64,000 nucleotides of DNA from Candidatus Ozemobacter sibiricus (GCA_003327425.1 QOQW01000002.1:223972-287971), one strand, 5' to 3'. Counted from the stretch's first letter, positions 1-64,000 are shown. Numbers and translations are program-made. Notes: generated by a model not told the origin, from the letters alone.

Positions 1-1
1 C

Positions 2-1630
2 GGCGTGTGCGGGATGGCCACCGAGATCACCGAGCGCAAACGCGCCGAAGAGGCGCTGCGCCAGAGCGAAGAGCAATTGCGCCATCTGATCGAGCATGCG
101 CCGGATGCGATCTTCGTGCAGACCCGCGGCCGTTTCGCCTTCCTCAATGCCGAGGCGCGGCGGCTGCTGGGCATCGAACGCGCCGAAGAGCTGCTCGGCC
201 AGCCGGTGATCGACCATTTCCCCCCCGAGTTCCGCGAGATCGTGGCCGACCGGATCAGAGAGTTGAACGAGGAGAAGAAGGCCGTGCCCCGGGCCGAAGA
301 AGCGATTCTGCGGGCCGATGGCCGCATCGTTCCGGTCGAGATGGCGGCGGTGCCGATGCGATACGAGGGCCAGGACGGAGCGCTGGTCTTCTTGCGGGAC
401 ATCACCGAGCGCCGCCTCGCCGAAACCGAGCAGGAACGCCTGCGCGGGCAGCTCGCCCAGGCCCAGAAGATGGAATCGATCGGACGACTGGCGGGCGGGG
501 TGGCCCATGATTTCAACAACATGCTCGGGGTCATCCTCGGGCATGCCGACCTGCTGGCCGATCAGTTGCCGCCTGATTCCCCGTTGGCCGAGGGCGTTCG
601 CCAGATCCGAGCCGCCGCCGAACACTCCGCCGAGCTGACCCGGCAACTGCTCGCCTTCGCGCGCAAGCAGCCCGTCGCCCCTCGCGTGATCGATCTGAAC
701 GAGGCGATCGCCGGCCAGTTGAAGATGCTGCGCCGCCTGATCGGCGAGAACATCGAGCTGGTCTGGGCGCCTGGTTCCGATCTCCGTCCGATCCGCATCG
801 ATCCGGGGCAGCTCGATCAGATCCTGACCAACCTGTGCGTCAATGCCCGCGACGCCATTGCCGGAACGGGGCGAGTGACCATCGAAACCGCCCGTGTCGT
901 GATCGCTCCGACCGATGCCGCTCGACCGGTGGAGATTCCGCCGGGCGAGTATGCGACTCTGGTGGTCAGCGATACCGGCCATGGCATGGATCAGGAGACT
1001 CTGGCCCATCTGTTCGAACCCTTCTTCACCACCAAAGAACTCGGCCGCGGCACCGGCCTGGGCCTGGCCACCGTCTACGGGATCGTCAAGCAGAATCAGG
1101 GGTTCATCCTGGTCGACAGCCGGCCGGGGCATGGCACCGTTTTCCGCATCTTCTTCCCGCCCTATGGGGAACGCTCGGCCGCCACCACCTTGGACCGCCG
1201 GCCCGCGCCTGGTGGCGCTCAGACCACTTCGCCTCCTGCCGCGGCAGAGGAACGCCCGACCATCCTGCTGGTCGAGGATGAAGCGGCCCTGCTCACGCTG
1301 ACCCGCAAGATGCTGGAGGGCCTGGGCTATCGGGTGCTGGCCGCGGTGTCGCCCGGGCAGGCTCTCGAACTGGCCCGCGCGCACACGGGCCGGATCGATC
1401 TGCTGCTGACCGATGTGGTGATGCCCGACATGAACGGCCGCGAGCTGGCCCACGCGCTACAGGCCCACCACCCCGCCCTGAAGAGCTGTTTCATGTCCGG
1501 CTACACCGCCGAGGTGATTGCCCAGCACGGCGTGCTCGAACCGGGGGTCGTCTTCCTGCACAAACCCTTCACCCGCCAGGACCTGGCCGAGAAGGTCCGG
1601 GAGGCCCTGACCGGCCGCCCTCCCTCGTGA
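2..1630 (+). CDS. PAS-domain hybrid sensor histidine kinase/response regulator (5'-truncated by window edge)
   Basis: The frame is open from the window edge (GVCGMATEITERK, a PAS C-terminal signature). It has a PAS domain, H-box 'GGVAHDFNNML', N-box 'NLCVNARDA', G-boxes 'DTGHGM' and 'GTGLGL', and a C-terminal receiver 'LLVEDE...TDVVMP...SG...KP'. Confidence 0.95.
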   Translation, partial: GVCGMATEITERKRAEEALRQSEEQLRHLIEHAPDAIFVQTRGRFAFLNAEARRLLGIERAEELLGQPVIDHFPPEFREIVADRIRELNEEKKAVPRAEEAILRADGRIVPVEMAAVPMRYEGQDGALVFLRDITERRLAETEQERLRGQLAQAQKMESIGRLAGGVAHDFNNMLGVILGHADLLADQLPPDSPLAEGVRQIRAAAEHSAELTRQLLAFARKQPVAPRVIDLNEAIAGQLKMLRRLIGENIELVWAPGSDLRPIRIDPGQLDQILTNLCVNARDAIAGTGRVTIETARVVIAPTDAARPVEIPPGEYATLVVSDTGHGMDQETLAHLFEPFFTTKELGRGTGLGLATVYGIVKQNQGFILVDSRPGHGTVFRIFFPPYGERSAATTLDRRPAPGGAQTTSPPAAAEERPTILLVEDEAALLTLTRKMLEGLGYRVLAAVSPGQALELARAHTGRIDLLLTDVVMPDMNGRELAHALQAHHPALKSCFMSGYTAEVIAQHGVLEPGVVFLHKPFTRQDLAEKVREALTGRPPS

Positions 1631-1695
1631 GACGCACCTTCGCTTGTCGGTGAGGCGATGGGCGTGTCGCCGACCGCCTTGGGCAGAAGACCGCC

Positions 1696-1724
1696 TTGAC
1701 CCTTCCTATCGGCCAGATTATCAT
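1696..1724 (+). promoter_or_regulatory. sigma70-type promoter for the B12-protein/PP2C/kinase operon
   Basis: TTGACC (1696-1701), a 17-nt spacer and TATCAT (1719-1724). SD-like GGAGAGGA at 1766-1773 precedes ATG 1785. Confidence 0.55.
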
Positions 1725-1784
1725 GGGGTGAGCCTCCCACGCCGCCATCACCGGCTCCAGAGGCTGGAGAGGACATCGCAGGTC

Positions 1785-2900
1785 ATGATCAACCAGGGCA
1801 AAGATGTACCGACACCGCTCGGAGGCTGGCCTAAAATCCCTCCCGAAGCGGCTGCCAGCTATGAGGCGGCCCAGGATCGTTTGATCAGCGAGGTGGAAGC
1901 AGCCATCGGGACGGATCCCCGCCTGACCGAGGTCTGGGGGCAGCCCCGTCTGCGTGAACTGCTGCACCTCAACCATCAGAACCACGCCCGATTCATGGCG
2001 ACCGTCTTCCAGCTGGGGGCCTACCAGATGCTTGAACGGGTGCTGCCCTGGGCGTATCGGGCGTATTCCCATCGCGGGGTGCCTTTCGCCTATTTCGAGG
2101 TGGCCCTCCCAGCTTGGCGGCAGGCGGTCACCCGGCATCTGCCGATTGATCACCAACCCGATATTCTGGCGGTCTACGACTGGATGATCGCCCAACATGA
2201 GGCGCTGGTAGCCGAAGCCAGGCGCCCTCTGCCCCCCCGCCGCAGTTCTGGAGCCCATCAGGTGTTCTTGACGACGTTGCGGGCCGGCGATTTCCGGGGA
2301 GCCCTGGCGCTGGCCCGCCAGCGGGTCACCAAACCGGATGATCTGGCGCCTTTCTTCCAGGATGTCATCCGGCCGGCGATGGTCGAAATCGGCCTCCTCT
2401 GGGAAAGCGGCGAACTCAGCGTCGCCCAGGAACATCTGTTGACCGCCCAGGTCACCATGATCCTTTCCCATCTCTATTGCACCGCGCTGCAGGCGCCGCG
2501 CACCCGGGGCAAAGCCGTGGTGTCGGCCGCGCCCAACGAGTTCCACGAGCTGGGCGCCTTGATGGTGGCGCAAGCCCTGGAGGCCGACGGCTGGTCGGTC
2601 ATCTTCACCGGCGCCAACACGCCGTTGCACGATCTGCGCGAACTGGTCCGCCGCGAGAAGCCGATCTTCCTGGCGATTTCGGTAACCATGCCGTACCATC
2701 TGCCGGCCGTCCGTGATTTCATCGTATCCTGCCGCGCCGATGAAGAGTTGCGACCGCTCCGGATCATGGTCGGCGGACAGGCCGTGACGCTCGCCCCCGA
2801 CCTCCTCCGTCTCCTGCAGGCCGATGGAACGGCCGACTCCTGCGTCGAGGCGGTGCAATTGGCTCGCAACTGGGAATGTCAACGAAACCAGCGAGGGTGA
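1785..2900 (+). CDS. Globin-like domain + CarH-type cobalamin-binding protein with no DNA-binding domain (371 aa)
   Basis: Start re-chosen at ATG 1785 on the SD. The four-helix cap has W-x9-EH ('LWESGELSVAQEH') and the Rossmann domain has E-x-H-x2-G ('PNEFHELG'), plus 'FTGANTP' and 'IMVGGQA'. The N-terminal ~130 aa all-helical region ('NHQNHARFMATVF...WAYRAYSHRG...W') looks globin-like. Confidence 0.85.
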   Translation: MINQGKDVPTPLGGWPKIPPEAAASYEAAQDRLISEVEAAIGTDPRLTEVWGQPRLRELLHLNHQNHARFMATVFQLGAYQMLERVLPWAYRAYSHRGVPFAYFEVALPAWRQAVTRHLPIDHQPDILAVYDWMIAQHEALVAEARRPLPPRRSSGAHQVFLTTLRAGDFRGALALARQRVTKPDDLAPFFQDVIRPAMVEIGLLWESGELSVAQEHLLTAQVTMILSHLYCTALQAPRTRGKAVVSAAPNEFHELGALMVAQALEADGWSVIFTGANTPLHDLRELVRREKPIFLAISVTMPYHLPAVRDFIVSCRADEELRPLRIMVGGQAVTLAPDLLRLLQADGTADSCVEAVQLARNWECQRNQRG

Positions 2901-4156
2901 GCGAATCGTTGCCGCGACGAGAAGCCCTCGCCCAAGCCTGTCACACCTTCTGCGAAGAGGCGGCAAACCTGTTCCTCGTCGAAGTCGAGCCAGACAGCAC
3001 CATTTGCCATGCCAATCGCTGCTTTCTGCGCAAAGCCAGGCTGATCGACCTGCCTCGCGGCCAGACGATCGGCACGCTGCTTGCGCCGGCCGCCGCCGGC
3101 GAGACGCCTGACCAACCAGCCCCACCGCCGCCCCCTCCCTGGGAAGATGCTTCCGAGAGCAGACCGAGCCTCGCCGAAGGGGGGGCTTCTTCGCTTCCCG
3201 TCCTGGTGCGATTCCGTTCTTCCCATCGGCTATTCCAGGCCCGGTGGTTTCCGTGGCCAGAGGGCGGGGGGCTCTTGCTGGGGGAGGCCCTGGGCGACAC
3301 CGACAGCGCCATGGGCACCGCCATCTCGGCGGTCTCTGCCGAAATGACCCGGCTGGTGCGCGAACTGCAGCGGCAGCAGGCCCTGCTGCGCGAAGATCTG
3401 CAAGCCGCGGCAGTCATCCAGCAGTGCCTGCTGCCACAAGCCCTGCCCGACCTGGGAGGATTCCGCTGTGCCTGGCGGTTCCAGCCCTGCGCCGAAGTGG
3501 GTGGCGATCTGTTCCAGGTGCTTCCCCTCGGCCCGGGCCGAGCAGGAGTCTGCATCCTCGACGTGGCGGGACATGGCGTGCGAGCCGCGATGTTGACCGT
3601 CGCCATCGCCCAGGCCCTCGGACCGGATTCGCCGCTGGTGTTCGAAGGCCCGCCTGGCGACCGGCGGCCCGCCCGCCCCGGGACGGTCTTGGCGCGCCTC
3701 GATGCCGAGTTCCCCTTCGAACGGTTCGAGACCTACTTCACCATGGTCTATCTGATTCTCGACGGCCACCGCGGCACCGTGCGCCTGGCCAGCGCCGGCC
3801 ATCCGCACCCGCTGGTGATGTCGGCCGGCACGCAGGTGCGCACCCTGCCCGGCACCGGCCCCATCGTCGGCTTCGGCACCATCGACCCCGAAGAAGAGCA
3901 CGAGATCGAACTGGCGCCGGGTGACCGCCTGGTGCTGTTCAACGACGGGGTCACCGAGCGTCGCAATGGCCACGGGAAGTTCTGGGACGTGCCAGGGTTG
4001 ACCGCCGCCTTGACAGCCACTCAAGCCCTGCCGCTCGATGAGGCATTGGAAGCGATTCTGGAGCGGGTCACCGCGTACGGCGAGGGCCGCCCATTCGAAG
4101 ACGACCTGACCCTGCTCGCCTTTGAATTCTGCGGACCTCGAGTCACCGAACCATGA
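2897..4156 (+). CDS. PP2C/SpoIIE (RsbU-like) Ser/Thr phosphatase with a degenerate PAS-like N-terminus
   Basis: The GTG start overlaps the upstream TGA (GTGA 2897-2900). Motifs 'GGDLF', 'ILDVAGHG', 'SAGHP', 'FNDGVTE' and 'DDLTLL' retain the metal-binding Asp residues. Confidence 0.92.
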   Translation: MSESLPRREALAQACHTFCEEAANLFLVEVEPDSTICHANRCFLRKARLIDLPRGQTIGTLLAPAAAGETPDQPAPPPPPPWEDASESRPSLAEGGASSLPVLVRFRSSHRLFQARWFPWPEGGGLLLGEALGDTDSAMGTAISAVSAEMTRLVRELQRQQALLREDLQAAAVIQQCLLPQALPDLGGFRCAWRFQPCAEVGGDLFQVLPLGPGRAGVCILDVAGHGVRAAMLTVAIAQALGPDSPLVFEGPPGDRRPARPGTVLARLDAEFPFERFETYFTMVYLILDGHRGTVRLASAGHPHPLVMSAGTQVRTLPGTGPIVGFGTIDPEEEHEIELAPGDRLVLFNDGVTERRNGHGKFWDVPGLTAALTATQALPLDEALEAILERVTAYGEGRPFEDDLTLLAFEFCGPRVTEP

Positions 4157-7116
4157 CGGAGCATAATCTGCCGCCTTCGTCCCCGCCATGGGCCCTCATC
4201 GCCATCGCTGGCTTGGCCAGTCTGCTCATCGCCCTGGGAGGCTACCTCTTCTTCCGCCAGGAGGAGATGGCCATTCGCCAGGCCCGCCAGGCCGAATTGA
4301 AAGCCATCGCCGACCTGAAGACCGCCAGTCTCCTCGCCTGGCGGAGAGAACGCCTGACCGATGTCGCCATGAACGCCAGCGGGATCCTGCGGCTCCTCCT
4401 CACCCAATGGCTGGCCGAGCCGAGCGCTCCCCAAGCCACCTCAGAATTGCTGGCACGACTGACGCTGTTCTGCCAAGGCGAAGGCTACCGGAGCATGATC
4501 ATCGCGCGCCCCGACGGCACCATCCTCCTCAGCAACGACCCACACATCACCTGTTTGGATGAGCCGACCAAGGAGGTGGTCCGCAGGGCGGTCGGTTCGG
4601 GTGGCCCCGCGCTGGGAGATCTGTACCGCTGTCAACTCTGTCAGGGGGTCCACATCGACGTGGCCGCCCTCATTGCCGCTGCTGACGGCAACCCCCTTGG
4701 GGTGTTGATCGCCCGCTCCGACCCCGAGGCGTTTCTGTTCCCGCTGATCCAGTCGTGGCCGACTCCCAGTCCGACCTCGGAGACTCTCCTGGTACGGCGC
4801 GAAGGAGAACACGTGGTCTTCCTCAATCGGCTTCGCCATATCGCTGATGCTCCTCTCACCAAGCGGGTCCCCCTCACCGCCATCGACGTTCCCGCGGTCC
4901 AGGCCGTTTTAGGGCGGAGCGGCGTGTTCGAAGGGCGCGATTATCGGGATATCGAAGTGCTGGCCGATCTGCGACCGATTCCCGACTCGCCCTGGTTCAT
5001 GGTGGCCAAGGTCGATCGCGCCGAGATGCTGGCCGAACTCGAATTTCGGCGCCGCAGTGCGATCGTGTTCGTCCTGCTTCTGGTCGCCTTGGTCACCGGG
5101 GCCGCCTTTCTGACGCATGCGAGGCAGCAACGGCAACTGCTGCTCGACCTGCTGCAGACGCGCCAGGAACGCGACGCCGCGCGGGACGAAACCCGAGCGG
5201 TGCTCTACGGGATCGGGGACGCAATCATCGCCACCGATCAGGAAGGCCGCGTCACCCGAATGAATCGGGTGGCCGAAACCCTCACCGGATGGACCGAGAA
5301 CGAAGCGAGAGGCCGCCCCCTCCCCGAGATCTTCCGCATCGTACACGAGCAGACCCGCCAACCGGTGGAGGATCCGACCCGACGGGTCCTGCGGGAAGGG
5401 CTCATCGTCAATCTCGCCCAGCCCACCCTGTTGATCGCCCGCGACGGCACCGCGCGCCCCATCGCCGACAGCGGCGCTCCGGTCCGGGGCAGCCAGGGCG
5501 AGATCATCGGCGCCGTCCTCGTCTTCCGCGACCAGACCGCCGAACGGGCCGCGCAACGACGCCTCGCGGAAAGCGAGGAACGGTTCCGCCTCCTCTTCGA
5601 ATCGGCGCCCGATGCAGTGTTTGTCGTGACCGACGGGAACTTCGCCTACCTCAATCCAGCCGCCGTCCGACTGTTCGGCGCCGACTGCGCCGAAGCGCTG
5701 GTCGACACGCCATTCGTAGAGCGGGTGGCCCCTGACACCAGAGAGGGCGCGACCTCCCTTCTGAAGAAAAGCGGACCCGGTCCAGGGGTTTCCCCTCTGG
5801 AACAGACCTACCGGCGCCTCGATGGAACCCCGGTTCCGGTCGAAGCGACCGCCATCCGGATCCTCTTCCAGGGCCGGCCTTCGCATCTGGTCTTCGCTCG
5901 CGATATCACCGAAAAGCAGCTTCGCGAACAGGAACGCGCCACCATGGAACGGAAACTCCGGCAGGCCCAGAAGATGGAGTCGGTGGGACGCCTGGCCGGG
6001 GGCATCGCCCACGATTTCAACAACCTGCTCACCGCCATCACCGGCTACGCCGAGTTCCTGTTCGACAGCCTGCCGGTCGGTGATGCCCGCCGGGAAGACG
6101 TGCGACAGATCCTGTCGGCGGGAGAGCGAGCCGCCAGCCTGACCCGGCAGTTGCTGGCCTTCAGCCGGCAACAGATCCTCACCCCTCAGACGACCGATCT
6201 CAACGGGGCGGTAGGGAACATGGCCAGGCTGCTCACCCGCCTCATCGGCGAGGACATCCACCTGGAAACCCGCCTGGCTCCTGCCCCCTGCCGGATCCGG
6301 ATCGATCCCAGCCAGCTCGATCAGATCCTGGTCAACCTGGCCGTGAACGCGCGCGATGCGATGCCGAACGGCGGCCGATTGATCATCGGCACGCGTGTGT
6401 TGCCACCGACCACTGGAGGAACGCCGCGCTTGCCCAGCTTGGGCGCAGGGGCTTTGGTGGAGTTGTCGGTCTCCGACACCGGGTACGGCATGGGCTTGGA
6501 AATCCAGGAACGGTTGTTCGAGCCCTTCTTCACCACCAAAGAAGCGGGCAAGGGCTCCGGGCTCGGCCTGGCCACCGTGTACGGCATCGTCAAGCAGAGC
6601 GGCGGCGAGATCGAGTGCGAGAGCCAGCCGGGCCGGGGAACGACGTTCCGGATCTACTTCCCCGAAGCCGCCGGCGAACCTTTGACGGTCCCGGCGGCCA
6701 GCCCGACCGCCACCGAGGCGCGGCCAGGCCACGAGACCATCCTCCTGGTGGAAGACGAAGACCTGCTGCGCCGGCTGACCGAGCGCGTGCTGCAAGGCCA
6801 CGGCTATGCCGTGCAGACGGCCGCCAGTGGCGAGGCGGCCCTGCGCCTCGTCGCCACCCTGCCCCGCCCGGTCGACCTGCTGATCACCGACGTGGTGATG
6901 CCCGGCATGGACGGGCGGACCCTGGCCAAGGCGGTCCACCAGCAGGGCAAGGCTCGACGGGTGCTCTATATCTCTGGCTATACCGATGACGCGATCGTCC
7001 GTCACGGCGTGCTCGAACCAGGCCTGGCCTTCTTGTACAAGCCGTTCACCCCAGCGGGGTTCCTGCGCAAGGTGCGTGAGGTTCTCGACGGGCCGGCGGA
7101 CCAGGCCCGCCCCTGA
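4153..7116 (+). CDS. Membrane hybrid histidine kinase (TM-Cache-like-TM-PAS-PAS-HK-REC)
   Basis: ATGA overlap with the PP2C stop. Two TM segments flank an extracytoplasmic domain, followed by two PAS domains, '[11 protein letters not shown]', 'NLAVNARDA', 'GSGLGL' and receiver 'TDVVMP'. Confidence 0.95.
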
Positions 7117-7230
7117 TCGCCCCACCGCTCGCGGCACGTTCCGCGGGCAAGGCGGAGCCCCCGTCGCCGGCCGGGCGTCCTGGCCGACGGCGCGGGTTTT
7201 CCTGATGGCTGTGCAACCTTGGCGTGGAAT

Positions 7231-7259
7231 TTGCCAAGAACGAACGACTCGGGTATAAT
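7231..7259 (+). promoter_or_regulatory. sigma70 promoter for rbr-rubredoxin
   Basis: TTGCCA (7231-7236), a 17-nt spacer and a perfect TATAAT (7254-7259). SD AAGGAGGA lies at 7331-7338. Confidence 0.7.
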
Positions 7260-7344
7260 GCGACCCTGATCGTTCCGATTCCGAGGCCCAAGGAGCGGTC
7301 TCGGGGTCGGTTTCCCACCACGATACCAGCAAGGAGGACTTCCC

Positions 7345-7935
7345 ATGCCCGAGTTCAAGAACTCTCGCACCTGCGGCAACCTGATGAAGGCGTTCGCCGG
7401 CGAATCGCAGGCCCGCAACCGGTACACCTACTATGCGTCGGTGGCCCGAAAGGAAGGCTATCACCAGATCGCCGAGATCTTCACCGAAACCGCCGAGAAC
7501 GAGAAAGAGCACGCCAAGCTGTTCATGAAGGCCCTGCTCAAGCATGGCATGAACGAGCAGATGGTCGAGATCAACGGGGCCTGCTACCCGGTGGCGTTCG
7601 GCGACACCCTGAAGAACCTGGGCTACGCGGCCGATGGCGAAAAGGAAGAATGGACCGCCATCTACCACGATTTCGCCAAGATCGCCGAGGAAGAGGGCTA
7701 CAAAGACGTCGCCACCGTCTTCAAGATGGTCGGACAGGTCGAGAAGCGCCACGAAGCCCGCTATCGCAAACTGGCCGAGAACATCAAGAAGCAGATGGTC
7801 TTCAAGCGCGATCAGAAAGTCGGCTGGATCTGCCGCAACTGCGGTCACGTGCATGAGGGCAACGAAGCCCCCGGCACCTGCCCGGTCTGCGACCATCCCC
7901 GCGAGTTCTTCCAGCTCTTCGTGGAAGCCTACTGA
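7345..7935 (+). CDS. rbr: Rubrerythrin
   Basis: 'AFAGESQARNRY', ExxH di-iron motifs 'ENEKEHA' and 'EKRHEARY', and a C-terminal rubredoxin-like 'CRNCG...CPVC'. Confidence 0.97.
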   Translation: MPEFKNSRTCGNLMKAFAGESQARNRYTYYASVARKEGYHQIAEIFTETAENEKEHAKLFMKALLKHGMNEQMVEINGACYPVAFGDTLKNLGYAADGEKEEWTAIYHDFAKIAEEEGYKDVATVFKMVGQVEKRHEARYRKLAENIKKQMVFKRDQKVGWICRNCGHVHEGNEAPGTCPVCDHPREFFQLFVEAY

Positions 7936-7956
7936 GTCGAAGAGAGCCTGGACATC

Positions 7957-8094
7957 ATGAAAAAATACGTCTGCGATGCCTGCGGCTACGTCTACGATCC
8001 CGCCGAACACAACAACGTCCCGTTCGAGAAGCTGCCCGACGACTGGACCTGCCCTGTCTGCGGGGTAGGCAAGGACATGTTCAGCCCTCAGTAA
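7957..8094 (+). CDS. rub: Rubredoxin, short 45-aa type (not in the ORF track)
   Basis: Translated by hand: [45 protein letters not shown]. It has two CxxCG motifs and 'LPDDW'. Confidence 0.95.
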
Positions 8095-8126
8095 CGACCG
8101 GTTGCGACCGTTTCTCCGCTTCCGCG

Positions 8127-8160
8127 AACGCCGCGGCGGGCCTTCCGTCGCGGCGTTTTC
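8127..8160 (+). terminator. Probable intrinsic terminator after rubredoxin, possibly bidirectional
   Basis: 13-bp stem AACGCCGCGGCGG / CCGTCGCGGCGTT (one G:U pair) with a 5-nt loop, followed by TTTC. It lies between convergent genes. Confidence 0.6.
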
Positions 8161-8204
8161 GCTGTCGGCGGGGCACTCGCGCGCCGAAGGGCGGCCCTCG
8201 CGTG

Positions 8205-11201
8205 TCAACGGTCGAGCAGGGTCCGTAGCGCCTGCGCCAGCTGGTGGATCGTGAAAGGCTTCTGGAGGAAGGCGACACCGGAGGGCAGCACCCCCGCCTG
8301 GGCGATGACCTCTTCGGAGGAGCCCGACATGAACAGCACCTTCAGGCCAGGGAAGCGCGCGGTGAAGGTGGCAGCCAGGGCTCGACCATTCAGCTCGGGC
8401 AGGACGACATCGGTCAGCAGGAGCTGGATGGGCCCCCGATGGGCGGTGGCGATGGTCATGGCCTGCCCGGGCTGGTCGGTCGCCAGCACCTGATACCCCA
8501 ACTGGTCCAGCATGCCTCGAATCATGGCCAGCAGCCCCGGCTCGTCCTCCACCACCAGGATGGTCTCGCCGCGACTCTCGAGGGGCGCGGCGGGCGCCGC
8601 CGCGGCCGGGCGGTCAGCGGAGGCGATCGCGGCGGGGAAATAGAGGTGGAAGGTCGAGCCCGCCCCCGGGTCGCTGACGACCTTGATGAAGCCGCGATTC
8701 TGCCGCATGATGCCATAGACCATGGCCAGGCCCATGCCGGTGGCCCTGCCCAGCCCCTTGGTGGTGAAGAACGGCTCGAACAACCGATCCTGGGTGGCCT
8801 GATCCATGCCGCGCCCGGTGTCGCTCACCGAGAGCTGCACGAAATCCCCGCTCGCGAACTCCTCATGGTTTTCACGAGTGGCCTGGTCGAAGCGGACCGG
8901 TCGGGTGGCGAGGGCGATCTTCCCGGGCCCGGCGATGGCGTCGCGAGCATTGGTGATGAGGCTGACGAGCACGTGTTCGATCTGCGTCGGATCGAGACAG
9001 ACGAAGCAGGGATCAGACCAGGGCACCCAGGCACATTCGATCTGGTCGCCAAGCAATCGCCGCAGCCGCGGGAGCGCCTCGGCCACCACCTCGTTCAAAT
9101 CGAGGCGGCGCGGGCTGATCGGCTGTTTGCGGGCGAAGCCGAGCAGTTGTCGGGTGAGATCGGCCGACCGCCGGGCCGCCTGGAAGATGGCCTGCAGACC
9201 TTGGTAATGCGGGTGTTTCGTGTCGAGCGGAGCCAGGAGCAGCTCGGCGTACCCCAGGATCACCCCGAGCATGTTGTTGAAGTCATGGGCGATCCCGCCT
9301 GCCAGGCGCCCGATCGCCTCCAGTTTGGCCGCCTGCTGCAAGTGCGCCTGGAGCTTTTCCTTCTCGGCCTCCAGCCGGTGCCGTGCCGTCATGTCCCGGG
9401 CGAAGCCCTCGACGGCCACGACCCGTCCCTGCCCATCGAACACAGGCGATTCGGAGACTTCGATCCGCCGGATGTCGCCGTTCTTGTGGAAGACCTCGAT
9501 CTCGTAGGCCGGCTGCTGGATGCCCTGCAGGGAAAGCCGGTTGAACCGCTCGGCGGCCTGGTTCACGGGATTGGGCGTGAAGAAGGTCGAATAGTGCACC
9601 ATCGCCTCCTCGAGGGAATACCCCAGGACCGAGGTGAACGATGGGCTGAGATAGGTCAGGACCCCATCGGGCCCGTGGCGGAAGAAGAAATACTCCGACC
9701 GCAACCCTTCGACAAGCTGGCGGAAGGTTTCTTCGCTGGCCGTCAACGCCATTTCGGCCTGCTGGCGTTCGGTGATGACATCGAAGATCGCCACGAAATG
9801 GTCGGGACGGGGGCAGTAGACAGACAGATGGAGCCACATGTCCAGAGATTGCAGAGGGACTTCGCCCGCCCAGGGCCGCCCGGTCTTCGCCACTTCGCCG
9901 ACGATCTCCAGCAGGGCAGGATCTTTCTTCCGGAAGTTCGACATGACCTCGGACGCCTTTTTCCCGACGACATCGGGCAGACCCGTCTGTCGAGCGAAGG
10001 ACTCATTCACCGACACAAAGACGAAATCTTCCGGAGCCCCTTCCGGTGAGAACAGCATCCGGCAATAGGCGAAGCCGTTGAGCATGTTCCGGAACAGCGA
10101 GCCGTAGAGGGCTTCGCTGGCGGCCAGTTCTTCCTTGACCCGCGACTGATCGGCCGCGAGGGCAGCCGTGGCGCGGCACTGTGCTTCGGCGTGCTGCCGG
10201 GCCTGGGTCTGCTCGAGAAGGGCTTGCTGCCAGACCGATCTCTGCCGCTGCCAGCCGAGGTACAGGACGCCGATGAACCCGAGAACCAGCGGGCCATACA
10301 GGCCCCCGAGGAGGTAGCGTTCCTGGCGCAGGGGGGCGAATGCCTCGTCGGCATCGATCTTGGTCACCATGACCCAGGGCGTATCGGGAATCGGCGTCAG
10401 CACCGACAGCACCGCCACGTCACGATCATCCCGGCCTTCGAAGCAACCGATGGTGCCCAGGACACCCTGGACGCCCGGGATTTCCAGACGGGTCAGGGGG
10501 ATCCGGAGCTGCAGGGCGGTGTCGGCGCGGTGCCGGAGGTCGTTGAGGAACAAGGCGGCATCGCCGTCTCGCCGCACCAGCAGAGTTTCGGCCGTCAGGG
10601 AGGGGGTCGGCCAGGTGCGAATCAGAGGATACAGGGAGTCGGCCGCCTCGCACTGGAGCACCACGGCCCCCACCGCCCGACGCCGCGTGCCGTGGGAGAT
10701 GAGCACGGGCGCGATGAAATCGAGGTGCGAGGTCGGAGGAGACCCCTGGCGGTACAGATCGACCGGCCGCGGGAGACCGTCGGCCAGGGCCAGAGCCAGC
10801 GCCGACATCGTTTCGGGGGAGATGGTGCCAGGGGGCGAGGCGAGCGACAGACGCACCGTTCCGGCCGCATCGACCACCAGGCTGTTGGCGTAGGGCGATG
10901 CGCCCTGGAGGTGGCGCAGGTACGCCCGGATCTCGGCGTCAGCGGTGGGATCATCGACCTCGAGCAGCCGTGCCACCCGTTCGGCCAGCCAGGCATTCGC
11001 CTGGACGAGGCGGGCATCGCTCAACCTCGCCCGGCGCCACTCCATGATCTGGTCTTTCTTGAGCTGGGCGATGGCAAGAAGGCTGGCATAGGCTTCGTGG
11101 CGCCGGAGATCCGTCTGGAGGCGGGAATACCAGAGGCCGGCGACCATCAGCAGGCCGCACAGCACGGCTGCTGGCTTCCAGGGGAATCCGGCAGGGGGCA
11201 T
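8205..11201 (-). CDS. Membrane hybrid histidine kinase (TM-Cache-like-TM-PAS-PAS-HK-REC), paralog of 4153-7116
   Basis: '[11 protein letters not shown]', 'NARDA', 'ATGMGL' and receiver 'TDVVLP'. The extracytoplasmic 'WPTPS.T.ETLLVRR' block is shared with 4153-7116. Start is ATG 11201, or GTG 11216. Confidence 0.95.
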   Translation of the reverse strand: MPPAGFPWKPAAVLCGLLMVAGLWYSRLQTDLRRHEAYASLLAIAQLKKDQIMEWRRARLSDARLVQANAWLAERVARLLEVDDPTADAEIRAYLRHLQGASPYANSLVVDAAGTVRLSLASPPGTISPETMSALALALADGLPRPVDLYRQGSPPTSHLDFIAPVLISHGTRRRAVGAVVLQCEAADSLYPLIRTWPTPSLTAETLLVRRDGDAALFLNDLRHRADTALQLRIPLTRLEIPGVQGVLGTIGCFEGRDDRDVAVLSVLTPIPDTPWVMVTKIDADEAFAPLRQERYLLGGLYGPLVLGFIGVLYLGWQRQRSVWQQALLEQTQARQHAEAQCRATAALAADQSRVKEELAASEALYGSLFRNMLNGFAYCRMLFSPEGAPEDFVFVSVNESFARQTGLPDVVGKKASEVMSNFRKKDPALLEIVGEVAKTGRPWAGEVPLQSLDMWLHLSVYCPRPDHFVAIFDVITERQQAEMALTASEETFRQLVEGLRSEYFFFRHGPDGVLTYLSPSFTSVLGYSLEEAMVHYSTFFTPNPVNQAAERFNRLSLQGIQQPAYEIEVFHKNGDIRRIEVSESPVFDGQGRVVAVEGFARDMTARHRLEAEKEKLQAHLQQAAKLEAIGRLAGGIAHDFNNMLGVILGYAELLLAPLDTKHPHYQGLQAIFQAARRSADLTRQLLGFARKQPISPRRLDLNEVVAEALPRLRRLLGDQIECAWVPWSDPCFVCLDPTQIEHVLVSLITNARDAIAGPGKIALATRPVRFDQATRENHEEFASGDFVQLSVSDTGRGMDQATQDRLFEPFFTTKGLGRATGMGLAMVYGIMRQNRGFIKVVSDPGAGSTFHLYFPAAIASADRPAAAAPAAPLESRGETILVVEDEPGLLAMIRGMLDQLGYQVLATDQPGQAMTIATAHRGPIQLLLTDVVLPELNGRALAATFTARFPGLKVLFMSGSSEEVIAQAGVLPSGVAFLQKPFTIHQLAQALRTLLDR

Positions 11202-11355
11202 CCCGGGACCTCTCACGAATGGCAGAGTCGGGCGGGGGAAGGAGGTCTCCTCTCAATGATACCACATCGTCGAGCCCCGTCCGCAAAACAAGCGACAGGC
11301 GCTCCTCTGACGCGGCACGCCAGACCAGAGGGCGGATGGATCGGTCGGGCCGCGG

Positions 11356-13086
11356 TCAGGAATCCTCGGGGTCGCGTTCCTTGACCACGGCGCGGATCAT
11401 GCGCAGGCCGAGGAAGGCGGCGCCGACGTAGCCGACGATGCCCAGGAAGAGACCGGCCGGCACGCCGAAGACGAGATACTCGAACCGGGTGAAGGTGAGC
11501 AGGAGCGAGGAGCTGAGAATCAAGGCGCTGATGACGAGGGCGGCCGAGATCTTCCCGGCGATGCCCTCGAGATTGCGCATCAAACGGCCCTGTTCGAGCT
11601 GTTCGACCTTGATCCGCAGGTCGCCCGCCTGCAGATCGTCGAGGATGGTCATGACATGGGTCGGCAGTTCATGCGACCAGTGGTAGAACTCGTTGAGCCG
11701 CTTGACCAGGGTGCGACGCAGGTGCTTGGGGGAATACCGCGCCAGCACCAGCTTCTGGATGAAGGGCGCCACCGCCGCCTCGATATCGAGGCTGGGGTCG
11801 AGTTCCTTGCCCAGGCCCTCGATGGTCAGCAGGGCCTTGCCCATCAGCGTGTATTCATTGGGCACCTTCAGGTGGTGACGACGCGCACCTTCGAGCAGAT
11901 CGGTCAGAATCTCGCTGAACTGGATCTCTTCGAGGGGCAGGCCGACGATCTTGTCCATGACCTCGGCGATGTCGCGGCGCAGCCGGGCCTGGTTGACCTT
12001 CCCCTCGCGGATGCCCATCATCATCAGAAGGCGGCCGATCTCTTCGACATCACGCTCGAGGAGGGCGACGATGAGGTCGGCCAGGCGGAAGCGCATGCCT
12101 TCATCGAGCCGGCCGACCATGCCGAGATCGAGGAAGGCGATGCGATTGCCCTCGAGGGCGAAGATGTTGCCGGGGTGCGGGTCGGCATGGAAGAAGCCGG
12201 CCTCGAAGACCATCACCAGGACGGCCTGCAGGGCGACGCGAGCCAGCGTCTTCTTGTCGTCGCCGATGGTCTCGCCGAGATCGATCTTGACCCCGCGGAT
12301 CCGCTCCATGGTCAGGACGCGACGGGTCGAGAATCGCTTGAAGACGCGCGGTACCACGACCTCGGGGTGCGACCGGAAGATCTCGGCGAATTTGAGAGCG
12401 TTGCGCAGTTCGGTCGTGTAATCGAGTTCGCGGCGGATCGCCTTGCTGAACTCCTGCAGGATGCCGGTCATGTCGTAGGGTTTGAAACGGGGGAAGCGGG
12501 TCTCGAGGGCGCGGGCCAGCATCAGCATGAGGTCGATGTCGCTCTCGATGGTCGCCTGCACGCCCGGGCGCTGCACCTTGACCACGACCTCCTCGCCCGA
12601 CGTGAGGCGGGCGGCGTAGACCTGGCCGATCGAGGCGGTGCCGAGCGGGGTCTCGTCGAACCTTTCGAACAGCTCGGTCAGGGGCCGCCCCAGTTCGGTC
12701 TCGATCTGCCGGCGCGCGTCGGCGAACTCGAAGGGCGGCACGTTATCCTGCAGCTTCTTCAGCTCGGCGGCGTATTCCTCGGGAATGAGATCGGGCCGGG
12801 TGCTCAGCACCTGGCCCAGTTTGATGAAGGTCGGGCCCAGGTCCTGGAAGACGAGGCGCAGCCGGGCGGCGGCGGTGGTCGGCTCGGCCGGCTCCTCCCC
12901 CTCGGCCGGCACCTGGAACGAACGGATCAGCGGCCCCACGCCGTAGGTCTCGGTCTTGGCCAGGGCGGCGACCAATTGGCCGAACCCGTGGCGGGCGAGA
13001 ACGGTGACGATGTCCCGCACCCGCCGGATGTCCTTGATGACGGTCATCGGGTTGAGGGGAAAGAGGAACTGCCGGTCATTCGCCAT
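11356..13086 (-). CDS. ABC1/UbiB (AarF) family atypical protein kinase
   Basis: 'DLGPTFIKLGQ', 'ASIGQVY', 'VVVKVQRP', 'HADPHPGN', 'FLDLGMVG' and two C-terminal TM helices. SD AAGGAG at 13094-13099. Confidence 0.93.
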   Translation of the reverse strand: MANDRQFLFPLNPMTVIKDIRRVRDIVTVLARHGFGQLVAALAKTETYGVGPLIRSFQVPAEGEEPAEPTTAAARLRLVFQDLGPTFIKLGQVLSTRPDLIPEEYAAELKKLQDNVPPFEFADARRQIETELGRPLTELFERFDETPLGTASIGQVYAARLTSGEEVVVKVQRPGVQATIESDIDLMLMLARALETRFPRFKPYDMTGILQEFSKAIRRELDYTTELRNALKFAEIFRSHPEVVVPRVFKRFSTRRVLTMERIRGVKIDLGETIGDDKKTLARVALQAVLVMVFEAGFFHADPHPGNIFALEGNRIAFLDLGMVGRLDEGMRFRLADLIVALLERDVEEIGRLLMMMGIREGKVNQARLRRDIAEVMDKIVGLPLEEIQFSEILTDLLEGARRHHLKVPNEYTLMGKALLTIEGLGKELDPSLDIEAAVAPFIQKLVLARYSPKHLRRTLVKRLNEFYHWSHELPTHVMTILDDLQAGDLRIKVEQLEQGRLMRNLEGIAGKISAALVISALILSSSLLLTFTRFEYLVFGVPAGLFLGIVGYVGAAFLGLRMIRAVVKERDPEDS

Positions 13087-13174
13087 GCCGATGCTCCTTC
13101 TGCGCCGTGGCGCGTGGTCGCCGCCGCCACTATACCATGGCGACCGGTCGGGTCAGAAGCACCCGGGCCCGCCG

Positions 13175-14734
13175 TCAGAACAACAGCTGGGTGGCCCCGA
13201 TGAGGGCGCCGAGAACACCGCCCAGCCAGGTGATGGCGCGCAGCTCGCGGGCGGAGATGGTCTGCACCAGCTTTTCCAGTTCGGCGGGCGGATAGCCGAG
13301 CAGTTCGGTGCGGACGATGCCTTCCATGTCGACCGCCTCGAGCACCTGGGGCGCCTTGTCGGAAACGACCTGCAGGAGGTGCTCGAGGGCGATGGCGGTG
13401 GCCTGCTCGAGCAGTTGGGAATTGGCGAAGCGCGCCACCCGGCCGATCGGCAGGTTGACCAGGATGTCGAACAACCACCATCCTTCTTTCTGGAGGAAGG
13501 CGGAGATCCGGCCGCGGCAGAGGTCGGTGCAGAGAGCGTGCGTCCAGGTGGCGGGGAAATGATCGGGCAGGCCGGCCATCCGTGCCAGGTCGCGGGCGGG
13601 CCGACGGGCGAGACGGCGGATTTCCTCGGCCAGCGTGCGGGCCAGGAATTCTCGCAACTCGGGCTTGTGCAGCCCCTGCTCGGCGAAATCGGTCAACCGC
13701 TCGAGCAGGCGATCGAGGGAAGCAGCCGACCGGCCGGCCAGCAGGTCGTTGGGCGTGCGGGCCAGCAGGTCGGCGAGCAGCTCGAGCAGGGCCTTCTCGA
13801 AGCGAGCGCGGGTCTCGGCATCGGTCAAGGCTGCCTTCAGCTCAGGCACATTGGCAGCGAACATCGCCTCGACCCGCTCGAGGATGGGCTGCTTGAAGAC
13901 GGCGCGGGCCCCCATTTCGATGATGCCGGTGAAACTGCCGGGGTCGGCGACCGGCTTGTTCATCTCCTTCTCGACGGCTTCGCGCACGGCACGCCGGATC
14001 TTGTCGAGGTTGTCGGGGCTGAACAGGGCTTGCGCCACCCGCTCCTGCAGCACGGGGGCCAGGCCCGCCATCTCGGCCTGCAGCACTTCGTGGGCCTCGG
14101 GGGGCAGGGATTCGCCGAGGGCGCGCGCCGAGTTGGCCCAGTCGACGACGAGACGGGCCATGCCCTGCTTGAGGGCGGCGCGCAGATCGCTCTGGCCGAA
14201 AAACTCCTCGAGATAGGCGCGGCAACGGCCGTCGAGATCGACCTCCTGGTGGCGCAGGATCTCGTCGGGGCAGCGGGCCAGCGCCTGGTCGAGCAGGCCG
14301 CCGACGAAGGCGTGGCCGGCGTCGGTGGCGAGCCAGTCTTCGATGGCGGTGCCGAGGCGGCCGAGGGCGACCGCCACTGTTTCGGCCAGACGGGTCTTTT
14401 CGGAGGGCGACAGGTACTGGCCGAGCGCGCCCAGATCCTGTTCCAGGAAGCGATCGATCATCTCGCGGATCAAGCGCTCGATGGCGGCGCGCACGTCGGG
14501 GTCGGCGAAGCGGGCGACAATCTTCTCGCGGGTCAGCAGGCGGGTGGTGACCACCGTGGCGATCTTGGCGGCCAGTTCCGGCTGCCGCTTGGGAATCAGC
14601 CCCTGCCATTCCAGGCCCAGCAGCCCGACTTTGCGATACGGCCGGAAGATCATCTTGATGGCGATGCCATTGGTCAGCCCGCCGATCACGAACCCCATCG
14701 TCACCGGGTTGAACAGGACATCCCACACCGTCAT
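13175..14734 (-). CDS. DUF445 family membrane-anchored helical protein
   Basis: N-terminal 'IGGLTNGIAIKMIFRPY...QGLIPKRQPELA' and C-terminal 'ELRAITWLGGVLGALIG' are the conserved ends of DUF445. Confidence 0.88.
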   Translation of the reverse strand: MTVWDVLFNPVTMGFVIGGLTNGIAIKMIFRPYRKVGLLGLEWQGLIPKRQPELAAKIATVVTTRLLTREKIVARFADPDVRAAIERLIREMIDRFLEQDLGALGQYLSPSEKTRLAETVAVALGRLGTAIEDWLATDAGHAFVGGLLDQALARCPDEILRHQEVDLDGRCRAYLEEFFGQSDLRAALKQGMARLVVDWANSARALGESLPPEAHEVLQAEMAGLAPVLQERVAQALFSPDNLDKIRRAVREAVEKEMNKPVADPGSFTGIIEMGARAVFKQPILERVEAMFAANVPELKAALTDAETRARFEKALLELLADLLARTPNDLLAGRSAASLDRLLERLTDFAEQGLHKPELREFLARTLAEEIRRLARRPARDLARMAGLPDHFPATWTHALCTDLCRGRISAFLQKEGWWLFDILVNLPIGRVARFANSQLLEQATAIALEHLLQVVSDKAPQVLEAVDMEGIVRTELLGYPPAELEKLVQTISARELRAITWLGGVLGALIGATQLLF

Positions 14735-15008
14735 ACGCGCCCTCCCGACGGTTTGACTCTATCTCGTTCGCCCTCGTCGAGCAAGGGGGACCAGACCGCG
14801 CCAACAATAACGTGGAAAAAGCGACAGCCCGAGTGCTCATTCCCCGTTCCCCAGGGCCAGCGCCAGGGGCCGCCGCCCCTGGCCCCCTCATCGCCGCCGG
14901 CAGCCCGCAAGGCGTTCGGCAGGAGGCCACAGGCTGGTCAGGTGGAAGACCCCTGTGTCCTGGCAGTCTCAGGAAGGGGTCTGGTGGGCGTTTCGGTTAA
15001 GGCCCGAA

Positions 15009-15028
15009 CGCCCCGCCGAGGCGGGGCG
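15009..15028 (-). terminator. GC hairpin downstream of the 15071-16318 gene
   Basis: CGCCCCGC-CGAG-GCGGGGCG, an 8-bp stem about 40 nt past the stop. The U-tract is weak. Confidence 0.3.
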
Positions 15029-15070
15029 CGGGCTATGGGAACAGTCCGGGCGGAGACGGGGGGCGGACGC

Positions 15071-16318
15071 TCAGATCACCGTCGTCGGCGCGTCGGGATC
15101 GCCGAGGGCGGCATGGTCGTCCGGAGCATCGCCCGCCGCGGGCGGGTTCTCCGCGGGACTGGGGAACGGGGGATCGCCCTCCGTGGCGGGGACCGCCGGA
15201 GAGGCGGCATCCGTGGCGGCGGTGCCGGGGGCGCTGGGCGACCTCGACGAGCTCGATGAGCTCGATGCGCTCGATGAGCTGGCCGAGCCAGAAGCGCTGG
15301 CCGCAGCGGCGGAACCGCCGAGATCGTCGAGGAAGGCACGAACCAGATCGAGGAACTTCTTCAAGAAATCGAGGGCCGCCGCTGGGGGCGGCGACTGGTC
15401 GCCGGTCAGCTCGAGCCGGGCCGGAGGAAGGAGGGGATCCTGGAACGCCCGCGCCGAGCGGTCGGCGCGGAGCGGGCCGCTGACCATGGTGATCTCGATC
15501 CCGGCGCGGTTGTGCGGCCGGGGCCGGGTCGGCGCTGACGGCGAGGCGCCGTTGGCGACGGAGCTGATGTGCAGGCGGGCCAGGTCGAGGGCGCCGGTGG
15601 CGGGAAGGGGGCTGGTCTGAGCCGGGTTGCCGTTCAGCGAGGGCAGTCCGATGCCGCTCTGCACGGCCAGCAGGGAGCTGGACAGGGATTCCAGGCCCTG
15701 GGCGGCGCGACGGCGCAAGCTGTCGAAGAACGAGCCGGTGGCGGCCGGACCCTGGGGCATGATCTGCTGCGTTCCCTGCAAGAAGGCGCCGACCGGATCG
15801 CCCGACCAGCCGACCTGCCGGGCGAAGGTATCGGCGACGGCGCGGCCGGTCTCGTAGAAGGCGGCCTGCATCGGCCTGCCCCATTCGCCGAGATCGCCGG
15901 CGACGCGCGCGAAGAAGGAGAACTGCCAGCCGTACTGGCCTGGCGCCGCGTCGAGCGAGGCCGGCGACCGGCAGGCGCGGCACGGCTGGTCGACCTTCAG
16001 AACGGCGCCGGCGGGAGGAGCCCCGCCGGCCGGCGAGGCCGGGCTGGCGGCCGCGTCGAGAACGGGACGCTGGATCCCGGCGATGGTCCGGGTCAGGCGG
16101 AAGGCGACCTGGACCTTGTTCTGAAGGGTGGCCTCGAACCCCGACCCCGACGGGGCCGCTCCGCCGTTGCCGACAGTGGCAGGTGCCGTGGTCGAACCGG
16201 TGGTCGTCGCGGCGGCGGCGGCAGGGGCAGAAGCGGCCGTGGTCGTGGCCGAGGAGGAAGTGGTGGAGGGAGTCGGGGCATACAGGGTGCCGACGGGCTG
16301 AACCGTGGTGGTGGTCAT
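15071..16318 (-). CDS. Hypothetical Ala/Thr/Ser/Pro-rich protein (415 aa)
   Basis: Strong SD GGAGG 7-8 nt before ATG 16318 (MTTTTVQPVG) and a GC3-rich frame. Low-complexity ends surround a globular-looking core. No family recognised. Confidence 0.7.
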   Translation of the reverse strand: MTTTTVQPVGTLYAPTPSTTSSSATTTAASAPAAAAATTTGSTTAPATVGNGGAAPSGSGFEATLQNKVQVAFRLTRTIAGIQRPVLDAAASPASPAGGAPPAGAVLKVDQPCRACRSPASLDAAPGQYGWQFSFFARVAGDLGEWGRPMQAAFYETGRAVADTFARQVGWSGDPVGAFLQGTQQIMPQGPAATGSFFDSLRRRAAQGLESLSSSLLAVQSGIGLPSLNGNPAQTSPLPATGALDLARLHISSVANGASPSAPTRPRPHNRAGIEITMVSGPLRADRSARAFQDPLLPPARLELTGDQSPPPAAALDFLKKFLDLVRAFLDDLGGSAAAASASGSASSSSASSSSSSSRSPSAPGTAATDAASPAVPATEGDPPFPSPAENPPAAGDAPDDHAALGDPDAPTTVI

Positions 16319-16492
16319 GGCGTTGCCTCCTGATGCATTCGCGGTGGGTGGTCCGTGGGGCCCTCTCCGACGGCGCCTCGCCATCCGTGAGCGCGAGGAG
16401 CGGGGGTCGGGTCGGCGGGCCCCGGGCCCTGGTCGCCTTGTGGCCTTATCAGGCCCGGGGCCGCCTTCCCTCTGCCGGAGGTTCCGTGCGTC

Positions 16493-16615
16493 CTAGCGTC
16501 CGATGTGGAGGGTCGGCCGACTTCCCTTTCGGGCCGGACCTTCGATCTCCCAGTCCCAAAGGATCCATCCCTCGATGCGTTTCACCCGATCTTTCTCTTT
16601 CCTGGCGGTGGACAT
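16493..16615 (-). CDS. Putative 40-aa small protein (not in the ORF track)
   Basis: SD AAGAAGGAGG (16634-16625) lies 9 nt before the ATG. Translation: MSTARKEKDRVKRIEGWILWDWEIEGPARKGSRPTLHIGR. It may instead be part of a regulatory RNA (see findings). Confidence 0.45.
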   Translation of the reverse strand: MSTARKEKDRVKRIEGWILWDWEIEGPARKGSRPTLHIGR

Positions 16616-16985
16616 GATGTGCTGCCTCCTTCTTTTCGGGCCGGACGGGGGGCTATCCTGTTTCCCTGACTCCTACATACCTCATCGTCCCGCGCGAGCT
16701 GGCCGTTGAAGTCGAAGGAAAGGCGTTTTCATAGCGAACCGCCCATTTTTCTCTTCCGTACGCGTTCGTTCGCCCCGCGATACGGGGGAGGCAGAAATTT
16801 TCAGTTTCTTTCCACTGACCTCGAGCGAGGCTCATCTAGCGCGTTCAGCCCGGCTCGCGACCGGCGCCGGCCACGATCTGGAACAGGGTGGTAAACACCC
16901 CCCAGGCCAGCGGTCGCGGGCCGGTGGCCCCACGGTAGATGGAACCCGCCCCGGCAGGAGGCCGCGCGGCCGGGCGGGAAAAGAC

Positions 16986-17540
16986 CTAGAGCGCCTGGCC
17001 GAGGGCTTCGGCCTCGCGCAGGAGGTCGGGGCGCTTCTGGACGTCGCCGGGGTCGTGCAGGTCGCCCGCCATCAGACTGCCGGCGTGCCGCATCTTGAAG
17101 AACTCGCCCAGCCAGTATTTCAGGTAGTCGGTGACCTCTTTGAAGCGGTCGGCGGGAGCGCCCGAGGTGACGATGGTGACGAACCGCTTGCCCTTGACAT
17201 GGCGGATCGAGAAATCGGGCTCGGCGAAGGTGATCCAGCGATCGAAGAAGGTTTTGAGCAGGCCGGTGATCTGCCCCATGTAGACGGGAGAGGCGAAGAC
17301 GACGGTGTCGGCGGCCAGCAGGTCGCGGGCCATCGGCGTGAAATCATCGTCATGCACGCAGAATTCGACCTTCCGCCCCATGCAGGCATAGCAAGCGAGG
17401 CAGGGTTCGACCCGCTGGTCGATCAGGTGGAAGACCTTGGCGGTATGCCCTTTCTTCTGGGCCCCGGCCACCAGGGCCTGGATCAGGGCGGCGCAGCCGC
17501 CGTTCTTGCGCGGGCTGCCGTTGAAGACGACGATGTTCAT
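16986..17540 (-). CDS. Flavodoxin-fold iron-sulfur flavoprotein / NADPH-dependent FMN reductase family
   Basis: 'MNIVVFNGSPRKNG', Cys motif 'CLACYAC-x6-C' and 'FASPVYMG...LKTFFDR'. SD GGAGG before ATG 17540. Confidence 0.9.
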   Translation of the reverse strand: MNIVVFNGSPRKNGGCAALIQALVAGAQKKGHTAKVFHLIDQRVEPCLACYACMGRKVEFCVHDDDFTPMARDLLAADTVVFASPVYMGQITGLLKTFFDRWITFAEPDFSIRHVKGKRFVTIVTSGAPADRFKEVTDYLKYWLGEFFKMRHAGSLMAGDLHDPGDVQKRPDLLREAEALGQAL

Positions 17541-17632
17541 GGAAGACCTCCGGTCGATCGAATGTGGAAGAGCATTGTAGCGAAAACCGGCGCCGTCCAC
17601 CACCCGATCCGGGCAGGCACCGCCAGGCTCAC

Positions 17633-18490
17633 TCAGCGTGCAGGCGCCGGTTGCGCGGGGTGGCGGCGCCTGCTCGGACGGCGGCGGGCGAGCATCTGGC
17701 ATTCGGCGGGGGTGAGGAAGCGCCAGGCGCCCTTGGGGAGATCGCCGAGCGGCAGGGCGCCGATGGCGACGCGGATCAGCCGCAGCACCGCGATGCCGAG
17801 CGCCTCGAACAGCCGGCGGAGATGACGGTTCTTCCCTTCGTCGAGCACGATCTCGAGCCAGCAGTGCTTGCCACCGGAGCGCAGCACGGAAACTCGCTTG
17901 ACGGCGAGCCATTCGGGAGAGGTCTGGCCAGACGCCCGGCGAGTCGCCGCGGTCGAGATCTCCGCTTCGCGGTCAGAAGGGCGGGAAACGGGCACGCCGG
18001 CGCGCAGGCGGGCCAGAAGGGCGTCATCGGCCAGGCGATCGATCTGGACATGGTAGGTCTTGTCGACATGCGAGGCGGGATCGAGCAACCGGGCCGCCCA
18101 GCCGGTGTCGTTGGTGAAGAGCAGCAGGCCTTCGCTGGCGCGATCGAGACGGCCGACGGGAGCGACCCAGGGCAGGTCAGGGTCGTCGAGGCAGTCGTAG
18201 ACGGTGGCGCGGCCCTTCTCATCGGCCCGGGTGGTGACCAGACCGCGCGGCTTGTTCAGCATCAGGTAGACGAACCGAGGCCGCTGCACCGGCGCCCCGT
18301 CGACAGCGATCCGGTCGCGGGCCAGATCGAGGCGGCGGCGAGGATCGCGCTCGCGCTGGCCATTCACGGTGACGGTGCGGGTGGCGATCACCGCTTCGGC
18401 CTGCCGGCGCGAGCAGAATCCGAGCTTGGACAGGGCGCGGGCGAGGCTGATCCGGGGCTGCTGCTCGACCTCCCGAGCCGGCGGACGCAT
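17633..18490 (-). CDS. rRNA pseudouridine synthase, RsuA/RluB family
   Basis: S4 domain 'LARALSKLGFCSRRQAE', 'LMLNKPRG', catalytic 'GRLDRASEGLLLFTND' and 'EGKNRHLRR'. The start is uncertain (18490 or 18682). Confidence 0.92.
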   Translation of the reverse strand: MRPPAREVEQQPRISLARALSKLGFCSRRQAEAVIATRTVTVNGQRERDPRRRLDLARDRIAVDGAPVQRPRFVYLMLNKPRGLVTTRADEKGRATVYDCLDDPDLPWVAPVGRLDRASEGLLLFTNDTGWAARLLDPASHVDKTYHVQIDRLADDALLARLRAGVPVSRPSDREAEISTAATRRASGQTSPEWLAVKRVSVLRSGGKHCWLEIVLDEGKNRHLRRLFEALGIAVLRLIRVAIGALPLGDLPKGAWRFLTPAECQMLARRRPSRRRHPAQPAPAR

Positions 18491-18974
18491 CGGCTCTGCC
18501 GAGGACCGACCACCCGCCGAACGACGGCGGGGGGAAGGCCGGTCAGTTGCGGCGTCAGACGGCAGGCCAGGCCGCGGCGGCAGAGGCGGCCCCGGTGGCG
18601 AACGCCCCGGGGAAGCCGTTCGCGGCCGCGGGCGGCGGGTGGTCCACTCGTCTCGGTGGCGGGGGAAAGGCCGGGCTTTCATGCGGTTCCTCAGGCGGCA
18701 GAAAAGGCAGAGTACGCCGCCGCATGAGAGGAAGATACCCCAAGCCCCCTGTCCAGGCAAATTGGAGCAATTCCCGAACAGGGCCGTCGCCCATGCTGGA
18801 AGGGTGCCCAACGCGAGCCAAGGACCGCTTTCCCTGAAGTCACCGCCAGGGGCCGGCGGGTCGGCGACGGCGAATGACTGATCAGGAAGGGCTGGCCGTG
18901 TGAGACGGCAGGTAGCCTTGCCGACAGAGACATGATAGAAAAGATGAGCCATATCCTCACCCCAGGGGGTTCCC

Positions 18975-19856
18975 ATGCCACGCCTCCATTCCACGGTCAC
19001 CCTCCTCCTCGCCTTCCTGTTCCTGCTCATTCCCGCTGTCCAGGCCTTCCAGAATGTCTGTCCAACATGTCGCACCCTGGCCGACCCCGAGGATGTCGTC
19101 TGCCGCAAATGCTTGTGGCAACTGAACCAATGCCTGGTCTGCGGCACCACCAACCCGGTCAGCGCGAACTTCTGCGCGCAGTGCGACAACGCCCTCGCCC
19201 CCAGCCGGGTGCTGGCCACCATCGATCCGGAGGTCAGGGCGAAGCTGAAACTCGGCGCTTCGCCGCGCGCCCTGCTCGAACGCGACCTCTCCCGGTTGCA
19301 GCATCTGCTCGAGGTGGGCAAGGGCAACCCCGAAGAGATCCTGTTCCAGATCGGCCTGACGCTGAAGAAGATGGAATTCGCCGCCCGGGAGGCCGCGATC
19401 TGGGCGGATTTCCTGGCACGGTTCCCCGCGTCCCCGAAAGCAGAGGAGGCCGCCAGGCTGCGCGCCGACGCCCTGTTCCGGTGGGGCGCCCTGTTCTACC
19501 AGCAAGGCGATCTGGAAGCGGCCGAGGAGCGCTTCCGCCAGGCCACCGAGGCCGAACCGCGGAACGACACCGCCTGGACCTGGCTGGGGCGGGTGCGGCT
19601 CAAGCTGGCCGATGGACCGGGGGCCAGGGCGGCCTTGCAGCAGGCGTTGACGATCAATCCGGCGAATCGCTCGGCCCGCCACCTGATGGGGGTCAAGCCC
19701 GCGGCCCATCGCCCACCACCGCCGGCGGCCCCCGAGCCCGAACCGGCCCCCGCGCCAGCCCCGGTGCCAACGGCCCCCGAATCGGCCCCCGCGCCAGCCC
19801 CGGTGCCAGCGCCCGCCTCGCCCCCGCCCGCCTCGCCCCCGCCCGCCCAGCCCTGA
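18975..19856 (+). CDS. Exported double-zinc-ribbon + TPR protein with a Pro/Ala tail
   Basis: Signal peptide ending 'AVQA', four CxxC pairs (CPTC, CRKC, CLVC, CAQC), TPR-like helices ('GALFYQQGDLEAAEERFRQA...P.N..AW..LG') and a PAPA tail. Confidence 0.85.
   Translation: MPRLHSTVTLLLAFLFLLIPAVQAFQNVCPTCRTLADPEDVVCRKCLWQLNQCLVCGTTNPVSANFCAQCDNALAPSRVLATIDPEVRAKLKLGASPRALLERDLSRLQHLLEVGKGNPEEILFQIGLTLKKMEFAAREAAIWADFLARFPASPKAEEAARLRADALFRWGALFYQQGDLEAAEERFRQATEAEPRNDTAWTWLGRVRLKLADGPGARAALQQALTINPANRSARHLMGVKPAAHRPPPPAAPEPEPAPAPAPVPTAPESAPAPAPVPAPASPPPASPPPAQP
19737..19847 (+). repeat. In-frame tandem repeats encoding the Pro/Ala tail
   Basis: A 33-nt block at 19737-19769 and 19776-19808 (39-nt period, one mismatch), then GCCCGCCTCGCCCCC twice at 19811-19840 plus a partial third copy. 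Confidence 0.85.
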
Positions 19857-19883
19857 ACGCCAGCTCGCCGCCTGGAGGTCTGC

Positions 19884-20306
19884 GTGAACGACAAGATCAA
19901 CGCCATCCGCGAGGTCCTGCGCGTGATTCCTGAACTGAAGACCCGCTTCGGGGTCAAGCGCAATCCGCAGGAGAACGACCCGCTGCTGTTCGTGGGCGTC
20001 ACCGACTCGGCGGCGATCAAGGAGATCGCCCCCCTGGTCGAGACCTTCTTCGGCAAGCCCTATAAACCCCCTGGCGAAACGGCGTTCCTGATGAACCTGT
20101 TCGACCACTTCGTCAAAGAGGTGGGCGGAGTGCGCCGGGAGCAGACCCTGTTCCGCAAAGAGATCAGCAAGGGGCTGAACCTGTTCTGCGCGTTCTGGCC
20201 GTGGGCTTCCGACCCGACCAAGACCTCGGTGCGCATCGGCCTGCTGTGCGCCGAAGAGGATGAGGAAAAAGCCCTGACCCCCTCGGTCAAAGACGCGTTT
20301 CGCTAG
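19884..20306 (+). CDS. Hypothetical protein (140 aa)
   Basis: SD GGAGGT before GTG 19884, typical codon bias and a globular-looking sequence ('GGVRREQTLF...AFWPW...SVRIG'). Likely co-transcribed with the TPR gene. Confidence 0.8.
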   Translation: MNDKINAIREVLRVIPELKTRFGVKRNPQENDPLLFVGVTDSAAIKEIAPLVETFFGKPYKPPGETAFLMNLFDHFVKEVGGVRREQTLFRKEISKGLNLFCAFWPWASDPTKTSVRIGLLCAEEDEEKALTPSVKDAFR

Positions 20307-20369
20307 ACCGCGCCCGCCAGAGCCGGGACCGGCGACGCCGCACCGGCGACACGGAACAGGCGTCGGTGA

Positions 20370-20561
20370 TCAGGCGTCGATGCGGATGCCGATGGCCTGC
20401 AGTTCGGCTGCCAAAGTCTCGGCCAGACGTTCGACGATGCGTCGGCGCTGATCGGGGGTGGTATGGTTCAGGCGGTAGTAATCCTGCGTCGAACCAACCC
20501 GCTCAAGACCATCGAGCAGCCGATGGATGTCGATGGCCTCGGAGATGTCGGTACGGGTCAT
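20370..20561 (-). CDS. Small hypothetical protein (63 aa)
   Basis: MTRTDISEAIDIHRLLDGLERVGSTQDYYRLNHTTPDQRRRIVERLAETLAAELQAIGIRIDA has protein-like composition and GC3 bias. No clear SD. Confidence 0.45.
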   Translation of the reverse strand: MTRTDISEAIDIHRLLDGLERVGSTQDYYRLNHTTPDQRRRIVERLAETLAAELQAIGIRIDA

Positions 20562-21118
20562 CTGGCAGCAGGGCAGAGCTTCATGGAGGATGCGGGTGAT
20601 ATAGCACCACGGTCGGCCAGCCCGCAAGGGGGTCTTCCTGCGACGGTCGTCCGGTGCCCCCTGAACTGATAAGGGTCGGCAGGCCACGCCAGAAAAAAGA
20701 TGTCGACCAGCAGCCACGGCAGAAAGAATTTGCGAAACCACGCTCTGTCTTGTTCTGCAGGCCCTTCGCCCCGGTCGCCGTCCCTGGCGGTACCGACCTG
20801 AACGCGGAGACGCCCCGCAGAACCTGGCATCAAGCCCATCTCTTCGGCTTCGCACCAGCCCCCCCGCGCGCCATTCCTCACGGGAAGACCCAGCCGGCGG
20901 GGAAAGGCGGCAGGTGGGACGCTTTTCCCAAGGAACCACCAGGAGCCACAGGCCCCTGGTCCAGAGCCGCGGCCTGCCGAGCGCGGCCCGTGGGCTGGGG
21001 GGGCGACCGTGGCGCCAGCGCCCCGGCCAGCGCATTTCGGCTGATGACGAGGGGTTCGACGAGCGTTGGCCCAGGGCCGCCCTGAACGCGACGACGGCTC
21101 GTGGTAGGATGGCAGAGC

Positions 21119-24034
21119 ATGAGTCAACGGGCGAACCTGCTCTTCGACGAACGGACTCTGGCCCAGAGCCTGGCCCTGATGGGACGCGGGCTGCTGGCCC
21201 TCTGGGTGTTCGCGGTGTTCCCGGTGGCAGTGCTGCAGGTCGCCATCCGGCAGATCGATCACCTGGAGGTCGAGTCGCGCATCCGGCAAGATCAAGTGCG
21301 GCAGGAGCGGCGACTGAACCGGCTGGTGCGCATCGGGGACGACGTGCGACTGCTCACCCATTTCCTGCAGTCCTTCCTGCCCCGCCTGGCCACCCTGAAG
21401 GGGCCTGAACAGCGCGCCTGGCTGCGGCGACTGGACCGGCTGTTCCCCCAGGCGGCCGATCTCTATTGGTTCGATGGAGCAGGTCGGCTCCTGCCTGACC
21501 TGTCATCACGGCGGCATCCGCGGCGAGCCACCGAGATGGCCTTCGCCGCCCTACGCAAGTTCGAAACCGGCCCCCTTACCCACAATGAAGAAGGCCTGCT
21601 GATGAGCTTCCTGCGCATCGCCTCGGTCAACGGCCTGGAGGGGTCGCGCCACCGGGCTTTCCAGCTGCTGCGGCGGGACACCGACAGCCATCTGGTGTGG
21701 TCGGTCCTGGCCGCGGGCGAGGCGGCTGAGGCCAGGCGGCGACCGGAGGCGCCCGCCGGGTTCATGGCCCTGCTGCATGCCGGCCGACTGCGGCAGAACC
21801 GCGCGCTGGGGGCGGGTCTGCGGCTGTTCCGGCAGCGCTATCCGCGCGACCGCTTCGGCCTGGCCAGGCTGGCCGGCGGGCAGGTGCGCCTGTGGCCGCG
21901 CCATCTGGAAGCCGAGGCGCCGTTGCGTCGCGCCCTGCTGGCGGCTCTGGCTCGCTATGACAAGTATTTCGAGACCGATGACGCGCACGTGACCCTGGTG
22001 CAGCGGGCTCCCAACGAGTATCTGCTGGGCATCGCCCCCCGCCCCCGCTTCCTGCGCCCCCTCACCTGGACCTGGATCAACCTGGCCAGCCTGGGTTGGG
22101 GCCTCTTGGTCCTCGGGCGCCTCATGCAAGGGCGGGGTCTGCTGTGGGGCTCAATTTCCCGCAAGCTCCTGGGGCTGTTCTTCTTCGCCGTGGGCACGCC
22201 GGCCCTGGTCCTGCTGGTGGTCGGGTTCTACGCCCTGCGCGACCACGGCAACGTGCTGCGCCAGAACCTCGAAACCAGATTGCGCGAGAAGCTGGCGCAG
22301 TATGATCAACGCCTGCCCGCCGAACTGACCCGCCTGGAGAGCTGGGTGGGCCGGATCATTCGCGAAGCCCGCCGCGCGCGGTCCCTCGCCGAGCGGAATG
22401 CCATTCTCGATCGCTTCCGTCAGGAGAAGACCATCGACCAGGTGTTCGTGGTCGACAAGACCGGTTCGGCGTCGTTCGCCCTCGACAAACCGCCCGACGA
22501 ACCGCTGGCCCGCAAGCGGACCCAGTTCTCGCTCATCCTGTGCCGCGAGATGCTGCGCCGGCTGAACAAAGCGGTGGTCTTCGACAGCGGGAGCCTGGTG
22601 GCGGAAGCGACCGAACGCATGTTCGACACGTTGGTCGGCGGCCAGAAGACCGATTTCAACCGGCTCACCCACGAACTGGGCCGCTTCACCCTGCTGACCT
22701 TCCTCGATGAGGCCGCCTACATCTATCTCGACGCCTTCTTCGACAGCAAAGGCCAGGCCGACAGTCTGCTGCTGGCCCACATGCCGCGCGAGCGCCTGGA
22801 ACGCACGTTCCTCGACAAGACCCTCCGCGACCTGGTCCGCCAGCCCGACATCGTCTGGCGGGTCAATGCCCTGGGCGATGTGCCTCGGCTCGGCGCCGTC
22901 ATCATGGACGAGACGGACCGGCCCGTCTACGATCGGATCTCTCGAGAGGTCAGGGCCTCCCGCAGCGTGGTCCGCCAGGTGACCACCTCGGGCGCCGAAG
23001 AAATCCTGTGGGTGGGATTGCGCGGGCAGAACCTCACCCGATTCGTCCTGGTGGCGCGCACCTCGCTGCGACCGGTCGAGGAATACCTGGGCACCCTGTG
23101 GGGCTGGCTGGTGCTGGTGGCGTTGCTGGTGTTCGTCTCGACGGCGGTCATCGGGGTGCTGCTGCTCGAGAACATCCTGGTGCCGGTGGCATCGCTGGAG
23201 GCCGGCATCAGTTCGATCCGGGGCCGGCGGTTCGACCATCGCATCCCCATCCACGCCGACGACGAGCTGGGGCATGTTTCCCAACTGATGAACACGATGA
23301 TCGAGGGCATGAACGATCTGCAGGTGGCCAAGGTCGTGCAGGAAAGCCTGTTCCCGGCGGGAGCGCTCACCGTCGGGCCGTATCGCATCCATGGGCACAG
23401 CCGATCGATGGCCGACATCGGCGGCGATTACTACGATTACTTCCAGACGCCAGACGGCCAGCTCCTGGGCCTGATGGGCGATGTGTCCGGCCACGGCGTT
23501 TCGGCGGCCTTGATCATGGGCATGGCCAAGTGCGCGCTGACCCTCGACGACACGCCCGGGCGCTCCATTCCGGAGTTTCTGGCGACCTTCAACCGGTTCC
23601 TGCTCAAGACGATCAAGCGCCGGAAGATGATGACCATGTTCTGCTTCCAGGTCGATCCGCGCACCCATCGCCTGACCTTCGCCAACGCCGGGCACAATTT
23701 CCCTTTCCTGCGCCCCGGCACGGGCGGACCGGTGAGCGAACTGGCGCAGGAGGCGATGCCGCTCGGCGTCCGCGCCCACACCCGCTACGCCACCCGCGAG
23801 ATCGACCTCGCCCCGGGCGACACCCTGCTGCTCTACACGGACGGCCTCGTCGAGGCCGTCTGCCGAAATGGGGAACAGGTCGGCTACGAACGGGCCAAGG
23901 AATGGTATGCCCGGGTGGCCCACCTGCCGCCCGAGCAGGTGGTCGAGCGGTTGTTCGCCATCTTCGATGAAGAGACGACCAGCGACCAGCCGGGCGACGA
24001 CGTCTCCCTGATCTGCCTGAAGCGGATGGCCTGA
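21119..24034 (+). CDS. Large membrane sensor with HAMP + PP2C/SpoIIE phosphatase
   Basis: About four TM segments, two large extracytoplasmic regions, HAMP ('IPIHADDELGHVSQLMNTM'), 'GGDYYD', 'GDVSGHG', 'YTDGL' and 'DDVSL'. Confidence 0.92.
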   Translation: MSQRANLLFDERTLAQSLALMGRGLLALWVFAVFPVAVLQVAIRQIDHLEVESRIRQDQVRQERRLNRLVRIGDDVRLLTHFLQSFLPRLATLKGPEQRAWLRRLDRLFPQAADLYWFDGAGRLLPDLSSRRHPRRATEMAFAALRKFETGPLTHNEEGLLMSFLRIASVNGLEGSRHRAFQLLRRDTDSHLVWSVLAAGEAAEARRRPEAPAGFMALLHAGRLRQNRALGAGLRLFRQRYPRDRFGLARLAGGQVRLWPRHLEAEAPLRRALLAALARYDKYFETDDAHVTLVQRAPNEYLLGIAPRPRFLRPLTWTWINLASLGWGLLVLGRLMQGRGLLWGSISRKLLGLFFFAVGTPALVLLVVGFYALRDHGNVLRQNLETRLREKLAQYDQRLPAELTRLESWVGRIIREARRARSLAERNAILDRFRQEKTIDQVFVVDKTGSASFALDKPPDEPLARKRTQFSLILCREMLRRLNKAVVFDSGSLVAEATERMFDTLVGGQKTDFNRLTHELGRFTLLTFLDEAAYIYLDAFFDSKGQADSLLLAHMPRERLERTFLDKTLRDLVRQPDIVWRVNALGDVPRLGAVIMDETDRPVYDRISREVRASRSVVRQVTTSGAEEILWVGLRGQNLTRFVLVARTSLRPVEEYLGTLWGWLVLVALLVFVSTAVIGVLLLENILVPVASLEAGISSIRGRRFDHRIPIHADDELGHVSQLMNTMIEGMNDLQVAKVVQESLFPAGALTVGPYRIHGHSRSMADIGGDYYDYFQTPDGQLLGLMGDVSGHGVSAALIMGMAKCALTLDDTPGRSIPEFLATFNRFLLKTIKRRKMMTMFCFQVDPRTHRLTFANAGHNFPFLRPGTGGPVSELAQEAMPLGVRAHTRYATREIDLAPGDTLLLYTDGLVEAVCRNGEQVGYERAKEWYARVAHLPPEQVVERLFAIFDEETTSDQPGDDVSLICLKRMA

Positions 24035-24164
24035 CCGGGCGCCTGACCGGCCGCTCGGACGGCCCGCCGCCCATCAGGGCCGCCGCCCCGTTTCCCGCGC
24101 AGGCGTTGACCCGCCCGCCGGTTTGCGATACCGTGCAGGGGAGAGGAATCGTTGGTCTGGAGCC

Positions 24165-26510
24165 ATGTCTTCCCACCTGCACATCATCCAGGAAATCCTG
24201 ACCCATCGCCTGTCGCCCCAGGACGTCGAGCGGATCCTGTCCCATCTGGCCGAGAGCGAGCCCGACCGCTATGCCGCGGCGGTGGCCGACGTGCTCGGCC
24301 ACGTGGCCTCGCTGCTCGAGATCTCCAACCGCCTGCTCGACAATCTGCTGCTGATGATGATCCGCATCAGCACGCAACTGGTCGATGCCGAGCGCGGTAC
24401 CTTGTTCCTGATCGACACCGAGAACAAAGAGCTGTTCTCGCGGGTGATGGAGGGCGAGACCACGGCCGAGATCCGCTTCCCGCTCGACCAGGGCATCGCG
24501 GGCGCGGTGGTGGCGTCGGGCGAGCCGATCGTGCTGGCCGACCCCTACCGCGATCCGCGATTCAACCAGGCGATCGACCGGCAGACCGGCTTCCAGACGC
24601 GCAACATCCTGGCCCTGCCCATCCGCAACGAACAGACCGGGCGCGTGATCGGCGTGCTGGAGGTGCTGAACAAGCGGCGCGGCGCCTTCACCCCCGCCGA
24701 TGTGGCCGCCTTGCAGACCATCACCGCGCAGGCGGCCACCGCCCTGCTGAATGCGCAGAATTTCGAGCAGGTGCAGCAGGCCCGCGAGAACGAGTGCCGG
24801 CTGCTCGAAGTGACGGCGGCCATCTCCAGCGAACTGAAGCTGAAGCCGCTGCTCGAGAAGATCATGGAATCGGTCAGCCTGATCCTGAACTGCGATCGCA
24901 GCACGCTCTTCCTGTACGACGAGAAGCGCAACGAGCTGTGGTCGCAGGTAGCCCTGGGGCTGGGCGGCCAGGAGATCCGCTTCCCCGCCAACCGCGGCAT
25001 CGCCGGCGAATCCTTCACCACCGGCCAGACGATCAACATTCCCGATGCCTACGCCGATCCGCGCTTCAACCCCGAAATCGACAAGAAGACGGGCTACCGC
25101 ACGCGCAACATCCTGTGCATGCCGGTGGTCAACCGGCACGGCAAGGCGATCGGCGTCACCCAGGTGCTGAACAAGCGGGACGGCGCGTTCACGCGGCTCG
25201 ACGAAAAGAAGCTGCGCACCTTCTCGGGCCAGGCGGCGATCGCCATCGAGAACGCCAAGCTGTTCGACGAAGTGCTCAGCATGAAGAACTACAATGAAAG
25301 CATCCTGCAGAGCCTGAGCAACGGCGTGATCAGCGTCAACGCCCTGCGCCGGATCGAGAAGGCCAATCTGGCCGCGCTGCGCACCTTCGGCTACGAGGCC
25401 GACCAGATGGTCGGGAAGTATGCCGACCTCTTCTTCGCCGGCGACAACCACTGGATCGTCGACAGCCTGCGCCGGGTGATCGCCACCAACGAGCCCGACA
25501 TGTTCTACGAGGCCGAGATCGTCAACCGCAAGAACGAGCGGGTGGCCATCAATCTGGCGATCGCCCCCCTGCGGGATGCCCAGAACCAGCCGGTCGGCGG
25601 GCTGCTGGTCTTCGAGGATCTGACCAAGGAGAAGCGCCTGAAGGGCACGCTGGCCCGCTACATGACCAAGGAAGTGGCCGACCAGCTCATGAACAGCGAG
25701 GCCGAGCTGGGCGGGCAGATGAAGGAGCTGACCGTTCTGTTCTCCGACATCCGCGATTTCACCACCATCTCGGAGAAGCTGGGCCCGCAGGAGACGGTGG
25801 CCATGCTCAACGAGTACTTCACGTTGATGGTCGACATCGTCTTCCACCACGGAGGGATCCTCGACAAATTCATCGGCGACGCGATGCTGGCCGTCTTCGG
25901 CGCCCCCTTCAGCTCCGGCGAGGACGCCGACCGCGCCGTCACCACGGCCATCGAGATGATGCGGGCGCTGCGCCGGTTCAACGCCGACCGTCAGGCCCGC
26001 GGCCTGGAGCCGATCGCCATCGGCGCCGGCATCAACACCGACGTGGTGCTGGTCGGCAACATCGGTTCGCTCAAACGCATGGATTACACGGTCATCGGCG
26101 ACGGGGTCAATCTCGCCTCCCGGCTGGAAGGCGCCAACAAATTCTACGGCACGCACATCCTGATCAGCGAGAAGACCTATCGGTCGCTGAAGTTCCGCTA
26201 TCACACGCGGGAAGTGGATCTGCTGCGGGTCAAGGGCAAGAAAGAGCCGGCGAAGATCTACGAAGTGCTCGACCACTACGATCGCGAGTCGTTCCCCGAA
26301 CTCGAGGAGGTCCTGCGCCTCCATGCCGAGGCCCTCGACCTCTACCGGCGGCGCGAATGGGCCAAGGCCGAGGCCCGGTTCCGCGAAGTGGCCAGACTGC
26401 GCCCCGACGACGGCCTGGCCAGGGTCTACCTGGATCGCTGCGCCCAGTTCAAGATCGAACCGCCTCCCATCGGCTGGGACGGCGTCTGGACGGCGACCAG
26501 CAAATCCTGA
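24165..26510 (+). CDS. GAF-GAF-PAS class III adenylate cyclase with a C-terminal TPR-like helix pair (CyaB1-like architecture)
   Basis: Two GAF domains ('DPRFN..ID..TG..TRNIL..P'), 'LFSDIRDFT', 'DKFIGDA' and 'YTVIGDGVNLASRLEG'. SD GGAG before ATG 24165. Confidence 0.95.
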   Translation: MSSHLHIIQEILTHRLSPQDVERILSHLAESEPDRYAAAVADVLGHVASLLEISNRLLDNLLLMMIRISTQLVDAERGTLFLIDTENKELFSRVMEGETTAEIRFPLDQGIAGAVVASGEPIVLADPYRDPRFNQAIDRQTGFQTRNILALPIRNEQTGRVIGVLEVLNKRRGAFTPADVAALQTITAQAATALLNAQNFEQVQQARENECRLLEVTAAISSELKLKPLLEKIMESVSLILNCDRSTLFLYDEKRNELWSQVALGLGGQEIRFPANRGIAGESFTTGQTINIPDAYADPRFNPEIDKKTGYRTRNILCMPVVNRHGKAIGVTQVLNKRDGAFTRLDEKKLRTFSGQAAIAIENAKLFDEVLSMKNYNESILQSLSNGVISVNALRRIEKANLAALRTFGYEADQMVGKYADLFFAGDNHWIVDSLRRVIATNEPDMFYEAEIVNRKNERVAINLAIAPLRDAQNQPVGGLLVFEDLTKEKRLKGTLARYMTKEVADQLMNSEAELGGQMKELTVLFSDIRDFTTISEKLGPQETVAMLNEYFTLMVDIVFHHGGILDKFIGDAMLAVFGAPFSSGEDADRAVTTAIEMMRALRRFNADRQARGLEPIAIGAGINTDVVLVGNIGSLKRMDYTVIGDGVNLASRLEGANKFYGTHILISEKTYRSLKFRYHTREVDLLRVKGKKEPAKIYEVLDHYDRESFPELEEVLRLHAEALDLYRRREWAKAEARFREVARLRPDDGLARVYLDRCAQFKIEPPPIGWDGVWTATSKS

Positions 26511-26618
26511 ACGGGGGAAGCGACCGCGAGCGGAGGGAGCGGCCGCTGCCCTGAGCCGGGCAGGCCGAAGCGCCTCCCGCAGGCGCGCCGCTGCCAACGC
26601 CCCCGCCGACGATCGCCG

Positions 26619-28442
26619 TCAGTCGAGAGAGAACGGCAGCTCGAGGGGCGAGCTGGCAGGCGCCGGCGCGACGGCCGCTCGTGGCTCGAACCGGATGAAG
26701 GTGACCTGGGTCGCGGGATCGCGGTAGGCGACCGCGAAAACCCAGTTGCGCTCCCGCTCCGAGCGCATGAACTCCTCGAGGCAGACCGCCTCGAACGTGG
26801 CCGGATCGAGGTCGGGCGGCAGCGGCCGCCGGAGATAGGCCAGGGTGGCGAACACGCGAAACCCGCGCTCCCAGGCGGTGCGGAAGAGATCGCCGCGGGC
26901 GCGGGCCGCCAGCAGTTCGGGGTCGGCGGCGAAGCAATGCCCGTGCAACACCGGCACGTCGAGCGAGAACGAGAAGATGCCGTCGTCGAACTCGAGCACG
27001 CCGGACCCGGGGGCGCCAGCTTTCACCCCGGCCGTGATGGCGGCACGGTTGGCCCAGAAGCGGAACAGATGCTTGTTGTAATCGGTCGCCAGCTTGAACC
27101 GCAGGAACCCATTGGCCTGCACCGACAACAGGCCGAGGGCCACCGCCCAGAGAAGGGCGGTGGCGGGAGCGAGGGGACGAGCGACGGTGCGGAGCGCGCC
27201 GGACGAACCGGCGGCCGCCCCGCCCCCTTCCTCCACCGCGGCTCCGGGCGAGGGCGTGGCCCGCCCCGCGCGGCCAGGATGTTCGAACGGGGCCACCAGG
27301 CGCGCCACCCCGCGCGCCACGATCAAGTCCGACACCAGGAATGACACGGCATAGTACCAGGGCCCAGTATGAACCATGACGACGTTCAGCAGATTGTACA
27401 AAGCTTTCAGAGCGACTCCGCCGCTCAGCAGGAAGAGCAGGCGGCCATCGCGATCGGCCAGGAACGGCGAGAGGAGGGGAGCAGGCCGGCGGGGCCGAGC
27501 GGCGAACCGATGGGTCAGCCAGAGCAGGGCAACGGCCAGCGGCGCCCAGAGCTGCACGGTACGATAGGAGATCTCCTTCCAGGCGAAGCCGGTCTGCGAC
27601 CTGATCACCGTGTTGGGATACAGGGTCTGGACCAGACAGCGCAGATTCTCATCGAGACCGAAGCCGCCCTTGCTCAGGGCGCTGAGAGGCAGGAAGGTAC
27701 CCACCTGCCAGAAGTTGTACAGAAGGTAGCCACCGAGACCGATCACCGGCAGGGCCAGGAACCACAGGAAGCTGGCGGCCCGCCGACCGGCGAAGGCGGG
27801 AGACAACCCGATCACCAGAAGGGGCGGCAGCAGCAGGAAGCCATCGTCGAGGCGAGCCAGGGTCAGCAGGGTGAACAGCCCGGAGATCGTCGCCAGGGCC
27901 GCGGGCGCCGGCGTGGCCAGGACGTCGTCCCGCACCAGATAGAGCAGAAGGAGGCCGAACAGGAAGATGGAGGCCGGCGATTCCATGCCGTTGATGAAGC
28001 TCCAGCGGCTGCCATACTGGGGTTCCAGCAGGGCGCCCGCCGCCAGGTAGTGGAAGCCCGGAACGGCGGCCAGCAGGGCGGCCACGGCCGAGCCCGTCAT
28101 CTCGGCCACGGCCAGCCCGAAACAAGCCGTCCCCAGAGCGACCAGCAGCACGCTCAGCAGGAACGCACCCATGAGCAGGTTCTCCTGGTCGTGCGGGCCG
28201 GTCCAGGCGGCCAGCCCGGCCAGGATCCATTGCCAGAGGGGGTGGAAGCCGTTGGTGGGGCGCTGGCCGTCGAAGGTGAAGAAGGGCTTGCCCACCGAAT
28301 GGCGAGCGACCGCCAGGTAGGTGAAGGCGTCGGTGTTGAAGAACTGGAAGGCCGCCACCGGCCCCCGCTCGACCAGCGTGGTCAAGGGCGGATAGACCAC
28401 CGCCAGCAGGATGCCGACAAAGAGCAGGAAGCCTCGACGCAC
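26619..28442 (-). CDS. Multi-pass membrane protein, GT-C-like glycosyltransferase candidate
   Basis: First loop 'TDAFTYLAVARH...TFDG..PTNGFHPLW', plus 'NGMES' and 'LARLDD', with about 10-12 TM helices. GTG start at 28442 was chosen because the upstream track extension overlaps ptrB. Confidence 0.75.
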   Translation of the reverse strand: MRRGFLLFVGILLAVVYPPLTTLVERGPVAAFQFFNTDAFTYLAVARHSVGKPFFTFDGQRPTNGFHPLWQWILAGLAAWTGPHDQENLLMGAFLLSVLLVALGTACFGLAVAEMTGSAVAALLAAVPGFHYLAAGALLEPQYGSRWSFINGMESPASIFLFGLLLLYLVRDDVLATPAPAALATISGLFTLLTLARLDDGFLLLPPLLVIGLSPAFAGRRAASFLWFLALPVIGLGGYLLYNFWQVGTFLPLSALSKGGFGLDENLRCLVQTLYPNTVIRSQTGFAWKEISYRTVQLWAPLAVALLWLTHRFAARPRRPAPLLSPFLADRDGRLLFLLSGGVALKALYNLLNVVMVHTGPWYYAVSFLVSDLIVARGVARLVAPFEHPGRAGRATPSPGAAVEEGGGAAAGSSGALRTVARPLAPATALLWAVALGLLSVQANGFLRFKLATDYNKHLFRFWANRAAITAGVKAGAPGSGVLEFDDGIFSFSLDVPVLHGHCFAADPELLAARARGDLFRTAWERGFRVFATLAYLRRPLPPDLDPATFEAVCLEEFMRSERERNWVFAVAYRDPATQVTFIRFEPRAAVAPAPASSPLELPFSLD

Positions 28443-28477
28443 ACCCGATCCCCGATCTGCCTGGTTCGCCCAGTGAT

Positions 28478-30691
<2,214 letters not shown>

Positions 30692-30800
30692 CTTCCTTGT
30701 CCTATTTGCTCATTTGGTACAAATAGCCAGCCGCGAGCGTTCGCGGCGGACGCGGCTATGATACCATGGAGACAGATCACGCCAGGAGAGAGATTGCGGT

Positions 30801-32444
30801 ATGCCGCTGCCCAGCCCCTGTTCATGGCTGTTCCGACGAGCGACCCTTCATCTGGCCGGGCGGCCGCCGGCGCGGCCCGGCGCCCTGCTCGTGCAGGAGG
30901 GCCGCATCGCCTGGCTGGGCCCCGATGGCGAGGCGCCGTCGCCGCCGCCCGGAGCCGAGGTCATCGACCTGCACGGCGGTTCGCTGCTGCCCGGCTTCCA
31001 GGACGCCCACCTGCACCCGTTCATCGGCGCCGTCGACCTGCTCGAGTGCCGGCTGGCGCCCACCGACGGCCCCGACCGCGCGCCGGCCGTGGTGGCGGCC
31101 TGGGCAGCGGCGCACCCCGCCGCGGCCTTCATCCGGGGCAGCGGCTGGGGCTACGGGGCGTTCCCCCCCAGCGGCCCGCATCGACGCTGGCTCGACGCCG
31201 TGGTGCCCGACCGGCCGGTGTTCTTGAAAGCCATCGACGGGCACTCGGCCTGGGTCAATACGGCCGCCCTGCGCCTGGCCGGCATCACCCGCGAGACGGT
31301 GGCGCCCGCCGGCGGGGTCATCGAACGCGATCCGGTCGATGGCGAGCCGACCGGGGTGCTGCGCGAATGGCCCGCCATGCTCCTGGTCGCCGACCGCTTC
31401 CCGCCGCCGACCTTCGACGAGATGCTGACCGCCGGTCGGCAGTTCCTGGAGCGGGCGGCCCGGGCCGGCCTCACCGCCCTGCATGACGCCCAGGGCAAAG
31501 ACCCCCATCCCGAGCTGTGGCTGGCCCTCGAAGCGCGGGACGAGCTGACGGTGCGGGTCACCGCGTCGCGCCGCCTGCACCAGAAGAAGGGCGCCGAGCA
31601 GCTCGAGGAGCTGCTGGCCGCCGTGGGCCGATGGCGCTCGCGGCTGTTCCGGTTCACCTCGGCCAAGGTGTTCATCGACGGGGTGGTCGAGGGGAACACC
31701 GCGTTCCTGCTGGCTCCCTATGCCGACCGGCCTGGGTACCGGGGCGAACCCATGTGGGACTCCCCCGACCGGCTGGCCCGGCTGACCGCCGCCCTCGGGC
31801 GGGCCGGCCTGCCCATCCATGTGCATGCGGTGGGCGATGGCGCGGTGCGGTTCGCCCTCGATGCCATCGAGGCGGCGCGCGCCCTGGGCGCCCCGGCTGA
31901 GCTGCGGCATCAGATCACGCACGCCGACCTGATCGACCCCGCTGATCTGCCCCGCTTCGCGGCCTTGCAGGTGATCGCCAACCTGCAACCAGCCTGGTTC
32001 TGTCGCGATCGGTCCTATGCCACCATCACCCTGCCGGCCCTCGGCCCCGAACGCGCCGGCCGGCTCTATCCCCTCGCCAGCCTGCTGCGACACGGCACGC
32101 GCGTCGCCTGCTCGAGCGACTGGCCGTTCAGCGGCGACACCGTGACCTTCGACCCGCTCGAGGCGATCCGCACCGCGGTCACCCGGCGGGCGGCAGGCCA
32201 GCCCCCCGGCACCGAACTGGCGCCGACCGAGGCGGTCGATCTGGCCACCATGCTCGACCTCTACACGTTGGGCTCGGCCTATGCCAACCAGCGCGAGACC
32301 GACACCGGCTCGCTGGAGGTCGGCAAGCTGGCCGATCTGGTCGCCTTCGACCACGATCTGACCGCCCTGCCCATCGACGAGCTGCCGCAAGCCCGTCCGC
32401 TCCTGACGTTGCTCGAGGGTCGTCCGATCTGGCGAGCCCGCTGA
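30801..32444 (+). CDS. Metal-dependent amidohydrolase (Amidohydro_3/YtcJ-like)
   Basis: 'PGFQDAHLHP', 'HSAWVNTAAL', 'KVFIDG', 'HAVGDGAV', 'SSDWP' and 'GSLEVGKLADLV'. Confidence 0.93.
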   Translation: MPLPSPCSWLFRRATLHLAGRPPARPGALLVQEGRIAWLGPDGEAPSPPPGAEVIDLHGGSLLPGFQDAHLHPFIGAVDLLECRLAPTDGPDRAPAVVAAWAAAHPAAAFIRGSGWGYGAFPPSGPHRRWLDAVVPDRPVFLKAIDGHSAWVNTAALRLAGITRETVAPAGGVIERDPVDGEPTGVLREWPAMLLVADRFPPPTFDEMLTAGRQFLERAARAGLTALHDAQGKDPHPELWLALEARDELTVRVTASRRLHQKKGAEQLEELLAAVGRWRSRLFRFTSAKVFIDGVVEGNTAFLLAPYADRPGYRGEPMWDSPDRLARLTAALGRAGLPIHVHAVGDGAVRFALDAIEAARALGAPAELRHQITHADLIDPADLPRFAALQVIANLQPAWFCRDRSYATITLPALGPERAGRLYPLASLLRHGTRVACSSDWPFSGDTVTFDPLEAIRTAVTRRAAGQPPGTELAPTEAVDLATMLDLYTLGSAYANQRETDTGSLEVGKLADLVAFDHDLTALPIDELPQARPLLTLLEGRPIWRAR

Positions 32445-33670
32445 TGGCCGCCGTTTCCCCGCTACCGGAGGCCGTCGCCATGGGCCGCCCGGCCGACCGT
32501 CCTGGCACCCCGCTGGTCGCCCCGCCCAAGCGGCCAGCGGAGCGCGAACGGACACCTTCGCCGCCGGCGATCCGCGATGATGCCATGCCGCTGCGCCGGC
32601 CCACCCCCGCCGAAGCCCGCGAGTTCTGGACATTGTTCATCGTGCTGCTGCCCTTCTATCTGTGGTTGCTGCCGCGCGAGGGCCCGCCCCAGATGGTCGG
32701 GTTCGGGCTGGTGGCCGCCGTCATCGGTTACATCGTCTGGCGGTCGCCCCATCGACGGCCCGAGCCGGCCGCCCGCCGCAGCCTGCTCGAGGCGGTCGCC
32801 ATGCTGGCCTGGAGCATGGCGGTCATCTGGGGCATCCTGCCCTGGGGCCCGGTCGGCAAGGTGGTCGGGAATGTACTGATCGGGCTGACGGTCGCCTACA
32901 TCCTGTTCTTCGCGCGACGGCTCCGCGGCGATTCCTGGGAAGCCTGGGGCCTGGGCTCGCCCTGGGCCTTCCTCGCCCACCTGCGGCACGGGGAAGGACG
33001 ACACCGGACCTGGCTGGCCCTCGCCCTGGCCAATCTCGCCCTGCTGACCCTCTGCGGATGGGCGGGCGAGGTGGTGCAGGAGATCGTGCGCAAGGCGATC
33101 CGCAAGGCCATCGGGTTCCGAGGCGAGCTGCATCTGTCGTTCCCCGCCCGGGTGCTGCTGGTGGTGCCGCCGATGAACTTCTTCTTCGCCTGTTTCCGGT
33201 ATGACAATGCACGGCAGGCGGCCCGGCTGCTGAGCTGGTATTTCCTCGGCGGTCTGGTCCTCGTCGTCGCCGGCGGCTACTTGTACATCTATCGCCTGCA
33301 TGGCGGCTGGGTGGAACTGCGACCGCTGCAAGGTCTGACCGGCGTGGGCGGCTACGCCCTCTGGGGCACCCTGCAGGAACTGCTGTTTCTGAGCTATTTC
33401 AACACCCGCATCCGCCAGGGGTTGACCAGCCCGTACCTGTCGGCCCTGCTGACCGCCGTCGTCTTCTCGCTCTACCACCTGACCGCCTATACGCTGATGG
33501 CCATCTGCTTCTTCGTCATGATCGTCTGGGCCCTGATCTTCCAGGCCGCCCCCAACCTCTTCCTGCTGGGGATCGTCCATGGCATCAGCGGCGGCTTCGG
33601 CACCGCCCTGTCGATCGAGGGCATGCCCCCCATCAAGATCAAAGCCTCGGTCGGGCCATTCAACCGCTGA
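32444..33670 (+). CDS. CPBP/CAAX-protease-like membrane protein with degenerate motifs
   Basis: TGATG overlap with the amidohydrolase. About 10 TM helices, with C-terminal 'QELLFLSYF', 'VFSLYH' and 'NLFLLGIVHG' matching the CPBP motif layout. Confidence 0.7.
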   Translation: MAAVSPLPEAVAMGRPADRPGTPLVAPPKRPAERERTPSPPAIRDDAMPLRRPTPAEAREFWTLFIVLLPFYLWLLPREGPPQMVGFGLVAAVIGYIVWRSPHRRPEPAARRSLLEAVAMLAWSMAVIWGILPWGPVGKVVGNVLIGLTVAYILFFARRLRGDSWEAWGLGSPWAFLAHLRHGEGRHRTWLALALANLALLTLCGWAGEVVQEIVRKAIRKAIGFRGELHLSFPARVLLVVPPMNFFFACFRYDNARQAARLLSWYFLGGLVLVVAGGYLYIYRLHGGWVELRPLQGLTGVGGYALWGTLQELLFLSYFNTRIRQGLTSPYLSALLTAVVFSLYHLTAYTLMAICFFVMIVWALIFQAAPNLFLLGIVHGISGGFGTALSIEGMPPIKIKASVGPFNR

Positions 33671-33705
33671 GCGCCGACCGCGGCCGGGGGCGACGGTGGC
33701 AGGCC

Positions 33706-34542
33706 TCAGGGGCCGGCGAGGGAAGCGGGCGCCGAGGCCGGCGCCCCGAGGAAGTCAAGGGCCTCGGCGAGCGCCCAGACGGCGAAGACGTGGGCCCACC
33801 GATGCCGGTAGGTGCGCAGGTTCCGCCCCTCTTCCCAGCCATGGTCGAGGATGAACTGGCGGAAGATCTCGATCTGCGGCAGATTGTGCTCGTCGCGCTC
33901 GCCGGCGCTGAGCAGGATGCGGCGGCGCGGCACGGCCGGATGCAGGGCGTACGGGTAGGCCCCGCCATCGAGCCAGAAGGCGGTGAAGGGGGAATCGGGG
34001 CGGGTCAGGGCTTCGATGGCGGCGAAATAGCCGCCGTTCGAGAACCCGGCCAGAATCACCCGCTCGGGATCGACCGGCCAAGAGGCGATCAGATGGCGCG
34101 CCAGGGCGGCCAGGAACTCGCGATTGGCCGCCAGGCCCTCGGGGTACCAGGCCCGCACGTCGGGCCGTTCGGGAAAGGCGCCGGGCCAGCCGCGCGGGAA
34201 GACGGCGATGAAGCGCCGCGCCTCGACCTGGTCGGCGATGGCCAGGTAGGTTTCGCCGGTACCGATCGAGGGGGAACCCAGGCCGTCGAACCCCTGCAGG
34301 AAGAACAGCAGGGGGAACCGCTCTCCGGGGTGGATGGCAGACGGGGCGACCAGATAGTAGGTGCGCGGTCCGTTCGGGGTGGGGAAGGACCGCTCGGGCC
34401 AGGGCAGGGGCAGCCAGCTCCGGATCTGGGGAAGCCACAGCCAGAGCCCGATCGCCCAGAGCGCCAGGGCCAGCGCGATCCGCCATCGATCGGCTCGCGC
34501 CGCTCGGGGCGGCAGCGTCTCGTTGTCCAGGGCCTGGCTCAT
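33706..34542 (-). CDS. Membrane-anchored alpha/beta-hydrolase esterase (PHB depolymerase/LpqC-like)
   Basis: N-terminal TM, 'RTYYLVAP', 'PLLFFLQG', 'VDPERVILAGFSNGGYFA' (GxSxG) and a C-terminal His. Confidence 0.85.
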   Translation of the reverse strand: MSQALDNETLPPRAARADRWRIALALALWAIGLWLWLPQIRSWLPLPWPERSFPTPNGPRTYYLVAPSAIHPGERFPLLFFLQGFDGLGSPSIGTGETYLAIADQVEARRFIAVFPRGWPGAFPERPDVRAWYPEGLAANREFLAALARHLIASWPVDPERVILAGFSNGGYFAAIEALTRPDSPFTAFWLDGGAYPYALHPAVPRRRILLSAGERDEHNLPQIEIFRQFILDHGWEEGRNLRTYRHRWAHVFAVWALAEALDFLGAPASAPASLAGP

Positions 34543-34947
34543 GGCGAGCGTTCAACCCTCTCGCTGCACCGCCTCGCTCGTTCCGGAAGGCTGAAGCGCC
34601 AGATGGTCGCCAACGCCAGGCAACCGCCGACTCTGGACCCCCGCTCAACCCTGGTGGACCCCCTCTTGCCCTCAGACCACGGCCAGGGGCCGCCGGACCC
34701 TGCCCCCGTGGTCACAGCCAGCCGAGCGCGCCAGATCCGATCGGTGGGGCGGTCACGCGACGGGATTTCAGGCCGCTGCACCTTGGCCACAAACGAAGGT
34801 TGCCAGGCGGCGATGGCCCGATCGCCCTCGCGAGCGACATTCCTTTTCGGGGTTCGTTCTGTTAGAATGAGCTTCCCGCAAGGGCAGGCGCGAGGCGCTC
34901 GACGAGCGCCGGCCGGCGACCTGACATCTTTCCGTTTGGAGGCTCCC

Positions 34948-35442
34948 ATGGTCCGAAGATACTCTCTGTTCACCCTGCTGGCAATCCTGGCCGGCTGCCT
35001 GGCCGCTTTCGCCCAGGCCCTTCCCGAGAAGGTGATCGACGTGGGCAACGCGACCTGCCCGATCAGCGGCGAAAAGGTCGCCGAGGGCGTGGTCCTGTTG
35101 CATGAGGGCAAGCTGTACCATTTCTGCTGCCCGGCGTGCCTCGAGACCTTCCAGAAAGATCCGGCGGCCGCCATCGCCAAGATCAAAGATGCCAAGGAAA
35201 CCCCGCTGACCCTGACCAACGTCGACGGGAAATGCCCCGTCACCGGCGAAGCGGCCAAGCCCGATATCTTCGTGGTGCGCGACGGCAAGATCACCTTCTA
35301 CAGCTCGGTCGAGGCCAAAGAGAAGGATGCCGCCCCGGCCGCCGCTCCCGCGCCGGCCGACCAGGGCAGCGCGGCACCGACCAGCGAAGGCGAGACCTGC
35401 GGCGACTGCTCGACCTGCAGCGGCTGCCCGTCTGGCCACTGA
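34948..35442 (+). CDS. Exported tandem YHS/TRASH-domain protein with a Cys-rich tail (164 aa)
   Basis: SD GGAGG at 34938-34942 and a signal peptide ending 'AFA'. Domain 1 is 'CPISG...YHFCCPAC', domain 2 is 'CPVTG...FYSS', and the C-terminus is 'CGDCSTCSGCPSGH'. Confidence 0.85.
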   Translation: MVRRYSLFTLLAILAGCLAAFAQALPEKVIDVGNATCPISGEKVAEGVVLLHEGKLYHFCCPACLETFQKDPAAAIAKIKDAKETPLTLTNVDGKCPVTGEAAKPDIFVVRDGKITFYSSVEAKEKDAAPAAAPAPADQGSAAPTSEGETCGDCSTCSGCPSGH

Positions 35443-35456
35443 TGCTCACCCCGGCC

Positions 35457-35479
35457 CCCGGGGGCGATTCGCCCCCGGG
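35457..35479 (+). terminator. GC-rich hairpin after the YHS gene
   Basis: CCCGGGGGCG-ATT-CGCCCCCGGG, a 10-bp stem. No U-tract. Confidence 0.35.
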
Positions 35480-35665
35480 CGGTCGACGACCAGTCACCCG
35501 TCGCGTATTTGGTTGTTCGGATTCCCCGGTCGCCAATGGTCAGCGCTCGCCATCTCCACGAACGGCTTCGCTCCTTTGCCATGAACCGCCCTTTTGTTTT
35601 GCTGACAGCGCATTCCTACACAGCGGCCAGAATCTCCACCCCCGCTCTGATCCAGTGGCCTTCCC

Positions 35666-35935
35666 ATGATCAAATTTTTCATCCATCTTCTCAATGACTG
35701 GCTCCGACATCTGATTCAGATGTTGGTCATCATCGGGACCATCGTTTTCACCTTCCTGGTCGTTGGCTTGGGCGCTCTGCTCAGCTTGCGAGAGGTGGGG
35801 GCCACCTGGGCGCTGCTCGCGGCACACCAGTATGAGATCATGATGCTGGGGGTGTTCTTGAGCGTGCCGACGTATCTCGTGGTGTACTTCAGGTGGTTTT
35901 ATGAGTCGGACGTCCCCAAGAAACGCCAAAGGTGA
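35666..35935 (+). CDS. Small two-TM membrane protein (89 aa)
   Basis: Two hydrophobic stretches and a basic C-terminal tail (KKRQR). It fills an otherwise empty gap. Confidence 0.6.
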   Translation: MIKFFIHLLNDWLRHLIQMLVIIGTIVFTFLVVGLGALLSLREVGATWALLAAHQYEIMMLGVFLSVPTYLVVYFRWFYESDVPKKRQR

Positions 35936-36183
35936 CCGCGGTCGGTCTCCCCTTCCTTCAACCGCGACCTCGTGAGTCATCGCCTCGGCCCCGTTCCGCG
36001 CGAGCACCGATGACCAGGAGGCAGGACGGGGCCAACATACGAGGTAGCGCAATGGCCGACCGACGGCAGTTCACCAACCAAACCGGCGAGCCTGGGGGGA
36101 TCGGCCGTGGTCAACGCGGAGGTTGCGCGAAACCCCTTGCACTATTGGGCCCAAACAGGGCTACCATGCATCTCGACGAACGT

Positions 36184-37464
36184 ATGTTGTCCATCACGCT
36201 GAAGCCTATGGCCCGTGCAGCCCGCTGCGCCGGCTTCGTTCGGGCCGCCATCCTCGGTCTGATCGCGGTGGCCCTGCTGATGGGTGCCACTCCGGCGGGC
36301 GGGCAGGAGGCCGGCGAACAGCCGACCTTCCGGGCCTCGGTGGTCGATTTTCCCGTGATCGCGGTGCGGGTGAAACTGCTGGCCTCGGAGGCCCTTGCGC
36401 TCTCCCCTGAAGCCTTCCGGGTCAGCGAGGATGGCCAGCCCATCGACGGGTTCAGCCTGGCCAGCGCCACGCCCCGCTCGTTCCTGACCCTGCTGCTCGA
36501 CCGTTCCTCGAGCGTCGAGTCGGTGATGGGCGACCTCAAACGCTCGGCCGCGCGCTTCCTGACCTCCCTGCCGCCCGAGACCCGCATCAGCCTGATGAGC
36601 TTCGGCAGCGACACCGACATCCACTGCGACCACACCACCGATCGCCGCACCCTCATCGAAGGCATCAAAGCCTTGCGCCCCTGGGGCGGCACCGCCCTCT
36701 ACGACGCCCTGCACGTGGCCTGCGAGCAGCTCTACGCCAACTCCGACCCCCGCGACCTGCGCACCATCGTGCTGTTCACCGACGGGCGCGATGAAACCCC
36801 CGCCCTGCGCACGCAGATGTCGATCAAGAGCCTGCCCGAGGTGCTGAAGCTGGCGGTCCGGCACAACATCCGGCTGATCACCGTCGGCATGGGCGAGGAG
36901 ATCGACCGCCAGGTGCTGCAGCAGATGGCGCGCGAGACCGGCGGCTGGGCCTCCTTCGTCCCCACCGCCAAGGAGCTCTACGATATCTACCAGTCGATCA
37001 GCCAGAAGATCCGCCGGGAACGGCACTTCGTCATCCAGTACCTGAGCCCGCGGGCCGACCGCGACGGCCGCCCGCGCCGGGTCACGATCGAGGTCGCCCT
37101 GCCCGACGGCTCCCGCCTCAGCGGCGAGACCACCTATGAGCCCCCGCCTTCCCGGCCCGGCACGCGACCGACCCCCGCGGCTCCGGCGCCCACTGCCGCG
37201 CGGCCGCCGCTCGACGAGGGGTCGACCGGTGGTGGCCCCGCGCCCGGCCTCGACATCGCGCCACCCCCCCTGCCGCCCCCCGACGCCCGGCCGGCCCCGC
37301 CAATGATCGGCGCCTCGTCGGCGACGCCGACCATCCCGCTCTACGACGATCGCGAGACCATCCGCCCCGAGCCCGAGGGCGATCTTGCTTCCCTCCCCCT
37401 GGTCGTCCCGCCGCCGCCACCCCCGCCGCCGGCCAGGCCGGCGGTTCCCAAGATCATCGAGTAG
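36184..37464 (+). CDS. Exported VWA-domain protein with a Pro-rich tail
   Basis: Signal-peptide-like N-terminus, MIDAS 'DRSSS', 'GTALYDA', 'LFTDG' and a long Pro-rich C-terminus. Start is 36184 or 36208. Confidence 0.88.
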   Translation: MLSITLKPMARAARCAGFVRAAILGLIAVALLMGATPAGGQEAGEQPTFRASVVDFPVIAVRVKLLASEALALSPEAFRVSEDGQPIDGFSLASATPRSFLTLLLDRSSSVESVMGDLKRSAARFLTSLPPETRISLMSFGSDTDIHCDHTTDRRTLIEGIKALRPWGGTALYDALHVACEQLYANSDPRDLRTIVLFTDGRDETPALRTQMSIKSLPEVLKLAVRHNIRLITVGMGEEIDRQVLQQMARETGGWASFVPTAKELYDIYQSISQKIRRERHFVIQYLSPRADRDGRPRRVTIEVALPDGSRLSGETTYEPPPSRPGTRPTPAAPAPTAARPPLDEGSTGGGPAPGLDIAPPPLPPPDARPAPPMIGASSATPTIPLYDDRETIRPEPEGDLASLPLVVPPPPPPPPARPAVPKIIE

Positions 37465-37609
37465 GGTGACACCTCGCGCCGCGCGGCCAGCGGGCGACCG
37501 GGCGCAGGTTCCACGTCCACCGACCGTACGGCTCGCCCAGCGAACAGCGGCCACCGCCGGCCACGGCGTCCAGCGACCAGACCCACGATCCGCCAACCCT
37601 CACCCTCGC

Positions 37610-40600
37610 TCAGCAGGAGCGCCCGTCTTCTTCTGAAACTGGCAGGTCGGCCAGGGCCGGCCGGAGGTCTTCGAGCATCTCGTCGGGCGTGATCCAGCGC
37701 CAGCGCCAGAACGACAGCAGCAGGGCGCCCCACTCCATCAGCACCACGTACAGCGACGACACGAGGAAAAGCGTGGTGAAGGTCGAAACGAACAGGCCCC
37801 AAGCCAGGGAAATGGCCATGGGGATGAGGAACTGCGCCTGGAAGCTCTGCCCGAACATCAGGCTCGAGACCCCGAAGATGGTGGTCAGCGAGGTCAGCAG
37901 AATGGGCCGAATGCGCTGCTTGCCGGCTTCGACGACGGCCGTCTCGAGCGGCAGCCCGCGCCCCACCCCTTCGTTGATGAAATCAATGATCAGCAAGGCG
38001 TTGTTGACCACGATGCCGCTCAGGGCGACCAGGCCGAACATGCTCATCATGGTCAGGGGATAGCCCATGACCCAGTGCCCGAGCAGGGCGCCGATGATCC
38101 CGAAGGGGATGGACACCATGATGATCATTGGTTGTACATACGACGCGAAAATGGTGGCCAGGATGATGTAGATGCCCAGCAGGGCGATCACGAACCCGGT
38201 GCGCAGGCCCTGCAGCGATTCCATGCTCTCGCGCTTCTGGCCCTCGAAGGCGAAGGTCACCCCATGCTTCCGCTCGAGGCCGGGCAGGAACCCCGAGTCG
38301 ACGAGGCGGTTGGTGATGGCGGCGGCGTTGGTCTGCCGTTCGTTGACGTCGGCCAGCACCTGGATGACCCGGCGGCCGTCGACCCGCTTGATCTCCGACG
38401 TCCCCTCGGTCAGCCGCACGTCCGCCACTTCGGACAAGGGGACCTCGGCCCCGCCGGGGGTGCGGATCACCATCCGTTCGAGGCTCGCCAGGAAACGCCG
38501 CTCCTCCTGGGTGTAGCGGACGAAGACCTTGACATCGAACCGGCCTCGTTGCAGTCGCAGCGCCTCGTTGCCATAGAACGCCTGCCGCACCTGGCCCGCC
38601 AGATCGGACAGGGACAACCCGAGAGACCTCGCGGCGGGCTTGAGATCGAGCCGCAACTCGGTGGTGCCGGCCTTGAAATTGTCCTGGATGTCATAGACCC
38701 CGGGGAAGGTGCCGAGCTGGTGCTTGAGATCGCTGACGGCCCCGCGCAGCGCGGCGAACGAATCGCCTCGGAACTGGATCTCGATCGGCTTGCCGCCCGG
38801 GCCCCCTTCCCGCTCTTCGAAGGTCAGGCTGAGCGCGCCGGGAATGGCCCCGACCGCGGCACGCCAGCGCGCCAGCACCTCGCCCGAGAAGAAATCGCGC
38901 TCCTCGCCGGGGAGCAGTTCGACGGTGACCTCGCCCCGATTGGCCCCGATCGTGGGCTCGACCCCCGACCATTGCCCGACGATGGCGTAGGCATGCTGCA
39001 CCGCCGGGCTGGCCAGGCCATACTCCCGGGTCAGATCGGCGCTGACCGAGGCGAGGGTAGCTTCGATCCGGCGCACGGCGTCGGCGGTGACAGGAAAGGG
39101 AGTGCCTTCCGGAAAGGCCACCCGGGCCAGAACGACATCGGAGTCGTTGCGAGAGAACAGGACGAACGGCACCCAGCCGGCGCGCGCCACCCCGATCATG
39201 CCGAGCAACACGAACACGCAAAGGCCCACCGTCACGTATTTCCAGGTGACGGCCCGCTGCAGAACGCGGCCATAGATCTCGATGAACCCGCGGATCGCCC
39301 GTTCCGTCCAGCGCCGCACCCGGCTGGCCCGCGCCTCGGCCTGCCGCGGCGGGGTCAGGTGGTGGGCCAGGTGGCAGGGCAGCGAGACCAGCCCCTCGAT
39401 CAGGGAGACGATCAGGGCCGACGAGACCGTGATGGGCAGGACGACGATGAACTTGCCCATGATGCCCGTAACGACCAGCAACGGCAGGAAGGCGACCACG
39501 GTGGTCGACACCGACGCCACCACCGGCCAGAACACCCGGGAGGTGCCGAGGAGGGCGGCCTGCGGCGGCGACAAGCCGGGATCACGCTCCATCTGGGCGT
39601 AGGTGCTTTCGGAGACGACGATGGCATCGTCGACAATCATGCCCAGCGCCATGATCAGCCCGAACATGCTCATCATGTTGAGCGACTGCCCGAGCAGGCG
39701 CAGCAGCAGGAAGGTGCCGAGGAAGGAGATGGGAATGCCGATCCCGACCCAGAACGACAGTTCGATGTTCATGAAGAACCACAGGGTGAGGATGACCAGC
39801 GCCAGCCCCTGCAGCCCATTCGTCTTCAGAAGGTTGAGACGGTCGTTGACCGCCCGCGACAGATCGTTGATGACGGCCAGCTTCACGCCGGCCGGCAGCG
39901 TGGCCTGCCGCTGTCGCACGTATTCCCGGACGCGGCGTGCGATGGCGATGATATCCTCGTCCTCGGTTTTGTACACGCCGAGGAAGGCGGCGGGCTGACC
40001 GTCGAAGCGGGCCAGCACCGGTTCGTCGGCGAATCCGTCGACGACGCGGGCCACCTGGTGCAGGGCAACCTGGGCTCCGGTCGCCTCGGACCGGATGACG
40101 ATGTCTTCGAACTCTCGCCGGATGTAGCGTTGCCCCTTGACCCGCAACAAAATCTCGCCGGCCGCGGTGCGGGCCACGCCGCCCGACAGGTCGAGGCTAT
40201 TGGCGCGCACGGCCCGGGCCACCTCGTCGAAGGTCAGACCGAACTCGCGCAGGCGGGCTTCGGAGATCTCGAGCGAGATCTCATACGTCTTCACGCCATC
40301 GAGGGTGACCTGCGAGATCTCGCGCATGGCCAGCAGATCTTTGCGCATCGCCTCGACCAGATCGCGCAGGTCGGCCTCGTCGAGGGGGCCGGACACCGCC
40401 ACCTGCAGCACCTGCCGGACCAGCTCGAGCTTCTTGACCACCGGCTTCTCGGCATCGCGCGGGAAGGTGTTGATGCCGTTGACCCGCGTCTCAATCTCAT
40501 CTTTGATCTGGTCGATGTCTTCGCCGGCTTCGAGCTCGGCGATGACGGTGCCGACGCTGTCGCGAGCGGTGGAGGTCACCCGCTTGATCCCGGCCAGGCC

Positions 40601-40816
40601 GGTCATGGCCTCTTCGATCTTGATGCAGATCCCTTCCTCGACTTCTTCGGGATTGGCGCCGGGAAAGACGACCGAGACCATGACCCGGTCGAGCGAGAAG
40701 GTCGGGAACAGTTCGCGCGGCATGCGGTCAAGCGCCAGCGCCCCGGCGATGACCAGGAAAGCCACCAGCAGGTTGACGGCCACCGGATTGTTGATGCACC
40801 AGCGCAGGACGGCCAT
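37610..40816 (-). CDS. RND efflux transporter, permease subunit (AcrB/AcrD/AcrF family)
   Basis: 1068 aa, 'NNPVAVNLL', 'GMIVDDAIVVSE', 'RIRPILLTSLTT', with two periplasmic loops and a 12-TM pattern. Confidence 0.96.
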   Translation of the reverse strand: MAVLRWCINNPVAVNLLVAFLVIAGALALDRMPRELFPTFSLDRVMVSVVFPGANPEEVEEGICIKIEEAMTGLAGIKRVTSTARDSVGTVIAELEAGEDIDQIKDEIETRVNGINTFPRDAEKPVVKKLELVRQVLQVAVSGPLDEADLRDLVEAMRKDLLAMREISQVTLDGVKTYEISLEISEARLREFGLTFDEVARAVRANSLDLSGGVARTAAGEILLRVKGQRYIRREFEDIVIRSEATGAQVALHQVARVVDGFADEPVLARFDGQPAAFLGVYKTEDEDIIAIARRVREYVRQRQATLPAGVKLAVINDLSRAVNDRLNLLKTNGLQGLALVILTLWFFMNIELSFWVGIGIPISFLGTFLLLRLLGQSLNMMSMFGLIMALGMIVDDAIVVSESTYAQMERDPGLSPPQAALLGTSRVFWPVVASVSTTVVAFLPLLVVTGIMGKFIVVLPITVSSALIVSLIEGLVSLPCHLAHHLTPPRQAEARASRVRRWTERAIRGFIEIYGRVLQRAVTWKYVTVGLCVFVLLGMIGVARAGWVPFVLFSRNDSDVVLARVAFPEGTPFPVTADAVRRIEATLASVSADLTREYGLASPAVQHAYAIVGQWSGVEPTIGANRGEVTVELLPGEERDFFSGEVLARWRAAVGAIPGALSLTFEEREGGPGGKPIEIQFRGDSFAALRGAVSDLKHQLGTFPGVYDIQDNFKAGTTELRLDLKPAARSLGLSLSDLAGQVRQAFYGNEALRLQRGRFDVKVFVRYTQEERRFLASLERMVIRTPGGAEVPLSEVADVRLTEGTSEIKRVDGRRVIQVLADVNERQTNAAAITNRLVDSGFLPGLERKHGVTFAFEGQKRESMESLQGLRTGFVIALLGIYIILATIFASYVQPMIIMVSIPFGIIGALLGHWVMGYPLTMMSMFGLVALSGIVVNNALLIIDFINEGVGRGLPLETAVVEAGKQRIRPILLTSLTTIFGVSSLMFGQSFQAQFLIPMAISLAWGLFVSTFTTLFLVSSLYVVLMEWGALLLSFWRWRWITPDEMLEDLRPALADLPVSEEDGRSC

Positions 40817-40831
40817 GGCGAGGCGGGGAAC

Positions 40832-42178
40832 CTACAGCGACGCCGCGGCGGTGGCCGCCTGCAGGGGCATCCCGTCGACGGGCGTGGGCACGGGCGAGAC
40901 GATCAGGCGATCGCCCGCCTGCGTGGGAAAGCGGACGAAAGCATCATCGCGATCGTAGCGCAGGATCTCGCAGGGGGTCACCCGCAGCCGCCCCTCCCGC
41001 CAGAGGTTGACGGTATCGCGGTTGGAGACCGCCCCGCGCGGAATGCGGAAGACCCCTTCGACCGGCCGCCCCTGCAGGGCCACTTCCACGAACATGCCCT
41101 GCATGAGGGGCACGGGCGCCTCGCCGGTCACCGGCGGCCGCAGCGGGATCGCCACCACCACTTCGACGGTGCGGGTCCGTTCGGCGACGGTCTGGCCGAT
41201 CCGCTCGACCCGGCCGCGCCAGCAGGCCGCGGCGACGCCGCGCGTCGGCAGGCAGAGCAGGACCTCGGCCTCCCGCCGTTCGAGGGTGGGGCCCGCCGGG
41301 GCGGCCGCGGAGGCGACGCCCCCCATCGCGGCCTGGGAATACAGCCACGGCAGGTCGGAAAGGGCGACGGGGATGCGCACCTCGAAGGTGGACGGATCAT
41401 GCAGGGCCCCGACCACCTTGCCGGGCGTGACGTATTCGCCGGCTTCGATATCGCGACGATCGATGCGCCCGGCGAACGGGGCGACGATCTCGGTCCGCTG
41501 CAGGGCCAGGCGGGCCTCGGCCAGCGCGGCCCGCGCCTGCTGCTCGGCGGCCTTCAGGGCCGGCCGCCGGCCGAGCGCGAGCCGCAGGTTGTTCTGATCG
41601 CGCACCTCGGCGGCCAGCGCCGCTTGCAGGGCGGCCTCGGTCTTGTCGGCCTGGGACCGCGAGGTGGCGCTCTCCTGCGCCAGGCGCTCGAAGCGGGCGG
41701 CCTCGCGTCGAGCGAGCTGCACGGCGGCCGACGCCACGGCGAGGCTGGCACGATAGCCGGCGATCTCGTCCTCCAGGCTCGCCTGTTGCGCGAGGTTCTG
41801 CGCCAACTGGGCTTCGGCCCGCTCGACCTGCAGCCGGTAGGGTTCGGGGTCGATCCGGAGCAGGACCTGGCCAGCCTCGACCTCGCCGCCGGCTTCGAAG
41901 CCGGGGTGCCGGAAGACGACGCGGCCGGCCACCTCGGCGGCCAGGGCGGCGGCGACGCGGGCGCGGATGGTGCCGAACCCGTGGATGATCAAGGGTTCGG
42001 TGGTAGCCTGCAAGGGTATCGTCTCGACCAACGGAGTGACGACGGTCTCGGGGCTCTGGACCGGCGGCCGGCGCAGGCTGGCCAGGCGCTGGTTGAGGAC
42101 GACCCCGGCGACGATCAGCAGAAGGCCGAAAGCGGCAGAGATCAGGTTGCGCGGCGACAGCATGTTCATGGCCCGCAT
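40832..42178 (-). CDS. RND efflux membrane-fusion protein
   Basis: N-terminal anchor, lipoyl-like 'AEVAGRV' and 'IVAPFAGRI', and a coiled-coil hairpin. TGATG overlap with the TolC-like gene. Confidence 0.93.
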   Translation of the reverse strand: MRAMNMLSPRNLISAAFGLLLIVAGVVLNQRLASLRRPPVQSPETVVTPLVETIPLQATTEPLIIHGFGTIRARVAAALAAEVAGRVVFRHPGFEAGGEVEAGQVLLRIDPEPYRLQVERAEAQLAQNLAQQASLEDEIAGYRASLAVASAAVQLARREAARFERLAQESATSRSQADKTEAALQAALAAEVRDQNNLRLALGRRPALKAAEQQARAALAEARLALQRTEIVAPFAGRIDRRDIEAGEYVTPGKVVGALHDPSTFEVRIPVALSDLPWLYSQAAMGGVASAAAPAGPTLERREAEVLLCLPTRGVAAACWRGRVERIGQTVAERTRTVEVVVAIPLRPPVTGEAPVPLMQGMFVEVALQGRPVEGVFRIPRGAVSNRDTVNLWREGRLRVTPCEILRYDRDDAFVRFPTQAGDRLIVSPVPTPVDGMPLQAATAAASL

Positions 42179-43590
42179 CAGAGGCGTTCGGCGAACTCCC
42201 GATCGAGCCGGCCCGCCAGCTGCAGCAGCCGGAGGGCGGCCAGGGTGCGGTCGAAGGTGGCCACGATGAAGGCCACCTGGGCCCGTGTGAATTCGGCCTG
42301 GGTGTCGAGGTGGTCGGTCAGGGTGATCAACCCTTCTTCGGCTTGCAGGCGCGACAGACGGACCTCTTCCTGGGCCAGTTCGAGCGCCTTGCGGGTGACC
42401 TCCAGGCGGGTGGCGGCGGTGCGGTACTGCCGCCAGGCGCTCTGCAACTGGACCTGCAGAGCCTGCCGGGTCTTCTCGAGCTGGGCCTGCGCTTCAGCGA
42501 GCCGGGCCCGCGCTTCGGCGACGCGGGCCTGCTGCTGCCCGGCGTCGAACAGCTTCCAGTCGAGAGCCGCGGCCACCGCCCAGTTGGGATCGGAGGGCGG
42601 CCAGTCCTTGCCGGTGCGGGTGCGCGACCCGCTGAGGGTGAGGGTCGGCCGATGCCCGGCCCGCTCGAGGCGCAGCCCCTGCTCGAGCACCTCGACCTGC
42701 CGCCGGAGGGAGACCAGCCCCGGATTGGCCGTCTCGAGGTCCTGGGCCAGGGTGTCGAGATCGGGCACCGCCAGCTCGAGCGCCGCGGTGGCCACCGCGA
42801 CCGGCGCGGCCACCGGGCGTCCCAGCATCTGGTTGAGCACGTGCCCGGCCTGGGCGAGGGCGTTCTCGGCCAGCAGCACGGCTTCCCGCGCGCTTTCGAG
42901 CTGCACGTCGGCCTTGAGCAGATCGGTCCGCTGCGCCAGTTCGGCGTCGAGCCGCCGCAGCACCAGCTCCCGGTGGGCGGCCAGCGCCGTGGCGCGGTCG
43001 CGGGCGCTGGTCAGGAGTTCGGCGGCGCGCCGCACGCCGAGGAAGGCTTCGATGGTGAGCGCGATCACCTCGCTCTCGGCGCCGCGACGGTCGCTGGCGG
43101 CCTTGCGCTCGCCGGCGCGGGCCCGGCGCAGGGCCAAGGCGGTGCGCTGCCCGAGATCGATCGGCCACTGGAAGGTGAGACCGTCGGTCTGCACGATGCT
43201 GGTGCGAGTGCCGCCGCCGGCCGCCGCCGGCATGCCCGCGAAGCCGAGCGACGAGGGAGAGTACTCGCGCTCGTTGTACTGCACCATCGCCGACACGCGC
43301 GGGAAGAAGGCGGCGCGCGCCCCGTCGACCGCCGCCTGCGCCGCCGCGAGTCGGGCCCGCGCCACCGCCAGATCGGGGTTGGCCGCCAACGCCTCCCGAA
43401 CAGCCTGCCCCAGCGACAGATCGCCCGGCACCGACGCCGGCACCATGGCCTCGACCGCCGGTGCAACCGCTTCGACCACCGCCGCCACCGGCTCGCTCCC
43501 CACGGCGGGCGCCTGGGCCGCCAGCCGGGCCGGCCGGCTCCCCAGCATGGCCGTCAGCAAGACCAGACCCACGATCGGGATTCGCACCAT
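42178..43590 (-). CDS. TolC-family outer-membrane efflux protein
   Basis: Signal peptide, 'LSLGQAVREALAANPDL' and two OEP repeats. SD AAGGGGGAG before ATG 43590. Confidence 0.92.
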   Translation of the reverse strand: MVRIPIVGLVLLTAMLGSRPARLAAQAPAVGSEPVAAVVEAVAPAVEAMVPASVPGDLSLGQAVREALAANPDLAVARARLAAAQAAVDGARAAFFPRVSAMVQYNEREYSPSSLGFAGMPAAAGGGTRTSIVQTDGLTFQWPIDLGQRTALALRRARAGERKAASDRRGAESEVIALTIEAFLGVRRAAELLTSARDRATALAAHRELVLRRLDAELAQRTDLLKADVQLESAREAVLLAENALAQAGHVLNQMLGRPVAAPVAVATAALELAVPDLDTLAQDLETANPGLVSLRRQVEVLEQGLRLERAGHRPTLTLSGSRTRTGKDWPPSDPNWAVAAALDWKLFDAGQQQARVAEARARLAEAQAQLEKTRQALQVQLQSAWRQYRTAATRLEVTRKALELAQEEVRLSRLQAEEGLITLTDHLDTQAEFTRAQVAFIVATFDRTLAALRLLQLAGRLDREFAERL

Positions 43591-43863
43591 CTCCCCCTTG
43601 TCACTCGTTGCCTTGCCCGCGATGCCCAGCATCGACGGGAGGATGCATGATACCTTCATTCGCCGGCCCAGGCAAGCCCCCACTTTGGGGCCAATCCGGC
43701 TCCTCCAACCAGCAAAAGCAGGGGGCCAGCATGGGTTCGCCGAACCCATCCGCCGCCGGGCACCTGACACTTCCAGACGGCGTCAGGATCATTCCGGTTT
43801 CATGGTAGAATCGATACGGGTCGGGCAGATAGCGACGAGACCGTCCCTCCCGGCCCGGAAAGG

Positions 43864-46779
43864 ATGGCGATGGGCGGGGCGCTCCGGTTCCTCCGATGGG
43901 CCTTTTTCTGCCTGTGCTTCCTGGTCTTTCCCTGGCTGGTGATCAACCTGGGCGTCCGGCACGCCTTCGAGGTGCAGTGGCAGACCTACACCGAGCGCGA
44001 GGCGGCCCGCGTCACCCGCTTGATGGAAAGCACCTTGCAGCGCGGCAGCGCCGAGACCTTCTACTACGCCTGGCTGCACCGCATCGTCGAGCGCGCCCAT
44101 CGGCAACCGCAGCCTGCCCTGGCGATGGCCTCCGAGGCGGCTCGACTGCAGCGCCGGTTTCCCGACCTGTTCAGCGTCTACGTGACCGATGGCGCCGGGG
44201 AAACCTTGTTTCCGCCGGTGCTGCCGCCCACCGTGTCGCGCTATTCGCTGCGCAAGTTGCATCAGACCTTCCTAACGCGACGAGCCTTGACGGCCGGCCT
44301 CAAGGACAAAACCCTCGTGCGGGTCCTCAGCCACTTCTGGGGCGAGGAACCGCCTCCGCAGACCATCCTCCAGGACATCCATGCCGAGCGGAAGGTCTGC
44401 CCCCTCTACCCGACCGGTCGCCGGACCTATTTCTACTGGTATGCCGGCCCCGCCGGCGGCCTGTTCGTCCATGTCCATCGCCAGGGCGCCCCACCCTGGT
44501 TCCCCTTGCGGGTCCAGGCCGCCTGGCTGAACCAGCGCAACGCCAATCTGGCGGTCGGGGTCGTTCCCTTCGGCGGCACTCCGGAAGCCCCCCGCCTGTC
44601 CCCCGACGAGGCCCGTCTGGTGACCCTCGCCATTCCTCGTCTCGACATCTCACCGCGCTCCTGGATGGTGAAGGACGATCGGCTGCTGACCCTGCTCCCG
44701 CTCGATACCACCTGGCGGTTCTGGAGCCTGCGCCGGCTCGACCCGCGGGTCCGCGGCACGCTCTGGCAGCGGCGGCTGGCCGCGACCTCGGCCCTGGCGG
44801 TGGGACTGGCCGCCTGTCTGTCCTTCCTGGTCATGGTCCTGGGCTGGGAGATGGCGCTCTCGATCCGCCACAAATTGATCGGCCTGTTCGGCATCTCCAC
44901 GGGCCTGCCCCTGGTGGTGCTGCTGGCCACCGGGTTCGACTACCTGCACCAGACGGAAGGCCGCTTGCTCCAGCAGACGCGCGACAACCTGCACGAGTCG
45001 GTCAAGAGCTTCGACGACAAGTTCCCCAAGATCCTCCAGGAATATCAAGCCATCCTCAATCGCAGCATCCGCACCTCCTACCGCGAAGACGGCACTTTCG
45101 ATTTCCGCCGTTTCACCCGCCTGCTCGAGGCGCGACAGGAGGCCATGCACTACGCCGCGCCCGCCCTGGTCAAACGGGATGGCAGCACCATCCGGACGCA
45201 GTGGACCAAAGACCAGTCCAGTCAGCGCCAGATCGACAAACTGCTCCTGGGCCTCGGCCTGAAGGCGCTGGTCACCTACAACCAGAACATGGGCTTCGCG
45301 ACCGACGTCCCGGCCAGGCCGCGCCAGATCATGGCGGCGGAAGCTCTCCTCTTCGAGGGCGAGACGGCGCATGGCCTGCTCCACGGGTTCATGAGCCGGA
45401 TCGGCGAGATCTCACGAATCCGGCTGGCGGGCACCGATCGTTTCCTGTTCTTCGATCTGATCACCGACCGCAGCGGCGCCGGCGAAGCGGTGGTGATCCT
45501 GATCTGGCATCCCAAGCACCTGTTCCGGGCCTATCTGCGGCGCCATCTGCTCCGCCGGCAGCGCGACCTGCCGGGCAGCCGGCTGTACGCCCTGTCGCTG
45601 GTGGATGCCAACTGGGACCTCCCCCCCCGCTCCCGCCGCCCCTGGCTGCGCCGCTTCCTGGAGCGGGTCCGGACCCGTCGGACGCTGGTGACCGACCAGC
45701 TCGAGATCGACGGCATCCCGCATCTGGCGGCCGGTTGGCCCGGCTTCGAAATCAGCGATTACATCATGGTCCAGACCTTCCCGCTGACCGGCATCCACGC
45801 CGAGATCGACCGCCTGCGCCGCTCCCTGCTGTGGTTCGGCCTGTTCAGCTTCGCCCTGTCGATCGCGGTGGCGGTCTCCCTCGCCCGCCAGTTCCTGACC
45901 CCCATCGGCTCGCTGGTCCAAGGGGTGCAGCTGATGCGGGAAGGGAAGTTCGCCCACCGGCTCCCGGTGTTCGACCGCGACGAACTCGGGCATCTGTCGC
46001 AGGCCTTCAATTCGACGATGGAAAGCCTCGAACAGCTCTCGGTCGCCCGCACCGTGCAGGAGCGCCTGTTTCCCAGCCAGGCGTTGCCGGTGGGCGATTT
46101 CACCATCGTGGGCCGCTCGGTGACCGCCTCCGAGCTGGGCGGCGATTACTTCGACTATTTCGCGCTGGGTCCCGACCGTGCCGTCATCCTGATCGGCGAT
46201 GTGGCCGGCCATGGCGTGGCCTCGGCCCTGCTGATGGCCATGGCCAAGGCCATCGTCACCCAGGAGGTCAAACGCGATCCCCGTCCCACGGCCATTTTGC
46301 AGGCGGTCAATCGGATGATCTTCGACAGCTTCCAGAAGCGGAGCATGATGACCTTCTTCTACGGCCTGCTCGATGTCACGGCCGGGACTCTGACCTATGC
46401 CAACGCCGGGCACAACCACCCGTACTGGCTGCCGGCGGGCGGCGACCCGGTCGAACTGGCATCCAGCGGCTTCCCGCTGGGCACCCGCAAGAACCCCGCC
46501 TACCAGGAGCAGACGATCGCCGTGGGCCCCGGCGACGACGTCTGGTTCTACACCGACGGCATCGTCGAGACCCCGGGCCGCGGCCCCGAGCCGCTGGGGT
46601 ATGCCGGCATGCTGCGGCTGTTCGCCGACCTGCGACCGTACCGGCCGGAAGACCGGCTGCCCAGGCTGTACCGCGCCTGCGAAGCGTTCCGCGACGGCCT
46701 GCCCCAGCCCGATGACATGACCGTGATCCTCCTGACCCGGGCGGCGCCAGTGCCGACGGGAACGAGGTCCGCCCCGTGA
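43864..46779 (+). CDS. Large membrane sensor with HAMP + PP2C/SpoIIE phosphatase (paralog of 21119-24034)
   Basis: Same four-TM layout ('SIRHKLIGLFGISTGLPLVVLLATGF' vs 'SISRKLLGLFFFAVGTPALVLLVVGF'), HAMP, 'GGDYFD', 'GDVAGHG', 'YTDGI' and 'DDMTV'. Confidence 0.92.
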   Translation: MAMGGALRFLRWAFFCLCFLVFPWLVINLGVRHAFEVQWQTYTEREAARVTRLMESTLQRGSAETFYYAWLHRIVERAHRQPQPALAMASEAARLQRRFPDLFSVYVTDGAGETLFPPVLPPTVSRYSLRKLHQTFLTRRALTAGLKDKTLVRVLSHFWGEEPPPQTILQDIHAERKVCPLYPTGRRTYFYWYAGPAGGLFVHVHRQGAPPWFPLRVQAAWLNQRNANLAVGVVPFGGTPEAPRLSPDEARLVTLAIPRLDISPRSWMVKDDRLLTLLPLDTTWRFWSLRRLDPRVRGTLWQRRLAATSALAVGLAACLSFLVMVLGWEMALSIRHKLIGLFGISTGLPLVVLLATGFDYLHQTEGRLLQQTRDNLHESVKSFDDKFPKILQEYQAILNRSIRTSYREDGTFDFRRFTRLLEARQEAMHYAAPALVKRDGSTIRTQWTKDQSSQRQIDKLLLGLGLKALVTYNQNMGFATDVPARPRQIMAAEALLFEGETAHGLLHGFMSRIGEISRIRLAGTDRFLFFDLITDRSGAGEAVVILIWHPKHLFRAYLRRHLLRRQRDLPGSRLYALSLVDANWDLPPRSRRPWLRRFLERVRTRRTLVTDQLEIDGIPHLAAGWPGFEISDYIMVQTFPLTGIHAEIDRLRRSLLWFGLFSFALSIAVAVSLARQFLTPIGSLVQGVQLMREGKFAHRLPVFDRDELGHLSQAFNSTMESLEQLSVARTVQERLFPSQALPVGDFTIVGRSVTASELGGDYFDYFALGPDRAVILIGDVAGHGVASALLMAMAKAIVTQEVKRDPRPTAILQAVNRMIFDSFQKRSMMTFFYGLLDVTAGTLTYANAGHNHPYWLPAGGDPVELASSGFPLGTRKNPAYQEQTIAVGPGDDVWFYTDGIVETPGRGPEPLGYAGMLRLFADLRPYRPEDRLPRLYRACEAFRDGLPQPDDMTVILLTRAAPVPTGTRSAP

Positions 46780-46987
46780 GCCGCCGGTCGGGGCCCGCCC
46801 GACCGCCGCGCGCGGCGCGCGCCGGCGGCCTCCCCCACTTCATCGCAGGAAGTACAAAATGAATATCTTGCACTTTATGGTACAAGGCAAAGTTGCCGTC
46901 CCGACTGGCGTCGCGCGGGCTGCCCTGGCAGGCGCCCCGACCCGGCCAGGCCGCCCCGGGCTGCGACCGCGCGGCGCCCCGGCTCTC

Positions 46988-48925
46988 GTGCCGCAACGCG
47001 GTGCCGTCACCGGCCGCGCGCTGTTCATCCTGCTGCTGGCGTGGCTGGTGCCGCTGACCGGGGCCATCCCCGCGGCGCGGGCCGCCACCCCCGCCGAGGA
47101 TCGCCTGGTCCAGGTCGGCCGCGAGCTGCTGCGCCCGCTGCTCGAGGAGCAGCCCCGCTTCGGGCTCACCCTGACGGCCGCCGCCGAGGAAGCGGCGGGC
47201 CCGCTCGATTTCCGGGCCGATCCGGCCAGCGGCGCCGGGCCGGCCGGCGCCCGCCTCCATCGCCTGACCATCCAGCGCCTCGCCACCGACGTCTGGGTGC
47301 TGCGGCTCGACAGCCCCTGGCGCGACGTCTTCCTGGCCCGCCAGCCCGATCAGACCACGCTCCTCCTGCCCCGCGCCGGGGTCGCCTTCGTCGGCGACGG
47401 GCCGCTGGCCAGCGACGCCCCCAGTCTGGCCGCCCCCGGCCTGCTGAGCCGGCTGGTGACGCCCGAAACCAGCCTCTCTGCCTTCCTGGCCTTCCTGGGG
47501 CCCTCCCTGTTCGAGACGGGTCTGCGACGCCTGGTGCTGCCGTTCCTGACGCCCGTCCCTGAAGATGAAGCGAATCGCCCCGCCTGGAGCTGGCACCTGG
47601 CAGGGGGAGCGCGCCTGCTGGTGCCGCGGGAAGGCCGGGCCTGGCTGGCCCTGCAGCTGCCGCACGGCTCGCGCGGCCTGGCCGGCCTGTCGGCCTTCAC
47701 GCTGGCCGCCCTGCCCGAGGACGCCCCCACCCCCCCCACGCCGACCGGCCCCTTCCGCACCAAGCGGGTGCCGCGGGCCGACCTCGAGCGCATGCTCTGC
47801 CGCGGGCTGGCTCGCGCGCTGTCGGTGAAGTTCCCGGGCCCGCCCGTGCTGAACCGGCCCGAGCCCGCCCGCGTGCCGCACGGCGAGCTGCGCCATCACG
47901 ATGGCCAGATCCTGGTGCGACTGGCCGGCACCCCGACCGAGATCGGCACCGCCCACGGCCGTCTGCTGGCCCGCGAGATCCGGCGCACCGTCGATTCGAC
48001 CCTGCACCTGGTCGGCCTGGTCGCCACCCTCGAGCAGGGGAAATGGTTCCCCGCCGAACTCGAAGAGGCCTGGCGACGCTGCGCCCCGCACATCCCCGCC
48101 GACCATCTCGCCGAGCTGCAGGCGATCGCCTCGGCCTGCCCCGACCTGACCTGGGATGAACTGCGCCTGTCGAGCATCTTCCCCGAGTACTTCCACTGTT
48201 CGGGGTTCGCCCTGTTCGGCCGGGCCACGGCCGACGGCACGCTCTACCACGGCCGCGTGCTCGACTACATGACCGAGATCGGCCTGCAGCAGGTGGCCGT
48301 GGCCTTCGTCGTCAAGCCGCAGGGCGGCCATGGCTTCCTCAACGCCGGCTACGCCGGCCTGCAAGGCGCGGTCAGCGGCATGAACGAGGCCGGTCTCTCG
48401 CTGGGCGAGATGGGGGGCGGCGGGCGCTACCAATGGGATGGCACCCCGATGTGCACCTTGATGCGCCGGGCCCTCGCCGAGTGCGGCACGCTCGAGGAGG
48501 TCAAGACCCTGTGGGCCAGCAGCCCGCGCACCTGCGAATATTTCTACGTCTTCGCCGATGCCAAGGGCCCCGCCGCCGTGGCCGTGCGTGCCACGCCGAC
48601 CGACCTCGAGTTCCTCGGCCCCGGCCAGAGCCATCCGTTGCTGGGGGAAGGGATCGCCGACGCCGTCGTGCTGTCGGCGGGCGGCCGCCTGAAGGAGCTG
48701 CGGCACCGGATCATGGCCGGCCACGGCACCTTCACCGCGACCGCCGCCCTCCGGCTGATGGACCGGCCGGTGGCCATGCGCAGCAACCTCCACAACTGCC
48801 TGTTCGTCCCGGCCCGGCAGGAGGCCTGGATCGCCAACGCCGGCGACGGCGTGCCCGCCGCCGAGATGCCGTATGTGCGCTATGACCTGCGGGAGCTGCT
48901 GCGCGACCTGCCGACGGGGCCCTGA
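46988..48925 (+). CDS. Exported C45-family (Ntn, autoproteolytic) acyltransferase/hydrolase with an extra N-terminal domain
   Basis: 'L.GTPTEIG.AHG.LL', nucleophile 'HCSGFA', 'HGRVLDY', 'G.VSGMNEAGL' and 'NLHN..F.P'. Start uncertain: the track gives 46859; GTG 46988 gives a normal signal peptide. Confidence 0.85.
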   Translation: MPQRGAVTGRALFILLLAWLVPLTGAIPAARAATPAEDRLVQVGRELLRPLLEEQPRFGLTLTAAAEEAAGPLDFRADPASGAGPAGARLHRLTIQRLATDVWVLRLDSPWRDVFLARQPDQTTLLLPRAGVAFVGDGPLASDAPSLAAPGLLSRLVTPETSLSAFLAFLGPSLFETGLRRLVLPFLTPVPEDEANRPAWSWHLAGGARLLVPREGRAWLALQLPHGSRGLAGLSAFTLAALPEDAPTPPTPTGPFRTKRVPRADLERMLCRGLARALSVKFPGPPVLNRPEPARVPHGELRHHDGQILVRLAGTPTEIGTAHGRLLAREIRRTVDSTLHLVGLVATLEQGKWFPAELEEAWRRCAPHIPADHLAELQAIASACPDLTWDELRLSSIFPEYFHCSGFALFGRATADGTLYHGRVLDYMTEIGLQQVAVAFVVKPQGGHGFLNAGYAGLQGAVSGMNEAGLSLGEMGGGGRYQWDGTPMCTLMRRALAECGTLEEVKTLWASSPRTCEYFYVFADAKGPAAVAVRATPTDLEFLGPGQSHPLLGEGIADAVVLSAGGRLKELRHRIMAGHGTFTATAALRLMDRPVAMRSNLHNCLFVPARQEAWIANAGDGVPAAEMPYVRYDLRELLRDLPTGP

Positions 48926-48986
48926 GGGCGCGGGAGGGAACGCCAGGCCTGGTCAGCTCCCCGAACGGCAGGCCCCTGGCGCCGGA

Positions 48987-50651
48987 TCAATTCCCAGGCG
49001 AGGGTCCGCCGGCTTCGGTCAGGAAGAGCAGGAAGCTTTCCTGCGCGCCCACGCGGTCGAAGAACTCCCAGCGAGACTTCTCGTCGGGAGGGGCGAAGCG
49101 CAGCTCGCCGCTGGCCGCCTCGACGAAGAAGAACGGCGCCAGCAGGAGATGGTTCATCGAGTCCTGGCTGAAGAGGGCCGGCGCATTGGCCGGCAGGGGC
49201 ACCGCCGCGAACGGGGTCGGGTCGATAGGAGCCGGCACCGGCTTCCACAGGTCGACGACTTTCAAGCCTTCCGGAGTAGGGCGTCGCACCACCAGGCGGT
49301 TGGGCCCCATGAACGGGGCGAGCCCCCGGAAGAGATCGCAGATGCCAGCGACCGCCGCCGCGTGGAAATTGGCGGCCTCCTGCGGATATTCGTCGAGCAG
49401 GGCGAAGCCCTCCTGGAGGGAGATGAAAGGTTCGGCGAACGGATCTTCGAGGCCGACGCGGAAGGCATGCCCCATGCCCAGCGGGAAGAGGTCACCGAAC
49501 CCGTAGGGGTTGGGCAGGGTGTCGGAAAGCAGGCGCAGCAACTGCAGGGTATTGAGGGCGGCCGGGTCGGTCAGAGCCCGGAAGCAGGCCCGATCGGCGA
49601 CCTTGTTGCGGTGGCCGCAGGCGAAATAGGCGCAGACGAAACCGATGGTCAGCACCGAGCGGACTCGCTCGTAGACGTGCCGCAGGCGGAAGTTGACCTC
49701 GGCCAGGGGGGCGCGGTCGCGACCGCCGTCGGTCAGGGGCTCCAGCAGCCAGGCCGGCGCGGTCGGCCAGGTCTCGCGCACCTGCGCCGCCAGATCGGGC
49801 AGCGAGGGCAGCACGGCCTCGTCGCCAGGCGCCGGCGGCGGCGGGACCAGGGTCGCCGCCTCGGGATCGCCGCGGCGGGCCATCTGGAGCACGATCTCGC
49901 GCAGGCGGGCGGCGGTCTCGGGATCGCGGTGCGCCAGGTGCTGCCGGATGAGGGGCAGGACGTCGGGTCCCGACAGTCCGTCGAGGATGGCGGCGGCGAG
50001 CCGGGCCGGCGCCGGGTCATCCCCTGACAGCATGAAATGGAGGGCGGCCATGAACTGGTCGCGGCCGATCTGCTTGAGGAACTGGCGAACCAGGTAGACG
50101 ATCTCGGGGGCCGGGTCGGTCAGGCCGCGCAGCAGCGGGGGCAGCAGGCAGCCCTGGAAGACGGCGATCAGCGCTTCGCTGGCTTTGAGGCGAACAGCGG
50201 CCGCCGGATCCTGGAGGTAGCCCAGCAGGATGGGCAGGTTGCCCAGGTCGGGGTTATGACGCAGCACTTCGGCCACCAGCGCCTTGCCGTCAGGATGTTC
50301 CACGTCGGCGCCGAACTGCTGCACCGTGTACAGGATATTGCTCGACACCCGTTTGCGCAGGGCCCGCAAGGCGTACATCCGACGGGCGGGGTCGGGGCTC
50401 TGCAGCAGGGGCAGCACCGCTTCGGGGGTCGCCTGCTCGGGGAGGGTGGCGAACTCCTGCAGCTTTTTGAGCACCTTCAACGCGAGCGCCTGCAGATCGG
50501 GGGCGGGCTGGGTGCCGAGGAACCGCTGCACCAGATCCTGGGCTTCGATGATGGCCTGGTTGTGGATGATGGCCAGGGCCCGTTTCTGCAGGCCGGGGTT
50601 GGTGCCGGCCAGGGCTTTCCCCAGTTCTTCGAGTGACGTGGTCGACGCCAT
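48987..50651 (-). CDS. HEAT-repeat protein with an unknown C-terminal domain (554 aa)
   Basis: Repeated 'D/NP.(V/L)R..A..AL' units in the N-terminal half. The C-terminal ~250 aa is not recognised. Confidence 0.85.
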   Translation of the reverse strand: MASTTSLEELGKALAGTNPGLQKRALAIIHNQAIIEAQDLVQRFLGTQPAPDLQALALKVLKKLQEFATLPEQATPEAVLPLLQSPDPARRMYALRALRKRVSSNILYTVQQFGADVEHPDGKALVAEVLRHNPDLGNLPILLGYLQDPAAAVRLKASEALIAVFQGCLLPPLLRGLTDPAPEIVYLVRQFLKQIGRDQFMAALHFMLSGDDPAPARLAAAILDGLSGPDVLPLIRQHLAHRDPETAARLREIVLQMARRGDPEAATLVPPPPAPGDEAVLPSLPDLAAQVRETWPTAPAWLLEPLTDGGRDRAPLAEVNFRLRHVYERVRSVLTIGFVCAYFACGHRNKVADRACFRALTDPAALNTLQLLRLLSDTLPNPYGFGDLFPLGMGHAFRVGLEDPFAEPFISLQEGFALLDEYPQEAANFHAAAVAGICDLFRGLAPFMGPNRLVVRRPTPEGLKVVDLWKPVPAPIDPTPFAAVPLPANAPALFSQDSMNHLLLAPFFFVEAASGELRFAPPDEKSRWEFFDRVGAQESFLLFLTEAGGPSPGN

Positions 50652-50657
50652 GCCTTC

Positions 50658-50720
50658 ATTCTAGACCAACCTCTCCGACGAGTCAAAGAATTGACATGGG
50701 GTGAAGGGAATGGCTAGAAT
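50658..50720. promoter_or_regulatory. Back-to-back divergent sigma70 promoters, both apparently leaderless
   Basis: Plus strand: TTGACA 50691-50696, 18 nt, TAGAAT 50715-50720, 6 nt, ATG 50727. Minus strand: TTGACT 50686-50681, 17 nt, TAGAAT 50663-50658, 6 nt, ATG 50651. Confidence 0.75.
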
Positions 50721-50726
50721 GACTCC

Positions 50727-51083
50727 ATGCCTGAATTCTCCGTCACCACCGAGATCCGCGACCAACCGCGGGTGGTCATCGTCCGAACCGTCGGCTACAT
50801 CGACGATCACGCGGGCGAGAAGATCAAGAAGGTCGTCCAGGCCCTGATGGAAAAGGGCGAGAAGAATTTCCTGTTCAGCTTCGGCGGGTCGCCGGTGATC
50901 AACAGCACGGGGATCGCCTGCCTCCTCGAAGTCTGCGAGGAGATCGGGTTCAGCCTGCAGGGCAAGGTCGCGTTCTGCTGCCTGTCCAAGGCCATCGCCG
51001 AAGTGTTCAGAATGATGGGAATCACCAGCGTCTACCAGATCTACGACCAGGAGGAGTCGGCCCTGCCAGGCTTTTCCCGGTGA
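50727..51083 (+). CDS. STAS-domain protein (SpoIIAA/RsbV-like anti-anti-sigma factor)
   Basis: 118 aa with 'VIVRTVGYID', the phosphorylatable-Ser motif 'INSTGIACLL' and 'EVFRMMGI'. Confidence 0.9.
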   Translation: MPEFSVTTEIRDQPRVVIVRTVGYIDDHAGEKIKKVVQALMEKGEKNFLFSFGGSPVINSTGIACLLEVCEEIGFSLQGKVAFCCLSKAIAEVFRMMGITSVYQIYDQEESALPGFSR

Positions 51084-51180
51084 TCGTGGACCGGCGGATC
51101 ATGCACGCTGATACGCAGCGGTTGTTCATGTTCCGCGCGGCCCGCGGCGGGAAGCCCCATCCCCCGGACCGGACCGCGTC

Positions 51181-53109
51181 ATGACCAATCTGCTGGCGCT
51201 GCTGCTGGAAGATCTCGATTCCGAGAACCGAGCCGTCCGGTGCGATGCGCTCCGGCAGCTCGCCGAATGCGACCTCGATGCGCCCGCCCTGGCCCGGTTG
51301 AAAGCGCTGGCGACCAGCCGTGAGGAAGACCCCGAGATCCAGTTCCTGGCCCGGCAGGCCGTGCTCAACACCGAACGGCGGCGCCAGACGGCGGCCAGCG
51401 CCTTCCCCACCTTTACCGACACGCGCGACCTGGAAACCCGCCTGACCGCGCTGTCGCTGCCGGAGTTCCAGGAGGCGGTCGGCAGCTGCCCGGCCGCCGC
51501 CGTGCCTGCGCTGATGGAGGTGCTGCGCCGTCGTCTGCCCGACGAGAGCCAGACCGACCGGGCCCCGGTCATCCTGTCCGCCTTCCGCCGCTGGGGCCGC
51601 CCAGAGGATGCCGACCTGCTGCTGCCGTTCCTCTCCGCCAGGGATCCGGTGCAGGTGATCGAAGTGATCGGCGCCCTCGAGCGGGTGGCGCCCCGCAAAC
51701 TGTTCGAGAAGATCGGCCTGGCCTTGACCTCGCCTTATCCCACCGTCCAGAACCGAGCGCTGCGCACCATCCTGCGCTTCCACTTCATGAAGGGGGTCGA
51801 GTACCTACGGCAGATGTTCGCGTCGGAACATGCCTCGGTGCGGGCGGCCGCCGTGATGCAGTGCATGACCATCCCCTTCCACAAGGTGCAGGAGCTCATC
51901 TTCAACGCGCTGGCCCTGGAAGAGGATCCGCGCGTGCTGGCCCGCGCCGCCTACCTGCTCTACCTGAACCCGAGCGAGCACACGGTCTACTGGCTGATGG
52001 ACATCGCGAGCACCGCCGGCCAGGCCAAGCAGAAGTGGTGCCAGGACTGCATCGCCGCGGTCCTCGAATCGATCCGTCTGTCCGGCATCATGGAGGAGAG
52101 CGTGGAGGAGTTCACCGAGCGCATTCAGCGCCAGCTCGAAGCTCGGCAACGCAATGCGCTGTTGAGCACCTTCTTCGAGGAACTGGAGCACAAGGATCCG
52201 ATGCGGCGCTACGAAGCGATCGAAGCCCTGCGCGAGCACCAGACCCTGCCCGAGGTGCGCGAGAAGTTCCAGGCCCTGTGGCAGAACGACCCCGACAAGC
52301 GCATCAAAGGGCTGTTGACCGCCATCTTCGCCGAGAACCCTGATCGGAAACGGCTGCAGGCCGAGCTGGCCCCTGACAAGTTCCAGAAGCTGCTGCGGGA
52401 CGAGCAACTGGCCCTGCTGGGCCAGGTCAAAAGCTGCGAGGAGTTCTCCTTCGTGCGCTGCCACCTGCAACGCCTCTCGCGGATGCGGCTCGATCCGCTG
52501 GTGGTGGCCGAAGCAGTGCGCCTGCTGGGGCGGTATGGCGACGCCCAGGAGGAGCTGCCCTTCCTGATGATGTCGCTCAAGAGCGGCGAGGGGCTGATCC
52601 AGGCGCGGGCCATCGAGGGGCTCGGGCGTCTCGCCCCCGACGCCCTGCTCAAAGAGCTGCCGCGACTGATCCGGGAGGCCGATCCCACCGTCCGTTCCGC
52701 CGCCCTGCGCACCTTCTTCCGGCTCGACAAGACCCAGGCGATGAAAGCGCTGCAGGACATGCTGCTGTCGGTCAGCGCCGCGGTCAAAGAGCAGGCGCTG
52801 GTCTGCCTGGCCCAGTTGAGCTATGCGGCCACTCGCCCTCTGCTGCTGCGCTTCGTCAAAGAAGAGGCCAACCCGAACCTGGTCCGGAAAGCGGGGGTGA
52901 TTTTGCGCAACAATCCTGATCTCGATGCCGTCCGCAATGTATACGACACCATGCGCCTGGCGCGTGAACCTCGGCGATCCCTCTTGAAAGAGATTTTGCA
53001 GGAGTGTCTGGAGGGATGCCTGGCGGCCGGCCTCCTGCAAGGCACCGTCCAGGAGCATCTGGAAAGACTGCGGCGCGAGGCGGCCGCCGCTGAGATGCCG
53101 ACGATCTGA
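51181..53109 (+). CDS. HEAT-repeat protein (642 aa) with an internal duplication
   Basis: Many HEAT units ('ENRAVRCDAL', 'YPTVQNRAL', 'HASVRAAAV', 'DPMRRYEAI', 'DPTVRSAAL'). Two similar repeat blocks end in 'LYLNPS' and 'LRNNPD'. Confidence 0.87.
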   Translation: MTNLLALLLEDLDSENRAVRCDALRQLAECDLDAPALARLKALATSREEDPEIQFLARQAVLNTERRRQTAASAFPTFTDTRDLETRLTALSLPEFQEAVGSCPAAAVPALMEVLRRRLPDESQTDRAPVILSAFRRWGRPEDADLLLPFLSARDPVQVIEVIGALERVAPRKLFEKIGLALTSPYPTVQNRALRTILRFHFMKGVEYLRQMFASEHASVRAAAVMQCMTIPFHKVQELIFNALALEEDPRVLARAAYLLYLNPSEHTVYWLMDIASTAGQAKQKWCQDCIAAVLESIRLSGIMEESVEEFTERIQRQLEARQRNALLSTFFEELEHKDPMRRYEAIEALREHQTLPEVREKFQALWQNDPDKRIKGLLTAIFAENPDRKRLQAELAPDKFQKLLRDEQLALLGQVKSCEEFSFVRCHLQRLSRMRLDPLVVAEAVRLLGRYGDAQEELPFLMMSLKSGEGLIQARAIEGLGRLAPDALLKELPRLIREADPTVRSAALRTFFRLDKTQAMKALQDMLLSVSAAVKEQALVCLAQLSYAATRPLLLRFVKEEANPNLVRKAGVILRNNPDLDAVRNVYDTMRLAREPRRSLLKEILQECLEGCLAAGLLQGTVQEHLERLRREAAAAEMPTI

Positions 53110-53261
53110 ACCGTGGCCCGCGCCCGCTCCACCAGAAGGCGACCCAGAATCTGGACCGTCGGCCGGCGTCCGTTCCACCCGAAGGCGAGCCAGAACAGCA
53201 CGGCGACGCCAGCCGACCCGCGACGGGGCGCGGCGAACCGGCGGGTGCGACGGGGCGACGG

Positions 53262-54284
53262 TCAGCCGCCGCGCAGCCGGGCCAGGATATGCTGACGGAT
53301 CCGCTGTTCGTCTTCCCGACCGCGGCCGAGGTCGCTGAGCGGGCTCTCGCGGACCCGGCCGTAGGTCAGGGGTTTGCTCTGGATGCGGATGCGGAACTGA
53401 CGGCCTTCCCCTTCGATGAGGGCCCGCACCAGCTGACCGGCGCTGCGCAGCGACCAGCCGGTGGTGCCGAACATGATCTTGGTGCCGGTGTTCCAGAAGA
53501 TGCGATCGACCCCGGCATCGGACATCGCCTTGTACAAAAGACCCATGACCTGATTGATGGTGGCCCCGCCGATGTCGAGGCGGTCGGCCCGCCCTTCGGC
53601 GGTCACCTGATGGCTGCGGATCTCGGTCTGGGTGATCTCGTGGAGCTGGAACTGCTGGAAGTAGATCCGGGCGAGGTTGGGCCGCACCTCGTGGGTGAAG
53701 CGGGGCGACGCGAGGAAGCGGCCCACCGCCCCGACGAGGTCGGGCCCTTCCTCCAGGCCGAGACGGGTGTTGTCGGCCTCATGGGTATAGCGATAGGTGA
53801 ACCGCACCTGGGTACGGTCGCCCTTGGTCCTGGTTTCGGTCTCGACATCGAGGCTGTGGTAGAGCTTCTGGGCGTAGCCTTCCCAGGTGCCGCGCAGGAG
53901 CCGGCGGTAGGTGCTCCAGGCCAGATCCTTCACCCCGAATTCGCGGAAGGCCTCATACAGAACGGGCAGCAGGAAATCGGCCTGGAGGTTGGTCCAGAAG
54001 AGGTCGCGCTCGAGGGGCTGCCAGACGACCGGTTCGGTATTCTCGACCTTCCCGTCAGGATCGATCAGGCTGAAGCGTTTCTGGGAGAAATGCCGGACCA
54101 GGAAATCATAGGCGATGTTGATCTCCTTGATGCGGTCCTCGGCGATGCGGCGCATGCCGGGATCGTCGACGAACCGGTCAGGATGCCATTCCTTGGCCAG
54201 GCGGCGATAGGCCGCCTTGACATCGTTGAAGGTCGCCGAGGACCGGAGGCTGAACAACCGGAGATGTTTCTGCAGTTCCTTCAT
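53262..54284 (-). CDS. J-domain (DnaJ class C) protein with a duplicated C-terminal alpha/beta domain
   Basis: 'FNDVKAAYRRLAKEWHPDRF...A.DRIKEINIAY' retains the HPD motif. Start ATG 54284. Confidence 0.9.
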   Translation of the reverse strand: MKELQKHLRLFSLRSSATFNDVKAAYRRLAKEWHPDRFVDDPGMRRIAEDRIKEINIAYDFLVRHFSQKRFSLIDPDGKVENTEPVVWQPLERDLFWTNLQADFLLPVLYEAFREFGVKDLAWSTYRRLLRGTWEGYAQKLYHSLDVETETRTKGDRTQVRFTYRYTHEADNTRLGLEEGPDLVGAVGRFLASPRFTHEVRPNLARIYFQQFQLHEITQTEIRSHQVTAEGRADRLDIGGATINQVMGLLYKAMSDAGVDRIFWNTGTKIMFGTTGWSLRSAGQLVRALIEGEGRQFRIRIQSKPLTYGRVRESPLSDLGRGREDEQRIRQHILARLRGG

Positions 54285-54498
54285 GCGGCCGGATCTTCCG
54301 GCGTCATTGTACCGCGGGCGTCGTCCCAGGGTCAATCCGATGGGAGCCGCTCCCCCCAACGCCGAACGAAGGCGTGACAGGGGCGCCGGTCTGCGGTAGA
54401 CTCGAGGGAAGACACCATGCCGCCCAGGCGTTGGCCGAGGCCGGTCGGCGCGAAGCCCTGCCAGCCTCACACCAGCACCTGGAAGAGGGGGGAGGAGC

Positions 54499-56871
54499 GT
54501 GCAGGATTTCGTCCGGACCCACCACCGCCAGATCCGGTGGTTCCTGCTGGTGGGCGCCATCGCGGTGGCGGCATTCCTGGGGATTTCCACGCTGGTCTCC
54601 TGGCGAGCCGGCCAGCTGGCCTTCGAAGATGCCATGGCGACCGCCCGGGCCGCGGCCTATCGCCATGGCGCCGAACTGACCGTTCCCATGGTCGAGGCGC
54701 TGGCCACCGCCCGCACCCTGGCCCACAGCCTCGAGGGGATGCTGCGACAGCGCCCGCACTTGTCGCGGCAGGTCGTCGATCAGATGTTCATCCGCCTGAT
54801 CGAAGCCCAGCCCTTCCACTTCGGGGCCTGGGCCGTCTTCCTCCCCCAGCGGTTCGACGGCCGGGATGCGGAATTCGCCGGCCAGCCCGGGCAGGCCGCC
54901 GATGGCGGGTATGTGCCGTTCGCCTACCGCAAGAATGGACGGGTGGTCTTCCAGCACGACAACTACACCTATGAACGGACCCAGCCGTATTTCACCATCC
55001 CCTTCCAGACCGGCGAGGAAGCCGTCATCGACCCCTACGTCGACCAGATGGCCGAGAAGGCCATCATGAGCAGCCTGTGCGTGCCCATTCGGGAAAACGG
55101 CGAGGTGATCGGGGTGGCCGGCATCGACCTGCTGCTGACCGACCTGGGCCAGGCGGTCGCCGGCATCGCGCCCGTTCCCGATGGGTATGTCTTCCTCGTG
55201 GCCAACAACGGGATTATGGTCGGCCATCCCGACCCCACCGCCATCAACCGCCCCCTGACCGAGCTGGGCGCGCCGCCGCCGGTTCTGGAGGCCATCAAGA
55301 ATGGGCAGGAAATCCGGGTGCGGGCGCCGCACTGCCGGAACGGCGAGCCCTGCCATGTCCAGTATGTGCCGATCCGGTTCGGCCGGGCTCCCACCGCGTG
55401 GTCGCTCGGTGTGGCCATTCCCGACCGGTTCATTCGCGAGCGCGCGCGCACCGTCAGCCTCGGCGCCGCCCAGATCAGCCTCGCCTCGCTCCTGCTGCTG
55501 ACCGTCGTCCTGGGCATCGCCTACCGGGCCGTTCTACATCCCTTGCGCCAGGCGGAAGCCACCCTGCGCCGCTTCTTCGATCATGTGCACGATGCCGTGG
55601 TCGTCCATGATGCCGAGGGGAACATCCTGACCGTCAACGATCAGATGCTGGCGATGTATGGGCTGACCCGCGCCGATCTCGAGCGGTTCAATCACGTGCG
55701 GTTCCTGATTCCGCCGGGGGAAGACCCCGCCCACCTGACCGAGATGGTGACCACTGCCCTGCGCGACGGCAAGGCCCAGCGGGAATGCCGGATCTGGCGG
55801 CCGCTGCGGCAGGAGGAATTCTGGGCCGACATCCACCTGCGGCCCCTGCTGGTGCTCGACCAGACCGTGCTGCTCGCCACCATCCGCGACATCACCGACC
55901 GGCGGCGGGCCGAGGCGGAAATGCGCCGCCTGGCCAGCATCGTCGAGAACAGCCTCGAATTCATCAGCATCGCCACCCTGGCCGGCGAGATCATCTACCT
56001 CAACCCGGCCGGCTGCCAGATGGTCGGCCTCGACCCCGCCGAGCAGGGCAGCGGCCACCAGCTCGCCGAGATCCTGGAAGAGGGGTGGCGGCTCCGCCAT
56101 CAGGCGGAAGAGCGGCAGACGCTGCGCGCCACCGGCCGCTGGCGAGGGCAGGTCATTTTGCGGCATCTCCGCTCGGGGCGCCACATTCCCATGGAAGGCA
56201 CCAGCTTCATCCCTGGCTTCCCCATCTTGGATGAACGAACGGTGGTCGTCTCCATCCTCCACGACATCTCCGAACGGCTGGCCGCCGAGGCCGAACGCAT
56301 CGCCACCGCGCTCCGCACCGAACGCCAGATGCGCTGCATCATCCGGCTGGCCACCTCGCTCGGGCGCCAATCCCAGGACCCGGCCAGGCTGCTGCGCTTC
56401 CTCACCGAAGAGATCGCGGCCACCCTCGACGTCGACCGCGCGAGTCTGTGGCTGGCCACGCCCACCATGGATCGCCTCACCTGCGCCGACCTGTACGATG
56501 CCCGCGGAAGGAGCCACACGGCAGGGCAGGTCCTGGTGGCCACCGAGGCGCCGTTGTTCTTTCTCGCCCTGCAGGCCGAACGGGCCATCGACGCCCCGGA
56601 CGCCGTGCTCGACCCCCGCACGGCGGAATGCGCCGAAACCTACCTCCTGCCCAACCATATCTCCTCCCTGCTGGCCGCCCCGATCCGCCGCTCGGGGACC
56701 GTGGTCGGCGTGGTCAGTGGGGAGCATCGCGGTCCCCCGCGGCGCTGGCTGCCTGATGAAATCAGGTTCATGGGCGAGGTGGCCGATCAGGTCGCCCAGA
56801 TCATGACGAGAATGGAGCACCTGTGGCCGCCGACGCCACCGACGCCATCGGCGACGCCCCCCGCGTCGTAG
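54499..56871 (+). CDS. dCache-PAS-PAS-GAF membrane sensor with no recognisable output domain
   Basis: TM, dCache ('FDGRDAEFAG', 'PYF..P', 'PYVD', 'VAGID'), TM, two PAS ('ATIRDITDRR', 'SILHDISER') and a GAF ('ISSLLAAPI...VVGVVSGEH...W.PDE'), then a stop. SD GGAGGAG before the GTG. Confidence 0.9.
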   Translation: MQDFVRTHHRQIRWFLLVGAIAVAAFLGISTLVSWRAGQLAFEDAMATARAAAYRHGAELTVPMVEALATARTLAHSLEGMLRQRPHLSRQVVDQMFIRLIEAQPFHFGAWAVFLPQRFDGRDAEFAGQPGQAADGGYVPFAYRKNGRVVFQHDNYTYERTQPYFTIPFQTGEEAVIDPYVDQMAEKAIMSSLCVPIRENGEVIGVAGIDLLLTDLGQAVAGIAPVPDGYVFLVANNGIMVGHPDPTAINRPLTELGAPPPVLEAIKNGQEIRVRAPHCRNGEPCHVQYVPIRFGRAPTAWSLGVAIPDRFIRERARTVSLGAAQISLASLLLLTVVLGIAYRAVLHPLRQAEATLRRFFDHVHDAVVVHDAEGNILTVNDQMLAMYGLTRADLERFNHVRFLIPPGEDPAHLTEMVTTALRDGKAQRECRIWRPLRQEEFWADIHLRPLLVLDQTVLLATIRDITDRRRAEAEMRRLASIVENSLEFISIATLAGEIIYLNPAGCQMVGLDPAEQGSGHQLAEILEEGWRLRHQAEERQTLRATGRWRGQVILRHLRSGRHIPMEGTSFIPGFPILDERTVVVSILHDISERLAAEAERIATALRTERQMRCIIRLATSLGRQSQDPARLLRFLTEEIAATLDVDRASLWLATPTMDRLTCADLYDARGRSHTAGQVLVATEAPLFFLALQAERAIDAPDAVLDPRTAECAETYLLPNHISSLLAAPIRRSGTVVGVVSGEHRGPPRRWLPDEIRFMGEVADQVAQIMTRMEHLWPPTPPTPSATPPAS

Positions 56872-56925
56872 ACTTCAAAATCCTCCTTCGTGTGCCGATA
56901 CCCGGGCGGGAAGGAGGTGGGTTCC

Positions 56926-57072
56926 ATGGTGAGAACCTTCGCCACGGTGCTGTTGATCCTGGCCAGCCTGGCCGGGTTCCTCTTCAGCTACGAGTTCGCC
57001 TACCACAAGATCGCCCGGGTCCTCGACCGGCCGGCCGATCAACCGAACGCAGCCTGGATCGCCCGCAAGTAG
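56926..57072 (+). CDS. Small single-TM protein (48 aa)
   Basis: SD AAGGAGGT at 56911-56918. Translation: MVRTFATVLLILASLAGFLFSYEFAYHKIARVLDRPADQPNAAWIARK. Confidence 0.6.
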   Translation: MVRTFATVLLILASLAGFLFSYEFAYHKIARVLDRPADQPNAAWIARK

Positions 57073-57472
57073 AACCGCTCCCGCTGGCTGGTCCCTCGGT
57101 CACCGTCCCGCCGGCCGACTCCTCTGGGGGTAGGGCCGGCGGCAGGGCGCCGGCCACGGCGGCCGGCCACGCCTCGACCAGGGCCAGTTTCCCCGCGCGC
57201 GAGAGGCGCTTGATGGCGATTTCCCGCCGCAAGGCGGTCGACCGATCGGGACACTCCTCCCAATACACCAGCCGCAGCGGCCGGCGCGCTCGGGTATAGC
57301 GCGCTCCCGCGCCCGCCTGGTGCTGGCCCAGCCGCCGCTCGAGATCGTTGGTCGCTCCGGTATAGAGGGAGCCATCCCGGCAGGCCAGGATGTAGACGCC
57401 CCATCCTGTCTGGCCCACAGGGCCGCCAGGGTTTTGCGCCACCCTCAGACCGCCTGATCGACGCGAACCCAT
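56984..57472 (-). CDS. GIY-YIG nuclease family protein (UPF0213/YhbQ-like)
   Basis: 'VYILACRDGSLYTGATNDLERRL.QH..G.GARYTR.RRP...E..AL.RE..IKRL'. The start is uncertain (57472, 57442 or 57418), and the C-terminal run-on overlaps the 48-aa ORF. Confidence 0.85.
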   Translation of the reverse strand: MGSRRSGGLRVAQNPGGPVGQTGWGVYILACRDGSLYTGATNDLERRLGQHQAGAGARYTRARRPLRLVYWEECPDRSTALRREIAIKRLSRAGKLALVEAWPAAVAGALPPALPPEESAGGTVTEGPASGSGSTCGRSRLRSVDRPAGRGPGRSCGRRTRS

Positions 57473-57633
57473 TTTCCTGCTTCCTGAAGGTTTGATACCC
57501 CTCAACTGTAGGGCCTGAGACCGTCCGGTGCAAGCGTTCCGACAGGACTCTGCTCGATTCCTGACACTGGGCTGGAGGGAGGGTCGATGAGGGGGCTGGC
57601 TGGAATCCTCACCGGCGAACCTTCCCAGTCGTA

Positions 57634-57733
57634 TTGGAATAGTCCAAATTCGCATAATTTTTCCCAACCATTAATCCGATATTTATCGGGCTTTACATTT
57701 CACCATGCTTATGGTATAGTCCTTTTAGTCCAA
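57634..57733 (+). promoter_or_regulatory. Promoter and candidate operators of the GntR-glutamate mutase operon
   Basis: TTTACA 57692-57697, 17 nt, extended -10 TG-G-TATAGT 57712-57720. Palindromes TTGGA-ATAG-TCCAA (57634-57647) and CCGATA-TT-TATCGG (57676-57689). The region is locally AT-rich. Confidence 0.6.
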
Positions 57734-57734
57734 T

Positions 57735-58802
57735 ATGCCGCGCCTGCCGATCGCTATCGATCCCACCGACAAACTGCCGGTCTACCGCCAGGTGGTCGAT
57801 CAGATCACCCAGTTGATCCGCTCGGGAAAGCTGGCACCGGGAGACCGCCTGCCCCCCGAGCGCGATCTGGCCGCCGCCCTGGGCGTGGCCCGCGGCACGA
57901 TCAAGCAGGCCTACGACACCCTGGTTCAGCAGCGACTGGTCGTGGCCACCCAGGGCCGCGGCAGTTTCGTCGCCGGCCTGGCGCGCCCCGAACCGAGCGA
58001 TCGCCGCCAGCGGGCGGTCAGCGACATTCTCGAGCTGATCTGCCGCCTGGAGGAAATGCGCTTCACCCACCGCGAGATCGCCAATCTGTTCACCGCCCTG
58101 CTGGCCCAGCGCGAAGAGCTGACCAGCCGCCTGTCGATCGCGATCGTCGACTGCAACCCCGAAGCGCTGGCCATCTACCATCACCAGATCGCCCTGTTGA
58201 GCCACCTGCAGGTGAAGGAACACCTGCTGGGCAGTCTGGCGGCCGCCGACCGGCCGGCCGGCATCCTGGCCAGCTACGACCTCATCGTCACCACCCTCAA
58301 TCATCACGAAGAGCTGTGCCGGCTCGTCCCCGACCTGGCCGATCGCCTCGTGCCCGTGGCCGTCTCGCCATCGTCGGCCACGCTGATCGCACTCGGCCGC
58401 ATTCCGACCGGCCGGCCCATCGGGGCTCTCTACCAAAGCGAACGATTCTGCGGCATCATCGAACACTGGCTGCGCCGGTTCGGCCTGACCGATCCCCTGC
58501 ATGGCTTCGCCCTTCCCGACCCCCAGAGCCGCCCGGATGCCCCCTCCTCCCGACCGGCCGACGATGACGCCGTGGAAGCCTTCGACCGGTTCCTGCGTGG
58601 GCTGGCCACGCTGATCGTCCCCCCCGGCTACGCCTTGCAGCTACCGGGACGCTTCATGGGGGCGCTCCAGCGCTTCCGGGAGAACGGCGGCCTCCTCGTC
58701 CATTTCGACTACCAGATCGACCCCGGTTCGCTGCTGCATCTCGAAGAGCGACTGAAGCTCCTGCTGCAGCATCCCATCATCGATGGAAGGAAGACGGCAT
58801 GA
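57735..58802 (+). CDS. GntR-family transcriptional regulator with a large C-terminal domain
   Basis: wHTH '[10 protein letters not shown]...[28 protein letters not shown]...G.GSFV' followed by ~270 aa of alpha/beta sequence. Confidence 0.92.
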
Positions 58803-59230
58803 ACACCCCCCCCATCAATATCGTTCTTGGCGTGATCGGCTTCGACTGCCACTCGGTCGGCAACAAGATCCTCGAAGCGTTTTTCACCGAGCAGGGTTTC
58901 AAGGTCACCAACCTCGGCGTCATGGTCAGCCAGGAGGAGTTCCTGCAAGCGGCCATCGAGACCGGAGCCAAGGCGATCCTGGTCTCCTCCTTGTACGGCC
59001 ACGGCGAGATCGATTGCGTCGGCCTGCGCGAGAAGTGCCGCGAGCAGGGGCTCGACGACATCCTCCTCTACGTCGGGGGGAACCTGGTCGTCGGCAAGAC
59101 CCCGTTCGAACAGGTCGAGGCTAAATTCAAGGCCATGGGCTACGACCGGGTCTTCGGCCCCGACTGCGATCTGGCCACCGTGGCCCGCCTGCTGCGGGAA
59201 GACCTGGCCGCCCGCCAGCGCGCCGACTGA
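58799..59230 (+). CDS. glmS: Glutamate (methylaspartate) mutase sigma subunit, B12-binding
   Basis: '[16 protein letters not shown]' (DxHxxG), 'SSLYGHGE', '[10 protein letters not shown]' and 'MGYDRV'. ATGA overlap with gntR. Confidence 0.96.
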
Positions 59231-60864
59231 TGGACCGCCCCGCCCTGCCACCGACCGACCGCGCGGCCGAACGCGCGGCCGAACGTCCGTCCGTGGCCCG
59301 GCCGGACGACCACGCGCCGACGCTGGCCATCGGGCTCGACATCGGCTCGACCTTCACCAAAGGCGCCCTGTTCCGGCTGGGCCCGGGCGACCCCTGCCTG
59401 CTGCGCCGGGCCGCCACGCCGACCACCACCGCCCATCTGCCCGACGGCGCCGGCACCGTCATCCGCCACCTGCTCGACCTCCCCCCCGCCTGGACCTGGG
59501 AAGACCTGCCCCGCACCAGCCTTCCGAGCTCGGTCGGCGCTGGCGACGGCCAGACGAGCGATGAGGTTCGGCCGCTCCCGCCCATCCATTTCACGTCGTC
59601 GGCCAAAGGGGGATTGCGGGTCGCCGTGGTCGGCCTCGTGCCCGAGCTGTCGGTGCAGATCGGCCGGCTGGTCGCCTGGTCGGCCGGTGCCCGCCTGACC
59701 GGCACCTATTCCTATCGGCTGACCGACTCCGCCCTCGCCGAGATCGAGCAGACCCGCCCCGACATCGTGCTGTGGTGCGGCGGCACCGACGGCGGCCACG
59801 AGCGCAGCGGCCGGGAGAACGCCCAGCGGCTCGCCCGCTCTTCCTATGACGGCACGCTGATCTATGCCGGCAATGCCCTGCTGGCCGATGAGGTCCGGCA
59901 GACCCTGGCCCACAAGCGGCTGGTGGTGACCGCCAACGTGATGCCCGAGTTCGGTCGGTTCAATGGCGAGCCGGCGCGGGAAGCCATTCGCACCATCTTC
60001 CTGCAGACCATCGTGCAAGGGAAAGGGCTCGATCGGCTGGCCGCCCTGACCGGCACCGAACCGGTGCCCACCCCGCGCGCCATGTTCGATCTGGTGGGCG
60101 CCATCGCCGACCACTGCCCCGACTGGCGCGAATTCATCGCCATCGACCTGGGCGGCGCCACCACCGATGTCTATTCCTGCGCGCCGGCCTTCCGGGGCGG
60201 CGAGGGCTTGCGCCTGCGCGGCCTGGTCGAACCCGAGCGCAAGCGCTCGGTGGAAGGCGACCTCGGGCTGCGCATCAGCGCCTCGGCCCTGGCCGCCGTG
60301 CTGGCCGGCGATGACGTGCCGGTCACCACCGTCGGCCTGCCGCCGGTCACCCCGACCGCGCTGGCGGCCTGGGTCGAACGGGTCGGCGCCCATCCCGAAA
60401 CGCTGCCCGCCAGCCCCGAAGAAGAAGCCGCCGATGCCTGGCTGGCCGCCGGCTGCATCCGCCATGCCCTGCGGCGGCATGCCGGGCGCCTCGAGCCGGT
60501 GTGGCTGCCGGAAGGCCAGGTCTGGGTGCAGACCGGCAAAGACCTCCGCCCCGTCCCGCGACTGGTGCTGACCGGGGGCTACCCGGCCGCCCACCCGCGC
60601 CTGCCCCTGTTCGAGCTGGCCGAGCCGGCGGCGCGGCGCGCGCCCGAGCTTCTGGTGCCACAGGCGCCGCGCTGCTTCGTCGACCATCTCTACCTCTGGC
60701 CGCTGCTGGGGCCGTTGGTGGCCCGCTTCCCGGCGGCCGCCGCCCGCCTGGCCGTCGCCAGCCTCACCGCCGTGCCGGCGGTGGCATCCTGCCCCGACGT
60801 TCCTCATACGGCAACCACTGACAAGGAGTCGCACCCCTGTGAAATCCTATCAGATTCCCTTTGA
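59230..60864 (+). CDS. glmL: Glutamate mutase accessory protein GlmL/MutL (ASKHA-fold)
   Basis: 'DIGSTFTK', 'SSAKGGL', 'GGTDGG', 'PTP.A', 'DLGGATTDVYS' and 'RSVEGDLGLR', in its usual position between S and E. Confidence 0.92.
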   Translation: MDRPALPPTDRAAERAAERPSVARPDDHAPTLAIGLDIGSTFTKGALFRLGPGDPCLLRRAATPTTTAHLPDGAGTVIRHLLDLPPAWTWEDLPRTSLPSSVGAGDGQTSDEVRPLPPIHFTSSAKGGLRVAVVGLVPELSVQIGRLVAWSAGARLTGTYSYRLTDSALAEIEQTRPDIVLWCGGTDGGHERSGRENAQRLARSSYDGTLIYAGNALLADEVRQTLAHKRLVVTANVMPEFGRFNGEPAREAIRTIFLQTIVQGKGLDRLAALTGTEPVPTPRAMFDLVGAIADHCPDWREFIAIDLGGATTDVYSCAPAFRGGEGLRLRGLVEPERKRSVEGDLGLRISASALAAVLAGDDVPVTTVGLPPVTPTALAAWVERVGAHPETLPASPEEEAADAWLAAGCIRHALRRHAGRLEPVWLPEGQVWVQTGKDLRPVPRLVLTGGYPAAHPRLPLFELAEPAARRAPELLVPQAPRCFVDHLYLWPLLGPLVARFPAAAARLAVASLTAVPAVASCPDVPHTATTDKESHPCEILSDSL

Positions 60865-62284
60865 CCGCTTCCTGAGCATTCGGGCCGAGGTCTTGAAGAC
60901 CTGGCCGACCGGCGAGGGTCTGACCCTCGAAGACGGCCTCGCCTACCAGCGGACGCTGCCGCCCGCCAAGAACTTCGCGCGCGCCATGGCGACGGCCTCC
61001 CGCGAAGGCCGCATCCTTCTGCAGCCCCGGGCCGGCGTCGCCCTCATCCCCGATCACATCAAGCTGCTGCAGTATCTCGAAACCGAAGGGGAGGCCGACC
61101 TGCTGCCCACCACGATCGATGCCTACACCCGGCAGAACCGCTACCAGGAAGCGGCGAACGGCATCCAGAAATCGCTGGAGGCCCGAGCCTCGCTGCTCAA
61201 CGGGTTTCCCGCCGTCAATCACGGCGTGGCGGGCTGCCGCCAGGTGGTCGAGAGCGTCCGCTCGCCGATCCAGGTCCGGCATGGCACCCCCGATGCGCGC
61301 CTGCTCGCCGAGATCACCCTGGCCGCCGGCTTCACCTCGTTCGAAGGGGGCGGCATCAGCTACAACATCCCCTATGCCAAGAAAGTGCCGCTGGCCAAAT
61401 CCATCGAAGACTGGAAATACGTCGACCGGCTGGTTGGCTGGTATGAGGAACAAGGCATTCCGATCAACCGAGAACCGTTCGGTCCCTTGACCGGGACGCT
61501 CGTTCCCCCCTTCATCAGCCACGCCGTCGCCATCATCGAAGGCGTTCTGGCGCTGCGGCAAGGAGTGCGCTCGCTGACCCTGGGCTACGGCCAGGGGGGC
61601 AACCTCATCCAGGACGTCGCCGCCATGGTCACCCTCAAAGAGCTGGCCCACGAGTACTTCGCGCGAGAAGGGTTCACCGATTACGAGCTGACCACCGTCT
61701 TCCATCAATGGATGGGCGGGTTCCCCGAAGACGAGGCCAAGGCCTTCGCGGTGATCTGCTGGGGTTCGACGGTGGCCGTCTTCGCTCGCGCCGACAAGAT
61801 CATCGCCAAATCGCCGCACGAGGCCATGGGCATTCCGACCAAGGAAGCCAACGCGCAAGGGCTGCGGGCCAGCCGGCAGGTGATCAACATGCTGCGCGAC
61901 CAGAAGTTCGCCGGCGGCGCCGATTTCGAGCGCGAGACCGATCTCATCCGGCGCGAGGTGCGCTGCCTGCTCGACAAGGTCTATGAGCTGGGCCACGGCG
62001 ATCTCGAAGCCGGCACCATCGCCGCCTTCGCGGCGGGCGTGCTCGACGTCCCCTTCGCTCCGGCCGCCTGCAACCACGGCAAGATCCTGCCGATGCGCGA
62101 CCACGAGGGCTACATCCGGGTCTTCAATCGAGGCCAGCTGCCGCTGTCGGCCGAGATCCTCGATTTCCACCGGTCCCGGCTCGAAGAGCGGGCCAAAGCC
62201 GAAAAACGGGAGGTATGCTTCCAGATGGTGACCGACGACATCTATGCGGTCAGCAAAGGCCGCCTGGTGGGGAGGCCGCGATGA
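60839..62284 (+). CDS. glmE: Glutamate (methylaspartate) mutase epsilon subunit
   Basis: 'R.EVL..WPTG', 'QPRAG', 'TIDAYTRQNRY', 'NGFPAVNHG', 'RHGTPD' and 'EGGGISYNIPY'. SD AAGGAG before the GTG. Confidence 0.97.
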   Translation: MKSYQIPFDRFLSIRAEVLKTWPTGEGLTLEDGLAYQRTLPPAKNFARAMATASREGRILLQPRAGVALIPDHIKLLQYLETEGEADLLPTTIDAYTRQNRYQEAANGIQKSLEARASLLNGFPAVNHGVAGCRQVVESVRSPIQVRHGTPDARLLAEITLAAGFTSFEGGGISYNIPYAKKVPLAKSIEDWKYVDRLVGWYEEQGIPINREPFGPLTGTLVPPFISHAVAIIEGVLALRQGVRSLTLGYGQGGNLIQDVAAMVTLKELAHEYFAREGFTDYELTTVFHQWMGGFPEDEAKAFAVICWGSTVAVFARADKIIAKSPHEAMGIPTKEANAQGLRASRQVINMLRDQKFAGGADFERETDLIRREVRCLLDKVYELGHGDLEAGTIAAFAAGVLDVPFAPAACNHGKILPMRDHEGYIRVFNRGQLPLSAEILDFHRSRLEERAKAEKREVCFQMVTDDIYAVSKGRLVGRPR

Positions 62285-63540
62285 AGATCGCCCACGCCCT
62301 CTTCAGTCCTGGCATCTCCGCCTTCTTTTTCGACGACCAGCGGGCCATCAAACGAGGGGCGCCCCATGATGGCTTCATCTACCTCGGCGAGCCGGTGACG
62401 CCTCGCTTCCGCCGCATCCGTGAGGCCGGCCAGAGCATCTCGGTGCAACTGATCCTCGAGGATGGCCAGATCGCCGTCGGCGATTGCGCCGCGGTGCAGT
62501 ATTCGGGCGCCGGCGGCCGCGATCCGCTGTTCCTGGCGGCCGATTACATCCCGGTGCTGGAACGGCACGTGCGCCCGCGCCTGGAAGGGATGGAGATCGA
62601 CCGCTTCCGGGCCATGGTCGAGCCGTTCATGAGCCTGACCGTCGACGGCGAGCGGCTGCATACCGCGCTGCGCTATGGCCTGTCGCAGGCGTTGCTCGAC
62701 GCCCGCGCCAAGGCGTGCCGGCGGCTGCCCACCGAGATCATCTGCGAGGAGTACGGCCTGCCGGTCATCGCCGAGCGGGTGCCCGTCTTCGGGCAGAGCG
62801 GCGACAGCCGCTACGAGAACGTCGACAAGATGATCCTCAAGGGCGTCGAGGTGCTGCCGCACGGGCTGATCAACAACATCGACGAGAAGCTCGGCCGCGA
62901 CGGCAGCAAGCTGCGCGAATACATCCGGTGGCTGGCCCGGCGCACGCGGGAGCTGGCGCCGCGCGACGACTACCGGCCCACCCTCCACCTCGACGTCTAC
63001 GGCACCATCGGCCTCGCCTTCAACTTCGACCTGCCGCGCATCACCGACTACCTCGCCTCGCTCGAAGCCGATGCCGACGGGTTGCCGCTCTACATCGAAG
63101 GCCCGGTCGACCGCGAGGAGAAGCCCGCCACCATCGACAGCCTGCGCGAGATCACCCAGGGCCTCGAGCGGCGCGGCTCGCGCGTCCGCATCGTCGCCGA
63201 CGAATGGTGCAACACCTACGAGGACGTGAAGGAATTCGTCGACGCCCGGGCCTGTCACATGGTCCAGATCAAGACCCCCGACCTGGGCGGTATCCAGACC
63301 ATCGTCGACAGCGTCTTGTACTGCAAGCGCCATGGCGTCGAAGCCTACCAGGGCGGCACCTGCAACGAGACCGACGTCTCGGCCCGCCTCTGCGTGCACC
63401 TGGCGATGGCGGCGCGAGCCGACCGCATGCTCGCCAAGCCGGGCATGGGCTTCGACGAGGGCTTCACCATCGTCAACAACGAGATGGAACGCATCATCCG
63501 CTACCTGCGCTGGAAACAGGAAGGAGGAGCCGCCCGATGA
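62281..63540 (+). CDS. mal: Methylaspartate ammonia-lyase
   Basis: 'FFFDDQRAIK', 'GDCAAVQYSG.GGRDPLF', 'HGLINN', 'DVYGT', 'IEGP', 'ADEWCN', 'QIKTPDLGG' and 'KPGMG'. Start 62281 comes from the ATGA overlap. Confidence 0.97.
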   Translation: MKIAHALFSPGISAFFFDDQRAIKRGAPHDGFIYLGEPVTPRFRRIREAGQSISVQLILEDGQIAVGDCAAVQYSGAGGRDPLFLAADYIPVLERHVRPRLEGMEIDRFRAMVEPFMSLTVDGERLHTALRYGLSQALLDARAKACRRLPTEIICEEYGLPVIAERVPVFGQSGDSRYENVDKMILKGVEVLPHGLINNIDEKLGRDGSKLREYIRWLARRTRELAPRDDYRPTLHLDVYGTIGLAFNFDLPRITDYLASLEADADGLPLYIEGPVDREEKPATIDSLREITQGLERRGSRVRIVADEWCNTYEDVKEFVDARACHMVQIKTPDLGGIQTIVDSVLYCKRHGVEAYQGGTCNETDVSARLCVHLAMAARADRMLAKPGMGFDEGFTIVNNEMERIIRYLRWKQEGGAAR

Positions 63541-64000
63541 CCCCCGCCCCCACCCCCGCCCCCGCCCCCGCTCCGACCTCGTCGCCCGGCACGCCAGCCA
63601 TGACGACCACCACCCCCGGCCGCGAGTTCCGCGTGCTGTCCCCGACCGCCATCCTCGGCTACGGGTTCCCGGAAGCCTCGTTCCGGCGCGGTCTCGAGCG
63701 CAAGCCTGATCTGATCGGCGTCGACGCCGGTTCGACCGACCCCGGGCCGTACTACCTCGGGGCCGGCAAATCCTTCACCGATCGCGCTTTCGTCAAGCGC
63801 GACCTGCGCTACATGCTCACCGCCGGACGCGATCTCGGCATCCCGGTGGTGATCGGCTCGGCCGGCGGCTCGGGGGCGGCCCCTCATCTCGAGTGGTGCC
63901 GTCAGATCATCCTGGAGATCGCCCGCGAAGAAGGGCTGCGCTTCGATCTGGGCATCATTCCGGCCGATGTGCCCAAGGCCGTGGTGCGGCAGGCGCTGGC
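63537..64000 (+). CDS. AtuA/DUF1446-like protein, 3'-truncated by the window (not in the ORF track)
   Basis: SD AAGGAGGA and ATGA overlap with mal. The frame reads MTPAPTPAPAPA...MTTTTPGREFRVLSPTAILGYGFP...DAGSTDPGPYYLG...IGSAGGSG and is open to the window end. Confidence 0.85.
   Translation, partial: MTPAPTPAPAPAPTSSPGTPAMTTTTPGREFRVLSPTAILGYGFPEASFRRGLERKPDLIGVDAGSTDPGPYYLGAGKSFTDRAFVKRDLRYMLTAGRDLGIPVVIGSAGGSGAAPHLEWCRQIILEIAREEGLRFDLGIIPADVPKAVVRQAL
63541..63570. repeat. (CCCCCR)x5 hexamer repeat
   Basis: CCCCCG CCCCCA CCCCCG CCCCCG CCCCCG. It is in frame (Pro-Ala/Thr) and gives five G5 runs on the minus strand. Confidence 0.9.

Follow-up and report, generated by a model that had tools for sequence, protein, structure and literature searches.

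The conserved unit at this locus is a two-gene cassette, a STAS gene followed by a HEAT-repeat gene, and not the three-gene HEAT-STAS-HEAT module that an earlier note had described. The constant pairing of these genes suggests a partner-switching device in which the predicted partner of the STAS protein is a helical scaffold, not a kinase or sigma factor. The window, by which we mean the whole 64-kb stretch of DNA analyzed, comes from a MAG of the Riflebacteria (Ozemobacteraceae), an uncultured phylum; all data used here are MAGs and short contigs. Gene calls and Pfam agree on the layout first noticed. The only STAS gene in the window (50727–51083, + strand; 118 aa; Pfam STAS, 3.6e-13) encodes an INSTG motif and has a HEAT gene on either side, with HEAT1 (48987–50651, − strand) divergent across a 75-bp spacer and HEAT2 (51181–53109, + strand; 642 aa) starting 97 bp after the STAS stop codon (spacer 51084–51180, +).

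The STAS-HEAT2 pair in the Riflebacteria

HEAT2 orthologues were identified in the window and in CALLCO, CAZKPI, JAAYVD, MNYA, L008, L010 and L011, and every orthologue found has a STAS gene immediately upstream on the same strand. Counted by lineage, the two genes are adjacent in 10 of 10, at identities down to 40% for STAS and 35% for HEAT2; the pair is kept even in L037, where HEAT2 is only 35% identical. The STAS-HEAT2 spacer in relatives ranges from 2 nt (L040 and L041) to ~200 bp, and the flanks differ in at least six ways, representing unrelated gene contexts: C45; a response regulator with a histidine kinase; alanine racemase; QueC; metallo-beta-lactamase fold and SPOUT genes, with LpxB further upstream; and ExbBD-TonB. 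The cassette is confined to the Riflebacteria. The linkage in relatives, which the earlier note had named as a check, held for STAS-HEAT2 in every lineage found; HEAT1 is unlinked to the pair in more distant genomes, and the PP2C and J-domain neighbors are confined to close relatives.

Relatives also carry a co-duplicated paralogous pair, in the order HEAT2b, STASb, then flagellin. The alignment of HEAT2b with HEAT2 is co-linear across 613 residues and scores 124 bits (E 1e-33); no other HEAT protein in a search of 5.8 billion sequences exceeded 48 bits. HEAT2b adjoins STASb, in inverted gene order, in all four genomes with both genes on the contig, and flagellin follows in the three whose contig continues. 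L042 alone has an ECF sigma factor gene near HEAT2b-STASb, a linkage that is not conserved.

Adjacency in every lineage found, together with duplication as a pair, supports a probable functional coupling of STAS and HEAT2, for which adjacency argues only statistically. The pair is preceded by its own strong, near-consensus sigma-70-type promoter (50691–50720, +; TTGACA-N18-TAGAAT) with 11 of 12 consensus matches. Only 6 nt separate the end of the −10 box from the STAS ATG, a leaderless arrangement in which the STAS-HEAT2 mRNA should start at or beside the STAS start codon. The spacer between the genes contains no convincing terminator, the only candidate being a 5-bp stem that lacks a proper T-run. 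Two promoter-like sites were found against 0.2 expected, and the 64 kb contain a single copy of the full pattern, where 0 are expected. Of the nine lineages read, the seven with high GC all keep TTGACA-N17/18-TA(G/C)AAT-N6-ATG, and the four HEAT2b-STASb loci likewise have exactly 6 nt between the −10 box and the STAS ATG.

The STAS and HEAT2 proteins

The STAS protein is a single-domain member of the SpoIIAA/RsbV type. Residues 9–112 of 118 match Pfam PF01740 at 49.6 bits (cut-off 22.6), and the best solved relatives are SpoIIAA 1TH8 and 1AUZ (E 4e-12); against NCBIfam TIGR00377 (anti-sigma-factor antagonist) it scores 42.1 bits, below the cut-off of 53.45. INSTG occupies residues 58–62, and in the HMMER alignment Ser60 falls on the phospho-serine of SpoIIAA, Ser58 (vnStG against mdSsG). 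Across 13 STAS sequences, orthologues and paralogues together, Asn59, Ser60 and Gly62 never vary, SPxxNSxG is invariant in both paralogue groups, and the serine and next glycine persist across 28–100% identity. All members have Asn where SpoIIAA and RsbV have Asp before the serine.

HEAT2 is an all-HEAT protein that matches HEAT_2 PF13646 in three stretches (87.6 bits, 6.6e-25), and the two similar halves described earlier are a real internal duplication (residues 130–318 against 441–633, 26% identity, E 1e-17). It has three NP(D/S) helix-end motifs, LYLNPS (residues 260–265), NPD (386–388) and ILRNNPDL (574–581); the motifs previously reported in the three proteins, INSTG, VLRHNPDL, ILRNNPDL and LYLNPS, all lie where they had been placed. 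No catalytic or DNA-binding domain is recognizable in HEAT2, its score against NblB (NF045915) is 29.3 bits against a cut-off of 300, and the sequence matches are to designed alphaRep/HEAT proteins.

As the earlier note had observed, the locus has neither an anti-sigma kinase nor a sigma factor: an RsbW/SpoIIAB-type kinase or small HATPase_c protein is found neither next to the pair in six contexts nor among the ~36 window genes, and the 64-kb window has no Sigma70 domain. We rejected a canonical RsbU/V/W-sigma module at this locus because no kinase or sigma factor accompanies the STAS gene.

We favor, with moderate confidence, a model in which STAS would be a phospho-switch and the HEAT2 solenoid its direct binding partner, in the gene slot that the RsbW/SpoIIAB kinase/anti-sigma factor occupies in canonical operons. 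Ser60 would be phosphorylated by an unlinked serine kinase and dephosphorylated by a PP2C, the phosphorylation state would decide the hold of STAS on HEAT2, which for its part would sequester or release a putative client; for the paralogous pair, the client may be linked to flagellin expression. The core of the solenoid-partner idea put forward earlier survives here, with an intact-serine STAS tied to HEAT2 and no adjacent kinase or sigma factor, but HEAT1, the PP2C and the J-domain protein fall outside the unit.

Known systems and rival readings

The cassette resembles the SpoIIAA-SpoIIAB-sigmaF and RsbV-RsbW-sigmaB systems of Bacillus in its single-domain STAS, alike in sequence type and with the phospho-acceptor serine aligned, in having the STAS gene first and the presumed partner next, and in the presence of SpoIIE-family PP2C in the genome. 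By contrast, the gene after STAS here encodes a HEAT solenoid of 642 aa without a HATPase kinase domain, the unit has no sigma factor and no linked kinase, and the STAS protein misses the NCBIfam antagonist cut-off. There is established precedent for STAS-only proteins whose targets are non-sigma or unknown (PMC8256260, PMC13555669), and non-canonical examples include SypA/SypE (Vibrio fischeri), BtrV/BtrW (Bordetella), RbaV (Rhodobacter) and HmpV (Nostoc) (PMC8256260). These share with our cassette a conserved-serine STAS whose target is unknown or other than an anti-sigma factor. They have an RsbW-like kinase beside STAS and direct targets that are mostly unknown, whereas our locus lacks the kinase and couples STAS genetically to one specific candidate target, HEAT2.

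PP2C-controlled switches that directly regulate a non-sigma effector are represented by HenR-All4160 (Anabaena, PMC13555669) and SiaABCD (Pseudomonas, PMC8457831), in which SiaA, a HAMP-PP2C membrane receptor, resembles the protein encoded at 43864–46779. The effectors in those systems are enzymes (a glycosyltransferase and a diguanylate cyclase), whereas HEAT2 is a repeat scaffold lacking catalytic domains, and in All4160 STAS is fused to the effector instead of being a separate gene. The STAS protein HsbA of Pseudomonas aeruginosa has non-kinase partners, FlgM and HsbD, and is tied to flagellar gene control, which is reminiscent of HEAT2b-STASb directly upstream of a flagellin gene; however, HEAT2 has no sequence relation to FlgM or HsbD, and the flagellin link belongs to the paralogue in relatives, not to the window pair. 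If our model is true, the cassette would represent non-canonical partner switching with a HEAT solenoid target in the Riflebacteria, distinct from enzyme effectors.

As alpha-solenoids of HEAT repeats, bacterial HEAT_2/PBS-lyase-like HEAT proteins (e.g., NblB) and the PP2A A subunit are comparable in architecture. The proposed analogy to eukaryotic phosphatase scaffolds yielded only generic HEAT/ARM fold matches with TM below 0.2: Foldseek with the HEAT1 model returned PP2A-A (2pf4, 2pkg) and Integrator-PP2A at TM 0.11–0.17, like other ARM/HEAT matches. A PP2A A-subunit-like scaffold was rejected, the similarity being generic and coming from the HEAT1 model, not HEAT2; the likeness to PP2A-A is analogy only.

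A somewhat unlikely reading is that STAS is a permanent accessory subunit in a constitutive complex with HEAT2, as the STAS protein MlaB is for the ABC ATPase MlaF, or else a small-ligand sensor; there would be no phosphorylation cycle, and the serine would be structural or ligand-binding. The lack of a linked kinase in at least six contexts, the confinement of PP2C linkage to one subclade, the Asn for Asp before the serine, and a constitutive-looking consensus promoter of the kind that suits a stoichiometric pair would all fit such a complex. However, the closest solved relatives are phospho-regulated SpoIIAA, not MlaB or transporter STAS domains, and the serine and following glycine do not vary. 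The genome is also rich in SpoIIE-type PP2C, with three in the window, and STAS proteins are typical substrates of these phosphatases (PMC11418112).

We regard as improbable the proposal that STAS antagonizes an RsbW-type kinase at another locus and that HEAT2 is merely co-transcribed, e.g., as an unrelated scaffold or chaperone-like protein. The SpoIIAA-like sequence with its intact serine is compatible with canonical switching elsewhere, the part of the genome inspected is 64 kb only, and STAS kinases can be unlinked, as in Anabaena (PMC13555669). Yet this proposal accounts neither for the position of HEAT2 after STAS in 10 of 10 lineages nor for the retention of HEAT2b beside STASb despite the inverted gene order.

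HEAT1 and the neighboring genes

The earlier note had joined HEAT1, STAS and HEAT2 with the PP2C and J-domain proteins in one scaffold in which the state of STAS controls both solenoids, an arrangement that is very improbable and largely refuted by comparative context. HEAT1 is a different family and a neighbor outside the conserved unit. Its 554 residues form an N-terminal HEAT domain (~1–270) and a C-terminal domain (284–547) for which no Pfam or PDB relative was detected; matches to Pfam HEAT PF02985 (39.5 bits, 1.3e-10) and HEAT_2 PF13646 (40.9 bits, 6.9e-10) cover the N-terminal half only, and an AF2 model has paired helices over residues 7–268. The family is Riflebacteria-only, with 24 representatives at E below 1e-30, and its usual neighbors are a Zn-ribbon gene on one side and a DJ-1/PfpI gene on the other. 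In the more distant genomes JADFYG and CAZADH it is unlinked to STAS-HEAT2, and in L015, a 70%-identity relative, C45 lies directly before STAS and HEAT1 is absent there. The shared NPD cap motif is real in both HEAT proteins (VLRHNPDL is HEAT1 residues 129–136) but weak evidence of kinship, since the HEAT1-HEAT2 profile-profile probability is 13.7%, with the NPD motifs not superposed in that alignment, pairwise BLASTP gives E 0.004–0.008, and the HEAT1 family conserves N-P, not D.

That weak NPD-centered similarity speaks for the triad, as do its promoters. A HEAT1 promoter-like site (50658–50686, −; TTGACT-N17-TAGAAT) places its −10 box 6 nt upstream of the HEAT1 ATG, back-to-back with the STAS promoter in a conserved arrangement of the same leaderless design, and TANAAT-N6-ATG occurs in the window only at these two starts; however, a 228-bp insertion parts the two promoters in L007. 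The block PP2C-C45-HEAT1-STAS-HEAT2-J-Cache/PAS/GAF is likewise syntenic in JAAYVD at 67–77% identity, with breakpoints on both sides, but PP2C and J-domain genes are absent from the other contexts.

The receptor PP2C (43864–46779, +; TM segments, HAMP, SpoIIE) does lie about 2 kb away (2.2 kb to the HEAT1 stop, 3.9 kb to STAS), and the J-domain gene (53262–54284, −; 340 aa) does converge on HEAT2. A role for them in the module is not supported, their adjacency being seen in one close relative only and PP2C genes being frequent: the window has three of SpoIIE type, one a paralogue at 21101–24034, and PP2C-STAS linkage is kept only in JAAYVD and absent in L008, L010, L011, L015, L037 and L040. 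The receptor matches NCBIfam SiaA weakly (69.7 bits against a cut-off of 700) and is a candidate STAS phosphatase only. The gene for a C45-family autoproteolytic acyltransferase/hydrolase (46859–48925, +; N-terminal hydrophobic segment) is a neighbor across the whole 70–100% identity clade, and a dCache-PAS-PAS-GAF membrane sensor without an output domain is encoded at 54499–56871 (+). One subclade acquired HEAT1, C45, the J-domain protein and the Cache-PAS-GAF sensor as neighbors, and the HEAT1 gene and nearby PP2C are recent neighbors outside the unit. PADLOC returned only generic HEAT-ARM matches (26–29 bits), insufficient for a defense system, and none for STAS, PP2C, C45, the J-domain protein or the Cache sensor. 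A chance neighborhood of unrelated STAS and HEAT genes, conceivable where HEAT-repeat and signaling genes are common in the genome, has a negligible probability and is already refuted by the conservation data, namely the adjacency in 10 of 10 lineages and the co-duplicated second pair.

Gene content around the STAS protein

The region encodes, from left to right, a membrane receptor PP2C with TM segments, a HAMP and a SpoIIE domain (43864-46779, +), a C45-family proenzyme (46859-48925, +), HEAT1 (48987-50651, −), STAS (50727-51083, +), HEAT2 (51181-53109, +), a J-domain protein (53262-54284, −) and a dCache-PAS-PAS-GAF membrane sensor that stops at its GAF domain and lacks a recognisable output domain (54499-56871, +). 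The region's proteins are identical in the MAG GCA_020725785.1, and the named relatives carry the annotation Candidatus Riflebacteria or Ozemobacteraceae. The sequence features listed in the earlier note hold up. The INSTG motif occupies residues 58-62 of STAS, and a profile search of the PDB, whose best relatives are SpoIIAA proteins (E 4e-12), aligns Ser60 to the SpoIIAA phospho-serine position; the STAS score lies below the TIGR00377 cut-off. STAS and HEAT2 are separated by 97 bp, as described, and the divergent spacer between HEAT1 and STAS measures 75 bp. The motifs VLRHNPDL (HEAT1), ILRNNPDL and LYLNPS (both HEAT2) are each where the earlier note placed them; residues 386-388 of HEAT2 form a third NPD. 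The two similar halves of HEAT2 correspond to residues 130-318 and 441-633 (26% identity, E 1e-17) and are a true internal duplication. Among the ~36 window genes, delimited from codon-position GC and annotated in sections, there is one STAS gene, and we found no RsbW-type kinase and no sigma factor, in agreement with the first reading.

That reading had joined HEAT1, STAS and HEAT2 into one module with the PP2C and the J-domain protein attached. The STAS-HEAT2 part of the proposal is supported; HEAT1, PP2C and the J-domain protein proved to be clade-specific additions, and the complete seven-gene block is syntenic with a single relative, JAAYVD, where a dCache-PAS-PAS-GAF gene also lies beside the J-domain gene. 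The window contains three SpoIIE genes, including a full-length paralogue of the receptor PP2C (21101-24034; 977 aa, HAMP-SpoIIE, 30% identical), and at this density a rough estimate gives any gene about a one-in-three chance of having a PP2C within 4 kb. A GAF-GAF-PAS adenylate/guanylate cyclase comes after the paralogue (21101-26510 for the two together), and the third SpoIIE gene (2876-4156) runs into the beginning of a hybrid histidine kinase gene (4153-7116).

The STAS-HEAT2 pair, its paralogue and their promoters

Orthologues of HEAT2 (48-96% identity) were recovered only from Riflebacteria, and at every HEAT2 locus a STAS orthologue lies directly upstream on the same strand. Further lineages were recovered by searching from the STAS side, for a total of 10; at locus L037, STAS is 60% identical and HEAT2 just 35% across 635 residues, and at L040/L041 STAS is 53% identical and the STAS-HEAT2 gap is 2 nt. 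A metagenome scan with HEAT2 gained just two loci, both in the 70% clade. The surroundings of the pair vary: C45; a response regulator and histidine kinase; alanine racemases; QueC/PTPS; metallo-beta-lactamase fold and SPOUT genes, with LpxB farther upstream; or ExbB-ExbD-TonB. On this comparison the unit is to be redrawn as STAS-HEAT2, with HEAT1, PP2C, C45 and the J-domain gene as clade-specific neighbours. In the relative CAZKPI, similarity of the STAS orthologue (L013, 599-955) ends after residue 86, probably owing to a frameshift in a low-coverage assembly (cov 2.6).

The most distant STAS matches (STASb, 32-38% identity) adjoin a second HEAT protein, HEAT2b, which aligns co-linearly to HEAT2 across 613 residues (23% identity, E 1e-33, 124 bits) and also has its internal duplication; in a search of 5.8 billion sequences, no other HEAT protein exceeded 48 bits against HEAT2. 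The gene order is HEAT2b, STASb, flagellin in L042 (8918-13668), L043 (168-2927) and L039 (3-2599), and the fourth cassette, L045 (10-1725), has HEAT2b and STASb on a contig that stops before any flagellin gene. JAAYVD is the source of L043 and CAZKPI that of L045; both are closely related to the window organism. The motifs SPxxNSxG and GYxD are invariant across the STAS and STASb groups. That two paralogous pairs have remained adjacent despite inverted gene order is the strongest argument here for a functional partnership between STAS and HEAT2. Comparative genomics singles out one specific HEAT solenoid, genetically locked to STAS and co-duplicated with it, as a candidate STAS target.

HEAT2b of L042 is 789 aa long, and its additional C-terminal part includes a hydrophobic helix. 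L042 and L044 also have, upstream, two conserved unknown genes of 189 and 367 aa. An ECF sigma factor near the L042 pair was considered as an output and rejected, as it is not conserved in L043. The flagellin promoter 3' of STASb, accompanied by a Shine-Dalgarno sequence, resembles a sigma-70 rather than a sigma-28 promoter, and so a simple anti-sigma-28 reading gains no support.

Two promoter-like sites, where 0.2 would be expected, lie in the 75 bp between the divergent HEAT1 and STAS genes. The STAS site is TTGACA-N18-TAGAAT, and 6 nt separate its −10 box from the ATG; the arrangement TTGACA-N17/18-TA(G/C)AAT-N6-ATG is kept in all seven high-GC lineages among the nine read for this pair, the same 6-nt spacing appearing upstream of STAS in L004, L007, L008, L010, L011 and L015. 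The AT-rich L037 matches only approximately, and L040/L041 have a Shine-Dalgarno-like aggagag before the STAS ATG instead. STASb is preceded by TTGAC(A/T)-N17-TA(G/T)(C/G)AT-N6-ATG at all four loci (L039, L042, L043, L045). Within the window, TANAAT-N6-ATG occurs at two sites only, the STAS and HEAT1 starts (region 50649-50729), and the complete promoter-to-ATG pattern once, against 0 expected. Since a −10 box 6 nt before the start codon implies a leaderless transcript, we infer that the STAS, STASb and HEAT1 mRNAs are leaderless; with its invariant spacing, the arrangement is a clean candidate for a regulator whose leaderless expression is conserved. No convincing terminator was found in the STAS-HEAT2 spacer.

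A candidate phospho-switch and its alternatives

Established STAS-only proteins with non-sigma or unknown targets include SypA, BtrV, RbaV and HmpV, and most non-canonical proteins of this kind, such as these four, still lack an identified direct target (PMC8256260). HenR-All4160 is a glycosyltransferase switch (PMC13555669), and SiaABCD is another STAS-type switch on a non-sigma target (PMC8457831). Because such proteins are established, the STAS-HEAT2 locus can be read as a variant of partner switching: it would work like a partner-switching output, and it falls outside the canonical module in having neither kinase nor sigma factor and a STAS score under the TIGR00377 cut-off. Our literature search returned no paper joining a STAS domain, HEAT repeats and partner switching, the Riflebacteria papers listed, judged by title and abstract, do not concern this locus, and PADLOC assigned it to no defence system.

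The comparative signal is clean and specific. It establishes a SpoIIAA-type STAS protein with an invariant serine whose gene is fixed next to that of a family-specific HEAT solenoid, has a promoter of its own and was duplicated together with its neighbour. In our preferred reading, STAS would bind HEAT2, which holds the gene position of RsbW/SpoIIAB; an unlinked kinase would phosphorylate Ser60 and a PP2C would remove the phosphate, toggling the complex, and HEAT2 would retain or free a putative client. More tentatively, we propose that HEAT2 represents a new class of direct STAS partner, a sequestering alpha-solenoid that replaces RsbW, kinase and anti-sigma factor in one, as what a SpoIIAA-type phospho-switch binds or lets go, in at least two co-evolving Riflebacteria cassettes, of which HEAT2b-STASb would be wired to flagellin expression. 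If so, HEAT2 would belong to a kinase-less partner-switching core, with the phosphorylation enzymes acting in trans from the phylum's many receptor PP2Cs. Binding of STAS to HEAT2 would extend partner switching by a scaffold-type output, offer a simple two-protein system for studying how a STAS phospho-switch recognises a non-kinase partner, and for the first time place in a functional context two protein families found solely in an uncultured phylum.

Because no kinase is linked to the pair in any context, a constitutive STAS-HEAT2 complex that operates without phosphorylation is a serious, though less likely, alternative. That STAS instead partners a canonical RsbW and sigma factor encoded elsewhere is improbable: the inspected sequence spans 64 kb, leaving room for such genes, but this reading leaves the strict linkage to HEAT2 unexplained.

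The HEAT1 family and other features of the window

HEAT1 belongs to a family other than that of HEAT2, likewise confined to Riflebacteria, with 24 representatives at E <1e-30, and is conserved full-length down to 28% identity; a word-indexed search found 4 close relatives only, and an exhaustive profile search uncovered the family. It occurs in 12 genome assemblies, in seven of which HEAT2 was undetected, and JADFYG and CAZADH hold HEAT1 homologues and STAS-HEAT2 on separate contigs. At most loci read in other genomes, one of CAZADH's two copies among them, HEAT1 recurs with a Zn_ribbon_8 gene in divergent orientation, a TPR gene, a DJ-1/PfpI gene downstream and a conserved gene of 446 aa that weakly matches P-loop NTPases. 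At L015, whose HEAT2 is 70% identical, STAS comes immediately after the C45 gene with no HEAT1 in between, and L007 has a 228-bp insertion between the HEAT1 and STAS promoters.

A shared NPD motif had been considered as a mark of specific common ancestry of HEAT1 and HEAT2; this idea was dropped at a profile-profile probability of 13.7%, BLASTP giving marginal NPD-centred alignments (E 0.004-0.008). An AF2 model of HEAT1 from a 20-sequence alignment reached a mean pLDDT of 85 (with 4 sequences the C-terminal domain scored 30-50 and was unusable) and predicts a HEAT domain (7-268), a disordered linker (273-279), a helical bundle (284-448), a small beta subdomain (452-519) and two terminal helices. 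Foldseek of the whole model against the PDB gave generic ARM/HEAT matches only (TM <0.2), and a profile of the C-terminal domain matched nothing below E 0.9 in the PDB or E 0.01 in Pfam. Residues 284-547 (window 49003-49801) form a confidently modelled, Riflebacteria-only domain whose conserved motifs include AYFxxGxRxxxADRxCFRA, DLFP, NRL and PF. A further HEAT1-like paralogue in JAAYVD and CALLCO (38-39% identity over residues 1-251) sits at contig ends in another upstream context (L031, L032; 10001 to contig end), and at least one additional gene of the HEAT1 family is probably present in the window organism.

Elsewhere, 57735-63540 encodes a GntR regulator, glutamate mutase S subunit, MutL, E chain and methylaspartate ammonia-lyase, the gene set of the methylaspartate route of glutamate fermentation. 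The window derives from an assembly more contiguous than the GenBank MAG, since by coordinate arithmetic a contig break of that MAG, where DYEH01000013.1 stops and DYEH01000069.1 begins, maps to ~19825-19832.
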